In this document: positions 1 through 64,000 of the stretch, piece by piece | How the letters are laid out: each line of letters opens with the position of its first letter | How positions within the stretch are numbered: the first letter of the stretch is position 1 | Source: Promethearchaeota archaeon | Lineage (GTDB): Archaea; Asgardarchaeota; Lokiarchaeia; Sigyniarchaeales; SOKP01 | Direction of reading: 5' to 3' | DNA length: 64,000 bases | Assembly: GCA_048940925.1 (NCBI GenBank) | Contig: JBHLOC010000027.1 | Location: forward strand, 1 to 64,000 | Translations under genes and position numbers: made by a program | The notes under the pieces: generated by a model | Told to the model about the DNA's origin: nothing | Seen by the model: the letters and a program-made list of their open reading frames with translations, nothing else | The model's database searches: none

Positions 1-34
1 TAAGATTCTTATTCCTAAAGAAAAAGTAGAAAAT

Positions 35-394
35 TTACATCAATGATGCTAATGCCGTACTAGCAGCATCCAACTTTAGGTTGATTATACCTAATTTCGC
101 TTCTTTAGTAGTGATAATAGTCAAAATATTTCCTTTAATTTCACTAAACAATATTTTTCCTTTTTCAGATTCGATTATGGCACTGAAGAATTGCCCTTGT
201 TCCAATTCTTTAGATGCTCGTTGACTTGCTTTTAATATTAAAGTGACCATAGCAGCAATAGCTTCTGGATCTATCCACCCAGGCAATGCACTGCCTCTAA
301 TCAATCCGAATTTTTCAATGAGAGCAGCTCCATGAACACCTTTTATTGCCTTTAAAGAATCAAGGATTTCAGTTATTTTTTGACCTTCACTCAT
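35..394 (-). CDS. Roadblock/LC7 (MglB-like) domain protein
   Basis: 119 aa; pattern IKGVHGAALIEKFGLI...IAAM...ELEQG...IIESEKGKI...LGII typical of roadblock domains. Confidence 0.85.
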   Translation of the reverse strand: MSEGQKITEILDSLKAIKGVHGAALIEKFGLIRGSALPGWIDPEAIAAMVTLILKASQRASKELEQGQFFSAIIESEKGKILFSEIKGNILTIITTKEAKLGIINLKLDAASTALASLM

Positions 395-524
395 TTAACT
401 CAATCTGCAAGTTTTTTATTTATAATTTAAAACTTAATTATATTTAAGTATAGAAATTTTACTTAAAAAACTATTTTTTCTTACAATTTTAAATTTAGAT
501 GGGAAGGAAAAAAGTAAAAGATGT

Positions 525-1559
525 TTATAGTTTGATTATTTTACCATATTTATCGAGTATAAGAGCAATAGCAGTAATTATTATCATCATTAGGATTCCA
601 ATAAATAAATCAAGTTTAAATCCGATTATATCAACAATAAGAAAGTGAACTCCTCCGGCAAATATATAAATTATAAAAGGACTTTTTCCATAGCTATCTA
701 ATCCAAAAATTGGTTTTTGCATTTTTTTATCTAAAGCTATGAAAAAAAAAGATAGCAAAATTGATGTTCCTAAGCTAATTAGGATATATGAAAGTGTAAC
801 TTGTCTTTTATTTGGGTACCAACCAGGAATTAATACTATTAGAAGTCCTCCAATAAAACTGATAAGCCCAATTATGATATAGAATTTGTATTTCTGCATC
901 TCGCTATAATCTTTATTTATTAATAAGAATTCACCAAGACAAGTAGAGTAAATCATTATAGCAGAAAAGCCAAATAATGTACCTAATATCCCCCCATGAA
1001 TACTTGCTATAGCATAATCACGCCATCCACTGATATCAAGCATGATTTGATAAAATAATAGCATTAAAGATGCAATAATGGCTCTAATCTTAGGTTTTAA
1101 CCAGAGAAAAGGTAAAGCAATTAAACCTACAGAACCTAGGGTTGGTAATACATCCCAGCAAATAATAGGCATATGATTTACTATTTTAAGTAATGCTCCT
1201 TGGACAATATATACACCTATTAACCCTAATACTAATATGATTCCATATCGGATAACGATATGTGTAACTGCTTTCTTAACTCCATCACTCTCTTTACGTT
1301 TGAAGAATGATAAAGGCATTAAAAATCCCATTAGAAAAATGAATGCAGGGGCACCCACATCAAATAAATTCATAATATGGGTTGTGGTATCATTTTCAGG
1401 ATGTTCAAGAAAGAACCGAAAGGGTCCTTCACGAAGCCAAGTAGGTAAGAACATTGTTATAACAAGCCAAATCATAATAAATCCCCGGGCATGATCAATC
1501 CAATATATCCTTTTAGATTTCTTTTCCAAATCTAGCTCAGATTCATTCATTACTGACAA
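525..1559 (-). CDS. Multi-pass membrane acyltransferase, HGSNAT/DUF1624-like
   Basis: N-terminal RIYWIDHARG motif, DVGAPAFIFLMG, about 9-10 hydrophobic segments. Confidence 0.7.
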   Translation of the reverse strand: MSVMNESELDLEKKSKRIYWIDHARGFIMIWLVITMFLPTWLREGPFRFFLEHPENDTTTHIMNLFDVGAPAFIFLMGFLMPLSFFKRKESDGVKKAVTHIVIRYGIILVLGLIGVYIVQGALLKIVNHMPIICWDVLPTLGSVGLIALPFLWLKPKIRAIIASLMLLFYQIMLDISGWRDYAIASIHGGILGTLFGFSAIMIYSTCLGEFLLINKDYSEMQKYKFYIIIGLISFIGGLLIVLIPGWYPNKRQVTLSYILISLGTSILLSFFFIALDKKMQKPIFGLDSYGKSPFIIYIFAGGVHFLIVDIIGFKLDLFIGILMMIIITAIALILDKYGKIIKL

Positions 1560-1652
1560 ACCATTAAAAGGTGTATAGAAAGATATTATTATTGTAATTT
1601 ATGTTCTTATTATATTTAAGAATAAATTTTTAGAATATTATCAAAAAATATC

Positions 1653-2795
1653 ATGGAGAATATAGTTTTTAGACATTATAGCGAAGGAGATGATAAACAA
1701 TTAGCTAAACTTTTTAATCTGACATTTAATAGAGATGGGATTGGTCCCATCAGAACTTTAAAAAGTTGGGTTTGGAGATATATTCGATCACCAGGCTTTG
1801 AGCCAGAAATGTGTCAAATTGCTGAAGATATTGAAAAAAAGCTAATTGTAGGTGCTGTTTATGCTAATTTAATAGAATTTATATCTCTAAATGGTAAAAA
1901 TTATCTAGTTGGAGATATTAATGACGTGTCTTGTCATCCGGATTATTCTAGAAGAGGCATAGCAACAAAGTTAATGCATATGGCAATCAAATATATGAAG
2001 AAAAAAAGATGTGATTTCTCAATTCTCTCAGCGGGCTATAAAGGATTTCCAAGGATAAAGATTTACAAAAGATTGGGATTTATTGATTTAGAAAGGGGAA
2101 TATCTTTTATTCAAATTCCAAATATGTATAGTTTAATTAAGGATATCTATGGATTTATTTCTTTATTTCCATTATTATTTACTTTTTCTTATCTTCCAAG
2201 AATTATTCAAAAAATGCGAATAAAGTTTAATCCATTTTTAAGAGAATTTTCTTTTGAAATAAATTACAATAGAAGGCATTTTGAATATATGAGATTAATG
2301 AATCAGATTTTACCAAAATATTATACTGGATATCGAAAATATAACAAAGAAAAATATATTTGGGAACGTATTAATGTCCCCAGTAAAAATTATAAACCAA
2401 CTTATATTGTAATTAAGAAAAATAAAAAGATTATTGGAGGTGCAACAATAACCCAGCGAAATTTCCATTCTTTTAAATATAAAATAAAGTTAAAAATCGG
2501 AATAATTCAAGAAATTTTTCTTGATAAGAGTGTTTTTAAAGACAAGCATGAAATCCAATTAGGATACTTATATTTGATTGACAAGATTTTAAAAGCAGCA
2601 ACACGTCGCTTCTTGTCAGTATTATTATATAATTCTGCCTTAAAGGATTATGATTTACACTTAGGCTTCAAGGCGTTTCATTTTTTAAAATTACATGATC
2701 AAGTTTTAATGATAAAAGTATTAAAAAAAAATCTTAAAATCCCCCATTTTAAGAAACCATTTTTCATTCCATTATCTGTATCTTTAGGAGGTTAA
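1653..2795 (+). CDS. GNAT family N-acetyltransferase
   Basis: Acetyl-CoA motif A VSCHPDYSRRGIATKLM and YKRLGF. Confidence 0.85.
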   Translation: MENIVFRHYSEGDDKQLAKLFNLTFNRDGIGPIRTLKSWVWRYIRSPGFEPEMCQIAEDIEKKLIVGAVYANLIEFISLNGKNYLVGDINDVSCHPDYSRRGIATKLMHMAIKYMKKKRCDFSILSAGYKGFPRIKIYKRLGFIDLERGISFIQIPNMYSLIKDIYGFISLFPLLFTFSYLPRIIQKMRIKFNPFLREFSFEINYNRRHFEYMRLMNQILPKYYTGYRKYNKEKYIWERINVPSKNYKPTYIVIKKNKKIIGGATITQRNFHSFKYKIKLKIGIIQEIFLDKSVFKDKHEIQLGYLYLIDKILKAATRRFLSVLLYNSALKDYDLHLGFKAFHFLKLHDQVLMIKVLKKNLKIPHFKKPFFIPLSVSLGG

Positions 2796-3000
2796 AAATT
2801 CTGTATTGAATTAAGAAAGGAAATTATCTTAGATCCTTTGATCGAAGCTATGAACTGAATTCTGAAATAATTATAGCTGAATATGAGTAAATTATATATG
2901 GACCACATGATATTTAAAAGGATTAGAACATTTTGTCTATCTAATTTATAAGTAAGCTTTTAAATAGTGACTTTTTGAAAATACAAATTAATGAGTAATT

Positions 3001-3837
3001 ATGACAGGAAATAAAAATTTTATGGATGTGGAGGATCCAGGCATTGCAGTAATTACTGGAGCAAGTTCAGGAATTGGAGAATCGTTTGCACGAATCTTAA
3101 GTTCTCAGGGTTTTGATTTGGTTATTACTGCTCGAAGAAAAAATAGATTGGAATCCCTAGCTGCAGAATTGATGGAAAAACACGGTATTAATGTTGAGAT
3201 TATTGCTGGTGATCTCTCCCAACCTGAATTTATGGAAAAACTTGCTTCATATATCGAAAATATCAATAATCTTGATGTATTGGTTAATGATGCAGGATTC
3301 GGAACAAGAGAAGCTTTTATCGACAAAAATTCCGATGTTAGTGTCTTCATGAAAATGTTAAACCTCCATTGTGGGGCGATTGTTCGCTTAATGCATGCCG
3401 CACTGAAAAAGATGCAGAGCAATGACAGAGGAGTTATTTTTAACATCTCATCTATAGCAGGATTGATATTACATGGTTCACGAGAACCAATGTATCATTC
3501 TACAAAAGGATTTATTTCAATTTTTACTGAGATGGTACAGCTTAAACTAAATTTCATTAAATCAAAAGTGAAACTTAAAAGTATTTGTCCAGGAAATACA
3601 CATACCGAAATCTTTGGACCATCAGCTAGGGCTATACCTGGAAAGTTTGGTGGCCCGATGTATCCTGAAGAAGTCGTAAATATTGCGTTAGATTCGTATA
3701 AAAATAGAGATATCGTTGTTATCACAGGAGATCATAATATAGATGAAGTAATGGATTGGCGTGAGGTAGCATATAATAAACCAGGCAGATTCTTCTCAAG
3801 AGATTACACAAAATCAGGATTTGTAAAAGAAAAATGA
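3001..3837 (+). CDS. Short-chain dehydrogenase/reductase (SDR)
   Basis: TGASSGIG, NDAG, catalytic YHSTK, CPG. Confidence 0.9.
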   Translation: MTGNKNFMDVEDPGIAVITGASSGIGESFARILSSQGFDLVITARRKNRLESLAAELMEKHGINVEIIAGDLSQPEFMEKLASYIENINNLDVLVNDAGFGTREAFIDKNSDVSVFMKMLNLHCGAIVRLMHAALKKMQSNDRGVIFNISSIAGLILHGSREPMYHSTKGFISIFTEMVQLKLNFIKSKVKLKSICPGNTHTEIFGPSARAIPGKFGGPMYPEEVVNIALDSYKNRDIVVITGDHNIDEVMDWREVAYNKPGRFFSRDYTKSGFVKEK

Positions 3838-3889
3838 AAAAAATTTCTCATGATATAAAATGATTAATATAATTATTGACTGATTCTTA

Positions 3890-4636
3890 ATGCCTGTTGA
3901 CCCTAAATTAGCTGCTACCGTAATATTATTGCGCGAACGAACATTAGAATTAGATTCAGAAGATGATTGTGAGTTTGAAGTATTCATGGCTAAAAGACAT
4001 AAAAATGCAAGATTTATGAGCGAACACCATGTATTCCCAGGTGGTAGTATCGATGAACAAGACTTAACAAAAGAAGCAAGAACAAGATTGATAGGATTTG
4101 ATAAAGACATCATTAATAATTTAAAAGAAATATGTAAGGATCCAGCAAATCTTTGGATTATAGCAATCCGCGAGCTCTTTGAAGAAACTGGGATTTTGAT
4201 AGCCACAGATAAATCAGGAAACAAACTTGGAAAAATTGAAGATAAACCCAAAAAATTAAAGAAACATCAGAAAAATCTTCAAAAAAATCGTAAAACTATG
4301 ACTGAAGTTCTAATTAAGGAAAATCTTTATTATAATATGAATAATTTAAGATATTTTGGAAGATTAATAACCCCTAAGGTATCACCGATTAGATTCGATA
4401 CACAATTCTTTTTATGTAAATTTCCTCAAAAGCAGAATATTAATTTATTTAGAGATGAATTAATAGAAGGTTTATGGGGAACTCCAGGTCAAATTTTAGA
4501 ACAATTTAAAAATAGACAGATAAAATTAATATTTCCTCAATATTCTACCCTTCAACGGCTTCAAGGGTTTAAAACGATTCAAGAGGTATTTGATAATTCG
4601 AAGAACATGTCTAGTCGTAATAGATTAAATGATTGA
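3890..4636 (+). CDS. NUDIX hydrolase, NUDT19-like (possible acyl-CoA diphosphatase)
   Basis: VFPGG...AIRELFEETG split Nudix box, ITP...RFDTQFF. Confidence 0.8.
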   Translation: MPVDPKLAATVILLRERTLELDSEDDCEFEVFMAKRHKNARFMSEHHVFPGGSIDEQDLTKEARTRLIGFDKDIINNLKEICKDPANLWIIAIRELFEETGILIATDKSGNKLGKIEDKPKKLKKHQKNLQKNRKTMTEVLIKENLYYNMNNLRYFGRLITPKVSPIRFDTQFFLCKFPQKQNINLFRDELIEGLWGTPGQILEQFKNRQIKLIFPQYSTLQRLQGFKTIQEVFDNSKNMSSRNRLND

Positions 4637-4894
4637 AGAACAAAATTAAGATTGATATAGGGATTTTTATTTCTAATTTTTACTTAAAATTAACTCCTTT
4701 CAAATCTCACTTAAAAAATATTTGATCTCTTTACTTATAAAAAGAGAAAATGTTGAATAAATTCTTGAAAATAAATCTTTTTAATTACTATTAGTATTTA
4801 AAAGGAATTTAAAAATTAAATATAAATAATTAAATTGAAATAATTAATATAGTTGAATTTAAACCAAGCATACATAAATTGGAAGTGATTTTTT

Positions 4895-5677
4895 TTGGGT
4901 AAAGAAATTGATCAAACTAAAAAAGTGTTTAAAGATGCTTTTGATGCTTTAAGCGATTATTTTGAAGAAAAGCGATCTGATACAGTTTTTGAAGAAGAAA
5001 AAAAAGCTAAAAAAGGAAAAGTCGCATTAGCTAACTTTTCGAAAGGTTTAATTGGCAAAACTGATAAGATAAACTTTAGAATTTTAATAGGCCAAAAGAA
5101 AGAAATTGGAGACTATATTTACGAAGCTATTTACTTAAGCGATAAAAAAGAACCTAGAATTTATATATATCAAACTAATAATGGAAAGCCTTGTAATACC
5201 ATCTTAACAAATTTTAAAGAAGAAGATTGGAATGGTTATAAAAAAGTGGAAAAATATAAATCATTAACAAAATTTTTGGAAGAAGCTTTTAAAGAAGGGA
5301 TTTACAACAAAGGAAAAAAAGAAAAAAAGGAAGATGCTTTAAATAGATTAATAAAAGGGCTGAAAAGATCTTTAGAAGCAGTTGAAGATGACGAGAAAGC
5401 TAAGAAAGGAGGAATGAGTCCTACTGCTAAGAAGATCGCAAAAGTAGTAGCAATAGCTGCTATTACATCAATTGCTACCGCAGCCTTAACTCCTGCTGCT
5501 GGAGTCATCGTTGAACAAATAGCTGGTGGAGGGACGATTGGAGGTGATGTAGTTGGTCAAGCTGCTGATGCTGCTGTACAAGGACTTAAAGAATTAGTTG
5601 ATCCTACAAAAATAGCGAAAAAAGCTATTACTAAAGCAATAACAAAAGGTAAAGATATACCAGGTGCGGATAGGTAA
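4895..5677 (+). CDS. Hypothetical protein with C-terminal Ala/Gly-rich hydrophobic helices
   Basis: 260 aa ORF, TTG start after GGAAGTGA; Lys-rich N-terminus. Confidence 0.6.
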   Translation: MGKEIDQTKKVFKDAFDALSDYFEEKRSDTVFEEEKKAKKGKVALANFSKGLIGKTDKINFRILIGQKKEIGDYIYEAIYLSDKKEPRIYIYQTNNGKPCNTILTNFKEEDWNGYKKVEKYKSLTKFLEEAFKEGIYNKGKKEKKEDALNRLIKGLKRSLEAVEDDEKAKKGGMSPTAKKIAKVVAIAAITSIATAALTPAAGVIVEQIAGGGTIGGDVVGQAADAAVQGLKELVDPTKIAKKAITKAITKGKDIPGADR

Positions 5678-5813
5678 TAATTTAAGATAATAACCTTCTT
5701 ATCTTATTATTTTTTTAATATCTTGAATTATAATTAGATAATAAATCAATTACTATAAAAAAAATAAAGTGATTTGAATTTCTCCTGTAAAAAATGCTTT
5801 AAAGGATAAAAGT

Positions 5814-6248
5814 TTGAATTGGGGCATCACATTTTTTACTGTCCTGACGTTCTTTTCTTTTTTTGCCACCAGTCTTGTTTTTACTGGGTTTCTTCTTTAT
5901 GCGGATATCCATTTTATACTCGGAGCTTTAGTAGGGACCTATATAACTCTAAAAAATCGAAATTCAGATGAGTCATTTACAACTTATGGATTATTAGTTG
6001 GTGGTTTAGGTGGTTTTACTTCCGCTTTCTTCATTAGCCTTTATGTAACCGTCATAAATGCAATCTTTAGGGGATTTAATATTATAATTTTTCTTATTAA
6101 TCTACTAAATTCTTCTATATCTGGATTAGCTATTGGATCAATAATAGGCGCAATGATGGCAGCTTATTTTAATTATAAAGAGGTAGGAAAAGAAAGAAAA
6201 AAAGAAGATATTGACGATGATTTTTTCAAAGATTTGATTGAAGAATAA
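5814..6248 (+). CDS. Small multi-pass membrane protein
   Basis: About four Gly-rich hydrophobic segments and an acidic tail. Confidence 0.6.
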   Translation: MNWGITFFTVLTFFSFFATSLVFTGFLLYADIHFILGALVGTYITLKNRNSDESFTTYGLLVGGLGGFTSAFFISLYVTVINAIFRGFNIIIFLINLLNSSISGLAIGSIIGAMMAAYFNYKEVGKERKKEDIDDDFFKDLIEE

Positions 6249-6497
6249 ACGTAATATAATTTAGATTAATTCAAATCTTTTCAATGCTTTTAAAGCAGAT
6301 ATAGTGGCATTAACTCTATGTTCTTCTCCCTTCCCTTCCTTAGGATCCCAACTTCTAACTAAATATAACAGGTATTAAAGTTGAAGAATTTTATGTTGTA
6401 TGAGAATTTCATTACCTTAAAGTTAAAAATTGGTCTCTATAAGAGTTATATAGTATCTAGGTCTACTTTAGAATAAAAGAATTGAAGTAGAATAAAA

Positions 6498-6776
6498 ATG
6501 AGTAAAGTAATAAAATCGGAAAGTTATCATATTTTACCATCTAGAAGGGAAAAATTAATCAATATACTTTTTAGTGAAATCATTTTTTTAAAAAAAAAAT
6601 CAAAAAACTTTATAGATCAAAAGTTTTTTAAAATCTCATTAGAAAAATTAGAATACCTTTTAAATATTGTAAGAGATAACGAAACAGAGTTATCGGAAAA
6701 AAATTTTAATAAGATTATTTTAATTATCTACAAAATTTTCCAAGTTATTACAGAGGAAATAGAAATAAAAGAATAA
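6498..6776 (+). CDS. Hypothetical protein
   Basis: 92 aa ATG-started ORF, helical composition. Confidence 0.5.
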   Translation: MSKVIKSESYHILPSRREKLINILFSEIIFLKKKSKNFIDQKFFKISLEKLEYLLNIVRDNETELSEKNFNKIILIIYKIFQVITEEIEIKE

Positions 6777-6791
6777 AAAAAAAATTTAAAA

Positions 6792-7730
6792 TTACATTAA
6801 AGAAGCAAGTGAACTTGTTAAAGTTTCTTTTTTAGGTTTACCTTCTAATAATTCTTTTTGCACTCGTTCAGCTAAAATTTGAGGTGTAAAACGATCTCCA
6901 TTATTATTTATTTGCTTATAAGTTGTCCATCCTATTAATGAAAATACACGATCCCCGACTACTCTAAAAACCTCTCCTGTAATACTACTTGCCTTATCTG
7001 AAGCTAAAAACGTGACCATAGGAGCAACATTACTAGGATTGAATATATCAAATCCTCTTTTATCCTTCATACTCATTGTGCCTGCCATGGTAGGCGTTGC
7101 ATCTGTAGTGAGTCTTGTTCTAGCAACAGGTACAATACAATTGACGGTAGCATATTTCTTTAATTCCATAGATGCAATATTGGTAAATGAGGCGATACCT
7201 GCCTTCGCTGCTCCATAATTAGATTGACCTACGTTTCCTAGTAAACCAGCATCCGAAGCTGTGTTAATTATTCTCCCAAAATTTCCTAAACTTTCATTAG
7301 CTTTTACTTGAGCTCTAAAATATTCAGATGCATGACGAGTCATGTTGAAAGTGCCTTTGAGATGTACTGCAATAACGTCATCAAATTCAGCTTCTGTCAT
7401 ATTAAAGAGCATCCTATCCCGCAGAATACCTGCATTATTTACAAGGATATCTAATTTTCCATATTCAGTTATTGCTTGCTCAATCATAGCTTTAGCTTTA
7501 TTAAAATCGGTAACTGAATCATAATTTCCCACCGCTTTAACTCCTAAGTTTCTGCATTCTTCTGCAATTTGGTCAGCAACCTTAGTTTCAGCCCCGCTAC
7601 CATCATGACTACCACCTAGATCATTTACTAATAAATTACAGCCTTCTTTTGCAAACAATAACGCTTCTTCACGACCTAAACCTCGTCCCGCTCCAGTGAT
7701 AATAGCTACTTTACCATCTAACATTCCCAT
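6792..7730 (-). CDS. SDR oxidoreductase (3-oxoacyl/hydroxyacyl-CoA dehydrogenase, MFE-2 N-domain-like)
   Basis: TGAGRGLG, VNDLGG, NNAGILRD, GNVGQSNYGAAK. Confidence 0.9.
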   Translation of the reverse strand: MGMLDGKVAIITGAGRGLGREEALLFAKEGCNLLVNDLGGSHDGSGAETKVADQIAEECRNLGVKAVGNYDSVTDFNKAKAMIEQAITEYGKLDILVNNAGILRDRMLFNMTEAEFDDVIAVHLKGTFNMTRHASEYFRAQVKANESLGNFGRIINTASDAGLLGNVGQSNYGAAKAGIASFTNIASMELKKYATVNCIVPVARTRLTTDATPTMAGTMSMKDKRGFDIFNPSNVAPMVTFLASDKASSITGEVFRVVGDRVFSLIGWTTYKQINNNGDRFTPQILAERVQKELLEGKPKKETLTSSLASLM

Positions 7731-7872
7731 ATTTATTTCTCACTTTAGATTTTATTTTAACTATTAATTTTTATTAATGTGAATAATTAACAACGATTTT
7801 TATACTTAAAAAATTTTTATAATTTAAGGTTCTAGTCCCCTTTTTTTAAATTTAACTTATGAGGAAGAAAAT

Positions 7873-8220
7873 TTGAATCTGTTAACTCATGTATTAATGG
7901 GTATAATAGTGTAAATTAATTGTTTCAAACTATTTCTAGTTCCATTAAATCTCATCTTAACAGTCATTTTAGCTTTTTTTTCTCATTTTATAATTGATAT
8001 GGTCGATTGGCTCATTTTAAGCCTGATTTATGAATTGAGAGTAAAAGATTCTAAAATAGATTGGAAAAGGAATTATTTGTTTCATACTCTATTATCTGAG
8101 TTCAGAGAAAATACATTATTTTGGTTACCAGACTAGAAATATTTAAAAGAAAAAGCTTCAATAATAGAGATTGTATTAGAAATTATTCTATTTTCAGTGG
8201 TAATTTATCTAATCCTTTAA
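7873..8220 (+). pseudogene. Degraded membrane protein gene (metal-dependent hydrolase-like)
   Basis: One frame reads MNLLTHVLMGIIV*INCF...AFFSHFIIDMVDW...FWLPD*KYLK...LIL*, with internal stops at 7912 (TAA) and 8134 (TAG). Confidence 0.55.
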
Positions 8221-8593
8221 AATCTTTAAAGTAAAATAAATGACTTTTACATTTACAATCTGATGACCCAAAATCCTGAATAAATCCCTCTGAGATTTTT
8301 AATATTTCTTTTGCTATTGTACATTCATAATTTTGATTTGTTGGAATCAGATATAAACGATAAAATATTGAAAAGGGATTATTAAGTAGATAATCGATAT
8401 GCCAATGAAGCTTCTTATTTAAAAAAGATAGATGTCTCATTATTCGGTTATTTAATGTCGACGAACCTGAGTTTCCCATTGCTGACCCTATGTACAAGTA
8501 ATAGCCTTCCCTGAATAGGATATTACCTAAAGCTCCAATCTCTATATAAGTGTTTTTTGAGATATAAACAACTAAAATGTATGAACCTTTCAC
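8183..8593 (-). CDS. GIY-YIG/Uri superfamily nuclease (DUF123)
   Basis: KGSYIL, YLYIGSA, HWHIDYLL, FGSSDCKCKSHL. Confidence 0.85.
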   Translation of the reverse strand: MKGSYILVVYISKNTYIEIGALGNILFREGYYLYIGSAMGNSGSSTLNNRIMRHLSFLNKKLHWHIDYLLNNPFSIFYRLYLIPTNQNYECTIAKEILKISEGFIQDFGSSDCKCKSHLFYFKDFKGLDKLPLKIE

Positions 8594-8688
8594 TTGTTTT
8601 ACATTTTTTTGTTAAGATATTTTAATAAAAATTAATTTCTCTTTACTTGTGTTCATTTAACATCTACTCTCCAATGTCCTTGGCATTT

Positions 8689-9549
8689 TCAATAGCTATA
8701 AAATCCTTTCTTAGTTTTTCTACCTAATAATCCGTCACTTACCATTTTTCTTAAGCGAGGACTTGGCTGATATTTATCTCCGAATTCTTTTGATAAATAT
8801 TCTCCGATATGGAGATATACATCATTTCCAACTAGATCAGAAAGTTCTAAAGGTCCCATTGGAAAATTGAATGCTAATTTACACGCTATATCAATATCTT
8901 CGGTACTTGCAATTCCTTTCATCAACATATTGACAGCTTCGTTGCATAAAACGTATATAAGTCTTGTTGTTATGAATCCTGGTGAATCATTTACAGTTAC
9001 CACAGTCTTATTTAGACTTTCAGAAAATTGTTTAGATATTTTCAAAACTTCATTAGAAGTATATTTTCCTTTAATTAACTCTATTAATTTCATCACAGAG
9101 GCAGGATTGAAGAAATGAATACCTACTATCCTCTCTTGGTATTTTGATTTTGATGCAATATCAGTAATACTCAATGACGATGTATTAGAAGCGAGAATTA
9201 CCTTTCTGTCGCAAATTTCATCCAACTCAGAAAAGATTTGCTGTTTCAATGCCATGTCTTCAAATACAGCTTCTATAACAATTTGTACGTCTTTTACAGC
9301 TTCTTTTATCTTCACAGTTAAATTAATTCTGGCTAGAATATTATCTGCTTCTTCTTTTGTTATTTTATTTTTAGCTACAAAAAATCGATTTAAATTGCTT
9401 TCAATCTTACTTCTCGCTTTTTGTAATATTTCTTTATTCACATCTACTAAGGTTACATTGTAATCCTGAGTTGCTACTAACTGAGCAATTCCAGAACCCA
9501 TTATTCCTGCTCCAATTACACATATGCTTTTAATTTCCATAAATCTCAC
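8689..9549 (-). CDS. 3-hydroxyacyl-CoA (3-hydroxybutyryl-CoA) dehydrogenase
   Basis: GAGIMGSGIA, EAVFE, SNTSSL, HFFNP, PMGPLEL.D.VG. Confidence 0.92.
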   Translation of the reverse strand: MRFMEIKSICVIGAGIMGSGIAQLVATQDYNVTLVDVNKEILQKARSKIESNLNRFFVAKNKITKEEADNILARINLTVKIKEAVKDVQIVIEAVFEDMALKQQIFSELDEICDRKVILASNTSSLSITDIASKSKYQERIVGIHFFNPASVMKLIELIKGKYTSNEVLKISKQFSESLNKTVVTVNDSPGFITTRLIYVLCNEAVNMLMKGIASTEDIDIACKLAFNFPMGPLELSDLVGNDVYLHIGEYLSKEFGDKYQPSPRLRKMVSDGLLGRKTKKGFYSY

Positions 9550-10337
9550 TACTTTCTAAATTGATTGAAATCAGCTTTACGTTTTTCTAAAAAAGCATTC
9601 TTACCTTCCACTGCTTCATCCGTATCATAATAAAGTGATAAGCCCCCTACTCCCAGTTGTGTTACTCCTGATACACCATCAGTCTCAGCCAGAAACGCAT
9701 ACTTGAGCATTTTCAAAGCTGTGGGACTCTTTTCTAATAATTCTGAGCACCAATTATTCACTTCATCATCTAATTTTTCAAATGGAACGACAGCATTTAC
9801 AAGTCCCATTTCTAACGCTTGCTGGGCAGTATATCGACGACATAAATACCAAATCTCCTTTGCTCGTTTAATACCTACAGCACGCATTAAGTCACCGGTT
9901 CCATACCCAGGATCAAAAGATCCAACTCGCGGTCCTGCCTGACCTAATTGGGCATGTTCTGCAGCAATACTAAGATCACAATTCACATGCCATACATGCC
10001 CTCCTCCAATTGCATAACCATTCACTCTGGCAATTACAGGTTTAGGTAACGTCCGGATTAAATAAGTTACCCGCTGCCAACCAACCTCTAATGGTAATAA
10101 AAGTTCTCCTTCATACCCACCTTTCTGCCGAGTCGTTTGGTCACCCCCTGTACAAAAAGCTTTTTCCCCTATACCCGTAAATACCACCACTCCGATTTCA
10201 TTATCCCAACATTGGTTAAAGGCATCAATCAATTCATAAACAGCATCTAAATTGCATGCGTTATACCGTTCAGGACGATTTATAGTTATACGAGCAACTC
10301 TATCTTTTTTTTCAAATATAATTTCTTTATAGTTCAT
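9549..10337 (-). CDS. menB: Crotonase-family enzyme, MenB (DHNA-CoA synthase)/BadI subfamily
   Basis: AFCTGGDQ, GYAIGGGH, GPRVGSFD, KEIWYLCRRY; abuts the 3-hydroxyacyl-CoA dehydrogenase gene. Confidence 0.7.
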   Translation of the reverse strand: MNYKEIIFEKKDRVARITINRPERYNACNLDAVYELIDAFNQCWDNEIGVVVFTGIGEKAFCTGGDQTTRQKGGYEGELLLPLEVGWQRVTYLIRTLPKPVIARVNGYAIGGGHVWHVNCDLSIAAEHAQLGQAGPRVGSFDPGYGTGDLMRAVGIKRAKEIWYLCRRYTAQQALEMGLVNAVVPFEKLDDEVNNWCSELLEKSPTALKMLKYAFLAETDGVSGVTQLGVGGLSLYYDTDEAVEGKNAFLEKRKADFNQFRK

Positions 10338-10662
10338 TCTTAAATTTCACATGACTTTTTTATAATTTTATTGTCTATGATTTATCATTTAAATTGATCT
10401 TAATATATTTCTTTTGGTAATTAAAGCTCAAAAAACTATGCATACAGAAAAATCTGATATTTCTACGTGAAATTTTTGTTTTATAAATGTTGTGGCATAC
10501 TGTCCGACACACATCTATAAATGAAAAAGTTATTTCTAACCTATGACAGAAGTTAAGAATGACCAAATGAAAGATGAATTAAAAAAGTTGTTATATGATA
10601 AATTAGACGTTAAGCTTGTAGCTGATACCTAGACTTTAATATAATAAGAACCAAAGTATATT

Positions 10663-11403
10663 ATGGATCCAATAAATGATGCTTATGGCCAAGAAATCTG
10701 GTCATACCTAAAAGGAAGAGAATCCTATGAAATTATTGAGAGAGATGACGGATTCATCGATATTTCAGGAGTTGTCCCCCCCGGTTACTTTAAGGATTAT
10801 GAAGAATGGCCAACGTATCAAAAAATGGCAATCAAATACGTTAAAGGTCGAGTTTTAGATGTTGGAGCTGGTGCTGGAAGAGTTTCATTATATCTCCAGA
10901 AAAAGGGATTTGAAGTCCTAGCAATTGATAACTCTCCACTTGCGATCGAAGTCTGTAAGGAAAGGGGAGTGAAAAATACAAAAATATTAGCGTTTAAAGA
11001 TATAGACCAGTTAAACGAAGATATCTTCGATAGTATTGTGCTTTTTGGCAATAATTTTGGTCTTTTTGGCAATTTTCACGATGGAAAAGCCATTTTAAAA
11101 AAATTAAATTCCCTAACTAACAATAATTCAATAATAATAGCAGAAAGCAATGATCCATACAAAACCGCTGACCCTGTTCACTTAAATTATCAAGAACTTA
11201 AAAGAAAGGAAGGGAAGATGCCAGGACAAATAAAAATCAGAGCTCGTTTCAGAAATTATATCGGAAATTGGTTTGAATATTTGCTTGTATCTAAAGAAGA
11301 GATGACTGAATTTTTTAAAGGGACGGGATGGACCGTTCGAGAATTCATTGAATCAGAGAGTTCTCGTTATATTGGTATTATGGAGAAGGATACAATCTCT
11401 TAG
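10663..11403 (+). CDS. Class I SAM-dependent methyltransferase
   Basis: VLDVGAGAG motif I, AIDNS, FDSIVLFGNNFG. Confidence 0.88.
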   Translation: MDPINDAYGQEIWSYLKGRESYEIIERDDGFIDISGVVPPGYFKDYEEWPTYQKMAIKYVKGRVLDVGAGAGRVSLYLQKKGFEVLAIDNSPLAIEVCKERGVKNTKILAFKDIDQLNEDIFDSIVLFGNNFGLFGNFHDGKAILKKLNSLTNNNSIIIAESNDPYKTADPVHLNYQELKRKEGKMPGQIKIRARFRNYIGNWFEYLLVSKEEMTEFFKGTGWTVREFIESESSRYIGIMEKDTIS

Positions 11404-11644
11404 TAAAATCAAAAAAAAAAGCAGGAAAGAACAACAATTGAGATAAACTTGAGTTCTCTAAATCTATTTTTTTTTTGCGAAATGCAAACTCTAATAGTTC
11501 TTTTTCCAACCAGATTTTTTTCACTACTATACTTGTTTTACTTCAAAAAATTTCCCTTTATAAAAGGTATGTTTTTTATTTATCACTATAATAGAGAAAA
11601 TGGTGTTTCACGAATTTTAATGAGAAATTAAGTGGTTGATTTTA

Positions 11645-12376
11645 TTATTTTCGCATCAGAAAATAGTCTAGTTTACGCTTTGCTCTTTCTTGTTCTTTTA
11701 TTGCTCTTTTCATCTTTCTCTCATGTTTTTTCAACAATTTTTCAATTTTTTCCTCTAATTTTTCCAATTCAGAATCTGCAGGAACTAATTCTTTTGCATA
11801 ACCCGATTGTTTTAATTTCACACGACAATAAGCAACAATATTTTTAACATCCCTTTGACTAATTTTTTTTCGACTCCCACTAACTCTTTCTGATTTAGAA
11901 AGAGAGCTTTTTTTTAAAAGAAATTAAAGATCCTTGTCCTAAAGCACCCAATATTATTGTACCAACACCATGGACAAATTTTTCTCCTTTAGTTCTTGGT
12001 TTCCCGTGTGGATCAACACTCACCATTCTAATTCCTAATGATAACCTTTCTAAGTTTATTAGATTTTCAAAACCTTTGATGTTAATGAATTTATTATTGT
12101 TAAGATTTAATTCTTTTAAGTTTATTAAATTCTTTAATCCTTTAATTTCTGTTATTTTATTATTACTCAAATCTAACATTTCTAATTTAGTTAAATTATT
12201 AAACCTTCAATTTCATTAATCTGATTATTACTGAGATTTAAAACTTGTAGTTCTGTCAGCATTTCAATGTTCTTAATCTCACTGATATTTTTTATTCTTT
12301 TCCCTGAGAGATCAAGATTTAGAAGATCTACCTTAATTTTAGGGGTAAATTCCTTATTTCTATATATAACTGACAT
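11645..12376 (-). pseudogene. Frameshifted leucine-rich repeat protein
   Basis: ORF fragments 12191-12376 and 11895-12179 join into continuous LxLxxNxIxxIxGL repeats with a 1-nt correction; further frameshifts lead to a coiled-coil tail ending at 11645. Confidence 0.7.
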
Positions 12377-12532
12377 GGGTATTATTTTATTTTTTCAGAT
12401 AGCATTGTAGATATTAAAAAAGATATAGGATTTCTTAAAATAAAAAATATCTCAATTTTATCGGTTTTTTAAATAGCATTTGTTTTAATTAAATCGTATA
12501 TTTTTTGTTGTTTTTCAGTATTTGTAGATTCT

Positions 12533-13060
12533 TTAAAAAATCATTTTCTGTTTAATCTCCTGAACCATATCATGTCCTTCTTCATTAATTTCTGTGAGTA
12601 ATTCTCTTAAAATCTCATTTATCGCCAATCCTCGTAATTCACATGAGATGTATAACAAAGAAAGGATTTGTTTAGCTAAAACTCGGATATTCTTAATATT
12701 ATCAATTGGAATTCTAATACCTAGTGCTTTAAGATCTAATTGGGTTTCTTTTTCTTGTTGCCTTATTGCTATTAATATATCATTTTTTCTTCCTTTCCAT
12801 TCTTCAGTAATCGTCCTTAGAGACATGATATATCTCTTTGTAGGACTTCCTATTCCAATAATTTCTTTAGCAAAAGTGAGTGGTTCAGAATTCCTTAAAG
12901 CTTTTAGACCAAAAGTTCTATTGAGCCTATAATTTCTGTCTAATTTAGACTTCATTTTAGAAATTTCATTAGTTAATTGCTCAATTTTAAGTGATAACTT
13001 TTCGAATTTCTCAAGAACTAAGTCTTCAACATTAGATTCATAATTACTCATATTGGACAC
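12533..13060 (-). CDS. Hypothetical protein (N-terminal coiled coil)
   Basis: 175 aa ORF. Confidence 0.6.
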   Translation of the reverse strand: MSNMSNYESNVEDLVLEKFEKLSLKIEQLTNEISKMKSKLDRNYRLNRTFGLKALRNSEPLTFAKEIIGIGSPTKRYIMSLRTITEEWKGRKNDILIAIRQQEKETQLDLKALGIRIPIDNIKNIRVLAKQILSLLYISCELRGLAINEILRELLTEINEEGHDMVQEIKQKMIF

Positions 13061-13200
13061 TTTTCAAAAGTAAGTATGACACCATTTGAATAATTCTCTA
13101 ATAAAACTAATTATTAAAGTATTAATCTATGAGGAATTTTTAATTTATGAATAATAGAAAAAAATTATTGATTATTAAATATAGTGTGGATTTTAACAGT

Positions 13201-14454
13201 TTAGTCAAAATTGTCTTCATTCTCTTGTTTTATGGAAATGTCCTCAGGTTTTTCAACTTCTTGTGTTAAATTTGAGCTCTCATCTTCTTCTCCAATAGTT
13301 TTTTTCTCACTAGATGGTTCCGTGGATAAAAGTTCTCTAACTTCAACCTTAACTTCTTCTTTTATACTTTTTTGATTTATTACATATTTACGTATCTCAT
13401 AAATCCCTAACAAAATAAAAACCAAAACAAAAAAAGCAAAAACTGCGATATTTTTAACTAGATTAATCAAATCATTATTTAATATAGATAGAAAGTCACT
13501 GAAAGGGAATTGGAAAGCAGAAAAGAGATCATAAGGGAAGTTTGCAATAAATTCATATGCAACTTTTGAAAAGACTAACCAAATAATTACTGTATCAAGA
13601 CCGATGCGTTTAGACTTTTGGTTTAGGATTTCTGCTTTTGATCCCATTAAAGTACTGACAGAATAAAGAATAATAAATACATCTGCTAAGATCATGCCAA
13701 TAGCTCCAATATTTCCCCAAAATGTGGACGTCCGTTCTTCTCCCGTTTGGAGACTATAATAACTTATAAAAATTTTTAATACTAAAAATAAGGTGTAAAT
13801 GGATGTCAAAATAAAAAATATTCCAAGCCAGGCATTGAAAATTTTCTTGAATAGATAGAATATGCAGATTGCGGAAAATCCAATAATTATGCCTCCAACA
13901 ATGATATAGGCGATATTAAAGTATTGGGGAATTTCTATTGTGGTTATTGAAGTATAATCAATTAAAGATGGCCCTATAATAAAAAGATATAATAAGTATA
14001 AAGATAATGTTAATCCTCCAAAGAAAAATATAGTTCTTAAAATAGGTCTATAGGAGGGAAATCTATGTAACTTCATATCTACTTTTTTACCTGATAAATA
14101 ACAAGCGTACAACATAAACCAAGATGTAAAAAAGAAATAAGAAATTACCGAAAAAGCAAATAAGACTACTAACACAATTGAGATTAAAAGCATTATAGGT
14201 AAAGATATTAGTAAAAATAACAGTATTTTCCAAGTCTCATATTCAGTTATATCCTTTTTAGAAATTAAGGATAATAAAAATAAGAACATCAAGAATGTCA
14301 AAAACGGTAAAAAAATTATTATACCTATTATTGGAAATAAATTAGAACCAGGTAATTGAATAATAACAATCCCAATTAAGAGCCATATTACTAAAACTAA
14401 ATATCGCCAATTCTCTTTTTTGCCTAATTTTTTTAAATTTTCTATAATTTCCAT
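13201..14454 (-). CDS. Multi-pass membrane protein
   Basis: 417 aa, about 10 hydrophobic segments, acidic tail. Confidence 0.7.
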   Translation of the reverse strand: MEIIENLKKLGKKENWRYLVLVIWLLIGIVIIQLPGSNLFPIIGIIIFLPFLTFLMFLFLLSLISKKDITEYETWKILLFLLISLPIMLLISIVLVVLFAFSVISYFFFTSWFMLYACYLSGKKVDMKLHRFPSYRPILRTIFFFGGLTLSLYLLYLFIIGPSLIDYTSITTIEIPQYFNIAYIIVGGIIIGFSAICIFYLFKKIFNAWLGIFFILTSIYTLFLVLKIFISYYSLQTGEERTSTFWGNIGAIGMILADVFIILYSVSTLMGSKAEILNQKSKRIGLDTVIIWLVFSKVAYEFIANFPYDLFSAFQFPFSDFLSILNNDLINLVKNIAVFAFFVLVFILLGIYEIRKYVINQKSIKEEVKVEVRELLSTEPSSEKKTIGEEDESSNLTQEVEKPEDISIKQENEDNFD

Positions 14455-14530
14455 AAAAAAATAGTCAAATAGGAAATATTTAAAGATTTCTTATATAAAG
14501 TTGAGTTTGTTAGAATAGATTTATTTAATA

Positions 14531-15337
14531 TTATTCTTCGAAAAAATCAACTAGAGTTTTTTGAGTCTTAAAATTTCGATAAGATAAAGCCCACTTCTTT
14601 TTTAACTCGTTTACACTTTCAGGAGCCATACCTTGAAAATGATTATTCACAATTATAAAAATTTCATAAATTTTCGAAGATTTAATTAAAGTTTGAATAT
14701 TTTGATCCAAATTTTCTAAAGCACTCTTTTGATCTCTTTGGATTCGGTTAAAAACTGTAAGTTCTCGATCTCCTATTAATCTTATATAATAATACTTCTG
14801 ATCTGGCATATAATAAGGTATTAGATTAGGCATATAAGTTGTACCAAGTATTATTTGTTCACTATTGATAAATTTAGAGAGAATTTCAGGTTTAAACCAA
14901 GAGTTATCTCGTAATTCAATAATAATTTTATTTTTTAAGGGAAAAAATTTGATTAATGAACTTAATTTAAGTAAATGTTCTTTGCTAAATTTAAACCAAG
15001 GTGGAAATTGGATTAAAAATCCTAAGATTTTCTCATTTAATGGTTTGAATCTATGGAGAAATTCTGTAAGATATGAATCTAAATCTGGGTCATTTAGATT
15101 ATGTGAGATTTTCTGCCATACTTTCACAATAAAGCAGAAACTTTCTGGTACACGTTCATTCCAGGTTTTTACTATCTCTTGAGATGGGAGGTTGTAAAAT
15201 GAAGAGTTAATCTCAACAATTTCGAAATACTTTGAATAAAATTCTAAAAACTGAGATCTTTTTAATCTTTTTGGATAAAAAGATCCTATCCAATCTTTAT
15301 AATCCCATCCAGCAGTCCCAATTTTTATCTGAACCAT
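14531..15337 (-). CDS. DUF72 (YecE) family protein
   Basis: IGTAGWDYKDW, VEINSSFY, QFPP, IELRD.SW, YIRLIG, VNNH. Confidence 0.9.
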   Translation of the reverse strand: MVQIKIGTAGWDYKDWIGSFYPKRLKRSQFLEFYSKYFEIVEINSSFYNLPSQEIVKTWNERVPESFCFIVKVWQKISHNLNDPDLDSYLTEFLHRFKPLNEKILGFLIQFPPWFKFSKEHLLKLSSLIKFFPLKNKIIIELRDNSWFKPEILSKFINSEQIILGTTYMPNLIPYYMPDQKYYYIRLIGDRELTVFNRIQRDQKSALENLDQNIQTLIKSSKIYEIFIIVNNHFQGMAPESVNELKKKWALSYRNFKTQKTLVDFFEE

Positions 15338-15513
15338 GAAAAAAGTAGTAGATTTTTCTTTTTATAGATATAGAATAATCTCTTTTCTAAAATAATTAGT
15401 TTTTATAAAATATTAATTATATTTGTTGTAAATAAATAAGAATAGGGAAATTAAAATGAATGAAGTTAATAATTAAGAAAAATAATATTAATAAAGATAT
15501 GGTGTGAGACATC

Positions 15514-16242
15514 GTGAGCATAGATTGGGCAAAAGCAGAAGAAAGACCTGAAAAGAAACTTTCTATAGAAGGGAGATTATTGTTAAAGCTTAGATCAAAA
15601 ATTAATAATCTAGAACAAGAATTAAACCGAAAAAGAGAAGATTTAGAAAACTATAAGTACGATTTAGGAATAATCAAAGATAAATTAGCAGGCAGAGAAA
15701 GGAGTTTAATGGAAATCACTCAAAAAAAATCCACAGCAAGAAAATCATTGGATAAAGTTAAAGAAGAAAAACTTTATACAGATATTGAGCTAGCTAAATT
15801 AAGAAAGAATAATTTTAATTTAGAAACTAAATATATGGAATCCATAGCAAAAATAGATACTCTTGAAAATCAATTGAATAATGCTGTTGAGAAATCTATG
15901 AAATTGGAGCAAGGAATCCTAAATAAGGATAAAACACTACAACAGAAGGAAGAAGAACTATTAAATAAGACAAAAGAACTTTTAAAAAAAGATGAAGAGA
16001 TTCAAAATCTTAAAAATGATCTGAAATTCTGGGTAAATGAAGTAGATGTTCAAAAGAGCAAAGTACAAGAACAGATAACGATAACAATTAATCAAATTGA
16101 TAAATATAAAGATCTTAAAGATGAAATGTCAAGATATATTACTGCTCAAAAAATGTTAGATAAAATTGAAAAACTAATAGTAATTAAAGGTTTTTTATCT
16201 GACAAAGAATTTGAACAACTCCTAAAAGAAAGGGAAGAATGA
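15514..16242 (+). CDS. Coiled-coil protein (paralog 1)
   Basis: Heptad-rich; terminal motifs SIDWAKAEE and KGFLSDKEFE shared with the next gene. Confidence 0.75.
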   Translation: MSIDWAKAEERPEKKLSIEGRLLLKLRSKINNLEQELNRKREDLENYKYDLGIIKDKLAGRERSLMEITQKKSTARKSLDKVKEEKLYTDIELAKLRKNNFNLETKYMESIAKIDTLENQLNNAVEKSMKLEQGILNKDKTLQQKEEELLNKTKELLKKDEEIQNLKNDLKFWVNEVDVQKSKVQEQITITINQIDKYKDLKDEMSRYITAQKMLDKIEKLIVIKGFLSDKEFEQLLKEREE

Positions 16243-16383
16243 AAAATTAAATCTAAAGATAATTATTATTATTCTTTAGTTTGTAATCATTTTCATGCAA
16301 AATTTATAAATAATAGATTTTAAGAAAATAAATATAAGGATAAAATAATAAAAAAATTCATTAATAAATAAGGTGAAATAATA

Positions 16384-17085
16384 ATTTCTATAGATTGGGC
16401 AAAGGCAGAAGAAAAACCTGAAAAAAAATTACCTGTTATAGGTAAAAATTTATTAGAATTGAGATCTAAGATAAATAACTTAGAGAAACAATTAACTCAA
16501 AAAACTAAAGATTTAGAAAAAACATCAAGTGAATTAAAAACTACCAAGGAAAAATTACGCGAGGCGGAGAAAAAAGGATCAGAATTATCTGAATATAAGA
16601 ATTCTATGGAAAAAAGTTTTGAAAGGATTAAAGAAGAAAAATTATATGCTGATGCAGAAATTAATAAATTGCGAACATTAAAAACAGAGTTAGACACTAA
16701 ATTGTCTGAAGCTAATTCAAAAATTACTGAATTTGAAGATTTGGAGAGAGAGAGGAATAGTTTTAAAGCAAATTTAGAAAAAGAAAAAAATACTATTAAA
16801 GAGGAGTTAAATCAACGAGAAAATGAACTTGAAAGTTTAAAAAAAGAATTACAAACTACTATTTCAGATAACTACGTGGAAATCGAAACACTTAAAGACG
16901 AAAAAGAGGCATTTATAAAAGAAATAAATGATCTAAAGGTAAAAATCGAATCACATGAAAAAACTATTTCAGAAGCAAAGGGGGCAGCACAACTTATGAA
17001 TGAAATTAGAGATATTATGGTTCATAAAGGATTTCTTTCAGATAAAGAGTTTGAAGATTTATTAGAGAGATTAAAAATTGAATGA
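16384..17085 (+). CDS. Coiled-coil protein (paralog 2), apparent ATT start
   Basis: In-frame extension upstream of 16459 reads ISIDWAKAEEKPEKKL, matching the paralog N-terminus; GGTGA at 16372-16376. Confidence 0.75.
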   Translation: MSIDWAKAEEKPEKKLPVIGKNLLELRSKINNLEKQLTQKTKDLEKTSSELKTTKEKLREAEKKGSELSEYKNSMEKSFERIKEEKLYADAEINKLRTLKTELDTKLSEANSKITEFEDLERERNSFKANLEKEKNTIKEELNQRENELESLKKELQTTISDNYVEIETLKDEKEAFIKEINDLKVKIESHEKTISEAKGAAQLMNEIRDIMVHKGFLSDKEFEDLLERLKIE

Positions 17086-17109
17086 AATTTGCTTTTTTAA
17101 TTTTTACTG

Positions 17110-18204
17110 ATGGCAAAGCTAGTTTGGAATAACAAAAAAGACATAACCTTCAATTTAAGAAATCTAAAAAATAAATATTTCCAATTTTTTGATAATCTGG
17201 GGATCCTTACAGATAATATTTATATAGAAAACAAATTTAAAGGAGCTTCCGATGATTGGAAAAATAAATTATTTTGGGCAGACAATATAGAAGTTTTGTA
17301 TTATTTGCTGAATTTTTTCGAAAATAAAATAGATTTGATTTATATTGATCCTCCTTTTTTTTCTGGAATTAATTATAAAATTGCCATTGAAGAAAAGGGC
17401 ACAACTTATAATTCTATAGCATATTACGATCATTGGGATAATAATTTAGATTCTTATTTACAGATGTTATATGAAAGAATTGTTCTTTTTAAGAAATTAT
17501 TATCAAAATCAGGGTTATTATTCATTCATTTAGATTGGCATGCAAGTCATTATATAAGATTAATTTTAGATGAAATTTTTGGAGAAAATAGATTTGTTAA
17601 TAACATAATTTGGTATTACTATAATAAATATTCAGCTGGAAGAAAAAATCTTCCTCGCGCGCATGATAATATTCTAGTTTATTCAAAGTCTAATAATTAC
17701 ACATTTAACGAAATAAGAATACCTCGGAAAAAGCCTCGAAAACAATTGATGAGAGCTATGGTAAATGGTGTGTTAAAAAATGTGAAAGATGAGAATGGTC
17801 ATGTTAAATATCGAATTGTAACTGATAAAAAAATGGATGATGTATGGAAAATTCCTTGTTTACAACCAGCCTCAAAGGAATTTACTGGTTTTCCCACCCA
17901 GAAACACCATAAATTACTTGAAAGAATTATTAAATTAGGATCTAATGAAAATGATTTAATTGCTGATTTTTTTTGCGGTTCAGGAACAACTTTATTGGCA
18001 GCTGAAAAATTAAATCGCAAATGGATTGGATGTGATATATCTGAATATTCAATATATCTAACTAGAAGTAGAATTTTCAAATATCAAGAAGAAAGTCAGA
18101 AGTTTCATCCGTTTGAAATTCTTACAAATTTTAACAAAACTAGAAGTAAAATTATCAAATCGGGATTTTTTCAAAAGGATCTTTCAATAAAAAGAAAGAA
18201 ATAA
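17110..18204 (+). CDS. N4/N6 DNA methyltransferase (beta class, Mod-like)
   Basis: LIYIDPPF (motif IV) precedes PTQK and DFFCGSGTT (motif I). Confidence 0.88.
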   Translation: MAKLVWNNKKDITFNLRNLKNKYFQFFDNLGILTDNIYIENKFKGASDDWKNKLFWADNIEVLYYLLNFFENKIDLIYIDPPFFSGINYKIAIEEKGTTYNSIAYYDHWDNNLDSYLQMLYERIVLFKKLLSKSGLLFIHLDWHASHYIRLILDEIFGENRFVNNIIWYYYNKYSAGRKNLPRAHDNILVYSKSNNYTFNEIRIPRKKPRKQLMRAMVNGVLKNVKDENGHVKYRIVTDKKMDDVWKIPCLQPASKEFTGFPTQKHHKLLERIIKLGSNENDLIADFFCGSGTTLLAAEKLNRKWIGCDISEYSIYLTRSRIFKYQEESQKFHPFEILTNFNKTRSKIIKSGFFQKDLSIKRKK

Positions 18205-18301
18205 ATTTTTAGATTTAAATTAATTCTTACTTTACAAAAGAGTGAAGATTTTTTTCTTTCTTTATCCTTTCTATTAAAATGAAGCTTAACGTGATAAAAT
18301 A

Positions 18302-19849
18302 TTGACGATTTTGAAAATGAAAATTGGTGAAAAAATTAGAGATTGGAAAAAATCGTCAATTGAACGTCATGACCTTTATAACTTTGAATCAAAAATAGAT
18401 TATACTTTAGAAATAACTAAAAAGAAAAATACATCATATATTCTTACTACGTATTTCTTTATTCCCAGTTCCCTACAGATAAACAAAGATTCATACAGTA
18501 AAGAGCAATTTTTTTCCGATATCAACAATAAAATCAGGTTTAAAACTCCTAAAATGTCTATAGAGGAGATATTAAATGAACGAAATGAGTTCTCTCCAAT
18601 GAACACAATCCTGAAGGCATTAAAAGACATTGAATATGAGAATTCGTATGCAAATTTCATAATAACAATACAAAGAGAATTATGCTTGCTTGCAGATATA
18701 ATAAAAGTTTCTTTAAGAGATCAGTACAATTACATTCAGAACAATTATGCTGAATTAGAAAAACAATATCACTTCCCAGATATGATAAATTCTTATCTCG
18801 AATCAATAAAAAAACTACAAATGGGATTGGAATTGATAGGAAATAAAATTTTAATGTCCAAAGTTTCAATAAAGTTACGTGAGGCGTTTAAGTATGCAGA
18901 AGAGTATATTAGTTTGCAGATTGAAATGTGGCTTACAAGATTTCTAAAAAATTTTGAAGACAAACTTAATCAGGAGATTAAAAATAGTATCATTGAGTTA
19001 ATCGAAAAAGAGCTGGAACATCGTGAACATTTAAAGAGTTCATTAATTATTCGTGAAAATGTAAATAACGAAACTTTTTCTTACCAAGAGGGGATTACGA
19101 AAAAATATGTGCAAAGTGTTTTATATTTAGAAAAAAAGAAAAAGGATCCAAGATCCCAATCATTAGAAATATTTTATTCGATAGCTGCTGGAGCTGCAAT
19201 GTTTTTTTCATTATTTTTTGGTTTTTTAATCCTTTCGTTCTTTCCTCGGTATTCTATTCCTTTTATTATTGCTACTGTTGTAATTTATATGCTAAAAGAC
19301 AGGATTAAAGAAAATATTCGTGGAATTTCACAGAAAGCGGTAGGATCTCTATTCCCAGATCAGCGTATTGACATTATAGATGGATTTAATAAAGAAAAGA
19401 TTGGAAAAAGTAAAGAAATTGTTAATTTTAAAAGTAAAGATACAATTCCTCCAGAAATTTTAAAAATTCGAAGATCAAGCAACATTAGTTCGTTAGAAGA
19501 GCGAGGTAAACCAGAGGAGGTTATCGAATATGAGAAAAAAATAACTTTATTCAAAAAAAAGACTAACCAATTCCTTACAAGAAGAAAAGATATATCAGAT
19601 GTCATTCGTTTTAATGTCAGAGATTTTATAAGATACGCTGACGACCCAATTCAATATTTTTCTAAATGGAATGCAGATAAAAAAATAATTGAAGATATTC
19701 CTGTTTCCAAAGTATATCATTTAAATCTTGTTTTAAAGTTAACAACATATAAAGGAAGAAAAGCAAGAAAAATTCGTTTCAAAAAGTTTAGAGTTATATT
19801 AGATCAAAAGGGGATTAAAAGAGTTTCAGAACCTGAATTTACTCTATAG
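18302..19849 (+). CDS. Conserved hypothetical protein with central transmembrane hairpin
   Basis: 515 aa; hydrophobic SIAAGAAMFF...YMLKDRIKE segment; true start may be the ATG a few codons downstream. Confidence 0.65.
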   Translation: MTILKMKIGEKIRDWKKSSIERHDLYNFESKIDYTLEITKKKNTSYILTTYFFIPSSLQINKDSYSKEQFFSDINNKIRFKTPKMSIEEILNERNEFSPMNTILKALKDIEYENSYANFIITIQRELCLLADIIKVSLRDQYNYIQNNYAELEKQYHFPDMINSYLESIKKLQMGLELIGNKILMSKVSIKLREAFKYAEEYISLQIEMWLTRFLKNFEDKLNQEIKNSIIELIEKELEHREHLKSSLIIRENVNNETFSYQEGITKKYVQSVLYLEKKKKDPRSQSLEIFYSIAAGAAMFFSLFFGFLILSFFPRYSIPFIIATVVIYMLKDRIKENIRGISQKAVGSLFPDQRIDIIDGFNKEKIGKSKEIVNFKSKDTIPPEILKIRRSSNISSLEERGKPEEVIEYEKKITLFKKKTNQFLTRRKDISDVIRFNVRDFIRYADDPIQYFSKWNADKKIIEDIPVSKVYHLNLVLKLTTYKGRKARKIRFKKFRVILDQKGIKRVSEPEFTL

Positions 19850-21271
19850 GAGAGTATGAACATTCCATCCTAAATAATTTGAAAGCGCTTCAATTATTAT
19901 CTCTCCGACTTCATTTAGTGATGCTGCAATATGATGAGCAAAACCTTCTTTACATATTATCTTTAAAACCTCTTGTAGATTAGGGATTTCTATCACACCA
20001 TATCCTCCAAAGGTCTCTAAATAATCATCAGTATAATTACCCTCAACTACGAAAGCCTTAATTTCTCCAAATAAATCATCAGTTTCCACTCGTAAAAGTG
20101 TACACGGTTGAGCTTTAATACGACCTTGAATTGCACCAAAACTTGCATCTCCTCCTTTAGAATCAGAAATAATTGGGTGAATAGTGATTCTTGTATCTTG
20201 AAAAAAAGATTTTGGTAAATTACTACAATGAAAGAGGACCATTTTATTAGGTTCTTCCCCATAATTATTATTCCAATCTAAAATTGCTGAAGGTGTTTCA
20301 GAAGCAATTTGTAGTATTAACATACTTAATAATCCAGAAATATCGGCTTCACATGCCGCTGGAATAAGCCCTTCGCTAAATATACTCATAATAGCACATG
20401 GTACAATCCCTATGTTATCTTGTATTGAAGGCCAACATTGAAGAGCAAATCCATCTAAATCATTTACTTTTACCCAATTTTCAATAACAACAGCTAATTT
20501 TGCCAACTTAAGAATGCTATTTTCTGGAAAGGAAGAGGTAGATGTATAATTCTTTATAAACTCAATCTTATCCTTTACTTTTGGATCATAATCATCTAAC
20601 TGATTAATATATGCAAATATCTCTGATAAGTCTATAGATTCTATGCTTATTCCGTTGAATTCTAAAATTTTTTCACTATATCTTACCGTGTCAAAAGCAT
20701 TTGGTCTAGTACCAATTTGACCTAACCTTGTATTTCGGAGTTTTTTCACAATTTTGCATACTTTCTCAAATCTCGTTAACTCTTCTTTAAAAATATCAGA
20801 CTTTATAGGGCATGTGTGATATTTTGTTAAGGTAAATGGAATTCCATATTGATAAAGGACATTAGTTACAGATATTTTTCCACAAAATGCATCTCTTCGA
20901 TGGCTTCTGTCCATTTTATCAATTTCATCAGAAGAAGCATGAATTAACACAGGAACATTAATGCTTGATAATTTTAGTGTATTAGCGATTGCTTTTTCGT
21001 CACCAAAATTTGGTAAAATTACTAATATTCCGAAAATTTTATCCTTATTTGCTTTGAATAAGTTAGCACATTTCTTTGCATCCTGAAAACTTTCTACAAC
21101 TCCATATTTGGTATCTTCTTCACTTATAATAACATAATCATAATTTAGCTCGTTTAAAACTTCGATTATAGCACTTCTTCCTTTTTTCGCGAGGTGATCG
21201 GGAAAAACATCTCTATTTCCGACAATTACACCAAATGTAACACTTTCAAAATATTTAGTAAGAAAAGCCAT
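19844..21271 (-). CDS. L-fucose/L-arabinose isomerase family protein
   Basis: NFGDE, RRDAFCGKIS, QCWP, ACEAD, FHCS, GFAHH. Confidence 0.85.
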   Translation of the reverse strand: MAFLTKYFESVTFGVIVGNRDVFPDHLAKKGRSAIIEVLNELNYDYVIISEEDTKYGVVESFQDAKKCANLFKANKDKIFGILVILPNFGDEKAIANTLKLSSINVPVLIHASSDEIDKMDRSHRRDAFCGKISVTNVLYQYGIPFTLTKYHTCPIKSDIFKEELTRFEKVCKIVKKLRNTRLGQIGTRPNAFDTVRYSEKILEFNGISIESIDLSEIFAYINQLDDYDPKVKDKIEFIKNYTSTSSFPENSILKLAKLAVVIENWVKVNDLDGFALQCWPSIQDNIGIVPCAIMSIFSEGLIPAACEADISGLLSMLILQIASETPSAILDWNNNYGEEPNKMVLFHCSNLPKSFFQDTRITIHPIISDSKGGDASFGAIQGRIKAQPCTLLRVETDDLFGEIKAFVVEGNYTDDYLETFGGYGVIEIPNLQEVLKIICKEGFAHHIAASLNEVGEIIIEALSNYLGWNVHTLL

Positions 21272-21363
21272 TCTTTCTCTCCTAATTTATATTTTTAAAA
21301 AATTTAATTTTAATAAGTAAATTTAAGAATTTAAAACTAAAATATAAATATATTAATTACTCA

Positions 21364-22659
21364 ATGAATTTACCTAATAAATTTATTAGAAGATTTAAAG
21401 AGCTTTGGGAGTATAAAGTCTTTCGTTATACGTTAGTTGTTCAAATATTTTACTTTATACTTGCTATTGTATTATTTTTTGTGTATTATCATGAAAAGAA
21501 TGACTTTCTTATATTTTATAATGTAGGAGATATATTTCTCCACGATATTGAGCATCTTTATGATCAAACAAACTATTTATGGGATTTCAGATACTTTCCT
21601 TTATCAGCATTATTTTTTATACCATATAGCTTCTTAAATTATGAGTTAGCTTTCATAATCTTTAATTTATTCAATATAGTTCTTAATGTCTTGATTTGTA
21701 TAATTCTTTATAAAATCATTATTAGAGTCCGAGGTTTCGATCATGAGGAGGATGATAAAAGGATTTTAAAATATTTATGCTTATATTGCATGTGTTTTCC
21801 AAATCTTCTTAATTTTATTTTAGGACAAATAAATTTATACATCACTTTATTCATTCTGGTATCTCTATTTATTTTTCTCAAATATAACGAAATTAAATGG
21901 CAATTTATTGGAAGTTTAATATTAGGAATAAGTATAATTATAAAACCTACCACAATTTTCTTGATACCATTCTTAATTATTATTAATTTTAATCGAGAGG
22001 AAAGAAAGCTAAAAATTGATCTTTCTAGAAGTGTTATAAGAATAATAGGAATCATTACACCAGTACTAATGAACATAATTTTCTTTCTATCGTATCCTAA
22101 TTTATGGAATGGATTTTTAGCTACAAATTTTACAGGAACAAATCCAGTTGCTTTAAACTTTTCCTTTAGTATTACAAAATTAGTAATTAATTTTTGTTAT
22201 TTTTATAACATTCCCTTTAATCAATTAGTTATATTGATTGTTGTCATGGTAATTTTTGGGGGATTAGGATTTGTAATTTTTGTATTTAGAAAAAACGACG
22301 AAAATTCTATTATTTATGGTTATGCTTATGGGTTGATTATTATGCTCCTTGTATATTATGATTCTTGGTACCACCATCTATTAAATTTAATACCAGTTTT
22401 AGTGATTATCATATTTAATTCACCGAGACATTCTAAAGTTTCAATTATCACATCCAGGAGTGTGCTTTTTTTTCACTTTTTTGATTTAATTTTTGTAGGA
22501 GTTTGGTATCTCGTATACCCCTTATTTCCATATAATTTTGGAAGCACTGTCTTTTTATTATTAACTTTTTATGGGATTAGTAAATATTGTTTAAAAGAGA
22601 AAACATATAAAATAAATATCGGTAATAATTATTTCGGTGAAATAAAGAAAGATGAGTGA
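21364..22659 (+). CDS. GT87/DUF2029 family membrane glycosyltransferase
   Basis: NDFLIFY, FRYFPLSA, GQIN, IIKP, SWYHH; many TM segments. Confidence 0.8.
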   Translation: MNLPNKFIRRFKELWEYKVFRYTLVVQIFYFILAIVLFFVYYHEKNDFLIFYNVGDIFLHDIEHLYDQTNYLWDFRYFPLSALFFIPYSFLNYELAFIIFNLFNIVLNVLICIILYKIIIRVRGFDHEEDDKRILKYLCLYCMCFPNLLNFILGQINLYITLFILVSLFIFLKYNEIKWQFIGSLILGISIIIKPTTIFLIPFLIIINFNREERKLKIDLSRSVIRIIGIITPVLMNIIFFLSYPNLWNGFLATNFTGTNPVALNFSFSITKLVINFCYFYNIPFNQLVILIVVMVIFGGLGFVIFVFRKNDENSIIYGYAYGLIIMLLVYYDSWYHHLLNLIPVLVIIIFNSPRHSKVSIITSRSVLFFHFFDLIFVGVWYLVYPLFPYNFGSTVFLLLTFYGISKYCLKEKTYKINIGNNYFGEIKKDE

Positions 22660-23413
22660 AAGATTAAGACTAAGATCTTTTTTATTAAGTTTTTTAATTA
22701 TAATAATTTTTATCTTAAGCATTATTTCAGATGGAACTGCTATTAATTATGGAGTTGGAGTTAAAAAAGAAGAAGAGTTAGTTTGGAATTGTAATGTGTG
22801 TAATAAAGACGAAATGAAAATACTTTTTGGTAATAATTGGGATAATTCAGGATTTTTCGAAGATTTAAATAGAGGATCAAAGATGAAATGGAAAATAAAA
22901 AATATTGAAATTAATGATACTTATCTAGTTATTAAGGTTGAACTTTGGAAATGGAATAGTGAAAAAAATTGGGGGATTAAAGATAGTAATTTTCAAATCA
23001 TATACTTCATAAATCCAAAAACATATGTAAATGCATTAAATTTTTCTAACTATGCATTTTTAGTACCCTTTTTATTTCCCATACCTGTAAGTGAATATCT
23101 TGGAAATTTAAAATTAAATGAATGGTATGATGTAGATAACAGAGTTCTAACTACTTTAAACGTAGAAATCACTAAAGATCAGATATTGACAGATTATCCC
23201 ACTAAAGATATTAAAATTATAGCAATATATAATGAACGGGGAATTCTCACTTCATATAAGCTTTATATAAAGGAAAATGTAGTTATAGTTGATATATCTT
23301 TTAATAAGTTACCCTATTTTGTAATACCAGCATTAGTTTGTCTAACAGTTTGTTTATCAACCGCAGTAATAATTTATATTTTAAAGAAGAAACAATCAAT
23401 TAAAAAATATTAA
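22652..23413 (+). CDS. Secreted, C-terminally anchored surface protein
   Basis: N-terminal hydrophobic signal; C-terminal TM followed by KKK; overlaps the upstream gene. Confidence 0.7.
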   Translation: MSERLRLRSFLLSFLIIIIFILSIISDGTAINYGVGVKKEEELVWNCNVCNKDEMKILFGNNWDNSGFFEDLNRGSKMKWKIKNIEINDTYLVIKVELWKWNSEKNWGIKDSNFQIIYFINPKTYVNALNFSNYAFLVPFLFPIPVSEYLGNLKLNEWYDVDNRVLTTLNVEITKDQILTDYPTKDIKIIAIYNERGILTSYKLYIKENVVIVDISFNKLPYFVIPALVCLTVCLSTAVIIYILKKKQSIKKY

Positions 23414-23434
23414 TGAATTTACGGTAATTTCTAA

Positions 23435-24721
23435 ATGGAATTAAAAATAAAATTTAGAAATAAAATAGATAGATTAAAGGAACTTTGGGAATATAAAATA
23501 TTTAGGTATACGATAATACTTCATGGAATTTATTTTATAATTTCTTTAATCTTAACCTTAACAATTTTTAGGATTAAGAATGATTTTCTAGTTTATTATA
23601 CTGTAGGGAAAATATTTGTTACAGATATCAATGATCTTTATAATAGAGCAAATTATCTATGGCCTTTTCGTTATCTCCCTTTATCTGCTGTGATTTTTAT
23701 ACCTTTTTATCTTCTTGGTTTTGATTTAGGATTTATAGTATTTAATATCTTTAATTTAGTTTTTAACATATTAATCAGCCTAATTCTTTACAAATTAATT
23801 ATTTTAATTCGAGGAGATGATCATGAAAAGAATGAAAAAAGGGTTATAACATATATTTGTATTTATTTCTTATCTTTGCCGCAGATTTTCAATTACATAC
23901 TTGGTCAAATTAACCTTTATATCGTTTTCTTAATCCTGTTATCACTTTTTTTATATCTTAAACATGAGAATATTAAATGGCAATTTATAGCAGGATTAAT
24001 TTTAGGAATTACTATAATTATTAAACCAATTACTATTTTTATGACTCCTTTTCTAATTTTATTAAAATATGATTTTAAACGTAAAAAATTCATTTTTAAC
24101 TTTCTACATACAATTTCACGATTAGGTGGTGTTATATTGCCTATATCTTTAAATTTGATTATTTTTCTATCACATCCTTCTTTATTAGATGGATTCATTG
24201 ATATAAATTTAGTAGGGGAAGATACTCTATATGTAAATCACTCATTTAGTTTAACAAAAATCATCCAAAACTTGTTATTTTTCATTGGAATCCCAGAAAC
24301 AAGTTTATTAAATTTGCAGATTTTGATTTTTATAGCTGTTTTAATGATTATAGGGGGATTAGGATTCGTTATTTACATTTTTCGAGGTCAAATATCAGAT
24401 CCTTTAATATATGGATACACATTAGGTATTTTAATAATGCTTATCGCATATTTTGATTCTTGGGATCATCATCTTTTAATATTAACGCCATTCTTGATAC
24501 TAATTATATTTAATCTGCCTCGAAATTCTGATATTACAAAAAGATTTATTAAACCAAGTTTTTTCTTCTTTAATTTTTTTGACTTACTATTTATGGGAAT
24601 AGCATATATTTGGTTTCATTTCAATTTTGAAAGTACGATATTTCTGTTATTAATATTTTATGGTATTTGTAAATTTTGTTTATCTACAAGACATTTACTC
24701 AATAGAGATGATTTAGAATAG
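23435..24721 (+). CDS. GT87/DUF2029 family membrane glycosyltransferase (paralog)
   Basis: NDFLVYY, FRYLPLSA, GQIN, IIKP, SWDHH; clear paralog of 21364-22659. Confidence 0.8.
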   Translation: MELKIKFRNKIDRLKELWEYKIFRYTIILHGIYFIISLILTLTIFRIKNDFLVYYTVGKIFVTDINDLYNRANYLWPFRYLPLSAVIFIPFYLLGFDLGFIVFNIFNLVFNILISLILYKLIILIRGDDHEKNEKRVITYICIYFLSLPQIFNYILGQINLYIVFLILLSLFLYLKHENIKWQFIAGLILGITIIIKPITIFMTPFLILLKYDFKRKKFIFNFLHTISRLGGVILPISLNLIIFLSHPSLLDGFIDINLVGEDTLYVNHSFSLTKIIQNLLFFIGIPETSLLNLQILIFIAVLMIIGGLGFVIYIFRGQISDPLIYGYTLGILIMLIAYFDSWDHHLLILTPFLILIIFNLPRNSDITKRFIKPSFFFFNFFDLLFMGIAYIWFHFNFESTIFLLLIFYGICKFCLSTRHLLNRDDLE

Positions 24722-25443
24722 AAATTATCCCCGCAATTGATATCAGTAGAGGAAAGTGCGTTCGTTTATTCAAAGGAAAAAAGGGGACTGAAAAGATCTA
24801 TTATGAAAATCCACTTAATGCTGTGGATTTTTGGATAAATAAAGATGTTAAACGTTTACATTTTGTGGATTTAGATGGAGCATGGGGTTCTAGTTTGAAT
24901 AAAGAAATCATTAAAGAAATGATAAAAAGAGCATCAAATAGATTAAAAGTTCAAGTTGGGGGTGGTATTAGAAATTTGCAATCTGCAAAAGAACTTATTG
25001 AAATTGGTGCTGATCGAGTGATAGTTGGAACTATGGCAATAGAGCATCCGAAAATTATACAAAAATTAGCAAATGAATTAGGTTCTGAACGAATTGTAGT
25101 TGCATTGGATTATAAACGCGGAGGAATTGTAATTCATGGATGGACAGAACAAACAGATAAAGATCCATTTACATTTGGAAAAAAAATTGCAAATTTTGGG
25201 GCAGGATATATTCTTTTCTCTTCAATTGAAGCAGATGGTACCTTCACAGGTCCAGATTTTGTAAATATTAAAAAAATGATAAATTCAGTAAATATTCCTA
25301 TTTATGCTGCAGGAGGGATTCGAAACGAGAAAGACCTTATAAAATTACAGCAGATGGGTGTGTGGGGCGTCATCATTGGAAAAGCATTTTATGAACAAAA
25401 AATTCCATATTCAATATTAAAGAATTCTAAATATAATTGTTAA
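24718..25443 (+). CDS. hisA: ProFAR isomerase HisA, apparent ATA start
   Basis: In-frame upstream extension reads IEIIPAIDISRGKCVRLFKG; also HFVDLDGA, QVGGGIR, DGTFTGPD, AAGGI, GVIIGKAFYE. Confidence 0.9.
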   Translation: MEIIPAIDISRGKCVRLFKGKKGTEKIYYENPLNAVDFWINKDVKRLHFVDLDGAWGSSLNKEIIKEMIKRASNRLKVQVGGGIRNLQSAKELIEIGADRVIVGTMAIEHPKIIQKLANELGSERIVVALDYKRGGIVIHGWTEQTDKDPFTFGKKIANFGAGYILFSSIEADGTFTGPDFVNIKKMINSVNIPIYAAGGIRNEKDLIKLQQMGVWGVIIGKAFYEQKIPYSILKNSKYNC

Positions 25444-25533
25444 AATAGATTTAAAATGGAATAAATATTAGATTTATCATTGGAATATTAAAATCCACAT
25501 TTATTAGTAGACAATTATTTTAACTTTGAAGAA

Positions 25534-26271
25534 ATGATTCTAGATTTTTATCTTCCACCATTATTGGTCGTCTTTGTTCCCGCTTTTACTTTAGGCTTTC
25601 TTCATACTATTATTCCTTGCGAAGATAAAGCAATATTCATTTTTTGGTCGTTAGGAATTTCAAAAACGCCTCAAAAGAGTGTGTTTATATTAGTTCTTTA
25701 TGGATTAGGTTTAATGACTGCTAATTTGACAATCGCAACTGGTACTGTTCTAATTAGTTTTATCCCTCAAATTTTTCTTCCACATATTATTCCTGAAGAT
25801 CCTTTTGCTATAAATTTCTTTGGAGCGGTTACTTCTATGTTTGCTGGGGTAATTTTACTATTTTATATAACAAGAAGAGGGTATATACCCCACTCAAAAC
25901 AAAAAGATGAATTAGCACAGTTAAATTGGGAAAAAAAGAAAACTCCTTATCTTTTTGGCATTATAGCTGGATTTCCACCTTGTATATTTGAACTACTAAT
26001 CTATTCGTGGTGTTTACAATGGTCATTACAAGGTGGTTATGGATTTATAGATGGAATTTTCACAGTTTTTTATTTTTCGCTCGGAACATTCGTTGGACTT
26101 TTTCCTCTTGCTTTAGCAAAGCAAAGTACTTCTCAATTCATGAAATCCAGTGATAAAAAAAAAAAGAACCTAGTTTTAATTATCATGATATTTATAGTTA
26201 TTATATTCAATTTGATAGTCATGATATTAAGCTTTTTACAAATCCGTGTTTTTCCAGCAGTCCCATTTTAA
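25534..26271 (+). CDS. Membrane protein, NicO/RcnA-DsbD-like transporter fold
   Basis: GFLHTIIPC and GFPPC motifs, FSLGT, about 6 TM segments. Confidence 0.5.
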   Translation: MILDFYLPPLLVVFVPAFTLGFLHTIIPCEDKAIFIFWSLGISKTPQKSVFILVLYGLGLMTANLTIATGTVLISFIPQIFLPHIIPEDPFAINFFGAVTSMFAGVILLFYITRRGYIPHSKQKDELAQLNWEKKKTPYLFGIIAGFPPCIFELLIYSWCLQWSLQGGYGFIDGIFTVFYFSLGTFVGLFPLALAKQSTSQFMKSSDKKKKNLVLIIMIFIVIIFNLIVMILSFLQIRVFPAVPF

Positions 26272-26434
26272 GTATCTCAATAAAAAAAAAATATCGATTA
26301 AATAAAAAAATTAAATACTTTTTGATTATTCTCATTGATTGGAATGACCAAAAAAATTGGTCTATTAAAATTATTTAAGCTTTAATTTTTTTATAATTAT
26401 ATAGATTTCTAAAATTGCAACAGGAACTAAAATA

Positions 26435-28810
26435 ATGAAATGTTTATTCTGTGAAAGTCAAAATATCGATTATACTTGTGAACGTTGTAAATCTAATTTT
26501 TGTATTAATCATATAGCTACAACAGAAATACATGAATGCAAAAAACATAACATTATCTATTCAAAAGCAAAAGCGCTAGAACGAAATTATAAATGTACTG
26601 TGATTGAGGATAGTGAGTGTCCTGAATGTAAGTCTATTTTAAGATTAGATAGATTATCTTCAGGTCAATATTTTTTAGAATGTACTAATCCTCAATGTCC
26701 AGAATCATGGAACTCATATCTAAAAACTCCTGGTCTATTTTTTCCTTCAAAAGAAAAACTTGCAAGAGAAGCGATAAGATACAATCTTATTAAAGGAAAT
26801 AAATTTACGTTATGTGGTAAGAAATTAAAGCATATAATAGGAAAGGAAATTTGTCCTAAATGTTTCTTGGATTTATTACAGAGAGCTCCAATTACGAATT
26901 TCCAAACAATTATGAATTCCTTCAATTTATCAGCTCCACAAATGATCAAATTTATTAATAAATATATGGAAGAAGAACGTATCTATGGTATTATTGATCA
27001 AAAAACCCAGATGTTTTATTATATTTCTCCTGAAATTCGCGAAAAATTACTTTCAAAATTCCATGATGAGGGAATTATTAAAGTAGAAGATTTAGGAGTA
27101 ATGCTTGATATGAGTTCTGAGGTTGCTCTCAAAATAATATATAAATTAATTAACCAATTTCAAATAAAAGGATCTTTTTCTCAAGATAAAAAAATCTATT
27201 ATACTCAAAAGTATATAATGGATAGTTTGATCAAAGATATCAAGAAAAATGGAAGAGTTACATTAAAGCAGCTTGCTAATAATTTCAATATCCCGAAAGA
27301 ACTTATAAAATCTTTTTGCGTCAATTTAATGAGAGCTAAGGCAGTAAATGGTTATTTTGCAGATCGGGGCCATGAAATAATCACTGCAGATCAAATTTTT
27401 AAAGAAATTAAAGCATATTCAAAAGAAATTGGCTTATTTGAACTGTCTAATCTTGCTGATAAATTAAAGATTGCTGTAGAATTAGCAAGAAAAAGTCTCC
27501 ATGAGCTTATTAAAATAGGTACGATTAAAGGACTCTTCACTCAAAGAAGAGAATTCATGACATACAAACATATGGAAAAGAAAATAAAAGAAATCGCTAG
27601 AGCGTATCGTACTATGCCTTTAAGAGAACTTTCTAATAGGTTAGGAGTCACTGAATCAAGTATTGAAGAAAATTTAGCCCAAATCATTGCACGGGGCGAC
27701 ATTGATGGGTATATTGACATGTCTAAAAGACCCTCAACCTTTGTTGCGTATAGCGTACCGCTAGACTCAAAATCTCGGGAACAACCTAAGGTTGATGAAA
27801 AAATAGATGAAGGACAGATTGAAGTTGTTCGTGATTATGATTTTATCGGTGGACAATTACACTATAAAGTAGCAGTTCGTAATAATAGTAGTATGGCAAT
27901 TAATTCAGTAAAAGTGATCCTAGATGTACCTTCTAGTTATAATGTCAAACAATCTTTAATTAATATACCCGTAATTGAAGCTAAGAATTCAAGAGGAGTT
28001 GATTTCTATTTAGAGCCAAAGGAATGTGGTATTTCTTCTATAGGTGGTGATGTAATCTACAAAACAGCTGAAGGTACAAAACATACAACACATATAAGAA
28101 AAAAAGAAGTCCAAATTAAATGTCCCTTAGTTGTTTCTTGTCTATCAACTATTGAAGATATCCAGATTGCAATTCAGGATTTACCAAATGATGCTCGAGC
28201 CTTTTTAGTCGCAGATATAGATCCACGATTAGCTTTCCGAGCAGCTGTCAGAACAATAAAACGTTTTGAGGTAAGTACGGTTACTTCTCATGAAGGAAAT
28301 GATTCTAAAGGAAAATATGAGGCAGAAAGTTGGCATTGTTCAGAGGCAAAAGTAGGTGGAGGGAGAATTATAACCCGAATTTATGTTTCTGAAGCTAATC
28401 AATCATTAGAAGTTCGAATTTGGGCAGCTAATCCTGGACAGTTAACAGGATTCTTAGCGAAAGTAATTGAATTATTGTTTGAAGAGATTAATCTCATTAG
28501 AAAAATTAAATCAGAAGAAAGAGAAAAAACTATTGATGTAATGGCAATTACTCAAAATCTAGCAGAAATTTCTGATTATTGTATGTTAAGATGGAAAGCC
28601 CAAAATATCCGTACTAAGCTACATGATACCTTTGTTCGAGTGAGAAAAATTATGGGAAACAATGAAGCCATTTTAGGACGGATCGAATACTGGCTCACAG
28701 AATTAAATAAATATGGGAAAGATGAGAATATTAGCGAAGAGTTGGCAGACCGCTTAGTTAACGATATAGAGAATTTTAGGAGTGTAATTGCGAGATCTAT
28801 TAAAATATAA
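26435..28810 (+). CDS. Zn-finger + tandem winged-helix (PCI-like) + beta-sandwich/platform domain protein
   Basis: Multiple CxxC motifs in aa 1-145; about five WH repeats ending in AYRTMPLRELSNRLG...IIARGDIDGYID; C-terminal Ig-like region. Confidence 0.7.
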   Translation: MKCLFCESQNIDYTCERCKSNFCINHIATTEIHECKKHNIIYSKAKALERNYKCTVIEDSECPECKSILRLDRLSSGQYFLECTNPQCPESWNSYLKTPGLFFPSKEKLAREAIRYNLIKGNKFTLCGKKLKHIIGKEICPKCFLDLLQRAPITNFQTIMNSFNLSAPQMIKFINKYMEEERIYGIIDQKTQMFYYISPEIREKLLSKFHDEGIIKVEDLGVMLDMSSEVALKIIYKLINQFQIKGSFSQDKKIYYTQKYIMDSLIKDIKKNGRVTLKQLANNFNIPKELIKSFCVNLMRAKAVNGYFADRGHEIITADQIFKEIKAYSKEIGLFELSNLADKLKIAVELARKSLHELIKIGTIKGLFTQRREFMTYKHMEKKIKEIARAYRTMPLRELSNRLGVTESSIEENLAQIIARGDIDGYIDMSKRPSTFVAYSVPLDSKSREQPKVDEKIDEGQIEVVRDYDFIGGQLHYKVAVRNNSSMAINSVKVILDVPSSYNVKQSLINIPVIEAKNSRGVDFYLEPKECGISSIGGDVIYKTAEGTKHTTHIRKKEVQIKCPLVVSCLSTIEDIQIAIQDLPNDARAFLVADIDPRLAFRAAVRTIKRFEVSTVTSHEGNDSKGKYEAESWHCSEAKVGGGRIITRIYVSEANQSLEVRIWAANPGQLTGFLAKVIELLFEEINLIRKIKSEEREKTIDVMAITQNLAEISDYCMLRWKAQNIRTKLHDTFVRVRKIMGNNEAILGRIEYWLTELNKYGKDENISEELADRLVNDIENFRSVIARSIKI

Positions 28811-28891
28811 GCTTTTATTTCCCTTAAAAAAAAATTTATAAGTGTTTATATCTAATATTAATAGTAATAAGGAAATTATGGATGGTGCTTT

Positions 28892-29305
28892 ATGCCTATA
28901 ATATCGGTCTCTTTAAATGAGAGCCTTAAAAAGTTCATAAATAAATTGGTCTCGAAAAATAGATATGAAAACAAGTCAAAATTAATTCGAGACGCACTTC
29001 TGCGACTTATGTCGACAATGGATGTTTCTAGTCTTGAGATGTCCAGTGAAATTGCACCTATACCTAAAAATATTATAGGAAATATGATTATTGTTATTCC
29101 GAATGATTTTACGATTCAAAAAAAGTTAAATAAAATTGAAAATGAGTATAAGGATCAAATTGTAAGTAAGAATCAACACTACTTGGATAATAGTTTAACA
29201 ATTTTCATGGTCTTCGAAGGAACACTCCAAGAATTTCAAAACCTTGTTGTCGAAGTAAACAGTATTGATGATATTAAGAATTTCAGATATTTAATTGTAA
29301 AATAA
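28892..29305 (+). CDS. Ribbon-helix-helix transcriptional regulator (CopG/NikR-like)
   Basis: IISVSLNESL...YENKSKLIRDAL followed by an ACT-like domain. Confidence 0.8.
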   Translation: MPIISVSLNESLKKFINKLVSKNRYENKSKLIRDALLRLMSTMDVSSLEMSSEIAPIPKNIIGNMIIVIPNDFTIQKKLNKIENEYKDQIVSKNQHYLDNSLTIFMVFEGTLQEFQNLVVEVNSIDDIKNFRYLIVK

Positions 29306-29388
29306 TTAATTTTTCTCTTATTTTTAGTATAATATTAAATTTTCATCTTTATATTTGAGTGCTTTTTAGAATTGTGTGTGTTAAAATT

Positions 29389-29751
29389 ATGGGAAAAAAT
29401 AAATATGGAAAGGGATACCAAAAAAAAGATAAATCATCAACAAATAAGGGTTTTGGAAAAGAAGGAGCGCCGATTCGTGCTGGAAAGATAAAAGCTAGTC
29501 ACATTTTGGTAGATAAATTTACCCGAGCTCAAGAGATATATGAAGATTTAAAAGCAGGTGAAGATTTTTCTAAACTTGCTCAACAATATTCTAATTGTCC
29601 CAGTAAGAAAAGAGGAGGAAATCTAGGTGAATTCTCTAAAGGTGATATGGTACCTGAATTTTGGAATGCTTCTATAAAATTAAAAATTGGAGAAATTTCT
29701 CACCCGGTTAAAACTCAATTTGGATATCATATAATTAAACGGACGGGATAA
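29389..29751 (+). CDS. Parvulin-type peptidyl-prolyl isomerase
   Basis: ASHILV, FSKLAQQYS.CPS..RGGNLG, KTQFGYHIIK; start taken at ATG 29389. Confidence 0.92.
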   Translation: MGKNKYGKGYQKKDKSSTNKGFGKEGAPIRAGKIKASHILVDKFTRAQEIYEDLKAGEDFSKLAQQYSNCPSKKRGGNLGEFSKGDMVPEFWNASIKLKIGEISHPVKTQFGYHIIKRTG

Positions 29752-29759
29752 GAGAAGAA

Positions 29760-29890
29760 TAGCCCAGCACGGATTTTCGGTAAACGAGATATTCATTATT
29801 TTTTCGAACCGTGGTCCAGGGGTATCTCCAAAATCTTAGATAGCCAGACTTATCAGGGCCCCCGATGATTGACCTCTACACCACTGGGCT
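29760..29890 (-). tRNA. tRNA-Gln(CTG) with two 29-nt introns (37/38 and 59/60)
   Basis: AGCCCAG/CTGGGCT acceptor (A1-U72), CACGG/CCGTG T stem; removing 29824-29852 and 29774-29802 leaves a 73-nt cloverleaf; BHB-like junctions. Confidence 0.85.
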
Positions 29891-29990
29891 TTATATGATT
29901 ATTTATAATTTGATAAATCTAAAAAACTTTCTCAATTTTTTAAGTTCAAATCTATATTTCATAAGTAAATTTAAATAAATATATTTCTTT

Positions 29991-31121
29991 TTGAAAAATC
30001 AAATGATATCCATGAATGAAAATAGAAATACAGACGTAAAACTTTTTGGATTTAAATTAAATCAAATCTCTTCTGTAATTCTTTTTATTCTATCTTTAAC
30101 TTCTTTAATAGGTTATGTACCAACAATATATAGATATATACTAGATTTAATTCGGATATTACCAATAAATCCATTAGATGATTTGATAATTCTTTTAGTT
30201 GGTTTTATTTTTTTAGTGATTCCTTTTGCAATTTTATTTTATACATTAGTTTCTTGTTTGAAATGGAGGAAATATCATATGAGTAAGGGAATTAATGGAA
30301 TAAAATGGTTTGGCTTTGAAATGAATAAAACTTCTGCAACTATTCTTTTATTAATATCATTAATAGGAGTAATTGGTTTTCTAGGTGGAATCTATGTATT
30401 AATTTACATTATTGTACATACTTGGAATAGATTCTTGGATTTTTCTAGATTATTTTATTCTTTCATCCCCCTTATATTAAATTTAATTGAAACAATCATC
30501 CTCGTCATGATTTATATATATACAATGCAGAGATGCTTAAGAATAAAGAGAAAAATTGAAAAAGATGATAAGATTACCATGAGTAGAAATAGAAATGAAG
30601 TAAAATATTTTAGATTTAAATTAAACCAGATCTCTGTAATAATTCTTTTTATTCTCGCTTTGATAGCGGTTATAAATTTGATGTATCCAATATTTTCCTC
30701 AATTTTGAATTTTAGACTTGCTATAATTCCAGTTGGTATTTTAATATTAAATTTAATGAGTTTCGTCTCGCTATTGATTTTTTTAATAATTTATATTTAC
30801 ACATTAGTTTCTTGTTTGAAATGGAGGAAATATCATATGAGTGAAGGAATTAACGGAATAAAATGGTTTGGCTTTGAAATGAATAAAACCTCTGCAACCG
30901 TTCTTTTATTAATATCACTAATAGGATTTATTAGTTTTCTAGGTGGAATCTATGGACTAATTAATAACATCATATTTTCTTTTAAAATATACGACAATCT
31001 GTATCAAATATTTGACTATCTCAAATTTACCATAGTAAGTTTAATTGGAGATGTAATTACTTTACTTATTTACATTTATACAATTCGAAGATGTTTAAAA
31101 GTAAGAATCTTGATGAAATAA
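29991..31121 (+). CDS. Membrane protein with internal tandem duplication
   Basis: Four ~90-aa two-TM units in ABAB order; the start may be a downstream ATG. Confidence 0.7.
   Translation: MKNQMISMNENRNTDVKLFGFKLNQISSVILFILSLTSLIGYVPTIYRYILDLIRILPINPLDDLIILLVGFIFLVIPFAILFYTLVSCLKWRKYHMSKGINGIKWFGFEMNKTSATILLLISLIGVIGFLGGIYVLIYIIVHTWNRFLDFSRLFYSFIPLILNLIETIILVMIYIYTMQRCLRIKRKIEKDDKITMSRNRNEVKYFRFKLNQISVIILFILALIAVINLMYPIFSSILNFRLAIIPVGILILNLMSFVSLLIFLIIYIYTLVSCLKWRKYHMSEGINGIKWFGFEMNKTSATVLLLISLIGFISFLGGIYGLINNIIFSFKIYDNLYQIFDYLKFTIVSLIGDVITLLIYIYTIRRCLKVRILMK
30243..30898 (+). repeat. Intragenic direct repeat, period 558 nt
   Basis: ACATTAGTTTCTTGTTTGAAATGGAGGAAATATCATATGAGT...TCTGCAAC near-identical at 30243-30340 and 30801-30898. 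Confidence 0.9.
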
Positions 31122-31170
31122 TTTTATACTTAGCATGAGGAAATATTTTCTAATTTCAAAACTTGGATAA

Positions 31171-31242
31171 AAGATATAGCGGAATAAATTCACTATCTAG
31201 GGATTCAGAGTTCAATATTCTTGACTCCTATCCTACCAGGCT
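31171..31242 (-). pseudogene. Decayed intron-less tRNA-Gln(CTG) copy
   Basis: Same arm spacing as the mature tRNA-Gln, CTCTGAA loop, broken stems, shared 5' flank GGCTTTATATGATT. Confidence 0.55.
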
Positions 31243-31687
31243 TTATATGATTTTTTAGTTTTTATAATTCGAACTCTCTAAAAAATTTTGCTTAATTTTT
31301 TTATTTTAATATTTTTGTGAATTAATCACTTTTAGACTTCATAAAAATAAGTTCTATAAGTTTTAACTTTTTTTGTCAAATAAGATAAATTTTTATAAAG
31401 TAAAGACTATTTATCTTCTTGGATTACACATACATCTTTTATGGAGGATATAAAAAGAACATATCAGTTTAAAAAACTATTTTTTTAAACCCCGTGAGAT
31501 TTGCGGCTACACGCCGTATTTCGGGAAACTGGAAAAAAACCCCGTGTAAAAACTGAAAAACTTTTAAAATTAATCCTCCTAGTGTAATCCAACCTTATCC
31601 ATATTATAATCATGTGATATAGGGATAACTCTTCCTCTTAGAAAAAGAAGTTAAGATTTTCTCATACTTAAAAAAAGATTAATACTC

Positions 31688-32611
31688 TTATACCTTCTCA
31701 CTTCTTTCTTGTCTTCTCTTTTGTCTCTCTCGTATTCTTTGTAATCGCGGACTTGGCCCTTTTGGTAAACCAATAAAAGGATCGATAGGGACTTCAGAAT
31801 TTCGGTGAAATTTGTAAAAATCATTATCAGGGTAAAGTGTGTCATTTAACATTACAAGGTTTTTCATGTGCCCAAAATAGCTTTGGGCTTTCTTTAATGG
31901 CATTTTATACTCATTTTCATTGAAGAATATGTTATAATCTAGATCTAAATATTCTATGTTTGTTAAGTTTTCTAGATTTTCGATTAAACTGATTTTATTT
32001 TCATAAAGATATAAGCGTCTTAATTGATGTAAATTATCTAAACCTTCAATTTTTTCAATCTGGTTATTTTGTAAATGTAATTCCTTTAGTTTATCGAATT
32101 GTTCTAAACCTTCAATTTTAGGTATCATATTATCTATGAGAATAAGAGTTTCTAAATTTTTCAAACCTTTAAAATTAGGAATTCTTCTTAATAGAACTCC
32201 AGATAGCCCAAGAGTTTTTAACAGTTTAAAAGGAGCATAATCACTATTTTTAAAAGAAAATTGATATGATCCTCTAGCCAATAAGGTAAATGTGAAGGAT
32301 CTTAGTCGAGATAAATAGTGAACACAGCTAAGATTTTTAAATCTACAATTAATTAAATGAAGAGCAGTAATGGTTTGTGGAATTGGATTGTTCACTACAA
32401 AATTTTCTAAATCAAAATGATATAACACAATTGTGTTTAATGGAAGCGAGGTAGTAAATCCCGTTAGAAATACTCTATCATAATCATCAGGATTACCAGG
32501 ATTTTGGATGACAAGTGTATTGTGTTCTAGGAATATTTTATCGTGATGAATTTCTCCATCTTCATAAATATATTTACAATGTATATAATCATTATTTCGA
32601 ATATTTGTCAT
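31688..32611 (-). CDS. Leucine-rich repeat protein
   Basis: Repeats LKELHLQNNQIEKIEGL and LRRLYLYENKISLIENL. Confidence 0.85.
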   Translation of the reverse strand: MTNIRNNDYIHCKYIYEDGEIHHDKIFLEHNTLVIQNPGNPDDYDRVFLTGFTTSLPLNTIVLYHFDLENFVVNNPIPQTITALHLINCRFKNLSCVHYLSRLRSFTFTLLARGSYQFSFKNSDYAPFKLLKTLGLSGVLLRRIPNFKGLKNLETLILIDNMIPKIEGLEQFDKLKELHLQNNQIEKIEGLDNLHQLRRLYLYENKISLIENLENLTNIEYLDLDYNIFFNENEYKMPLKKAQSYFGHMKNLVMLNDTLYPDNDFYKFHRNSEVPIDPFIGLPKGPSPRLQRIRERQKRRQERSEKV

Positions 32612-32646
32612 AAAAATTTCTCACCATTCATAAATTAGTATTATGT

Positions 32647-33031
32647 TTAAGGAAATAAATCTGGTCGTCCTTCCTCGATCTGGAATTTTCTACTGGCTTC
32701 ATAGCATTCCATACAGTACCATTTTTTTAAAACGGGATTATATGTCATGTCTTTATCAATTTTCATACATACAGGACAAAAAATTATGGATGCATTAAAA
32801 GCGTAGCTCAACTCATTTTGTTTGGATGCTAATTTTTGTACTTCTTTATGCATTTTATGATATTCTGGATGATTTTTATTCCAAAAATTAGATGATTTTT
32901 GTATAATACCTTGTTGATCTAGCAAATCATTTATTACAGAGGATTCTGCTAAATTAAGCACTTCCCGTAAAACCATTCCTAATTCTTTGTAATTGCGGAT
33001 TCCTGATTCTTATTGTTCGTTTCTTTTTCAA
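32647..33031 (-). pseudogene. Zn-binding (CPVC...CMEC) protein, probably frameshifted near its 5' end
   Basis: GGAG then TTG at 33031 reads MKKKRTIRIRNPQLQRIRNG and joins ORF 32647-32976 if one T is removed from a T4 run near 32970. Confidence 0.5.
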
Positions 33032-33452
33032 TTTAAACTCCCAAACTAATCATTTTCTTGTAATATATAAAAAAATAAATATTCAAGCATGGTGAGACTT
33101 TCAACTTTCTCTAACATTATAATTTAATTTGCTTCTTAAATTGTGGAAAGATTTTATATAGCATGTCGAAATCAGTCTGACATGAGAAAAATACTGAATA
33201 TTTTTGCTGTTTAGTTATAAACATAAACCTAGTATTTAAAAAACTTGGAAATAGGATTAAGGTTAAAGTATTTAGAGGATAACTCAGTTTTATGGAATAG
33301 ATGTTCTATAATGGCAGGCATGTAAAAATGAGAAAACTTGAATTAGTCGAAAAGTTCTAGAATTATTAGTACATGTTTTAATTTATAATAATGTAAGATT
33401 TCAAAATTCTAAAAAAAATAAGAAAGGAAATAAAATTATTGTATTTTTTAAG

Positions 33453-35450
33453 TTAGATTACTTTTCCTACTCGATTCTTTTTACGCAATATAATTATAGC
33501 CACAGAGGTCAATCCTATTCCGGCTGCTGTTATTATGACTGCAATAATAGTTATAGTAATGAGAGGAACTCCTTCAGCTCGTTTTCCTGTTTGTTTTCCC
33601 AATATCTCAGGATCTACGGCGAGATATGTTTCAAACAGTTTATCTTCGTATCCAAAGGCAGAAACCATCATTTTTAAGAGGATTGGATTGTCTCCAGGTG
33701 CTACGGTTATTGGTTTTAAGGATACAGAATATAAGCCATTCCCAAGTTTAACAACATTTTCAGACACATCTGAATCATTCCACCATATCTGAAATGTTGC
33801 ATTGATAATTCCCTGACCAATCTCACTTTGGACTGTAAATGTGACGATAAATTCTGTAGATGTAAAAGACTGATCAATAATATCTACATACAATAGATTA
33901 TATGGAACATCTTTTATGACAACTACTTCTTCAAATCCTATATTATCAGCTTGATCAATAGCGTAAAATCTGAGAGTCACATAACCATTTGGTATGGTAT
34001 CCCATAGGGTTTGATTTATTATTCCAGATAATTTCATAAAAGTTATATTAGTCTTACCTCCATCTATCGTATACCAATTTTTGTCTAAATTTAATTCTTC
34101 GACGGATATTGCATAAACAGGAGCAAGTTCTCCGAACACAAAATTATTAATGGGAGAATTGATCTCTATTACTGGGACTTGAAGATCTTTAAGAATAGTA
34201 ACTTCAGCACAACTGAAATTACCAATAGTATTATTGACATAGAATTTTATCGATACAAATCCCTCTTCAAGCGTATCCCACTCAGTTTGGTTTATTATTC
34301 CATAAGATCCCTCAAATGTATAATTAGTAAGACCATTATCTAAGGTGTACCATGAAGTGTTGAAAATTGGGAAGTTTATTGAGACATTGAAACTTGGAGC
34401 CATCGATCCAAAAACATCACCTGGATTAGGTGAATTTATTATAATAATATGTGGTCCATCATTCCAGATTGGATAATTATCTTGTCCAACCATAAAAGTA
34501 TAGGGAGAATCACCAATACCATCGTCATCCACGTCAATGCCCTCATAATCATCCCAATAATTCCCTATAGAGCCATTATCCCAATTATTTTGATTAAATG
34601 CTAGATCTTCTGCATTAATCGCATTTCCAGTAAAGTTATTTCTATAAAAAAGATTATTATTGCAATCATTAGTGTCTATATATACACCCCTATTACTATT
34701 AGTGATATTATTTTGAATGAATTTATTGGAATCACAATCAGAATCTAAGTCTATTCCTATTTGAGTGTTGCCATTTATATTATTTCTTAAAATCGTGTTC
34801 GAATTGCAATTGTTCATTAAGATAATCCCCATATCTTGATATGATGTGCCATAATTACTTGCTATGTTTTCTGAGAGGATATTAATAGAACAGTCTGCCC
34901 ATAAATATATTCCACCAAAGTTATTATTATTTACTGTATTTTTATAAATAGTATTATTTACGCAAGTGAGTAATAATAATATACCATTTTCTCCATTGTT
35001 TGAACAATTGTTATTTACCAAGGTTCCATTATTCGTATTTTCTAATTTGATTCCCGCATCCTGTTGAGCACTCGCCGCATTGTAAACCGTGCAATTTCTA
35101 ATAATAAAATAATCAGTTTTGGAATTTGCTATATAGATTCCACTTCCTGTAGGAGAACTACTTGCATCAATAGTAATATTTTCAATGATATAGGGATTGC
35201 TCCATGTACCATTACCACTGCACCATTCAAAATTTAATGCTGTATATGACCAATTATTAGGAATACTACCATCAACATGGATAAAAGATTCGGAATAACC
35301 ACCAGAATTTTTCGGGTTTTTTATTTTAATCTCGTCGAGAACGTCATAGGTCTCAAGATCCATACTTAAATTAACACTACTAATAAGCGAAAATGCTAAA
35401 CTTATCCCCAAGAATATAATAATTCCTTTTGTTTTGCTAAATTTTCTCAT
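33453..35450 (-). CDS. Cell-surface parallel beta-helix (NosD/CASH) protein with Ig-like repeats
   Basis: Signal peptide, NPYIIEN, N-rich GI.L repeats, GNYWDDY...DDDGIGD.PY, two WYT.D.G.TN repeats, C-terminal TM plus RKK. Confidence 0.85.
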   Translation of the reverse strand: MRKFSKTKGIIIFLGISLAFSLISSVNLSMDLETYDVLDEIKIKNPKNSGGYSESFIHVDGSIPNNWSYTALNFEWCSGNGTWSNPYIIENITIDASSSPTGSGIYIANSKTDYFIIRNCTVYNAASAQQDAGIKLENTNNGTLVNNNCSNNGENGILLLLTCVNNTIYKNTVNNNNFGGIYLWADCSINILSENIASNYGTSYQDMGIILMNNCNSNTILRNNINGNTQIGIDLDSDCDSNKFIQNNITNSNRGVYIDTNDCNNNLFYRNNFTGNAINAEDLAFNQNNWDNGSIGNYWDDYEGIDVDDDGIGDSPYTFMVGQDNYPIWNDGPHIIIINSPNPGDVFGSMAPSFNVSINFPIFNTSWYTLDNGLTNYTFEGSYGIINQTEWDTLEEGFVSIKFYVNNTIGNFSCAEVTILKDLQVPVIEINSPINNFVFGELAPVYAISVEELNLDKNWYTIDGGKTNITFMKLSGIINQTLWDTIPNGYVTLRFYAIDQADNIGFEEVVVIKDVPYNLLYVDIIDQSFTSTEFIVTFTVQSEIGQGIINATFQIWWNDSDVSENVVKLGNGLYSVSLKPITVAPGDNPILLKMMVSAFGYEDKLFETYLAVDPEILGKQTGKRAEGVPLITITIIAVIITAAGIGLTSVAIIILRKKNRVGKVI

Positions 35451-35631
35451 TCTATTTCACCCAAAATTTATTGAATTATATAGAAAAATGACTTTTATGT
35501 ATTTAATGATTGTGTATTCTATACATGTATCTAACACTCTTACATTTTTGTTCAAAAATCTTTGATTTTTTATAATAAAAGATAAGCTATTTTATTTAGG
35601 GGTGAATAAAGAATATACTGATAAAATAGAA

Positions 35632-36843
35632 TTAGGTAGACTTGCTAAATTTGTCATATATTTCAGAAAAATACTTATCAGACATTCCTGCTATATAATC
35701 ACGAGCGATAAGTGGTAGATTATTTTTTTCTTTTAAGGGTAAATAATATGTGGAATAATTCACATCATCAATATATTCAATGTGGTCTTTAAAAATAGGA
35801 GAATTATAATTATTTTCTTCTAAATCAATTAAACTTTTTTCAAAGATTAGCTCAAATTTTTCGTGTAATTTGTCTATAAATGTTCTCTGAGATGAATTTT
35901 TTTTACGTAAATTCCTTCTAGTATAAATCTTTTCATAATTAAATGCTTTCAATTCCTTTAAAGCTTGGAAAATTTCATCATTATATCCAATTACATCATT
36001 ATCTATACTGAAATTTAATAAATCTGTAATTAGTGAATTAATAATTTTAGGATTTGTGTCTCCAAGCAGTTTTTTACATGGTTCAGGGATATCATTCCTG
36101 CTGATTAACTTTAATAATATAGCATCTTCAATATCTCTTCCAATGTAAGCAATAGTATCTGAAAATCTTACTACAATTCCTTCATAGGACATTGGAATTC
36201 TCTTAATTTTGTTGTATTTTAAACTATCTTCATATTCTTTAAAATGATCTTTCCAAGTTTTCCCATTTCTCTTAATTGGTTCCAACTTTCGTTCATTTAC
36301 CTCACCGTCATGGCAAAGAATCCCATCGAGAACTTGTAAAGTTAAGTTAAGTCCTTTTGCAGGTTTATTGGGAAATTTTCTTTCAAGGTACGATAACCAA
36401 CGTATAGCTTGCCCATTATGGCAAAAAGTTCCCATTTTATATTTCTTACTTATATCATTAAGTATTTCTTCACCTAAATGTCCATAGGGAGCATGTCCAA
36501 CATCGTGTCCAAGGGCAATTGCTTCTATTAGATCAGTGTTTAATCTTAAAACATGTCCTATCTGTCTACTAATTCTTGATACTAATATCACATGTAAGGA
36601 TCTATGCGTTATATTAGCGTTATTTATTTCAAAGAAAACTTGTGTCTTATCTATATAGCGGGAATAAGCCTTTGAATGGACAATTCGATCAACATCTCTA
36701 AAGAAAGGGGGCCGGATATCCTCATTATCTTCGTTATCCTCAAAGTTATATCTAATAGCTTCTGAGTCTAATATTCCAAGTGGGCCAATATTATCATCCC
36801 ACCCCATTCGTGTTCTTAATAAATCAATAGTTTTTTTATCCAT
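35632..36843 (-). CDS. dgt: dGTP triphosphohydrolase-like HD protein
   Basis: RDVDRIVHS, KTQVF, HDVGHAPYGHLGE, GLNLT, DIED, DYIAGMSD. Confidence 0.88.
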   Translation of the reverse strand: MDKKTIDLLRTRMGWDDNIGPLGILDSEAIRYNFEDNEDNEDIRPPFFRDVDRIVHSKAYSRYIDKTQVFFEINNANITHRSLHVILVSRISRQIGHVLRLNTDLIEAIALGHDVGHAPYGHLGEEILNDISKKYKMGTFCHNGQAIRWLSYLERKFPNKPAKGLNLTLQVLDGILCHDGEVNERKLEPIKRNGKTWKDHFKEYEDSLKYNKIKRIPMSYEGIVVRFSDTIAYIGRDIEDAILLKLISRNDIPEPCKKLLGDTNPKIINSLITDLLNFSIDNDVIGYNDEIFQALKELKAFNYEKIYTRRNLRKKNSSQRTFIDKLHEKFELIFEKSLIDLEENNYNSPIFKDHIEYIDDVNYSTYYLPLKEKNNLPLIARDYIAGMSDKYFSEIYDKFSKST

Positions 36844-36925
36844 TGTTTATTTCATATAAAATCGATTAGTATCTAGTTTAAAAAATCAAATGATTACTAT
36901 AAATTTTTGTCAATTTTGCAGACAT

Positions 36926-37873
36926 CTAACCAAATTTTATATCGATTGCATTATGAGGACATGATTCCTTACACTTGAGACACAAATTACACTCACCACG
37001 CCCAGTAAAAAACTCAAATGGTTCATCCAGGATTCTTATTTGTTTTGGACATACTCTTTCACATATACCGCATTCAGTTCTACCCACACACCTTACGGGA
37101 CTACGTGTGAGTTTTAAAAATGAGTAATCACTTATCGCAGATGCGACTGCTCCAAATGGACAAAAATATCTACAATAAACCCGAGGATACCATAATGATA
37201 GAACTATGAGAATTAGATAAAAAAAGAATATAAAAAATACGAGAAAATTAGAGAATATTGGTGCTATACTACCAGTTTTTATCATTTCTTTAATCATATT
37301 GGGGAAAAATACAAAAATATATTCAGATAAAGAAAAATAACCTAAGGGTTTTTCTCCTAAATCTCCTATATTATTTCTATAATCAAAATAAAAATTGAAA
37401 TTAGTTGTTCTTGTGACTCCTAGAGGAATTACAATTATGATAAGAATAGTTACTAAAACATATTTTATTTTTAATAAAGAATTATGAGTGCTGGTTTTAA
37501 TTTTTTTCTTTTTGGTTGGTACCGCAATGCACAAATCTTGAATAGTTCCTATTGGACATACCCATCCACAAAAAAATCTATTAGAAAATAGGATTATCAA
37601 TATTAGAACACCTATAAGAAAAAATGGAATTATACCCTCTGTAATAAAGAAGAAGATGTACTCCAACATTCCTGCTCCAGTCGAAAAAGGATTTCTTGGT
37701 GAATTTAGAACAGGAAGTATTTTAACGAGTCCCTCAAAACTTAATAAATTAATAGTAAATATCAATTCTAAAAATACATAGTTAATCACGATAAATGCAA
37801 TAATTTGAACAGAATGCCTTAGTATTGTTGTCGATCGATTTTTAATCTTTTCACTTAAACCTTTAATATTCAA
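36926..37873 (-). CDS. NapH/MauN-like membrane 4Fe-4S protein
   Basis: FCGWVCP and YCRYFCP motifs plus two C-terminal ferredoxin clusters. Confidence 0.85.
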   Translation of the reverse strand: MNIKGLSEKIKNRSTTILRHSVQIIAFIVINYVFLELIFTINLLSFEGLVKILPVLNSPRNPFSTGAGMLEYIFFFITEGIIPFFLIGVLILIILFSNRFFCGWVCPIGTIQDLCIAVPTKKKKIKTSTHNSLLKIKYVLVTILIIIVIPLGVTRTTNFNFYFDYRNNIGDLGEKPLGYFSLSEYIFVFFPNMIKEMIKTGSIAPIFSNFLVFFIFFFYLILIVLSLWYPRVYCRYFCPFGAVASAISDYSFLKLTRSPVRCVGRTECGICERVCPKQIRILDEPFEFFTGRGECNLCLKCKESCPHNAIDIKFG

Positions 37874-38008
37874 AAACTACCACATACTGCTATTTTAAAA
37901 AGATTAATTAATACTGTTTAAAAAAATTAATTTTTGTCTTAAAAGAATGAGAAAAAATCTTTTATATAAAAAAAATCTATTTGAACTATTTCATTTATCT
38001 CAATGATA

Positions 38009-39124
38009 TTAGTATTTTTCTTCAATAAATTCTTCCAATTTAAGCAATCCTTGATCCATATTCATTCTGCCAAACCCTATTCTAAAATGTTTATCCCCAT
38101 AATCATACTTAGAACTTGGCATCAGCAAAATGCTTTTTTTTCGCAATAATTCTAAACAAAAGTCATCAATACTTTCATCCGTCAATATTCTGGGGAATGC
38201 TATTGAACTTGCTTTTGGTTTTATCCATTTGAATAGGTTCTTAAATTTATTAAAGAAATACTCCAGAATTTTGAGGTTCTTCTCAATAATTTTTAAGTTT
38301 CTCTGTAAAATGAATTTTTTATTCCTTAATGCTAAGATTGCAAAGAATTCACTTAGAGCACTATTACAAATTGTTGTATAATTCTTGAAAGAAGCTAACT
38401 TATTATATAATAATTTATCTTTAGTAGCAATCCACCCAATTCTTAAACCTGCTAGTCCAAATGCTTTAGACATTACTCCCAAAGATATGGCTTTTGAATA
38501 ACAATCAGAAGCATTTGAAAGTCTGTCACTTTTATCATATTCTAATAACCGATATACCTCATCTGAGAAAACATGAATATTATTCTTCTTTGCTATATCT
38601 AATATTGCATCCATCTTTTTTTGTGACATTAAATAGCCAGTTGGATTATGAGGACAATTTATTATTATTGCCTTGGTATTCTTTTTGATAGTTTCTTCTA
38701 AAAAGCTAATATCAAGTTCCCAAAAATTTTCATCGGTCATCATCCATTTTGTAACTTCACAACCAATAGCAGAAGCCACTTCAAAAAGAGATTGATAAGC
38801 TGGATATTGTACGATTATATGGTCTCCCTTATCTAATTGAACATTCATAAAGATAAAAATTGCTTCTTCTGCTCCAGAAAATATAATAACATCATCAGGG
38901 AGGATATTTGTGTATAAATTTGAAATTTCATTTCTTAAAATAGGATCACCAAGGGATTCACTATACCCCAGTCTTTTTTGTTTTAATTCCTCTATTGAAT
39001 TATCCTCTAAGGTTAATAATTCATTTACACTAAAAGACTCACAATCCGAGGAACAGAGCAAATACTTAACTTTAAATTCATACTTAGCAAAATATTCTTC
39101 TAATTTAAATTCCTTGATCTTCAT
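38009..39124 (-). CDS. PLP-dependent aminotransferase class I/II
   Basis: NCPHNPTG, SDEVY, SKAFGLAGLRIGW. Confidence 0.9.
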   Translation of the reverse strand: MKIKEFKLEEYFAKYEFKVKYLLCSSDCESFSVNELLTLEDNSIEELKQKRLGYSESLGDPILRNEISNLYTNILPDDVIIFSGAEEAIFIFMNVQLDKGDHIIVQYPAYQSLFEVASAIGCEVTKWMMTDENFWELDISFLEETIKKNTKAIIINCPHNPTGYLMSQKKMDAILDIAKKNNIHVFSDEVYRLLEYDKSDRLSNASDCYSKAISLGVMSKAFGLAGLRIGWIATKDKLLYNKLASFKNYTTICNSALSEFFAILALRNKKFILQRNLKIIEKNLKILEYFFNKFKNLFKWIKPKASSIAFPRILTDESIDDFCLELLRKKSILLMPSSKYDYGDKHFRIGFGRMNMDQGLLKLEEFIEEKY

Positions 39125-39244
39125 TTAATAGAAGTAATAAAATTGATAGGATTTAAAGTTAGACTATTTTAATTATTTAATTGAATGTTAGTATTTGCGT
39201 CAAGAAAATTTATTCGATTTAGAAAAACAAGAAGAAATAAATAA

Positions 39245-41155
39245 TTATTTAAGTAAAACAGTTTCTAAATTCTTAGGAGCTGAGGTAGACTTTCGTAATT
39301 TTTTATGGATCATTGTGGATAAACTTATAGCTTTCGACTCCTCTCCATGACATACAAGAACTTTTTTCGGTCTGGGTTGAATTCTTCTTAAGAATTGAGA
39401 AATTTGACTACGAGATGAATGTCCACTAAAACCTTCAAGCGTGAAGACTTTTAAATTAATCTTTATGAGCTGAGTACGCCCCTTGGCATCTACATACGTA
39501 AACTCACGAAATCCCCTTTGTATCCTAGAACCTAATGTACCACTAACTTGATAAGACACAAATATTAATGAGTTTTTAGAGTCATTAGCTAATTCTTTAA
39601 GATATTGAACTGAAGGTCCACCGATTAACATACCACTTGTAGCTAAAATTATACATGGACCTCCTTTAACAATATCTAATCGTTCTTCTTGAGCTGATAC
39701 AGTTTCAAAATAATCACTTAAAAATGGGTTCTTTCCTTGGTGTAAAATTTTCTCCCTTAAATCACTACTGAGGAAATCTGGGTTCGCAGTATGGATAGCA
39801 GTTGCTTCACTAATTAATCCATCAATAAAAATTGGAACTTTATCAATAAGTCCTTTTGATATATATTCTTCTAAGACGATAAGTAATTCTTGAGCACGCC
39901 CCACAGCTAGAACAGGAATCAGAACTTTTCCATCCCTTTTTAAAGTTGAATTCAAAATTTGTTTGAGTTCTCTTTCAGATTCTTGTCTACTAGGTATACG
40001 ATCTTGTGGACCACCATAAGTAGATTCAATTAATAGACTTTCTACTCTAGGGAATTTGACAGCTGCTTTTTCTAATAATCTAGTTTTTTGGAATTTGAAA
40101 TCTCCTGTGTATACAAAATTATAATCTCCTTTCCCAAAATGCAAGTGAACCATTGAAGAACCTAAAATATGTCCTGAATTATGAAGAGTTAATTTAATAT
40201 CTGGAGCAATATCAGTAACTTTACCCCATGAGAGAGGAATTGTGTGAAGAACAGTTTGTTTAACATCTCTTTTAGAATAAGGTGAAGGATTTCCTTCTTT
40301 TTCACAGATTTGAATAAAATCTAATTGTAACATGGTTGATAGATTTCTCGTGGGCAATGTACTATAAACTGGTCCACGATATCCATATTTATAAAGGAAT
40401 GGTACAAGTCCACAATGATCTAAGTGTGCATGTGAAATAACTACTGCATCAAGATCACGTATCGAAAATTCAGGAATATCAAAAAATGGGAATTTATCAT
40501 TTGGATTTCCAACATTTAATCCTACATCTAATAAGAGATTACTATCTCTAGTTTGGACTAATACACAGGATCTTCCTACTTCTCGGAAACCTCCCATAGC
40601 AGTTAATCTTATATTCAGATCTTTAAATAGAGCAGGTCTATGTATTCTTTTACCTATATCTAATAAGATATCTTTCTGGGTTTGTCGTTCCTTTTTCAAC
40701 ATTCCTCTAATTAATTGAATAGTTCTTGATGTTAGTGGAGGTGTTCTAATAGTTTTTGGTTGCCAAAAAGTATTAGTTCTAATTTCCTTTAAATTAACAC
40801 CTTTTTTGCCAATAACTAACCCCGGTTTTCCAGATTCAATTATAACTTCCCCTCTGGTATGATCAAATTCAATAGCAGTTATTTCTGCTTCTTCATTGAC
40901 TAAATTTCTTATATATTCTTCTGTTTCTGCGGGATCCTTCCTTCTATCTACATTCCAGCGAAAAACAACACGCTTTCGCATAGTTTTAGCTAGATCCTTA
41001 AGAACAGTTGAGCTTTCAATTGCTTCAACATCAGAATTTTCAGAATATACTGCAATTTCTGGCCCTTCAAATTCAATTTTTTTGACTTTTATCTCTGATG
41101 GAAGATTTTCTATAATTTCGCTTTTTATTCTTTGTAATTCTCCTTCAAAACTCAT
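39245..41155 (-). CDS. fttA: Beta-CASP ribonuclease aCPSF1 / transcription termination factor FttA
   Basis: N-terminal KH domains (EFEGPE, KPGLVIGKKG), EVGRS, SHAHLDH, GHILGS, ESTYG, FSGH. Confidence 0.95.
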   Translation of the reverse strand: MSFEGELQRIKSEIIENLPSEIKVKKIEFEGPEIAVYSENSDVEAIESSTVLKDLAKTMRKRVVFRWNVDRRKDPAETEEYIRNLVNEEAEITAIEFDHTRGEVIIESGKPGLVIGKKGVNLKEIRTNTFWQPKTIRTPPLTSRTIQLIRGMLKKERQTQKDILLDIGKRIHRPALFKDLNIRLTAMGGFREVGRSCVLVQTRDSNLLLDVGLNVGNPNDKFPFFDIPEFSIRDLDAVVISHAHLDHCGLVPFLYKYGYRGPVYSTLPTRNLSTMLQLDFIQICEKEGNPSPYSKRDVKQTVLHTIPLSWGKVTDIAPDIKLTLHNSGHILGSSMVHLHFGKGDYNFVYTGDFKFQKTRLLEKAAVKFPRVESLLIESTYGGPQDRIPSRQESERELKQILNSTLKRDGKVLIPVLAVGRAQELLIVLEEYISKGLIDKVPIFIDGLISEATAIHTANPDFLSSDLREKILHQGKNPFLSDYFETVSAQEERLDIVKGGPCIILATSGMLIGGPSVQYLKELANDSKNSLIFVSYQVSGTLGSRIQRGFREFTYVDAKGRTQLIKINLKVFTLEGFSGHSSRSQISQFLRRIQPRPKKVLVCHGEESKAISLSTMIHKKLRKSTSAPKNLETVLLK

Positions 41156-41711
41156 AAATCTTCATCAAACAAGTTAATTACAATTTTACTTCAAATTATA
41201 TTTATTTTTTTAAATTGTAGAATTTAGAAGATGATACTTTAATCTCCTAAATTATATTCTAATTTATTAAACTGATTTCTTGAACTACTTATTAATACTA
41301 CGTAAAAATTCATATATGTATCGTATAGTTTTAATTACTTGTAAATGCTATTTTTGAATAAATAGAATAACAATCTCTTACAATATGATTTGCTAATAGA
41401 AGAGAATCGTTTTTAGAATAAATCTTTCTAAATTTCTAAGATAATTATATATTGCTCAAATAAAAAGTTAACGATTTGATTGTATAAACTGTTTACTTCT
41501 ACTTTATTCATACTTCCTCACTCCTCAATAAAATAATTATGCTTATTATTTTCTATTTGCTTTATTTTTTCTAGAGAGGATACTTGATTGTCTTATAGAA
41601 ACTTAAAAATCTTAGAAAAAAATAGCCATAGTACTTTTTTTAAACTATTTCTTTTCGATAATACTTCATTAATAAGATATCTTTTTTTGAAAGAAAAACC
41701 TAAAATTTACT

Positions 41712-42344
41712 ATGGGAAAACTAAAAATAGGAGCAATTGCCTCAGGATCTGGCTCTAATTTCGAGAGTATTGCAAATGCTTGCGAAACAGGAATTCTAAA
41801 AAATAAAGCAACAGTAGAAGTGCTAATTTGTAATAAAGCTGGAGCATTTTGTATAGAACGGGCTAAAAATCATAACATTCCATTTGTTTTAATTGAATCT
41901 GATAAACATAATGGAACAAGAGAGGAATTTGACCAAAGAATGATAAATATACTAAATAAATATGGGTGTGAACTTATTGTTCTTGTTGGTTATATGCGTT
42001 TTGTTAGTGAAATGTTCGTTAACCATTTTAAGGGGAATATCATGAATATTCACCCAGCTCTACTCCCTAGCTTTAAAGGGATGCATGCTCATGAAGATGC
42101 TTTAGCATATGGTGTTAAAGTCTCTGGAGTAACTGTTCATTTTGTAGATCCCTTTGAAGATCATGGGCCAATCATTATTCAAAAATGTGTACCTGTCTAT
42201 GATTCGGACACCAAAGAAACTTTAGGTCCTCGAATTTTAAAGTGGGAACATAAAGCGTTCCCAAAAGCTATAGAACTCTTCTGTGATGGGAAATTACATA
42301 TTGATGGGAGAATAGTTAAGATTAATGGAGAAGTTAAATTATGA
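41712..42344 (+). CDS. purN: Phosphoribosylglycinamide formyltransferase
   Basis: ASGSGSNF, GYMR, NIHPALLPSFKG, GVTVHFV...D.GPII.Q. Confidence 0.95.
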   Translation: MGKLKIGAIASGSGSNFESIANACETGILKNKATVEVLICNKAGAFCIERAKNHNIPFVLIESDKHNGTREEFDQRMINILNKYGCELIVLVGYMRFVSEMFVNHFKGNIMNIHPALLPSFKGMHAHEDALAYGVKVSGVTVHFVDPFEDHGPIIIQKCVPVYDSDTKETLGPRILKWEHKAFPKAIELFCDGKLHIDGRIVKINGEVKL

Positions 42345-42546
42345 TCTATATTATAATATCTTAGGGAAATGATTTTATTGAAAGCTCTGACCCCACTGAA
42401 ATCTCCAGAGAATTGCTGATTAATGAAGAAGATCTTGAGTTTTGAAAAATCATTTCCCACTTACTTTTTCTAGGTTTAAATACTAAAATTTTAATCAAAG
42501 AAATTATAATCCTACATAAATATTGACTGATCATTAGTAATGATTT

Positions 42547-44739
42547 ATGCCCCAAAGAAGAAAAGAAATCTCAGAGATCCTAAACTTGATGGGAGACACT
42601 GCTAAAGTGAGATGTACGGCTTTGGTTGGTCATATTGACCATGGTAAGACCACCTTATCTGATTCTCTCCTCAGTGAAGCGGGTTTCTTATCTCCAGATT
42701 TAGCAGGTGAGGCTAGAGCTTTAGATTTTCTTGAAGAAGAGCAACAACGTGGTATCACTATGAAATCAGCAAATATATCACTTTATTATGAAAAATCTCT
42801 CGAGGAACATGAGCCATTCCTTATAAATTTAGTAGATACACCGGGTCATTTGGATTTTAGTGGAAAAGTCACTCGCGCATTAAGATTGGTTGATGGGGTT
42901 GTTGTAGTAGTAGATGCTGTTGAGGAAGTAATCACGCAATCTGAAACTGTTATTAAGCAAGCCTTACAAGAGGGAGTGAAACCTGTTTTATTTATAAATA
43001 AGGTTGATCGCTTAATCAGAGAATTAAAGCTTACTGATGAAGAGATAAGAGAAAAATATGTGAGAATAATTAAAGCATTTAACACTTTAATCGAAAGATA
43101 TGCAGATCCCCCTTTCAATAAAAGATGGAAAGTTTCACCATTAGCTGGAAATGTTGCCTTTGGCTCAGCTCTTCATAAATGGGGTTTTACATTAAAAATA
43201 TTAGAAAAAAGCAAATTAAAATTCAAGGACATTAGAGAAAGATATAATAAAGATACTTACACCAAAGAAAGTTACGTTGATTTAGCAATATACTTTCCAA
43301 TTCATAAGGCAATTTTGGAAATGGTTGTTGATCATTTACCAAATCCAATAGAAGCGCAAAGATATAGAATAGAAAAAATTTGGGATGGTAATATCAATTC
43401 TGATTTAGGTCAAACTATGATTACTTGTAACCCGAATGGTCCATTAATAGTATGTTTAAGTAAAGTGCAGGTTGATAAACATGGATTAGTCGCAACAGGG
43501 AGAATCTTTTCAGGAAGTTGTGAGAAAAAAAATGAAATCTTTTTGATAAATGAAAATCAGTATGATAGAATTCAACGAATTGCCATTTTCATGGGGCAAA
43601 GAAGGGAACAAGTGGAAAAAATCCCTGTTGGGAATATTATAGCTATTGAAGGGCTTAAAAAAATTAAAAGCGGTGAAACCATAATAGAGAGTCAAAGTAT
43701 TGATGGTATGGTACCCTTTGAAAGTGTAAAATATGTTACAACCCCAGTTGTTACTGTTTCAATTGAACCTGAATATCTGAGGGATCTCGACCGGATGAAA
43801 CAATTAATTGAAAATCTACTAATCGAAGACCCTAATTTGAAATTTGAAATCAATGAAGAATCTGGTGAATTTTTATTAAGTGGAGTTGGACCTCTTCATC
43901 TTGAAGTGACTGCAGATGAAATTAGAAAAAGAGGTGTAGAAGTTTTCATCTCTGAACCCAGAGCTGTGTTCAAAGAATCATGTCGCTACAAATCTTCTTT
44001 GATTTCAATAGAATCTCCTAATGGTAGGGGATTTTTAAAATTGAGAATTGAAAGACTTGATGATAAGACAATAAGATTTTTTCGAACAATTGATTATCAT
44101 ACAGTAAAGCCTCTTAGTAAATTAAAAGAAGTCCTAAATGAAAAAACAAATTTAACAGATGAGGAAATTGAGAATTTCTGGCAATGTGATGAAGATCAAA
44201 ATATTCTGATCTATAAAGGAGATTTTAAACTAGATAAGTTTTACAAGAATACAATTTTAGAGATAATTGAAAAAATTCATTTAAGCGGTCCTTTATGTGG
44301 TGAAAAACTGACAGAAATCAAATTTATCATTTCTGAGTTAATAATTGAAAATATTGATGAAGAATCCGCCTTCTCGGAATTATCAACAATGTTCTATAAT
44401 GCTGTTAAAAAAGGATTACACGAAGCTGAATTGATATTGATGCAACCAATTTATCACACTATTATTCAACTTCCACCAGAATTCATTAAAGTGATAACCA
44501 GTTTACCTCCCAAACATTCTGCCAAAATAAAAAGTATAGATCAAGAAAAGGAATATCAAGCTATTATAGAATTATTATTACCTGTAAGAAATTCAGTTAA
44601 ATTCGCTGAAGATATTAGATCAGCGACCTCAGGAAAGGCATTTTGGCAAAATGAGTTTTATGCATTTATGGAAGTTCCAGAACATCAATCAAAAAATTTA
44701 ATTAAAGAGTTAAGATTTGTGAAAGGAATTTCATGGTAA
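42547..44739 (+). CDS. fusA: Elongation factor 2 paralog (aEF-2p-like, no diphthamide loop)
   Basis: GHIDHGKTT, RGIT, DTPGH, NKVD, G.LHLE; domain IV lacks the HRG motif. Confidence 0.85.
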   Translation: MPQRRKEISEILNLMGDTAKVRCTALVGHIDHGKTTLSDSLLSEAGFLSPDLAGEARALDFLEEEQQRGITMKSANISLYYEKSLEEHEPFLINLVDTPGHLDFSGKVTRALRLVDGVVVVVDAVEEVITQSETVIKQALQEGVKPVLFINKVDRLIRELKLTDEEIREKYVRIIKAFNTLIERYADPPFNKRWKVSPLAGNVAFGSALHKWGFTLKILEKSKLKFKDIRERYNKDTYTKESYVDLAIYFPIHKAILEMVVDHLPNPIEAQRYRIEKIWDGNINSDLGQTMITCNPNGPLIVCLSKVQVDKHGLVATGRIFSGSCEKKNEIFLINENQYDRIQRIAIFMGQRREQVEKIPVGNIIAIEGLKKIKSGETIIESQSIDGMVPFESVKYVTTPVVTVSIEPEYLRDLDRMKQLIENLLIEDPNLKFEINEESGEFLLSGVGPLHLEVTADEIRKRGVEVFISEPRAVFKESCRYKSSLISIESPNGRGFLKLRIERLDDKTIRFFRTIDYHTVKPLSKLKEVLNEKTNLTDEEIENFWQCDEDQNILIYKGDFKLDKFYKNTILEIIEKIHLSGPLCGEKLTEIKFIISELIIENIDEESAFSELSTMFYNAVKKGLHEAELILMQPIYHTIIQLPPEFIKVITSLPPKHSAKIKSIDQEKEYQAIIELLLPVRNSVKFAEDIRSATSGKAFWQNEFYAFMEVPEHQSKNLIKELRFVKGISW

Positions 44740-44760
44740 ATTTAAAAAGAGCGTTATTTG

Positions 44761-46146
44761 CTATTTGCTATTTTTGATAAATTTAATCATTTCCTCTGAA
44801 ATTTGATAGTTGGAAAGTACTAAATCTGCATATCCTTTCTCAGCAGCGAATTTAGGCATAGCATAAAGAATACTCGTTTGTTCAGATTCTGCGATTGTTT
44901 TTCCACCAACCTTTTTAATAGCATGTAATCCCTCAACGCCATCAGATCCCATTCCTGTTAGTAAAATTCCCAAACATCGATTCTTATAGAGTTTTGCTGC
45001 CGAAAAAAACAGGACATCAATAGAAGGCATACAAAAATTAACAGGTGAACCTTTTTTTAATTTAATACAAGGTGTTTTCTTTTCAACTGAAACTTCCATA
45101 TGCTTTTCTCCTGGAGCAATGTAACCTATTCCTGATTTAAGTATTTCTCCATGATTAGATACCTTAATCTTTAATTTACATTCTAAATCTAAATTTTCAG
45201 CGAAAGCATCTGTAAAATGAGAAGATAAGTGTTGCACTACTAAGATTGGAGCTGAAAAATCACTAGGAATATCTTTAAGAATAGTTGTAATTGTTCTAGG
45301 ACCACCCACACTGGCACCGATAACGATTATATTTGATATTAAGTTAACATTATTGTCGGAGGTAAATTCAGCAAAATTAGTTGATGTTAATTTGTGATCA
45401 GGAATTAAAGAGGTTGTTTTTAATGAACCTATATTCTCTAAAGTTGAGATTTTTTCAATATTATTTGGTATCGAGATAAGTTCTTGAGCTTTTTTTCGAT
45501 TTAAGTTCGATTTCCATTTTGAAATAGCATCTAATTTTGGTAAATTACCTTTTTTAGATTTTTCATTGAAAAATTCCTTTGGTTTTGCTTTAAAAGTAAA
45601 ATTATATTCATTTATCTTGTCAACTTCCTCAATAGGTTTTAATCGATTAAGATATTGACCAAAGTCAAAGATTTCATTAACAATTTCTTGTCTAATAGTA
45701 GTTTTTTTAGTTAAAGACTTTTTCTCTTTCCTAAAAATTCTTTTTATCTGTGATTGTGAAGCTAACAGAACCTTAGCAAGTAGCTCTTTTCGAAATCGTG
45801 GTAAATCTTTTGCTCCAATGCCTCCTGGTTTAATAATATAATCAAATGCTCCCATTAACAATGCTTGAACAGAAGAATCCAAGTTTTTTGGACTTATTGC
45901 TGAAAGTATAATTGTAGGCGTTGGATGGTCTTTCATAATAATTTTAAAAGCATCTAACCCATTCATCTTGGGCATAACTAAATCCAAAACTAAGACATCT
46001 GGTCTGTGTATTCTAATTAAATTAATAGTTTCTTTCCCATCTTTAGCAAAATCTACATTATTAATGAATTCATTTTTCTTGAGAATATCTGAGATACTCT
46101 TTCTTAAAAAAGCTGAATCATCGGCCACAAGAACATCAATATTCAA
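44761..46146 (-). CDS. cheB: Chemotaxis response regulator methylesterase CheB (long linker)
   Basis: REC domain (DD, DLVMP, KP) plus GASVGG, VQH, PSID, TGMGSDG, YAMP. Confidence 0.93.
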   Translation of the reverse strand: MNIDVLVADDSAFLRKSISDILKKNEFINNVDFAKDGKETINLIRIHRPDVLVLDLVMPKMNGLDAFKIIMKDHPTPTIILSAISPKNLDSSVQALLMGAFDYIIKPGGIGAKDLPRFRKELLAKVLLASQSQIKRIFRKEKKSLTKKTTIRQEIVNEIFDFGQYLNRLKPIEEVDKINEYNFTFKAKPKEFFNEKSKKGNLPKLDAISKWKSNLNRKKAQELISIPNNIEKISTLENIGSLKTTSLIPDHKLTSTNFAEFTSDNNVNLISNIIVIGASVGGPRTITTILKDIPSDFSAPILVVQHLSSHFTDAFAENLDLECKLKIKVSNHGEILKSGIGYIAPGEKHMEVSVEKKTPCIKLKKGSPVNFCMPSIDVLFFSAAKLYKNRCLGILLTGMGSDGVEGLHAIKKVGGKTIAESEQTSILYAMPKFAAEKGYADLVLSNYQISEEMIKFIKNSK

Positions 46147-46220
46147 TTAAGTCTCCCTTAAAACCATAATTAATTAATCCAATAAATAGTAGTGTAATGA
46201 AATTTATATCTTTCTTAAAG

Positions 46221-47171
46221 CTAAAATAAACTTGAAATAAGAAAAGTAAATAATTCATCAATTCCCTGTCCAGTGAGGGCAGATGTTTCAAAAAAGGGAA
46301 TATTATATTGTTTTGCTAAGTTTTGAGCTTTTAATTTAAAATTTCCGCGACTTTCAGCTAGATCTATTTTATTTCCTACAAGAACATGCGGAATAATTTT
46401 ATTTCCTAAATATGATTGTGATTCTTCAAACCAATCAGGTATTTTTTTTATGGTATCTATATTTGAATAATCAAATAACAATAAAACAGCATTTGAATAT
46501 TCATAGTAAAATCGTCGAATTTTGGCAAAATTCTTTAAACCACCTAAATCAAATAGGTATAATTTTAAATTGTAATCCTTTGAGATTTTTAATTTTTTCT
46601 CGAAAATTGTAATGCCAATAGTGGGGCTATAGATCTCGTTAAAAACACCCTTACAATACATCTCAGTTAACGTACTTTTACCTACTGTTTCAGATCCTAA
46701 AATTGTGATTGTTTTTACAATACTTTCATTAAATCTTCCGTTAGTTAAGATTAATTTTCCTTTTTCATTTAATTTTGGAATTTTCATTGCTGTCTCAATA
46801 TTATTTAAGATAAATGATATTTTCTGAGCAGTAATATAGACATATGGTATATATTTTTCAATATTTGAATAATGGTCTGCGATTAAGACAAAAATAGCAG
46901 GTGTTCTTCTACCCAGTTCCATATAAAAAAGTTGAAATTCATTAGTATCAAATGTTCCACTCCCAAACGAGGTTTCTGCATACCTCTTAATCTTACTTAT
47001 AGTTTGTTCTAAAATAGCCATAATAGCTCCAATTAATTCTTCATCAAATGCTTTTGTCGATTGACGCGCTATAATTAAACCGTCTAAATCTACAACTAAA
47101 GCTGCTAACAAATCTTGAATTTCATCTAACAAATTACCTAATAAATCTTCCAAAACTGTTAATTTAGACAT
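46221..47171 (-). CDS. Roadblock domain-Rab/Ras-like small GTPase fusion
   Basis: N-terminal LAALVVDLDGLIIA roadblock; G1 GSETVGKS, G2 PTIG, G3 DLGG, G4 NKID, G5 ETSAL. Confidence 0.88.
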   Translation of the reverse strand: MSKLTVLEDLLGNLLDEIQDLLAALVVDLDGLIIARQSTKAFDEELIGAIMAILEQTISKIKRYAETSFGSGTFDTNEFQLFYMELGRRTPAIFVLIADHYSNIEKYIPYVYITAQKISFILNNIETAMKIPKLNEKGKLILTNGRFNESIVKTITILGSETVGKSTLTEMYCKGVFNEIYSPTIGITIFEKKLKISKDYNLKLYLFDLGGLKNFAKIRRFYYEYSNAVLLLFDYSNIDTIKKIPDWFEESQSYLGNKIIPHVLVGNKIDLAESRGNFKLKAQNLAKQYNIPFFETSALTGQGIDELFTFLISSLF

Positions 47172-47247
47172 TTTTAATATTTTTTATTTCTCTTCTGTAA
47201 ATTCTTATTATTTTGATATTATCTCTTAAAATTTATACCTAAGATTA

Positions 47248-47931
47248 TTATAAATTCATACTGTATTTAATATTTAGAATTTCAAATAAATTCTTTAATA
47301 GATTCAAATTTGGTATAAGACAAATTACCCCGTTTAGTTTTATTTCTTTAACTTCCAACATTGTCTTAATTATTATAGAATAATCAGAAATTTGAGAATA
47401 TTTCGCTATAATGTAGTTTAGCATGGCATTTACATTATCAAGTGCAATCTGTGGAAAGGTGGGAATCAATTTAGTCGATAGTAAATCAGCTAAACTATTT
47501 GAATAATGACCAGCTAAAATACTTCCTATTTCTTTTATGATGCTGTGAGAAAATTCATCTAAATCGCTAAGTAGTTTTATTTTGTCAGCTGATAATTTTT
47601 CATATACCGTTAAATTATTTATTAAATTAATTATTGAATCCTTAGAGTAAACCTGAACTATTGTTAATTGAGATTCTTCATTAATATTTGAGATTATTCC
47701 AAATACATTATTTTTTTTGTTATTAAACAACTCAGGGATTTCCCAAAATGGAATGATATTTACTGATGTTAAAGATACTTCAACATTGTTATCTAGTAAT
47801 TTTGAAAGAGCTGTAATAGCATGCCCCGAACCTATATTTCCTAGCTCTTTTAATAAATCAAGTTGCTCTGGAGTTAGTTCTACATCTACATAATTCTTTA
47901 TATCATTTTTATTTTTTCTCATTTTTCTCAT
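47248..47931 (-). CDS. cheC: CheY-P phosphatase CheC
   Basis: DLLKELGNIGSGHAITALS; second site EIGSILAG. Confidence 0.88.
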   Translation of the reverse strand: MRKMRKNKNDIKNYVDVELTPEQLDLLKELGNIGSGHAITALSKLLDNNVEVSLTSVNIIPFWEIPELFNNKKNNVFGIISNINEESQLTIVQVYSKDSIINLINNLTVYEKLSADKIKLLSDLDEFSHSIIKEIGSILAGHYSNSLADLLSTKLIPTFPQIALDNVNAMLNYIIAKYSQISDYSIIIKTMLEVKEIKLNGVICLIPNLNLLKNLFEILNIKYSMNL

Positions 47932-47947
47932 TTTTTAGAAATTTTTA

Positions 47948-48487
47948 TTAAAGTTTTTTAAACTCACTTTCTCCGCTTGATCTTACTAAAACGGAATAAT
48001 TATGTGTGTTAAATATAATTACTCTTCCAGAGGAGCCACCTAAATCTTCATTTACAATTTTAATATCTGATTTTTTTAATTCTCTTTTTACGACTTCAAT
48101 ATTATTAGTGCCAATTATATTCTCATCTAAATCGAAAATTTTAGACCCTCCAACGATAATTGCTCTTATATTTTCAATTTTAGCTCCATGTGAAATCAGT
48201 TCATTCTTTAATAATTGTACTGACAGATCAGCATATTTATGAGGATAGTTTATTTTTTTCTTCGTATCTGCTTTTGGGAGTAAAATATGAGACATAGCAC
48301 CGACTTTATTATTCTTATCATACAGGATAAGAGCAATACAAGAACCTAATCCGTAAATTGAAATTTTAATATGCACATTAGATGATTTGTATTTACTATT
48401 GACTAGTGCATAGTGGCCTATTGGAAGGATAATTACACCATCTCTTCCAGTTTTTTCTATACGGCCAATTTGTTCTTCTTCACTCAC
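47948..48487 (-). CDS. cheD: Chemoreceptor glutamine deamidase CheD
   Basis: GLGSCI, HILLP, KYAD, GGSKIF, IG..N, EDLGG.SGR. Confidence 0.92.
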   Translation of the reverse strand: MSEEEQIGRIEKTGRDGVIILPIGHYALVNSKYKSSNVHIKISIYGLGSCIALILYDKNNKVGAMSHILLPKADTKKKINYPHKYADLSVQLLKNELISHGAKIENIRAIIVGGSKIFDLDENIIGTNNIEVVKRELKKSDIKIVNEDLGGSSGRVIIFNTHNYSVLVRSSGESEFKKL

Positions 48488-48513
48488 TTTTTAATATTCC
48501 TTTTCATAAATTA

Positions 48514-49653
48514 TTAATTATTCGTGTTTATTGTAAACTTAGAACTAAATTTCATCATATAATCTTTAATTTTATAATTGGGACATACTATTTGGGCAGC
48601 TCCTCTTTTTATTGCCGCTTTAGGCATACCATATACTACACAAGTTTGTTCTGCTTCAGCAATAGTTTTTCCTCCTTCATTTTTGATAGATTCAAGACCT
48701 GCAGCACCATCATCCCCCAATCCAGTTAAAAGGATCCCCAAAACTTGCTTTTTACATGTTTCTGCGGCTGACAAGAATAAAATATCAACAGATGGCATAC
48801 AGAAATTGACTGGTTCTCCTTTAAATATTTTAATATGTGGAGTATTGTTTCTCACAATTATTTTCATATGTTTTCCTCCAGGACTAAGATACGCTTTTCC
48901 AGGAATAATTTCTTCACCATTAACTGGTATTTTTACTTCGATCTTGCAAATATTATTTAATGATTTTGCAAGTTCTTTCATGAAAAAAGAATTTAAATGT
49001 TGAACAATAAGTATTGGGCAAGGAAAGTCTTTAGGTATATCTTTTAGAATTGATTTTAGCGTTCGAGGTCCACCAGTACTAGTTCCTATTACTATAATAT
49101 TAAGTTTGATTTTAGGTATTGATGGCTTACTTAAAACAGTTGATTTTGCTGAATCCAATGATACGCTAATCCTACTTGGATGATGAGTTGATTGTATTTC
49201 TGATTGAAGATCTACTGATTTTTTTATTAAATCTGTACGCTTTTCATATGTTTTTTTAATTTTAGCCGCATATAAAATACTTGAAATTAGTTTTTTTTTA
49301 AACTTCGGAAATTCTTCTTTCCAATATCCCTGTGGTTTTAAGATAAAATCGAATGCTCCTAAAAGTAGAGCTTGAACAGAATCATCTAACGATCGAGGAT
49401 TAAGTCCTGTAAATACAATTGTCGGAACGGGGTAATGTTCCGACAGAAATTTAAGGACAGAGATCCCATCAACTTCCGGCATTATAAGATCTAATAAAAG
49501 TACATCAGGATTATGTTTCCCAATTTTTTGAATTGCCTCTCGTCCATTTCGTGCAGTATCAACCACTTCGATATTTTGGTGAGATGAGATCATTTCTGTT
49601 ATTACTTTTCTTTGATAACTAGAATCTTCAGCAAGTATCACCTTAATTAACAT
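48514..49653 (-). CDS. cheB: Chemotaxis response regulator methylesterase CheB
   Basis: REC domain (DLIMP) plus GTSTGGP, VQH, PSVD, TGLGDDG, YGMP. Confidence 0.93.
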   Translation of the reverse strand: MLIKVILAEDSSYQRKVITEMISSHQNIEVVDTARNGREAIQKIGKHNPDVLLLDLIMPEVDGISVLKFLSEHYPVPTIVFTGLNPRSLDDSVQALLLGAFDFILKPQGYWKEEFPKFKKKLISSILYAAKIKKTYEKRTDLIKKSVDLQSEIQSTHHPSRISVSLDSAKSTVLSKPSIPKIKLNIIVIGTSTGGPRTLKSILKDIPKDFPCPILIVQHLNSFFMKELAKSLNNICKIEVKIPVNGEEIIPGKAYLSPGGKHMKIIVRNNTPHIKIFKGEPVNFCMPSVDILFLSAAETCKKQVLGILLTGLGDDGAAGLESIKNEGGKTIAEAEQTCVVYGMPKAAIKRGAAQIVCPNYKIKDYMMKFSSKFTINTNN

Positions 49654-49665
49654 TAGAATTTCACC

Positions 49666-50730
49666 TTATCCTGTCTTTAGATAGATTTGATTCCGAGAAT
49701 CAATTAATTTTAAAGATTTATGAGTATTAAATATAGATTCTGTTTTACCTAATATTAGCAAACCTCCAGTTGCTAACTCTTTTTCGATGATTTCTAAAAA
49801 TCTAATTCGTGCTTTTCGGCTAATATAAATTAGGAGATATCTACAAAAGATAATATCATATTTTATGGATTTCTTGTGACCTTTTGTAAGATCTTCTTCT
49901 ATAAATTCAACATAATTTTTAATCTTGTTACTAACTGAAAATTTATCTCGAAAATATCCGTGGATTTTAGTAAAATAATTAAGTATAAACAAATTTGAAA
50001 CTTCATTTAAAGCACTTTCATTATATATACCTATATTTGCTCTATTAAGTGCATCCTTATCTATATCTGAAGCAATAATTTTAAATTGGGGTAAATAAGA
50101 TATTTGTCTTTTTAAGTTATCTAAAACCATTGCTATTGAAAACGGTTCTTCACCAGATGCACAGGGACATGACCAAATATGTATAATATTATTAGAATCT
50201 GATTGTGTCCATACTTTTCTATAAATTGATGTTTTTTTGATAAATGATAAAGCTAGCTGAGAATTTGAAAATTTTATGTGTCTATATTTATCATCGTTTA
50301 TTGATGTATTTTTATATAAAACTTCTGTTTCTATTTTGTTGTTAGTTTTTCTTTTTGAATTCGGCTCCATATCACTTATTATAGCTTTTCTATCAAGATT
50401 TAAAGTTTTTAAGAAGAAGTTTTCAAATTGTTTAAATACTTCCCAATTTCTAAAGAAACAAGAATAATTAATATTAAAACTATCTAGAAATTTTTGAATT
50501 TCTAAGGGATTATCTTTTATATAATAATAATATGAATGAAGCGTGGAACAGTTAACACGGATCATTCGAGCTTTTATTCTACGCTTAACAAAGTTATCAC
50601 GATAATATCCAAAATCCAAATTTGTTTCATGACTTAGAAAATCAAGTAAAAGATTATAATAGTCTTCATCAAATGTAATATTTTCAATCCTTATCACATG
50701 AAACACTTTATTTTTCGAGAATTTTTTCAA
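49666..50730 (-). CDS. cheR: Chemotaxis methyltransferase CheR (with insertion)
   Basis: VKRRI..RM, FFRN, IWSCPCASGEEPFS, ASDID, DIIFCR.LLIY, LILGKTES. Confidence 0.9.
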   Translation of the reverse strand: MKKFSKNKVFHVIRIENITFDEDYYNLLLDFLSHETNLDFGYYRDNFVKRRIKARMIRVNCSTLHSYYYYIKDNPLEIQKFLDSFNINYSCFFRNWEVFKQFENFFLKTLNLDRKAIISDMEPNSKRKTNNKIETEVLYKNTSINDDKYRHIKFSNSQLALSFIKKTSIYRKVWTQSDSNNIIHIWSCPCASGEEPFSIAMVLDNLKRQISYLPQFKIIASDIDKDALNRANIGIYNESALNEVSNLFILNYFTKIHGYFRDKFSVSNKIKNYVEFIEEDLTKGHKKSIKYDIIFCRYLLIYISRKARIRFLEIIEKELATGGLLILGKTESIFNTHKSLKLIDSRNQIYLKTG

Positions 50731-51262
50731 TTTCAGTAAAGCGTTGTTGAATATGGTCCATAGTGTATTTAATATGTTGCTGCATTTCCTTAATTTCCGA
50801 TAAAATTTTTTTTATTTGAGATTTCTGTATTTTTGCTAAAAATCTTTCTCCTACAAGAGAAGATATTTGATGAGTTTTATCTATTGTTACACTTGGGATT
50901 TTGACTTCTGAAATTTCAGTCTGAGTTATATTATTTCTAGATTCTCCTGGATAACTCAAGTGAAATCTATTTTCTTTTATTTCTTGAAAAATAATATTAA
51001 ATTCAGAGGGTTCAATTCCTTGTTTAATAACTTCATATTTAAAATTATAGAATTTTTTTTTAGTTTTTAGCTTTCCTGCCCAATTCGCGGCCATATAACG
51101 GTGAAATAAACGTGAGTTACTACCCGACCAAATCCAGATTAATTTGAAGTCCTTATCAATAATTAAATAAACTCCATTAGGTTCAAACATCTTTTCAGGT
51201 TTCCCCTTTATTGTTTCGCCATCTACTTTAAAAATGTATTCAAAATACTCACTTTTTAACAT
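50708..51262 (-). CDS. Gelsolin-like domain protein with C-terminal coiled coil
   Basis: GVYLIIDKDFKLIWIWSGSNS...A..WA...YEVIKQGIEPSEF matches the gelsolin repeat consensus. Confidence 0.78.
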   Translation of the reverse strand: MLKSEYFEYIFKVDGETIKGKPEKMFEPNGVYLIIDKDFKLIWIWSGSNSRLFHRYMAANWAGKLKTKKKFYNFKYEVIKQGIEPSEFNIIFQEIKENRFHLSYPGESRNNITQTEISEVKIPSVTIDKTHQISSLVGERFLAKIQKSQIKKILSEIKEMQQHIKYTMDHIQQRFTEIEKILEK

Positions 51263-51356
51263 TTTTTAAATTTTAACCTCTATTCGATGTCTTTAATAAC
51301 CTTTAGAATCTAAAAAAGTACTCATAGTAGAAAAGTTTTGAATTTCGCAAAAAAAA

Positions 51357-53315
51357 TTAAGAGTAAAATTTTAAAAGTGCATCAAGTAATTCTTGTAGGG
51401 TATTAAGATTTGGAATGAATAAGAATGTTCCTTGAACTTTAATATCAGTGATAATTACGTTTGTGGTGATTACTAGCGATAATTTTCTAAGCAATCCAAT
51501 TTCTTCTTTTAATATGCTAAATAATTGCTGTCCAGTATCAACTGACATGTCTGGAGGCTCTGTCATAAGCCGTATTCCAAGTAGATCACCTATAGCACTA
51601 ACATAATGACTTCCGAGAATATGTCCTAATTCGGAAAGAGCACTTCTATAAAGTTCTGGATAATCATCAGCTTTATCAATTTTCTTCCTCAAATCGATCT
51701 TCTTTTTATCTTTATCATCAACTATTATTGATGTAATATCAATTGAATCTTTTACATTGAATATCGTAAGTACTGTAGCTCTTGTTTTCCCAATAACGTT
51801 ACTCCATGCGACTAATAATTTTTCATTCTTTTTACTTATCTTTTGAGCATATTCATCTAATTCAACCATCTCTACTGATGGTATATTTATATCAACTCTT
51901 TTATTAATCATCTGAGCTAATGCATTTGCTGCGTTTCCAGCTCCAATATTTCCAACTTCTTGTAAGGCATCTCTTTGAAGTTCCGTAAGCACTATTGAAC
52001 TAACATCTAATTTATCAGCTGATTTCTCAGACTTATCTTCCATAAATGCTATTTCATGATGAATACCCAATTTATTGAAAAAAGATTTTAATGTTTCAAG
52101 GTCTGGTATAAAGAAGAAGAAACCTTGCAATTGTAATTCAGAGACTTTTATAGACGTTTTAATTATTATCATATATTCAGCTAATGATTTTAATTCTTGA
52201 GATAGAAATTCCCCTAATTCTGCAGTATTACTCATAGCAAATTCTGGTATATCAATCATAATTTTTGTCCCTAATAAATCTGCTAAAGCAGAAGCATAAT
52301 GCCCTGCCATTATGTTTCCCATTTCTGTTATTGTTGAAATAGCAAATTCATCAAGGTCCTTTTTAGACTTAACTTTATTAGGATCTATTTTTGATTGATT
52401 TCCTGCTAACGTTGCTATTAGATTCATTAAGGGTTTCATTTCAAAAATATTGAGAATAGTAGATTGGGAAGGTTTGTCTATATGACAAAAAATACCGCAT
52501 ACTCGTTCATTAGAATTCCCAAATTGCATTGATAATTTATTTAGAGATACAATTCCAACATCAGTTAAGGTCACATCTATTTTTTTCTTTATGAGTCGAG
52601 ATAGTGCTGTAACTGCATTTCCAGTTCCAATATTTCCAATCTCTTGAAGTATATCTTTTTGATCATCAGTTAAGACAATTTTTTTCTCGGAAGTTGAAGT
52701 TTTCTTCTTGGTAATTTTCACTTTTTTAGGTGTAATAACAGTTGATTCTATGTCATGAATCACTTGTTTTTTAGGTATCACTTTTGGGCGTTCCAGAATC
52801 TTAGGTTTTAGAATATTTTTCTCTACTTGTATTTCGAAAGATTTAATATAGGGTTGGATTAAAGCATCTAAATCTAGCAAGATAAGTGGTTCGTCTTGAA
52901 ATATCCCTGTTAGTTTTATAAATTTAAAATCTATGTTTGTTTTTACAATCGTTCCTTGTGCTTTAAAAATTGAAATTGGAAACTCTCTCACACCAATTAC
53001 AGAATCAACTAATAAAGCAATTTTTAAATTTTCCCATTCTAAGAGTAGAATACGTGATTTTTCATCTAAAGCATATTCTATATCATTACTATAAATATTG
53101 TGTTTAAGTGAGATAATTGAATAAATATCTCCTCTGATATTTATAATCCCTACAATTGATTTATCTGCTAACGGTACTGGAACTATTTTTTCTCCAGGTA
53201 CAAAAATCTCTTTAACCTTTTCAACCTCAATAAGATATTTTTCATCTTGTACCTGTATTATAACAGTTGATATATTTTCTTCAAATTCTATTTTTTCATA
53301 TTCACTATTTAACAT
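51357..53315 (-). CDS. CheW-CheC-CheC fusion protein
   Basis: CheW (VPVPLA...GIINIRGDI...ALLVDSV) then two CheC domains (EIGNIGTG/EMGNIMAG; EVGNIGAG/ELGHILGS). Confidence 0.88.
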   Translation of the reverse strand: MLNSEYEKIEFEENISTVIIQVQDEKYLIEVEKVKEIFVPGEKIVPVPLADKSIVGIINIRGDIYSIISLKHNIYSNDIEYALDEKSRILLLEWENLKIALLVDSVIGVREFPISIFKAQGTIVKTNIDFKFIKLTGIFQDEPLILLDLDALIQPYIKSFEIQVEKNILKPKILERPKVIPKKQVIHDIESTVITPKKVKITKKKTSTSEKKIVLTDDQKDILQEIGNIGTGNAVTALSRLIKKKIDVTLTDVGIVSLNKLSMQFGNSNERVCGIFCHIDKPSQSTILNIFEMKPLMNLIATLAGNQSKIDPNKVKSKKDLDEFAISTITEMGNIMAGHYASALADLLGTKIMIDIPEFAMSNTAELGEFLSQELKSLAEYMIIIKTSIKVSELQLQGFFFFIPDLETLKSFFNKLGIHHEIAFMEDKSEKSADKLDVSSIVLTELQRDALQEVGNIGAGNAANALAQMINKRVDINIPSVEMVELDEYAQKISKKNEKLLVAWSNVIGKTRATVLTIFNVKDSIDITSIIVDDKDKKKIDLRKKIDKADDYPELYRSALSELGHILGSHYVSAIGDLLGIRLMTEPPDMSVDTGQQLFSILKEEIGLLRKLSLVITTNVIITDIKVQGTFLFIPNLNTLQELLDALLKFYS

Positions 53316-53351
53316 TATAATATCCTCTGTTTAACTCATTACAAAATTTTT

Positions 53352-54191
53352 TTATTTTATCATTATACCTTTCCAAATTAATTCTACATCAGTTTCATCT
53401 TCAGTTGCTCCAATAAAGAAATCTGATTGTTTAAAGATTAATATTTGTCCTCCATTTGAATACTTGTAGACATAGTTTAGTAAATCATCCATACTTGTAT
53501 AATTAAATCCTGCAAGTTTTAATTCTGAATTATCTACAATTATTAGATCTTCTTTATTAAAAACGCGATTTTCTTCTATCCATTCAATCCATAATTCTGG
53601 AGTTATTTCAGTGTTAATTATCTTATAACTTTCATCTAATGGTATATTTCGAAAAGATTTATTAGCAGCTATTATAATCCTATGTGGTATAGTATTCTGT
53701 TTTTTTGCGAATTCTGCCATATCTTTTAATGATTGATTAAAATTATCTAATTCGAGAGTATCATGACAAGAAATGAAAATTGTTTCATTTTCTTCAGTTT
53801 CTAGTATAAAATCAAAAAATTTAGCAGAATTGTTATTTTGGTTTACCTTCATAGATTTAATAGTTATACCTAAATAATATTTAATATATTGATAAAATCG
53901 CCATTTAACAGCTAATCTATGATTTATTTCTCTACTAATAAATATCTGGAACAATGTTTTTAGGTCAATTTCATTTAATTTTGATATATCCGCCAATTTA
54001 CCTTTATCTTTGCCAATTTCGAGAAATTTATCATTGGTAGTTGATTTTGAGTTTTTAACAGGTTTCGTTTTAATTTCATCTAAGAATTTGTTTAATTCAT
54101 TATAAGTGAATTGTGGCAAGATTTGATCAACCAAATATGAAACATACTTCTTCGATTTATCATCCAACGTTTCAAAAAACTGTAAATTCAT
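53352..54191 (-). CDS. Hypothetical protein in che operon
   Basis: 279 aa, GGAGG RBS, co-oriented within the operon. Confidence 0.65.
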   Translation of the reverse strand: MNLQFFETLDDKSKKYVSYLVDQILPQFTYNELNKFLDEIKTKPVKNSKSTTNDKFLEIGKDKGKLADISKLNEIDLKTLFQIFISREINHRLAVKWRFYQYIKYYLGITIKSMKVNQNNNSAKFFDFILETEENETIFISCHDTLELDNFNQSLKDMAEFAKKQNTIPHRIIIAANKSFRNIPLDESYKIINTEITPELWIEWIEENRVFNKEDLIIVDNSELKLAGFNYTSMDDLLNYVYKYSNGGQILIFKQSDFFIGATEDETDVELIWKGIMIK

Positions 54192-54246
54192 TCTATTTCC
54201 TCCTATAATTTTTCTTTTTTCGATTTAATTATAATTTTGTTCTGAA

Positions 54247-56262
54247 TTATCCAATAAAAAAGGATTCTAACTCTGAATATTTTACATCTTTTCCGGTAAT
54301 ATTTTTTAGATAATACATTACTTCCTTTTCTTGAAAGGGTAATAAAGTTTCAATTGTGAAGAATATTTTACGTTCTCCAGATTTATCTGCTTTGCTTAAC
54401 TTATGATCGATATTTGAAGAGACAAGTTCAAATGAGTCTGGGAAAGAATCAGTTAAATCAACATTATTAAGTTTAATATTTGAACCATTTCTTGCAGTAA
54501 TATAAATTGCAAATTCATTGCTAGTCCTCCCTGGAAATATTTCCTTTCCAATCATTAGCTTACGACGTTTATGAGTAATTTTTAGTTTAGAGGCATCTTT
54601 CATATCTAAATTGGTGGTAATTATATAATACTCATTAGATTTTACATCTAAATATTTAGGATAATATGTCTGAACATCCAATGGAAATTTATAATCTTTA
54701 TTGGGATCAGGAGTAATAGCGTTAAGTGAATATCGGACCTCTAAAAAGTCATCAACATTTATCAATGATTTACTATTATAATTCTTCAAATTAACTCTTA
54801 GTTCTAAAAGATGTTCACTAGATGGATCAATATCATCTGGATTAACATTTATTATAAAGTCTTCAAATTTTACTTCTCCTGAAGAATTAAATAATTTGTA
54901 TTTTGAAATCTCTTTTGAAGGCAAAAAATCTTCCGGTATTCTCTCTTGGACAATTATTCCTTTTACCGGAACTGCACCCATGTTCTTTATTACAATTTTT
55001 ACATCAATTTCAGATTGCTCATATGATTTTACCTCTTTCTCTGAAAGTTCCTTTTTTATTAAAACACTTACGGTTCTAAAGAGAGTATCATCAAAATGAG
55101 CAGTAATCAAACAGTTTTTTTCAACCTTATAATCTACAGAATATTCTACTTTCCTTGAAAATGAAGGCTCTTTTTCATCTACATAATCAAATTTTTGTGT
55201 TATATAATTTTCTTGGGGATGAATTATCAATTTTTCACCAGAACCATTAAAATTCAAGCTTAATAGAGTATTTTTCTTATTCTTATCTAAAATTAAAATT
55301 GATTTCATTATCATCTTAAAATCACTATGATTTTCAAAATAGAGAGAGCAATCCCAATGATTAGGAGAGTGATCTTTCTCCATTTTTTTTATTGCATGCA
55401 ATGCATGAGAATATGCTGAAAAGCGTTCAATTTCTACTTCAGATAAAGTTTGATTCTTCAAATTAAATGATAATTCAATTTTCCCTGTTCTTATATTCTC
55501 TCTCTTTTTTGGAAAAATCTTGCTTATTATTGATATTTCTCTTTTTTCTCCAGGATTCAAATTATTAATAGAACATTCAACTGTGTTGCTTGTAATAATA
55601 AAATCCTTATTATCATTACCCTCAAATTCTAAATCATAAAGATATTTAGAAATATACTTTTTTAGGGTTATGTTTTCTAAAAATGACGTTGAAACATTTT
55701 CTACAAAAATTGAGAACTTAATCTTATTTTCTTTACCAAGTAAAAGAATTTGATGTTTTTGATTTCCATCATTAATAAAGAGAGATCCATCTGGGCTATC
55801 TCCAAATGATTTAATATCCTCATTTAAGTTCTCAATATTTTCCTCTATTTTTATTAAATCAGGGAGCATTTCTGAATTTACCATTTCATATTTCAAAATT
55901 TTATTTGAATTTGGTTCAAAGATACCTAAGTTTACATCTTTTTCTGAGTTTTTATCATCAAATTGTGTGCCTGAAAATTGTAAAAATGCATCCCAAATTC
56001 TATCTTTAAGTGAATTATTATAAATTATTATGTTACCATATCCAGTTATAGAAGATCTCTTCTTATCATATTGATATTTATATTCTAAAAATTCTTCATT
56101 AGCAATCAATATTTCTGAGATTGAGCTTATTACATTTTTTCCTATTTTTAAATCTCTTTTACTAGTTTCTATTACTTTTCCTGTTTCCCTTATTGGCATA
56201 CCAAGGAAATTGACTCCAATTTCAGTTTTTAACTCATCTTGGTTAACTTTTTTAAAACCCAT
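54247..56262 (-). CDS. Cytoplasmic multi-beta-sandwich protein (putative mu-homology domain plus DUF11-like Ig domains)
   Basis: 671 aa, no signal peptide; repeated I.N......I.V.(E/D).IP..F units. Confidence 0.6.
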   Translation of the reverse strand: MGFKKVNQDELKTEIGVNFLGMPIRETGKVIETSKRDLKIGKNVISSISEILIANEEFLEYKYQYDKKRSSITGYGNIIIYNNSLKDRIWDAFLQFSGTQFDDKNSEKDVNLGIFEPNSNKILKYEMVNSEMLPDLIKIEENIENLNEDIKSFGDSPDGSLFINDGNQKHQILLLGKENKIKFSIFVENVSTSFLENITLKKYISKYLYDLEFEGNDNKDFIITSNTVECSINNLNPGEKREISIISKIFPKKRENIRTGKIELSFNLKNQTLSEVEIERFSAYSHALHAIKKMEKDHSPNHWDCSLYFENHSDFKMIMKSILILDKNKKNTLLSLNFNGSGEKLIIHPQENYITQKFDYVDEKEPSFSRKVEYSVDYKVEKNCLITAHFDDTLFRTVSVLIKKELSEKEVKSYEQSEIDVKIVIKNMGAVPVKGIIVQERIPEDFLPSKEISKYKLFNSSGEVKFEDFIINVNPDDIDPSSEHLLELRVNLKNYNSKSLINVDDFLEVRYSLNAITPDPNKDYKFPLDVQTYYPKYLDVKSNEYYIITTNLDMKDASKLKITHKRRKLMIGKEIFPGRTSNEFAIYITARNGSNIKLNNVDLTDSFPDSFELVSSNIDHKLSKADKSGERKIFFTIETLLPFQEKEVMYYLKNITGKDVKYSELESFFIG

Positions 56263-56331
56263 TTCAATTTTCCTCCAAATTTTATTTAAACAGCAAATTT
56301 TTTCTTATTTTTAAAAAATATTTAATTAACT

Positions 56332-58368
56332 TTATTGTGAAATTTCACCTTCTAGTAATTGTTTTGATATGATATTGAGCACATCAAGGATCAAACAAAT
56401 TTCACCAGAACCAGTGATAGCAGATCCTAAAATATTTCGAGAATCTGAATAGCTTGATTTAAATGGTTTAACTACTAAGTCTAGTTGTTGAAGTTGTTTA
56501 TCTGCTACTAAAACTGCCGAATTCTCATTATCTTTTTGACACCATACAGCAACTTTCTTATATGAATTAGTTTCATTTATATCAACCATTTGTAAGTGTT
56601 GATCCAAATGAATAAGAGGGAGTAATTTTGAATTAATTTTGTAATATTGTATCCCTTCATTGTATTCGACTAAATTTGGATTGAAAAAGTATATTTGCTT
56701 GATATTTTCAATGGGTATAGCAAATAAATCTTCTGAAATTTGAAGTAATTGAGCTCTCAAAATAGCCCTTGTAAATGGAACAATCAATGTAAATTTAGTC
56801 CCAACGTCTTTTTGTGAGGTGATGAGTAAATCTCCTCCTAATTCTTTTATTTTTTCAGCAACAATAGCTAATCCTATCCCTCTACCTGATATAATATCAG
56901 CATCTGAGAGAGTCGAAAAACCAGACATTAGTATATATTTATTCAATTCATCCGGTGTTAGCTCTTCGATTTGATTAGCGTCAAAATATCTCTTATTACG
57001 GATTTTTTGTTTTATTTTATCATAATTTATACCTGCACCATCATCTTCTATCTCTATGTGAATAGAACCTGCTTTCCTATATGTTTTTATTCTTAAAATT
57101 CCAAGTTCATTTTTACCTTTCCTTTTCCTTTCTTCTGGTGTTTCTATCCCATGGTAAATAGCATTTCTAATAAGATGAACTAACGGGGAATTTAATTCCT
57201 CTAATATTTTTCTATCAATTTCAACATTAGTGCCTTGTAGAACTAATTTAATTTGTTTACCTGTTTCATTCGCAACATCTCGTACAAATCGTTTATATTT
57301 TCTAAATGTAGATTCTACACGCACTAATTTTAATCTAAATAGTATTTCTTGAATGTCGAGATAGGGTTTATCCATTTTATCAAAAAGTCTACCAATAACG
57401 CGATCTTGTTTTTCTTTTAATAATTGACTAATTTGATTTTTTAATATTACCAGTTCTCCAAAATAATTCATTAATTCCTCTAAATATTCAATATTAACTT
57501 TTACACTTGTTATTTTAGTCCCATCCTCAGAATAGTCTTCAACTATTTGAGAGACCCTCTCTACTTCTTCATCGATTAAATCTTCCTCAAAATCTTGCTC
57601 TTTATCCCATTTCTCTTTTAGATTGTTAATTGTGCTTTTAAATTCCTCAGGATTTAAAATTGTAATCACAATACTTTCAATTTCTAATATTTCATCTAAA
57701 ATATGTGATATTTGTTGTTTTTGTTGGTCACTAATAAAATATATCTCGAATTCATTCTTCAAAATTGCTCTCTCTAATGATTCTGGGGCAGGAGTTGTCC
57801 AACAAATCTTACCCCTCTCATTTAATGCCCTAAAAATAATAAACAATCTTACTTTCTTAAATACACAAGTTTCCTCCAATCGAATATAAATTTTATATGG
57901 TTTGTTTTGTCTATTACTGAGAATTTCTGTAATTTCTTCAAGAGTTATTGGTTTAATAAATGTAATATCATAACTATCTGTATCAAAACTCTCAAAACTC
58001 CTTTTTATCTCTTCTAAAAATTTAGTGTCAATATCTTTTAAATCTCCTTTTTTGACCTTCTTTAAAACATTTTTAAGGACATCAAGACTCTCAAATAACA
58101 TATCTATAAAGTCAGTTCGTTTTCCAATTGAAACTTTATTGTCTTTCGCATTTTCTAAAAAAGATTCAAAATGATGACAGAACTTTGATAAATTTTCAAA
58201 ACCCGCCATAGCAGTAAGACCTTTTAGAGTATGGAATGTGAAAAAAAGTTCCTGAATTGGTTTAGGATTTTCCGTATTTTCTTCTAATTTAAGAATTTCA
58301 TCCTCAGTTTTTTGAATAAGATCCTCTGCTTCACTAATAAAAAGCTTAATATCGTCATATGAGGCCAT
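56332..58368 (-). CDS. cheA: Chemotaxis histidine kinase CheA
   Basis: P1 FHTLKG, P2, P3 LMNYFGELVI, P4 HLIRNAIYHGIE/DDGAG/GFST/SGRGIGL, P5. Confidence 0.96.
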   Translation of the reverse strand: MASYDDIKLFISEAEDLIQKTEDEILKLEENTENPKPIQELFFTFHTLKGLTAMAGFENLSKFCHHFESFLENAKDNKVSIGKRTDFIDMLFESLDVLKNVLKKVKKGDLKDIDTKFLEEIKRSFESFDTDSYDITFIKPITLEEITEILSNRQNKPYKIYIRLEETCVFKKVRLFIIFRALNERGKICWTTPAPESLERAILKNEFEIYFISDQQKQQISHILDEILEIESIVITILNPEEFKSTINNLKEKWDKEQDFEEDLIDEEVERVSQIVEDYSEDGTKITSVKVNIEYLEELMNYFGELVILKNQISQLLKEKQDRVIGRLFDKMDKPYLDIQEILFRLKLVRVESTFRKYKRFVRDVANETGKQIKLVLQGTNVEIDRKILEELNSPLVHLIRNAIYHGIETPEERKRKGKNELGILRIKTYRKAGSIHIEIEDDGAGINYDKIKQKIRNKRYFDANQIEELTPDELNKYILMSGFSTLSDADIISGRGIGLAIVAEKIKELGGDLLITSQKDVGTKFTLIVPFTRAILRAQLLQISEDLFAIPIENIKQIYFFNPNLVEYNEGIQYYKINSKLLPLIHLDQHLQMVDINETNSYKKVAVWCQKDNENSAVLVADKQLQQLDLVVKPFKSSYSDSRNILGSAITGSGEICLILDVLNIISKQLLEGEISQ

Positions 58369-58395
58369 AAAATCACCATAATGTTTAGTTTATGA

Positions 58396-58791
58396 TTATT
58401 TCTTATCGATTTTTTTATTTTTCAGTATGCGATCCATGACCTCTAAAATTTGTTCAGTCTTGAAGGGTTTTTGAATAAAATCTTTTGCCCCTTTTTTCGC
58501 TGCTTCAAGCACTAAAGCTTCTTGTCCTAAGGCTGATACCACAACTATCAAAGCTTTAGGATTAATCTTTAGAATCTCTTCTGTCGCCTCAATACCGCCT
58601 TTTTTAGGCATAACCAAATCCATAGTAACTAAATCTGGGTTTAGTTTCTTGTATAAAGATATTGCTTCGACACCGTTTGAAGCTTCACCAATTATTTCGA
58701 CCTTCTCGACTTTACTTATAATATTTTTAAGCATATTTCTTGTGAAGGCTGCATCGTCAACTATAAGGACACGTTTCTTTTCATTTGTCAT
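58396..58791 (-). CDS. cheY: Chemotaxis response regulator CheY
   Basis: VDDAAF, PDLVTMDLVMP, SALGQ, GAKDFIQKPF. Confidence 0.93.
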   Translation of the reverse strand: MTNEKKRVLIVDDAAFTRNMLKNIISKVEKVEIIGEASNGVEAISLYKKLNPDLVTMDLVMPKKGGIEATEEILKINPKALIVVVSALGQEALVLEAAKKGAKDFIQKPFKTEQILEVMDRILKNKKIDKK

Positions 58792-58858
58792 ATTTTCAAC
58801 TCCAATTTGTTTTTGTTTAAAATTTTTTAATATTTTTTTTTATTTTTTAGATTTAATT

Positions 58859-59392
58859 TTATGTTAGAGATGACATTTCTTGTTGAATTTTAAATTTTTC
58901 AACCTCACTCAATACTTTGCTTAAATCAAGCATAATTTTGGGTCGATCTTCGAAGTTTATAATACCTTTGATATATTCCATAGCAACACTAGTCTGAAAG
59001 ATAGGACTTAAATCAACAATTTCATTCGCATCAATGTGATCTATATTCATAATACGATCCACATAAAATCCGACTAAAGTATTCTCAACTTTTAGAATTA
59101 TTATAAATTTCTTACTTGCACTAAATACTTCTTCTGAAGAGGATTTTTTTGCGCTATACAAAACATATTCATTCAAGTCCAATTTCTTTTTTAAATTGAC
59201 TACATGAATGATTTCTCCTCTGTAATTATAGATCCCATCTATATAATCTAAACTTTTAGGCAATTTTCGTATTTGTCCCGCTTGTATTATTTCTTTTACA
59301 TCAACAAGGTCAATTACAAATTGTTCCCATCCAATTTGGAATATAATTATAGAAATTTGATTTCTATCTTTGAAATCTTTGCCTTGAATCAT
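58859..59392 (-). CDS. cheW: Chemotaxis coupling protein CheW
   Basis: VKEII, LP...YIDGIYNYRGEII.VVNL, GFYVDRI, YIKGII. Confidence 0.92.
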   Translation of the reverse strand: MIQGKDFKDRNQISIIIFQIGWEQFVIDLVDVKEIIQAGQIRKLPKSLDYIDGIYNYRGEIIHVVNLKKKLDLNEYVLYSAKKSSSEEVFSASKKFIIILKVENTLVGFYVDRIMNIDHIDANEIVDLSPIFQTSVAMEYIKGIINFEDRPKIMLDLSKVLSEVEKFKIQQEMSSLT

Positions 59393-59411
59393 ATTCTACA
59401 TACCCTTTTTC

Positions 59412-60233
59412 TTATATTATAAAATATTGGTTAATTATTTCTTCAAAATTAGAAAATGGTGTTATATCACCATTGAAATTTTTTAAAAGATCTTTATAAC
59501 TGAATAAAAATTCATCTGCTAAGAGATACATATATCTTTGAATTAAAAAATTCATTTTTTCCACTAAGAAAGCAAATATCACATGGTTTTTAGTAATAAC
59601 ATAGAATTGTTGATTTCCAAAATTAATTTCTTTGAGTTTTGCCCCAGTTTCTTCCCCAATGATCGTATTCGAGAATGATAATAAGGCAGAGATAAACCCT
59701 CCGATATGTACCTCATGATCCTGTATATTTGAACGCTTTTTATTTATCATTGAAACAAATGGACTCCCTGTGGACCCAATAATAAAAATAGCAATAACTC
59801 CCTCTGTTTTAGGTATCTCAATTGCCGAATTAAATTCATATATTATATTATTTAGTGATTCATGGGATTGAAATTTCTTGTTTATATCTTTTGATAAGAA
59901 ATATAATTGTGAGAAATTTACTGAATTTTCTTTTTTTTCCATATAAATTATAACTAATATATCATGATTAGAATGTTCAAAATAATGAAGGAAGATTGTC
60001 ATATCATTGAGAGGAATTATTGAGTTTCCTTGTTTTTTGGATATTATCTCTTTCTTATAAAGTTCCATAATATTCTGAACCAATGGAATACCTATTCCTT
60101 TCTGAAAAAGTACTTTGAAACTTTCATTAATATTATTTTCTGAAATCCTAACCAAACCTATGCCCAAAATTTGCATTAATCTGGTGTTTTCTTTAGAATT
60201 ATGAAAGTTTTCCATAATCATCATTAACTTCAT
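59412..60233 (-). CDS. Longin-like domain protein, first gene of the che operon
   Basis: C-terminal IFIIGSTGSPF...IGGFISALLSFS...LKEINFG...IFAFLV...F...Y pattern typical of archaeal longin domains. Confidence 0.65.
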   Translation of the reverse strand: MKLMMIMENFHNSKENTRLMQILGIGLVRISENNINESFKVLFQKGIGIPLVQNIMELYKKEIISKKQGNSIIPLNDMTIFLHYFEHSNHDILVIIYMEKKENSVNFSQLYFLSKDINKKFQSHESLNNIIYEFNSAIEIPKTEGVIAIFIIGSTGSPFVSMINKKRSNIQDHEVHIGGFISALLSFSNTIIGEETGAKLKEINFGNQQFYVITKNHVIFAFLVEKMNFLIQRYMYLLADEFLFSYKDLLKNFNGDITPFSNFEEIINQYFII

Positions 60234-60580
60234 GCCTAAATTTGTTTAATCTTCTAATTTTTTTCATGTTTAGTTTTTTTGTTCAACTGTTCAATATTTG
60301 TATGTAAAAGTTTTACTTATTGTGATTTTTTTGTATCATTATGCATAATGAACTAAAAAAGTTATAATAGATTCCTTATTTAAATCTTTTTGTTGTAAAA
60401 CTATTTTGTGCTTTTGATTGTTTTATTTTATTTGATGTCATAATTTATATACAAACAAAAAAATTACATATTTAGATCATTTGAACACAAAAAGTGATCT
60501 TCAAAAAACAAGTTAAATAAGAGTTATATGCAAAAACTTAAGGCTATAGAATTAAATCATAATTACCATTTTAGCTAACT

Positions 60581-61261
60581 GTGGAAGAAATTTTGACTTT
60601 TCCAAATAAAATAATTTCAAATGCTGACCATAATTTTAAAGAAATTATAGTTTATTGTCCTAAATGTAAAATTAGTAAGAATTTGAATATACCCATTAAA
60701 ATCATTAATCAAAGTAAACAACTAACTATAATTTCAATACCTTCAAGATTAAATTGTGAGCATAGTTTTCAAGCTTTTATTGATAAAAACTTCAAGGTTA
60801 GAGGTTATCAATTAGTAGATTTTGAATTTTCAAAAATAGAACTCTATGAAAGCACTTCAGATATTTTGGATAGGAAAAAATACGAAAAAAATGAAGCAAC
60901 CGAATTCACATCTATGTCAATTTTTCAGGAAATTATAAAACTTCTTAGAAATTGTGTTGATGATAAGGAAGTAGTTGGTAGCGGCATATTCACCCTAGAA
61001 GGAAAAGTACTATATTCTTCATTGCCACAAACTACTTTATTTAATACAATTCGAGAATTCGAAGTAAGAAGTGAGAGAAACTTAGTTAGTGTTAAAAAAA
61101 TGTATCTTGAACTTGAGAATGCTGAAAAATTTATTTCCAAATTTATGGAAATTAAGGGAGCAAAATTTAATTTAGTGTTAATGTTCTCTTTTCGCACCAA
61201 ATTTGGAATGGGAAATTTACACTTGCGTGATTTATTAAGAAATATAGAAGCTTTAAATTGA
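60581..61261 (+). CDS. Zn-ribbon plus roadblock/profilin-like domain protein
   Basis: CPKC...CEH.FQAFIDKNFKVRGYQ N-domain; VVGSGIFTLEGKVLYSSL C-domain. Confidence 0.6.
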   Translation: MEEILTFPNKIISNADHNFKEIIVYCPKCKISKNLNIPIKIINQSKQLTIISIPSRLNCEHSFQAFIDKNFKVRGYQLVDFEFSKIELYESTSDILDRKKYEKNEATEFTSMSIFQEIIKLLRNCVDDKEVVGSGIFTLEGKVLYSSLPQTTLFNTIREFEVRSERNLVSVKKMYLELENAEKFISKFMEIKGAKFNLVLMFSFRTKFGMGNLHLRDLLRNIEALN

Positions 61262-61592
61262 ATCATATTAGATACTAAAAATATAAGAAGTTAAAATCTT
61301 GATTCTAAAAAAGTAATATTCACCTTTTTTTTTATCAAAAATAGATCATCTCTACTTTTGTCTCCTAAATTAACTATATCATTCAAAAATTTTTTACATT
61401 TAACTACTAAAAAGAAGTCTCAAAATGATAAAAAATTTGCCATTTTTGCCACAAAAATATTTTCAAAAAATTTCTTAGAATATATTTGTATACAAATTTA
61501 GCATTGCAAAAATAAAAACGAAAGGGTTAAATAAGTAAAAATTAATTATTATTCAACCATAATACTTTACATAATTTAAAAAGAAAGCAAAA

Positions 61593-61850
61593 ATGTCAAC
61601 CATAGATGATAAAATAAATAAAAAAATTCACTTGGTTAAATATATTTTGAAAGATGTATATGAAATTTTAGCATTACTTCAACCATTATTTGACCGCATG
61701 CTTGAAATGGAAGAAAGCAAATATTATATAAAAAATGGTGTTTTTAATAAAGCAGCAACTTTATTTGGTGAAATTTCAATTTTATGCAAAGAAATAGAAG
61801 ATGATTCTCTTCCACTCAGTATTTTTCCAGAAGATTTCTCTTTTCAATAA
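61593..61850 (+). CDS. Hypothetical protein
   Basis: 85 aa ATG-started ORF. Confidence 0.5.
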   Translation: MSTIDDKINKKIHLVKYILKDVYEILALLQPLFDRMLEMEESKYYIKNGVFNKAATLFGEISILCKEIEDDSLPLSIFPEDFSFQ

Positions 61851-61861
61851 TAATTTAAAAG

Positions 61862-61932
61862 TGCGCCCGCCGGGAATTGAACCCGGGTCCTCGGAATGGG
61901 AATCCGAGATTCTACCCCTATACTACGAGCGC
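61862..61932 (-). tRNA. tRNA-Gly(CCC)
   Basis: GCGCTCG/CGGGCGC acceptor, TCGGA-TTCCCAT-TCCGA anticodon arm, CCGGG-TTCAATT-CCCGG T arm. Confidence 0.95.
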
Positions 61933-62318
61933 GCTAAAACTTACGAGATCTACTAGTTAATTACATATAAGTATAATTAGAATTATTACTTAAAATTTTT
62001 TGAATTATTTCCTATCATTTATTCATATCATAGTACAATATGTTATTTAATTAGAATTAAATCTATATAAGCTATGTTATTTATAACTCATGTGATATAG
62101 AAGTCCAATCCTGGAAATTGTTAAGACTTTTTCTTTATTGGAATATTTCTGATCAACTTTTATATTAAAGCTACTAAAATAATAAATTGAAAATTTTGTA
62201 AGTTTTTATACCTATATGTTTTTTTAAGCCTTACTTCTTTTCTTTATTATGATTTTGTTTCCGAATAGATCCATACATTACTACTAAATTTCTTAATTCA
62301 TACTAAAAAGGTTTTGAA

Positions 62319-62969
62319 ATGGAAAATTCAACTAATATTGTAAGAAAATCATCGCAGCACATTTCTTTTGGGACATATGGATTACTGTCTATGCTATTTG
62401 GCGGTTTAGGCGATCTAATTGCCTATTTATTGTACCCTGGCTACGATTTTAGGCGAAGAGCAGTAAGTTCATTGTGTCTTGGACCCGGATGGCTATTTTT
62501 TCAAGTAGGAACAGTATTATCTGGTCTATTTGCACTTCTATTTTTAATAAACCTTGAAAAAACATTTAATGACAAGGAAATTAATGAGAGACTAAGAAAA
62601 TATGCTAAATTTTCAGGGACAATTTCGTGTATGAGTTTTATCATTTTAGGTGTTTTTTGTGGCTCAAATGTCATTATAGCATATATCCATGGTATTAATG
62701 CAGTGATTAGTTGGATCACTGGTTTGGGTTATATTACCCTTTTTAATATTTTATTCTTGAAATCCCCAAAATATTCAAAATTTGTAGCATATGGTGGATT
62801 TATTGTTACTTTAACTATGTCACTATTGTTAATTACTTTTCTTTTGTCTCTGTCATCCACTTTTAGATTTCTGATTAAGATATTAGCAGAACTCGAATGG
62901 TTGAATACAATAGCATTAATATTTTGGTATTTTCTCGTATCAACTTATATTATTTATAAAGCGATTTAA
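62319..62969 (+). CDS. DUF998/Frag1-like membrane protein
   Basis: YPGYD...VSSL, G.F...H, EW motifs; about 5-6 TM segments. Confidence 0.65.
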   Translation: MENSTNIVRKSSQHISFGTYGLLSMLFGGLGDLIAYLLYPGYDFRRRAVSSLCLGPGWLFFQVGTVLSGLFALLFLINLEKTFNDKEINERLRKYAKFSGTISCMSFIILGVFCGSNVIIAYIHGINAVISWITGLGYITLFNILFLKSPKYSKFVAYGGFIVTLTMSLLLITFLLSLSSTFRFLIKILAELEWLNTIALIFWYFLVSTYIIYKAI

Positions 62970-63055
62970 TATTATAATTCAGTTCTACTTATCCTATAAT
63001 ATTTTATATCTCAATACAATAATTTTTATAAAGTATAAAAAGTAGACAAAATATT

Positions 63056-63742
63056 ATGGTAAAAATAAATGAATTCTTTGATAAACTATTTGATTTCTTA
63101 CCCGGATATATTTATGGTTTGTTATGTTTTATAATAGGATTAACAGGAGATCTGTTAGCGCTTATAATATCTGGACTAGCTGGTGATTATGTAATGTGGG
63201 AGAAATCTATAAGTATTTTAGGACATAGATCGGGAGGAATATTTTTAAGAGGAGGATTAATTATTTCTTATTTATTTTCGATTCCTTTTATAGTATATAT
63301 AGGCAGAATCGTCAAACATGAAGATGTTAATGAAGATTTAAGAAGGCTTGCTGTCACAACAGGTATTATTTCATCAATAACTGCTATACTTACAGGTACT
63401 TTTTCAGGTGTTAATGAATTTATTAGCATGCTTCATGGTTTCTTTGCTCTCTTCAGCTGGATGGGGGGAGCAATCTTTTGTGCACTTTTTAGTATAGTTA
63501 TGTTAAAAAACCCTAATTTTTCAAAACGGGTGTCAGTTATAGGATTTATTGTAGCAGGGATCTTTTTTACTTATTTAATTCCATTTTTTATCACAAATTT
63601 TTGTAATTACTATACTAATATATGCTATTCTTTTGGTAGAAAAGTCTACATAATAATGCCTACGTACGAGTGGATAGTAATTTTTTCTATATCATTTTGG
63701 TATTTATTTTATGCCAGCTATTTACGATATAAAAAAATTTAA
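63056..63742 (+). CDS. DUF998/Frag1-like membrane protein (paralog)
   Basis: SISILG, G.F...LH, YEW; same layout as the preceding gene. Confidence 0.65.
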   Translation: MVKINEFFDKLFDFLPGYIYGLLCFIIGLTGDLLALIISGLAGDYVMWEKSISILGHRSGGIFLRGGLIISYLFSIPFIVYIGRIVKHEDVNEDLRRLAVTTGIISSITAILTGTFSGVNEFISMLHGFFALFSWMGGAIFCALFSIVMLKNPNFSKRVSVIGFIVAGIFFTYLIPFFITNFCNYYTNICYSFGRKVYIIMPTYEWIVIFSISFWYLFYASYLRYKKI

Positions 63743-63792
63743 TTTAAAGTTTATAAATAAAATTTATCAAATTGCTATGAGTTGTAAATATC

Positions 63793-64000
63793 ATGGTAGA
63801 AATAAAGTATGAAAAAGAAATTAAAATCAAAGAAAAAGATGCATTAATAATTGTTGATATGCAAAATGATTTTATACCTGGAGGTTCGTTGGCCGTAGAA
63901 GAAGGAGATTTAATAATTAATGATATTAATGATACTGCAGAAAAATTTAAAAAGGCTAGTGCGAAAATTGTTTTTACACAAGACTGGCATCCACAAAATC
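63793..64000 (+). CDS. pncA: Nicotinamidase/isochorismatase family protein (truncated by window end)
   Basis: ALIIVDMQNDFIPGGSLAV...FTQDWHP. Confidence 0.88.
   Translation, partial: MVEIKYEKEIKIKEKDALIIVDMQNDFIPGGSLAVEEGDLIINDINDTAEKFKKASAKIVFTQDWHPQN

Follow-up and report, generated by a model that had tools for sequence, protein, structure and literature searches.

How might an archaeon without an obvious motor make use of a chemosensory pathway? Che genes and receptor arrays have been noted in Loki-type archaea of this kind, with chemoreceptor arrays observed in L. ossiferum (PMC9834061). It was shown in 2026 that Asgard cells crawl by actin-dependent protrusions and that the crawling of L. 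ossiferum is Lokiactin-dependent, in a paper which leaves chemotaxis unmentioned (PMC13716822). The question is raised here by an operon located in a 64,000-nucleotide stretch of DNA (hereafter, the window) from a Loki-type Asgard archaeon, whose genome is 100% complete by markers. No paper describing this operon was found in the literature.

We found that 14 co-oriented genes on the minus strand, from position 60233 to 44761, comprise a full Che set together with several non-Che genes. The gene order and tight spacing given by the original prediction, which had been made from the sequence alone, were matched exactly by the ORF listing, and its Che gene identities were backed by Pfam. Intergenic gaps are, in order, 19, 67, 27, 69, 55, 36, 94, -23, 12, 26, 16, 76 and 74 nt (range, -23 to +94 nt). 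The proposed 23-nt overlap between the gelsolin-like gene and cheR holds if the first TTG is the cheR start, but becomes a 1-nt gap if the in-frame GTG at 50706 is used; the two genes abut under either start codon. The non-Che set has six members: g01, g05, g06, g08 and g13 within the operon, and the adjoining u1. The features are as follows.

59412..60233, minus strand: g01, predicted double-longin protein of 273 aa, the first gene of the operon (predicted structure)
58859..59392, minus strand: CheW (PF01584, 3e-25)
58396..58791, minus strand: CheY, a single REC domain (PF00072, 7e-26)
56332..58368, minus strand: CheA, with Hpt, P2, H-kinase_dim, HATPase_c and CheW domains (Pfam)
54247..56262, minus strand: g05, DUF11 multi-beta-sandwich protein of 671 aa (Pfam)
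53352..54191, minus strand: g06, orphan protein of 279 aa with a PD-(D/E)xK nuclease-like core (predicted structure)
51357..53315, minus strand: CheW-CheC-CheC fusion of 652 aa (CheW, 4e-21; CheC, 2e-40 in three stretches; CheX, 8e-10)
50708..51262, minus strand: g08, protein of 184 aa with a single gelsolin domain, an invariant PGxSR motif and a conserved C-terminal helix
49666..50730, minus strand: CheR, start codon uncertain (CheR, 2e-40; CheR_N, 4e-11)
48514..49653, minus strand: CheB, REC and methylesterase domains (CheB_methylest, 9e-59; REC, 2e-20)
47948..48487, minus strand: CheD (PF03975, 6e-24)
47248..47931, minus strand: CheC (PF04509, 2e-14)
46221..47171, minus strand: g13, protein of 316 aa with a roadblock-like N-terminus and a Rab-like small GTPase domain, switch II DLGGL (Pfam Ras, 1e-33)
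44761..46146, minus strand: second CheB, whose REC and methylesterase domains are joined by a Lys/Asn-rich linker of ~160 aa (Pfam)
60581..61261, plus strand: u1, Zn-ribbon (CPxC...CxH) protein, possibly with a roadblock-like C-terminal domain (synteny, alignment)

Pfam matches of CheA, CheW, CheY, CheB, CheR, CheC and CheD were all above the cut-off, and the CheA of the operon is the only one in the genome. The phospho-acceptor pocket of CheY is intact (D12, D13, D58, S86 and K108), and its alpha4-beta5-alpha5 output face was invariant across 25 orthologues. Routing of the signal away from an archaellum, as originally suggested, agrees with what the genome-wide search returned. Neither the source genome nor any of 135 genomes of the family contained CheF (PF04283), while control genomes were positive; across the phylum, CheF was detected in 1 of 400 genomes. 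Similarly, archaellin (PF01917) was absent from the source genome and gave no match above the cut-off in the 135 family genomes. The T2SSF/ArlJ-type platform protein (PF00482) was found neither in the source genome nor in any CheA-bearing genome of the family, and the two family genomes (of 135) that had this pilus platform protein both lacked CheA. Because CheF and archaellin are missing from genome and family, and T2SSF/ArlJ from the CheA-bearing genomes, an output other than the archaellum is well supported by gene content. Given these absences, we propose that CheY-P would be made at the receptor array and read by proteins built into the operon, not by a rotary or pilus motor.

Conservation of the locus bears on whether the non-Che genes belong to this pathway. 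The core g01-CheW-CheY-CheA-g05-g06-CheW/CheC2-g08 was observed in fetched loci of 10 genera from 3 families (g01 itself in 8 of the 10 genera), with 40-75% protein identity. In contrast, the flanks of the core vary: EF-2 lies there in the source genus, and other loci have an operon for an A-type ATPase or an MCP gene instead. In one closed genome, where the cluster is split in two, g08 and g13 still accompany the che genes for adaptation. The block as a unit was lost or gained in roughly two thirds of the family's genomes. Thus, the synteny that had been suggested as a check is present: the eukaryote-like genes stay next to che across genera while the flanks change, and a functional tie of these genes to the Che pathway is for this reason well supported.

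The call of gelsolin for g08 was upheld, although it became significant only with a profile of 21 orthologues. By itself g08 matched the Pfam Gelsolin family with an E-value of 0.0087 (16.3 bits), under the 21-bit cut-off, whereas the orthologue profile matched Asgard gelsolins (best 7c2f_B, 1.9e-7; next 2.2e-5), as well as villin and CapG at about 1e-4 and 2DGel3. A paralogue of g08 clears the Pfam gelsolin cut-off at 26 bits. Judged by these profile matches, g08 is a gelsolin-homology domain. Known Asgard gelsolins include ProGel, 1DGel and 2DGel (PMC7444086, PMC9433394). Like them, g08 has the core of the gelsolin-homology domain, with its WxWxG strand and long helix, but it forms a distinct orthologue group marked by the invariant PGxSR, the conserved C-terminal helix and its occurrence solely inside che clusters. 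All 38 genomes with g08 orthologues (E < 1e-44) had CheA, and nearly all of these orthologues shared a contig with CheA or lay on a contig fragment left by a broken cluster; no orthologue turned up in some 90 genomes of the family that lack CheA. A close relative of g08 was not found in the probable genome of L. ossiferum, the crawling species. The source genome encodes five actin-family proteins (two scoring 430-441 bits) and has gelsolin genes besides g08; g08 may bind actin.

The GTPase g13 is Rab-like in sequence. Its best PDB matches were Rab39B, Rab30, Rab21, Rab23 and a Thorarchaeota Rab (about 1e-32), and the 60 matches listed were all of Rab or Ras type (1e-28 to 1e-32), with no MglA among them. 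Boxes G1-G5 are present (GSETVGKS, PTIG, DLGG, NKID and ETSA). The catalytic Gln is missing, the residue after DxGG being L, I, F, A or K in 14 of 14 orthologues, and the C-terminus, which ends in LF, has no prenylation Cys. Of the roadblock-GTPase assignment made originally, the Ras-family part is thus firm, but the roadblock N-terminus is weakly supported: it scored 2e-3 against Robl_LC7 (PF03259; 18.1 bits, under the cut-off of 23), and the best PDB match of its profile, the roadblock protein CvnB5, was not significant (E 0.57). The g13 orthologue lies within the cluster in 13 fetched loci, about 14 kb off the cluster on the same contig in two genomes (G151 and G163) and elsewhere in G191, and it was not found in the cluster-bearing genomes G207 and G153. 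It is, therefore, dispensable to the cluster. Besides, genomes of this group have 30-50 small GTPase genes each, so one GTPase within 15 kb is not rare by chance and a neighbouring GTPase alone says little; the evidence against chance is the orthologue-level conservation, not the single locus.

For g01 no match was found in Pfam, and its description as longin-like, which lacks support from sequence, was borne out by the predicted structure. The AF2 model (pLDDT 80) has two beta-beta-alpha-beta-beta-beta-alpha-alpha domains (residues 24-137 and 146-270), predicted to be two longin domains. In Foldseek, the best matches were multi-longin RabGEF subunits (CPLANE, Mon1-Ccz1), followed by LAMTOR. 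VIA gave Z-scores of 10-12.5 to a Lokiarchaeal longin and to longins of VAMP7, Sec22, TRAPP and AP sigma/mu; for VAMP7, Sec22, sedlin and AP sigma, 115-127 residues superposed at an rmsd of 2.6-3.1 A. The best 50 structural matches were all longin or roadblock folds, and MglB and MglC also matched (Z 9.3-9.8). Elsewhere in the source genome, longins of the g01 type occur in fusions with GTPases and with a u1-type domain. The u1 gene is divergently transcribed and conserved beside the operon; its best three PDB matches were MglB, at E-values (about 0.7-1) that are not significant, and in G000:C20:35351-36109 a paralogue of u1 is joined to a longin domain of g01 type.

The orphan pair g05-g06 has the widest distribution. 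All 22 g05 orthologues carry DUF11, near residues 175-260 and 585-650, and inspection of the sequence by eye revealed no signal peptide or membrane segment. The protein had been described as MHD/Ig; the Ig-like part is consistent with the DUF11/Ig-like beta-sandwiches, but the mu-homology part is not supported. Adap_comp_sub (PF00928) gave no match in the source g05 and matched only 1 of 22 orthologues, at 25.4 bits vs the 31.6 cut-off and over the same residues as DUF11. No sequence match to g06 was found in Pfam or PDB; its AF2 model (pLDDT 78) resembles Card1, Can2 and restriction enzymes over residues 90-207 (VIA, Z <=7.8), and the nuclease-like core is probably non-catalytic. The g06 family is tiny (62 cluster representatives among 1.84 billion proteins), and its distant relatives were in che clusters on 3 of 3 long contigs examined. 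It was not found in the probable L. ossiferum genome. The g05 gene always adjoins g06, also in distant che clusters.

Taken as a whole, our proposal is a tentative one that may well need revision: the 14 genes would form one conserved chemosensory unit, a complete Che pathway with lineage-specific genes built in, in which CheY-P acts on a GTPase switch and the gelsolin to bias protrusions. Against it counts that the probable genome of L. ossiferum, which crawls, lacks both g06 and a close g08 relative. The distribution of the orphan pair bears directly on the proposal as well. The accessory genes most widely conserved with che are g05, g06 and the CheW-CheC fusion, not g08 or g13, and this triad is kept also in a second type of che cluster, whose fetched loci had no homologue of g01 or g08; hence, the primary reader of CheY-P may be g05/g06. 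It is accordingly possible, if rather doubtful, that g05, g06, the CheW-CheC-CheC fusion and perhaps g01 are array parts or handle CheY-P as scaffolds or CheF-like adaptors, and that the gelsolin and the GTPase are merely co-expressed and not targets of CheY-P. The position of g01 between an MCP gene and cheW in other genera and the dispensability of g13 would fit such roles. However, within the family g08 is tied to the cluster as strictly as g05 and g06, it stays with che genes after genome rearrangement, and, with motor and pilus genes absent, no other effector is evident.

We regard as unlikely a second alternative, in which the Rab-like GTPase and the longins control membrane remodelling, display of surface proteins or contact with syntrophic partners rather than directed crawling. 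Many bacterial Che-like systems control functions other than motility. In eukaryotes, longin and Rab-like proteins are regulators of membrane identity and trafficking, the folds matched by g01 are those of TRAPP, AP, SNARE and RabGEF longins, and in some genera a hybrid PAS-HK-REC kinase gene follows the GTPase gene. Cell-cell communication was also suggested in the report of the arrays itself (PMC9834061). On the other hand, the full adaptation set (CheR, two CheB, CheD and CheC) is typical of gradient sensing, and the gelsolin points to actin, on which Asgard protrusions and crawling depend (PMC13716822). Finally, it is very improbable that the eukaryote-like genes reside in the operon by descent or chance with no functional tie to chemosensing, since, although GTPase, longin and gelsolin paralogues are plentiful in these genomes and the synteny must be partly inherited because the compared genomes are relatives, the core persists at 40-55% identity across the 3 families amid changing flanks, g08 strictly co-occurs with CheA, and the block comes and goes as a unit.

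We thus return to the proposal of a CheY-P output on the cytoskeleton. The likeliest reader of CheY-P would be a switch made of longin/roadblock proteins and the small GTPase, comparable to the action of Frz on MglA/MglB, which is a precedent for Che-to-GTPase wiring (PMC10329633). Together with the gelsolin, this switch might bias where actin-filled protrusions grow or retract, and the array-tethered CheC phosphatases may keep CheY-P local. Gene neighbourhood and domain identity suggest that CheY-P could reach actin or membrane remodelling via the gelsolin or the GTPase; regulation of the GTPase by g01 and u1, the contacts among these proteins and an effect on movement would follow from the same model. 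The strongest version, that CheY-P directly controls the gelsolin-family regulator and/or the Rab-like switch, so that prokaryotic chemosensing steers actin crawling, is in our judgement improbable as it stands. Nevertheless, the operon proteins are candidates for how motor-less Asgard cells steer actin-based crawling, and CheY, the gelsolin, the double-longin protein, the Rab-like GTPase and the two orphans offer a small matched set as a candidate missing link. If the proposal is true, the link between gradient sensing and a cytoskeleton of eukaryote type is older than the eukaryotes, and the hybrid pathway is of a kind that their archaeal ancestor could have had.

Known systems share parts of this arrangement. 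Euryarchaeal chemotaxis uses CheA/W/Y/B/R/C/D, the CheF adaptor and the ArlCDE archaellum switch (PMC9680633). The Che core, the CheC/CheD adaptation and phosphatase set and the intact CheY pocket are common to both, but the present system has no CheF, archaellin or ArlJ-type platform, has non-Che genes built in, and has CheC fused to CheW. The architecture of g13 and the longin-GTPase paralogues in the genome resemble the Asgard roadblock/longin-GTPase ("Rag-like") fusions (PMC10933270). The GTPase genes of MK-D1 generally lie outside operons that contain roadblock or longin genes, and partners cannot be matched by gene order (PMC10933270). In the present operon, by contrast, the GTPase stays linked to the double-longin protein, to a possible roadblock protein and to genes for a signalling input, which makes it a rare case of an Asgard small GTPase whose candidate regulators and input signal are encoded alongside it. 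The nearest known counterpart of the operon is the Frz pathway of Myxococcus xanthus, which acts on the polarity module of MglA (a Ras-like GTPase), MglB (a roadblock GAP) and RomR-RomX (PMC10329633; bioRxiv 10.1101/137695). Frz is likewise a Che-type pathway (MCP, CheA, CheW, REC outputs, CheR and CheB) and controls surface motility via a small Ras-superfamily GTPase and roadblock/longin-fold regulators, not a flagellar switch. In the operon, too, the che genes are accompanied by genes for a Ras-superfamily GTPase, a double-longin protein and possibly a roadblock protein. Unlike MglA, g13 is Rab-like, fused to a roadblock-like domain and without the catalytic Gln. Moreover, frz and mgl are separate loci, whereas here the genes for the regulators belong to the che operon itself and a gelsolin is included; and while the machinery under Frz is Agl-Glt or type IV pili, the one used here is presumed to be eukaryote-type actin.

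Exactly 14 ORFs were recovered between 60233 and 44761, all on the minus strand with intergenic gaps of -23 to +94 nt, in agreement with the original prediction of 14 co-oriented, closely packed genes. Their Che identities were confirmed by Pfam: CheW, CheY, CheA (Hpt, P2, dimerisation, ATPase and CheW domains), a CheW-CheC-CheC fusion, CheR, CheB, CheD, CheC and a second CheB, which has the following feature:

44761-46146, minus strand, second CheB: REC and methylesterase domains joined by a Lys/Asn-rich low-complexity linker of ~160 residues.

Interspersed with these are g01 (double-longin protein), g05 (DUF11 protein), g06 (orphan), g08 (gelsolin) and g13 (roadblock-like plus Rab-like GTPase). 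An overlap of 23 nt between the gelsolin and cheR genes had been described; it holds if cheR starts at the first TTG, whereas use of an in-frame GTG leaves a 1-nt gap, and the two genes abut under either start codon. Among the sequencing runs listed for 50301-60300, none was of RNA; those present were DNA runs from sediment and mangrove. The window corresponds to contig C86 in a genome bin of 4.8 Mb (90 contigs, ~28% G+C, marker completeness 100%, contamination 8.4%). This contig belongs natively to the genus; congeners have the convergent downstream EF-2 gene at the same position, with 77-84% identity.

CheA orthologues (49-79% identity) were present in 44 of 134 genomes of the family and, outside it, in another two families of the same class. 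When 40 loci were fetched and the window proteins mapped onto their ORFs, the block g01-CheW-CheY-CheA-g05-g06-CheW/CheC2-g08 was found to recur in 10 genera, at protein identities down to ~40%, so the expected synteny of the eukaryote-like genes with che genes was borne out for this core. By genus, g05 and g06 were present in all 10, g08 in 9 and g01 in 8. The adaptation genes varied among loci, and so did the flanks, which comprised EF-2, an A-type ATPase operon, or an MCP gene that immediately precedes g01. Orthologues of g13 were located in the cluster at 13 loci, ~14 kb downstream beyond the ATPase operon in two genomes and elsewhere in one, and were missing from two; small GTPase genes number 30-50 per genome. 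At loci L021 and L023 (genomes G151 and G163), g08 is followed immediately by the A-type ATP synthase operon in the same orientation, and the g13 orthologue comes ~14 kb further along, on the same contig and strand. One genus has, next after the GTPase gene and in the same orientation, a gene for a hybrid PAS-HisKA-HATPase-REC kinase (L011:13790-15871, L022:4077-6137). In G189 (L008, L045), a closed 3.3 Mb genome from the window's genus, the cluster is in two parts, the break falling after g06 and before the CheW-CheC fusion. The part at 356 kb contains CheY-CheA-g05-g06, with g01 and CheW not seen upstream of CheY, and the part at 1.44 Mb contains CheW/CheC-g08-CheR-CheB-CheD-CheC-g13-CheB-EF2; g08 and g13 stay with the adaptation genes.

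As a single sequence, g08 (184 aa) scored under the Pfam gelsolin cut-off, but a profile of 21 orthologues matched solved Asgard gelsolins (7c2f_B, 1.9e-7; 2DGel3, 2e-5) as well as villin and CapG over g08 residues 23-89, and the gelsolin-like call is upheld at the profile level. Past this domain, the orthologue alignment showed the motif PGxSR, which is invariant, and, beyond a variable linker, a conserved ~40-residue C-terminal helix. Full-length g08 orthologues (E below 1e-44) were detected in 38 family genomes, all 38 of which have CheA, nearly always on the CheA contig or on a contig that carries a piece of a fragmented cluster. The family-wide search found the orthologue in none of the CheA-negative genomes, and weaker paralogues were located elsewhere. 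Some of the paralogues (L046-L049, e.g. L047:5033-11619; gelsolin plus C-terminal helix, ~180 aa, Pfam Gelsolin 6e-6) lie in a conserved cluster ordered Roadblock/LC7 (142 aa), unknown protein (312 aa), gelsolin, FIST sensor protein, LuxE and LuxC. Genomes without CheA have this cluster too, and it gives a second example of a gelsolin adjoining both a roadblock and a sensory-domain protein. No fused (Rosetta-stone) g08 forms of >350 aa were found, which is weak evidence, and custom HMM searches of the window's own genome revealed no REC-longin or gelsolin-longin fusions. A complex prediction for CheY and g08, both supplied as alignments, gave an ipSAE of 0.02 against a mark of 0.32, a value with no bearing on binding either way.

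No sequence match was obtained for g01 (273 aa), and its longin-like assignment stands on predicted structure instead. The AF2 model (pLDDT 80) has two domains of longin topology; Foldseek ranked multi-longin RabGEF subunits (CPLANE, Mon1-Ccz1) first, followed by LAMTOR, and an exhaustive structural search gave Z of 10-12.5 to the longins of VAMP7, Sec22, TRAPP and AP as well as one from Lokiarchaea, the best 50 rows being longin or roadblock folds in 50 of 50. For g13 (316 aa), called a roadblock-GTPase, the GTPase part is firm (Ras family by Pfam, 1e-33; Rab-like G domain, all G boxes present) and the match of the roadblock N-terminus is weak. A C-terminal Cys is absent. In switch II (window 46536-46550) DLGGL replaces DxxGQ, the position being L, I, F, A or K and never Gln in 14 of 14 orthologues; without this Gln, hydrolysis should therefore be either slow or dependent on a partner-supplied residue, as in Rap/RapGAP.

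Upstream, the divergent gene u1 (60581-61261, plus strand) encodes a protein of 226 aa that combines a CPxC...CxH Zn-ribbon with a conserved C-domain, whose best PDB matches were to MglB and not significant. Several genera retain the gene next to the operon, with two copies in L024, and three close paralogues occur in the window's own genome (contigs C22, C82 and C39). Fusion partners of g01 longin-domain paralogues in this genome are GTPases and a u1-type domain. One protein (C20:35351-36109) joins a g01-type longin domain to a u1 C-domain, and two adjacent genes at C41:103668-105858 combine an N-terminal longin (g01 domain-2 type) with a divergent P-loop GTPase (weak Arf/Roc matches). Contig C7 is a second region with an MCP (67331-67678), the closest g01 paralogue (78397-79020, E 7e-34) and a u1 paralogue (88278-88868) within ~20 kb, and also has an actin gene (31527-32636).

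The putative MHD label for g05 was not supported. This protein (671 aa) contains at least two DUF11 beta-sandwich domains, and the sole mu-homology match was that of one orthologue, below cut-off and overlying its DUF11 match. Inspection of the sequence revealed no signal peptide or membrane segment. Residues 403-510 gave a weak match, not significant at E about 0.08-0.15, to archaeal bundling protein X (9rhp, 9sj2), a protein on which the literature search turned up no paper. The family of g06 (279 aa) has only 62 representatives among 1.84 billion proteins. The core of the predicted structure is similar to the PD-(D/E)xK nuclease fold, with modest Z (<=7.8), and a structure atlas search gave TM <=0.42 to DUF234, NucS and Mrr nuclease-like clusters; there was no sequence match in PDB, Foldseek returned nothing at E <= 0.001, and the invariant residues showed no conserved D...(D/E)xK triad. 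Distant relatives of g06, found in metagenomes and also in L031 and L042, lie in a second cluster type, type B (L031, L042, L030, L051-L053), with the layout MCP-CheW-CheY-CheB-CheA-CheD-DUF11 protein (757-1048 aa)-g06 relative-CheW/CheC fusion-CheR. Since g06 relatives also sit in this cluster type, the g05-g06-CheW/CheC triad is the widest signature of these Loki-type Che systems. Downstream of type-B clusters are unknown ORFs of 150-611 aa without Pfam match, which may be alternative outputs; the g08, g01 and g13 profiles did not match those of L031 or unknown ORFs of the g08-paralogue cluster by hhalign.

With regard to conventional outputs, the whole-genome search found CheF, archaellin and the T2SSF/ArlJ-type platform protein all absent from the window's own genome, control genomes being positive for each. 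Among 135 family genomes, CheF was found in none (and in 1 of 400 genomes of the phylum), archaellin in none above cut-off, and the platform protein in two, both without CheA. Encoded in the same genome are four MCPs and five actin-family proteins, of which two are strongly eukaryote-like, along with additional gelsolins. We consider it probable that the gene set is a functional unit whose output is neither archaellum nor pilus. The phospho-acceptor pocket of CheY is intact, and its alpha4-beta5-alpha5 face is invariant, which fits a conserved partner.

Neighbourhood and domain identity suggest, tentatively and with the odds somewhat against it, that CheY-P might act on a longin/roadblock-GTPase switch and on gelsolin, which together would bias actin-based protrusions. 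The stricter form, drawn from the same observations, in which CheY-P would directly control gelsolin or the GTPase and so steer crawling, appears unlikely. The proposed route gains support because g08 is strictly tied to the cluster, because of the fusions of g01 longin paralogues, and because Asgard crawling is actin-dependent (PMC13716822). It is weakened because g05 and g06 are conserved more widely, because g13 is dispensable, and because g06 and any close g08 relative are absent from G138, a closed genome of the same order (6,035,313 bp), probably L. ossiferum.

It has been reported that Loki-type archaea have Che genes and receptor arrays (PMC9834061), and Asgard gelsolins have been characterised (PMC7444086, PMC9433394). 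RB/longin-GTPase fusions have also been described, GTPases generally not being in operons with their regulators (PMC10933270), and the description of Asgard crawling does not mention chemotaxis (PMC13716822). No description of this operon was found in the literature searched, most subscription journals lying outside its reach. Among known systems, the proposed CheY-P route would be likened to the Che-type Frz pathway of Myxococcus xanthus, which acts on the Ras-like GTPase MglA and on MglB (PMC10329633).

Follow-up and report, generated by a model that had tools for sequence, protein, structure and literature searches.

MglA is a small GTPase that keeps its own catalytic glutamine together with an intrinsic arginine, and neither MglA nor MglB is, to our knowledge, encoded in the frz operon. 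Both proteins are governed by the Frz system via response regulators, in a CheA-type pathway that operates without a rotary motor (PMC13408092). In Asgard archaea, architectures that combine roadblock and GTPase domains have been catalogued for Prometheoarchaeum MK-D1 (Tran et al. 2024, PMC10933270). The RB-GTPase and GTPase-RB forms described there differ in switch II, and the GTPase genes of MK-D1 are generally not located in operons with regulators (PMC10933270). For an Asgard archaeon, putative chemoreceptor arrays were seen and che genes were reported, the output being left open (PMC9834061). A further arrangement is known from the actinobacterial conservons, which comprise the sensor kinase-like CvnA, the roadblock protein CvnB, CvnC, and the GTPase CvnD (PMC13343842).

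The window, i.e., the whole stretch of 64,000 nucleotides that was analysed, is AT-rich archaeal DNA with a G+C content of 25-34% across 2-kb windows, mostly 25-32%, and also encodes aEF-2 and aCPSF1. Its che cluster consists of 14 genes in one orientation on the minus strand (Table 1). The order is p273, CheW, CheY, CheA, a DUF11-like protein of 671 aa, p279, and CheW-CheC-CheC, followed by p184, CheR, CheB1, CheD, CheC, the roadblock-GTPase, and CheB2, with p273, p279, and p184 having 273, 279, and 184 aa, respectively. The roadblock-GTPase, termed RB-GTPase here, starts with an ATG at 47171 and stops with a TAG at 46221-46223 on the minus strand. The original prediction, made from the sequence, placed this gene inside the che operon and described it as a roadblock domain and a small GTPase in one chain. 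Both statements were confirmed, as the gene sits between cheC and the second cheB, and the fusion is real according to the Pfam Ras match and the MglB-like fold of the N-domain.

Table 1. Coordinates of RB-GTPase, its domains and motifs, and the surrounding che genes; positions are those of the window.
Feature	Position	Strand	Basis or remark
Whole che cluster	44761..60233	-	Pfam and ORF order; same order in many genomes
CheB2, 461 aa, directly downstream of RB-GTPase	44761..46146	-	Pfam
Whole ORF, roadblock and small GTPase (P0001), 316 aa	46221..47171	-	Intact ORF, Pfam
Rab/Ras-like G domain, aa 151-316	46224..46721	-	Pfam Ras, PDB phmmer, Foldseek
G4 NKID, aa 267-270, guanine specificity	46362..46373	-	Family counts
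Switch II G3 DLGGL, aa 208-212	46536..46550	-	Gln61-equivalent = Leu212
P-loop G1 GSETVGKS, aa 159-166	46674..46697	-	Gly12-equivalent = Glu161
Variable linker, aa 123-150	46722..46805	-	Weakly conserved, length varies in family alignment
Roadblock domain, aa 1-122, a-b-b-a-b-b-b-a	46806..47171	-	AlphaFold, Foldseek, Robl_LC7
Most conserved roadblock loop ETSFGSGTFDTNEF, aa 66-79	46935..46976	-	Family alignments
CheC, gene directly upstream of RB-GTPase	47248..47931	-	Pfam CheC, E 1.6e-14
p184, single gelsolin domain and C-terminal coiled coil	50708..51262	-	Orthologue profile

The N-terminal domain is recognised mainly by its fold. The Pfam profile Robl_LC7 (PF03259) scores RB-GTPase with 18-20 bits, under the curated cut-off of 23, and is matched by 29 of 29 aligned N-domains of the family (E up to 0.1, best E 1.8e-7). 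Modelled alone in AlphaFold, the N-domain reaches a pLDDT of 86 and displays the order of elements of a roadblock domain. A Foldseek search against the PDB returned 91 matches at E up to 1e-3, the best being MglB of Thermus thermophilus (3t1s, 1j3w, and 3t12; TM 0.69-0.71, E 3e-6 to 1e-5). MglB chains of this species, some in complex with MglA, make up the first nine matches (TM 0.66-0.71), and later ones include the C-terminal domains of RagA/RagC, roadblock proteins of MK-D1 and Thorarchaeota, Myxococcus xanthus MglB/MglC, and LAMTOR. When a roadblock profile was compared with PDB sequences, CvnB5 was the sole match, and a weak one (E 0.33). The N-domain is conserved at least as much as the G domain (mean column identity 69%). 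The loop ETSFGSGTFDTNEF keeps G70, G72, T73, and T76 almost without exception; position 77 holds N in 102 and D in 14 of the 118 family members.

Five full-length AlphaFold models of RB-GTPase reached mean pLDDT values of 85, 66, 57, 52, and 49, so that one of the five is confident. The best model has a pTM of 0.85, and pLDDT drops to 64 near aa 141-150 in the linker. In Foldseek, the full-length model mostly retrieved Rab and Ras structures together with artificial LOV2-Rac1 fusions. When an independent ESM Atlas model, that of a 542-aa paralogue cluster, was superposed on the RB-GTPase model, the TM was 0.81 over 307 residues. Because this model covers both domains at once, it hints at a fixed packing of the roadblock domain against the G domain.

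The G domain is matched by Pfam Ras (PF00071) with 116.6 bits (E 1.1e-33, cut-off 21.6). The Roc and Arf profiles match far more weakly; Gtr1_RagA (PF04670) gave no match to RB-GTPase in the Pfam search and matches some of its homologues weakly. A phmmer search of the PDB identified Rab39B, Rab23, Rab30, and Rab21 as the closest solved sequences (E ~1e-24), followed by KRas, and MglA was absent from the best 60. The Foldseek matches of the full-length model were likewise Rab and Ras, with a TM of 0.8-0.86 by target. On the question raised with the original prediction, namely a Rab-like as opposed to an MglA- or Arf-like affinity of the GTPase, these comparisons point to a Rab/Ras-like G domain, Rab proteins being its best PDB sequence matches.

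The original prediction also listed all G boxes and the lack of a C-terminal prenylation motif. G1 to G5 are indeed all present, with T184 as the G2 threonine in switch I, G3 DLGG at aa 208-211, and G5 ETSAL at aa 295-299, but Leu replaces the catalytic Gln after DxxG and Glu occupies the position of Gly12. The prenylation motif is absent, as RB-GTPase ends with SSLF, and the last five residues are free of Cys in 105 of 111 short-form relatives.

Residue counts were obtained from 118 family members aligned to a profile. The P-loop Gly, Lys, and Ser/Thr, Thr184, Asp208, Gly211, the Asn, Lys, and Asp of G4, and Ser297 are invariant or nearly so. In G4, N is found in 117/118 members and K and D in 118/118; the equivalent of D57 is kept in 117/118 and the Ala of G5 in 108/118. 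Because the residues for binding guanine nucleotide and for sensing the gamma-phosphate are preserved to this degree, RB-GTPase is predicted to work as a genuine nucleotide switch rather than as a degenerate pseudo-GTPase. The catalytic positions follow a different pattern. No member has Gln at the equivalent of Gln61 (0/118), where L (82), I (21), S (6), F (3), and others occur, giving a hydrophobic residue in 108 of the 118. Gly is equally absent from the Gly12-equivalent (0/118), which is E in 90, D in 12, and other residues in the remainder. Since 39 of the 67 small GTPases of the window genome keep Gln at the position of Gln61, the Gln loss is, as far as residue counts indicate, specific to the RB-GTPase lineage.

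In the Ras paradigm, changes at Gly12 and at Gln61 both cripple intrinsic and GAP-assisted hydrolysis. By analogy, RB-GTPase would either stay GTP-bound or take a catalytic residue from elsewhere, and with both Gln61 and Gly12 missing it may not cycle at all. As the switch is devoid of both Ras-type catalytic residues, it probably does not represent an ordinary self-regulating GTPase/GAP pair.

About 170 homologues of RB-GTPase were found at 47-78% identity, and every source label among the matches listed is an Asgard one, namely Promethearchaeota, Lokiarchaeia, Thor-, Hod-, and Hermodarchaeota. Judged by these matches, the family does not extend beyond Asgard archaea of the Lokiarchaeia type. 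In the window genome, small GTPases number at least 67, and roadblock-GTPase fusions 8. In the tree, the members of the RB-GTPase family group together in a single clade on a long branch, separate from the seven other roadblock-GTPase paralogues of the window genome; nested inside this clade are two groups with longer proteins (430-500 aa). No che genes were found near the long-form copy of the window genome when its neighbourhood was inspected. A link to che genes as a property of all roadblock-GTPases was rejected, given that the seven paralogues lie elsewhere and the long form is not che-linked.

For the short form, the link to che genes is nearly universal. A survey with one genome per GTDB species yielded 28 Asgard loci, and 27 of them have che genes next to the GTPase on its own strand; the single exception is a fragment at a contig end. 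Ten of ten short-form members picked across the clade are che-linked, and so are three further contigs from other families or of small size (G129, G282, and G148). With every locus inspected by hand pointing in the same direction, this synteny check bears out the expectation that orthologues are generally linked to che genes. Three arrangements can be distinguished. The first is the full operon, as in the window. The second is a short operon without CheB, CheD, or CheC alongside the GTPase, whose gene comes after that of p184 or CheR. The third is a lone GTPase-CheB2 pair, with the core operon located ~20 kb away in G151 and G163. The loci named for a GTPase without an adjoining CheB2 are L057, L060, and L063-L065.

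Presence and absence across genomes show the same association. The GTDB family of the window (f1) comprises 135 genomes, 45 with an operon-type CheA and 90 that are CheA-negative. The short form is found in 31 f1 genomes, all 31 of them CheA-positive, and in 0/90 CheA-negative genomes. No short-form orthologue was detected in 14 of the 45 CheA-positive f1 genomes, several of which are incomplete. Two genomes from further families of the class carry the GTPase and CheA together, and across genomes the identity of RB-GTPase tracks that of the core Che proteins. In a 6.0-Mb genome of the sister family, three che loci of a different type were found (CheA 27-30% identical), none of which contains a roadblock-GTPase.

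The gene can also be lost from the cluster. Inspection of the loci in G207 (100% complete) and G191 revealed that CheC runs straight into CheB2, with the GTPase gone, and in G184 its absence is inferred from a CheB1-CheB2 spacing that is too small for the GTPase. The operon CheR is absent or a remnant in G207 and G191, both of which encode a diverged CheR elsewhere; CheR was not found in G184, a genome that is 76% complete. RB-GTPase is a conserved yet dispensable, accessory member of the che cluster, and not its sole output, because these three genomes have dropped it from operons that are otherwise intact. A role as the core output was rejected for the same reason.

The window genome, rated 100% complete with 8.4% contamination, encodes four MCP genes. 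Archaellin (PF01917), CheF (PF04283), and T2SSF (PF00482) were all without a match in this genome while the control genomes matched, and the usual archaeal Che output, the archaellum, is for that reason not detectable in it. Five other operon-bearing genomes likewise yielded neither archaellin nor CheF, again with matching controls. Two T2SSE-family matches were rejected as a pilus system, one being a PIN-domain ATPase and the other a lone ATPase. The latter lies near a contig end, with ribosomal protein genes next to it.

Several proteins of the cluster come into question as partners. The orthologue profile of p184 matches solved Asgard gelsolins (7c2f, E 1.1e-7), 2DGel, villin, and CapG. Pfam Gelsolin is matched by 7 of 11 p184 orthologues, and the Atlas structure search gave a TM of 0.52. 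Every operon surveyed, whether full or short, encodes a gelsolin domain of the actin-regulator type. In p273, the C-terminal half has weak longin/roadblock matches, with an Atlas score of 0.83 and Fuz_longin_1 in 2 of 9 orthologues (E 0.013); other weak matches are to dynein roadblock (E 0.5-0.8) and in hhalign (E 0.19). For p279, no PDB sequence match was found.

On the sequence evidence, RB-GTPase is best explained as a GTP-binding switch that is cytosolic, carries no lipid anchor, and is dedicated to a chemosensory system specific to Lokiarchaeia. How such a switch might work is a more tentative matter. We favour, at slightly less than an even chance, a GTP switch that follows the logic of MglA/MglB and Frz within one chain and was built independently from Asgard parts. 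The G domain would rest in the GTP-bound state because its intrinsic hydrolysis is presumably slow. If it behaves like MglB and the C-terminal domains of Rag proteins, the roadblock domain would dimerise the protein, sit on the switch regions, or both, and in doing so could control the nucleotide state in cis or across the dimer. Receivers phosphorylated by CheA, i.e., CheY or the REC domain of CheB2, would bias this state, and the GTP form would recruit a non-motor effector. The best candidate for the effector within the operon is the gelsolin-domain protein p184, in which case the target would be the actin cytoskeleton. This extended version, in which Che signals pass through a hydrolysis-impaired RB-GTPase and a gelsolin-domain protein to actin and steer the growth of protrusions or polarity without a rotary motor, is considered unlikely as a whole. 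The Rab-like rather than MglA-like character of the G domain was counted against the favoured reading.

The neighbourhood of the gene also allows a different role. The tightest neighbour of RB-GTPase is the adaptation enzyme CheB2 and not CheY, an observation that counts against an output model. RB-GTPase could instead be an accessory of adaptation, which docks on CheB2, localises it, or gates it, so that receptor demethylation, and with it adaptation or memory, depends on the GTP state and the GTPase is not an output component. CheB2 consists of a REC domain, a Lys-rich linker of ~165 aa, and the CheB methylesterase domain, with the Asp of the REC domain and the Ser-His-Asp triad intact. It is the most constant neighbour of RB-GTPase, lying directly downstream in 20 of the 28 species-level loci, and the pair holds when it is split from the core operon (L005, L007, L056, L059, and L061). 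Where the operon is short and free of adaptation genes, the genomes nevertheless keep one long CheB of 510-566 aa, which in G275 directly follows the GTPase. The linker of CheB2, which includes the peptide RQEIVNEIFDFGQYLNRLKP, carries the conserved motif RQxxVxxxFxFGxYLNxL, which is absent from CheB1. However, CheB2 and this motif outlast the loss of the GTPase in the operon L021, and because of this persistence the motif is not clearly tied to the GTPase. Six loci are without an adjoining CheB2, the GTPase being placed after the gelsolin-domain gene in five and after CheR in one, and no CheB is known to require an NTPase. On balance, a role in adaptation is regarded as somewhat unlikely, with about half the weight of an ordinary coin toss.

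RB-GTPase might also act on the arrays themselves, as a factor for their placement or assembly. Its functional analogues would be ParC and PpfA, the ParA-like array-positioning proteins of bacterial che clusters, and its task the positioning or partitioning of chemoreceptor arrays within a cell that is large and branched. A P-loop NTPase encoded in the operon, accessory and not essential, would suit this role, and the roadblock domain is a typical module for dimerisation and as a platform. The arrays are furthermore rare and localised in an Asgard cell (PMC9834061). Against this stand the missing homology of RB-GTPase to ParA/MinD, the lack of an evident membrane anchor or amphipathic terminal helix in the protein, and the fact that small Ras-like GTPases are not known as array positioners, which make array placement distinctly improbable. 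RB-GTPase might finally be a common trafficking or Rag-like GTPase of Asgard archaea that sits among the che genes through inherited gene order, with no functional tie. This reading would fit a genome with so many small GTPases and roadblock fusions, the nested long-form paralogues that are not che-linked, and the location of the gene near an A/V-type ATPase operon in three loci, but is highly improbable given that the linkage holds through three arrangements and several rearrangements at 43-78% protein identity, that presence is nested in CheA-positive genomes (31/31 versus 0/90), and that gaps to the flanking che genes are as small as 6 nt.

Asgard roadblock-GTPase architectures (PMC10933270) and che genes of Lokiarchaeia (PMC9834061) were already known. 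A full-text search, which most subscription journals lie outside of, returned no paper tying a small GTPase to an Asgard che cluster. New is a che-dedicated subfamily of Asgard roadblock-GTPases that is devoid of both Gln61 and Gly12. Small GTPases occur by the dozen in Asgard genomes, and genomic context names a pathway for one subfamily among the many of this genome; it also suggests candidate partners, namely CheY, CheB2, CheA/CheW, the gelsolin-domain protein, and possibly a longin/roadblock protein. Chemoreceptors and a complete Che kinase module are present in the host, in which no archaellum, CheF, or platform of a type IV filament was detected. RB-GTPase is a leading candidate for the missing link between the Che system and its output. 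If the link to actin were true, the coupling of gradient sensing to a GTPase-controlled cytoskeleton, a hallmark of eukaryotic chemotaxis, would have an archaeal counterpart. A prokaryotic two-component chemosensor would then be wired to a eukaryote-style GTPase/actin arm in the closest archaeal relatives of eukaryotes. Even read conservatively, RB-GTPase is a new accessory component of chemosensory systems, and it offers a natural Ras-like switch without Gln61 and Gly12, and with a built-in roadblock domain, for mechanistic study.

Among the described systems, the closest in logic is MglA/MglB-Frz, known from Myxococcus xanthus and, structurally, from Thermus thermophilus. Both combine a GTPase of the Ras superfamily with a roadblock domain, and MglA/MglB is functionally tied to a CheA-type pathway, as is predicted for RB-GTPase. 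The analogy drawn in the original prediction is plausible with regard to the N-domain, which is structurally closest to MglB, and does not extend to the G domain, which is not MglA-like and finds its best matches in Rab and Ras. The polarity or motility role that the prediction proposed is a putative one, as are GAP activity of the roadblock domain and contact with a Che protein. The proposal of an independent assembly fits this picture, since the G domain is Rab/Ras-like and the nearest relatives are other Asgard roadblock-GTPase paralogues and not MglA. MglA and MglB are separate proteins, whereas RB-GTPase is one polypeptide encoded inside the che cluster. Unlike MglA, RB-GTPase is without the catalytic Gln, and in contrast to the Myxococcus system, neither a type IV pilus nor gliding machinery was detected in the window genome.

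In the conservons, as at this locus, there is genetic coupling between a sensor system of the histidine-kinase type and both a roadblock protein and a small GTPase (PMC13343842). The conservons differ in consisting of separate polypeptides, in being without CheA, CheW, or MCP machinery, and in belonging to a different domain of life. Closer in ancestry are the RB-GTPases of MK-D1, which share the order of roadblock and then GTPase and come from the same phylum; seven more such fusions are encoded in the window genome. The present subfamily differs from that catalogue, which provides no context for function, in being defined by its che linkage and by the loss of Gln61 and Gly12.

Eukaryotic Rag/Gtr proteins with Ragulator likewise unite a G domain and a roadblock domain in one chain, and the C-terminal fold of RagA/RagC matches the N-domain of RB-GTPase. 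Differences from Rag/Gtr are the reversed order of the domains, the missing Gtr1_RagA match, and the absence of a second, paired Rag-like gene at the RB-GTPase locus. With regard to catalysis, another comparison can be drawn. HAS-GTPases, which include the Era, EngA, MnmE, and FeoB types, have a hydrophobic residue where other GTPases have the catalytic Gln, and they are related to the TRAFAC translation factors. The hydrophobic residue at the Gln61 position of most RB-GTPase relatives (108/118) is a likeness to this group, and hydrolysis would therefore depend on a residue supplied elsewhere or be very slow. RB-GTPase differs from the HAS-GTPases in being Rab/Ras-like by both sequence and fold. 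Seen against all of these systems, it has neither the prenylation of Rab proteins, nor the G domain of MglA, nor the domain order of Rag, and it unites a G domain of the Ras superfamily with a roadblock fold.

p184, a small protein that has one gelsolin domain plus a coiled coil at its C-terminus, and the CheW-CheC-CheC fusion protein are retained in all surveyed che operons, both full (arranged as in the window) and short (GTPase gene after p184 or cheR). The fusion is missing where the locus consists of the GTPase-CheB2 pair alone or lies on a truncated contig. The p184 orthologue profile matched solved Asgard gelsolins (7c2f, E 1.1e-7), 2DGel, villin, and CapG. In all operons surveyed, cheA is followed by genes for a DUF11/CLIPPER-like protein and a 279-aa protein; no family was detectable for the latter. 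The DUF11/CLIPPER-like protein comprises 671 aa in the window and about 1040-1240 aa in other lineages. The position of p273 upstream of cheW is conserved in nine genomes. A longin/roadblock relationship is only weakly hinted at by the C-terminal half of this protein.

The 3' end of the p184 gene overlaps cheR. At two other loci the operon CheR is reduced to a remnant, of 62 aa at L004 7399-7587 and with a 73-aa open frame at G191:C3:45519-45683. A diverged CheR, about 45% identical, is encoded elsewhere in the genome in those tested (G191, G207, G199, and G212).

CheB2, the long second CheB encoded downstream of the GTPase gene, carries the linker motif RQEIVNEIFDFGQYLNRLKP. Ten of 11 long CheB proteins share this motif, and CheB1, the other CheB of the cluster, lacks it. 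In the long CheB of locus L005, the alignment points to a degenerate second copy.

Features of the che cluster and of related loci
Feature	Location	Strand	Remark
p273	window 59412-60233	-	first gene of the cluster
DUF11/CLIPPER-like protein, 671 aa	window 54247-56262	-	after cheA
279-aa protein	window 53352-54191	-	after cheA
CheW-CheC-CheC fusion, 652 aa	window 51357-53315	-	conserved operon member
p184	window 50708-51262	-	single gelsolin domain and C-terminal coiled coil
CheB2-specific linker motif RQEIVNEIFDFGQYLNRLKP	window 45634-45693	-	within cheB2
Long-form paralogue, 453 aa	G000:C30:99938-101299 (= L017 7939-9300)		outside the window
GTPase-ATPase neighbourhoods	L005 1-10960; L007 1-10939; L018 10001-20945		

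The window's own genome (G000) encodes at least 67 Ras-like small GTPases and eight roadblock-GTPase fusions. The position equivalent to Gln61 is occupied among its small GTPases by Q (39), E (17), or L (4). Its long-form paralogue has a roadblock domain about 50% identical to that of the che-linked GTPase, a DLSSL switch II, and a C-terminal extension of roughly 120 aa. No che genes lie near this paralogue at L017, and CheA-negative genomes also carry long forms.

In three distant lineages, the GTPase gene adjoins an LCIB_C_CA-type carbonic-anhydrase-like gene and an A/V-type ATPase operon. This is probably an inherited gene order, but the arrangement at L005, L007, and L018 recalls Rag and the V-ATPase.
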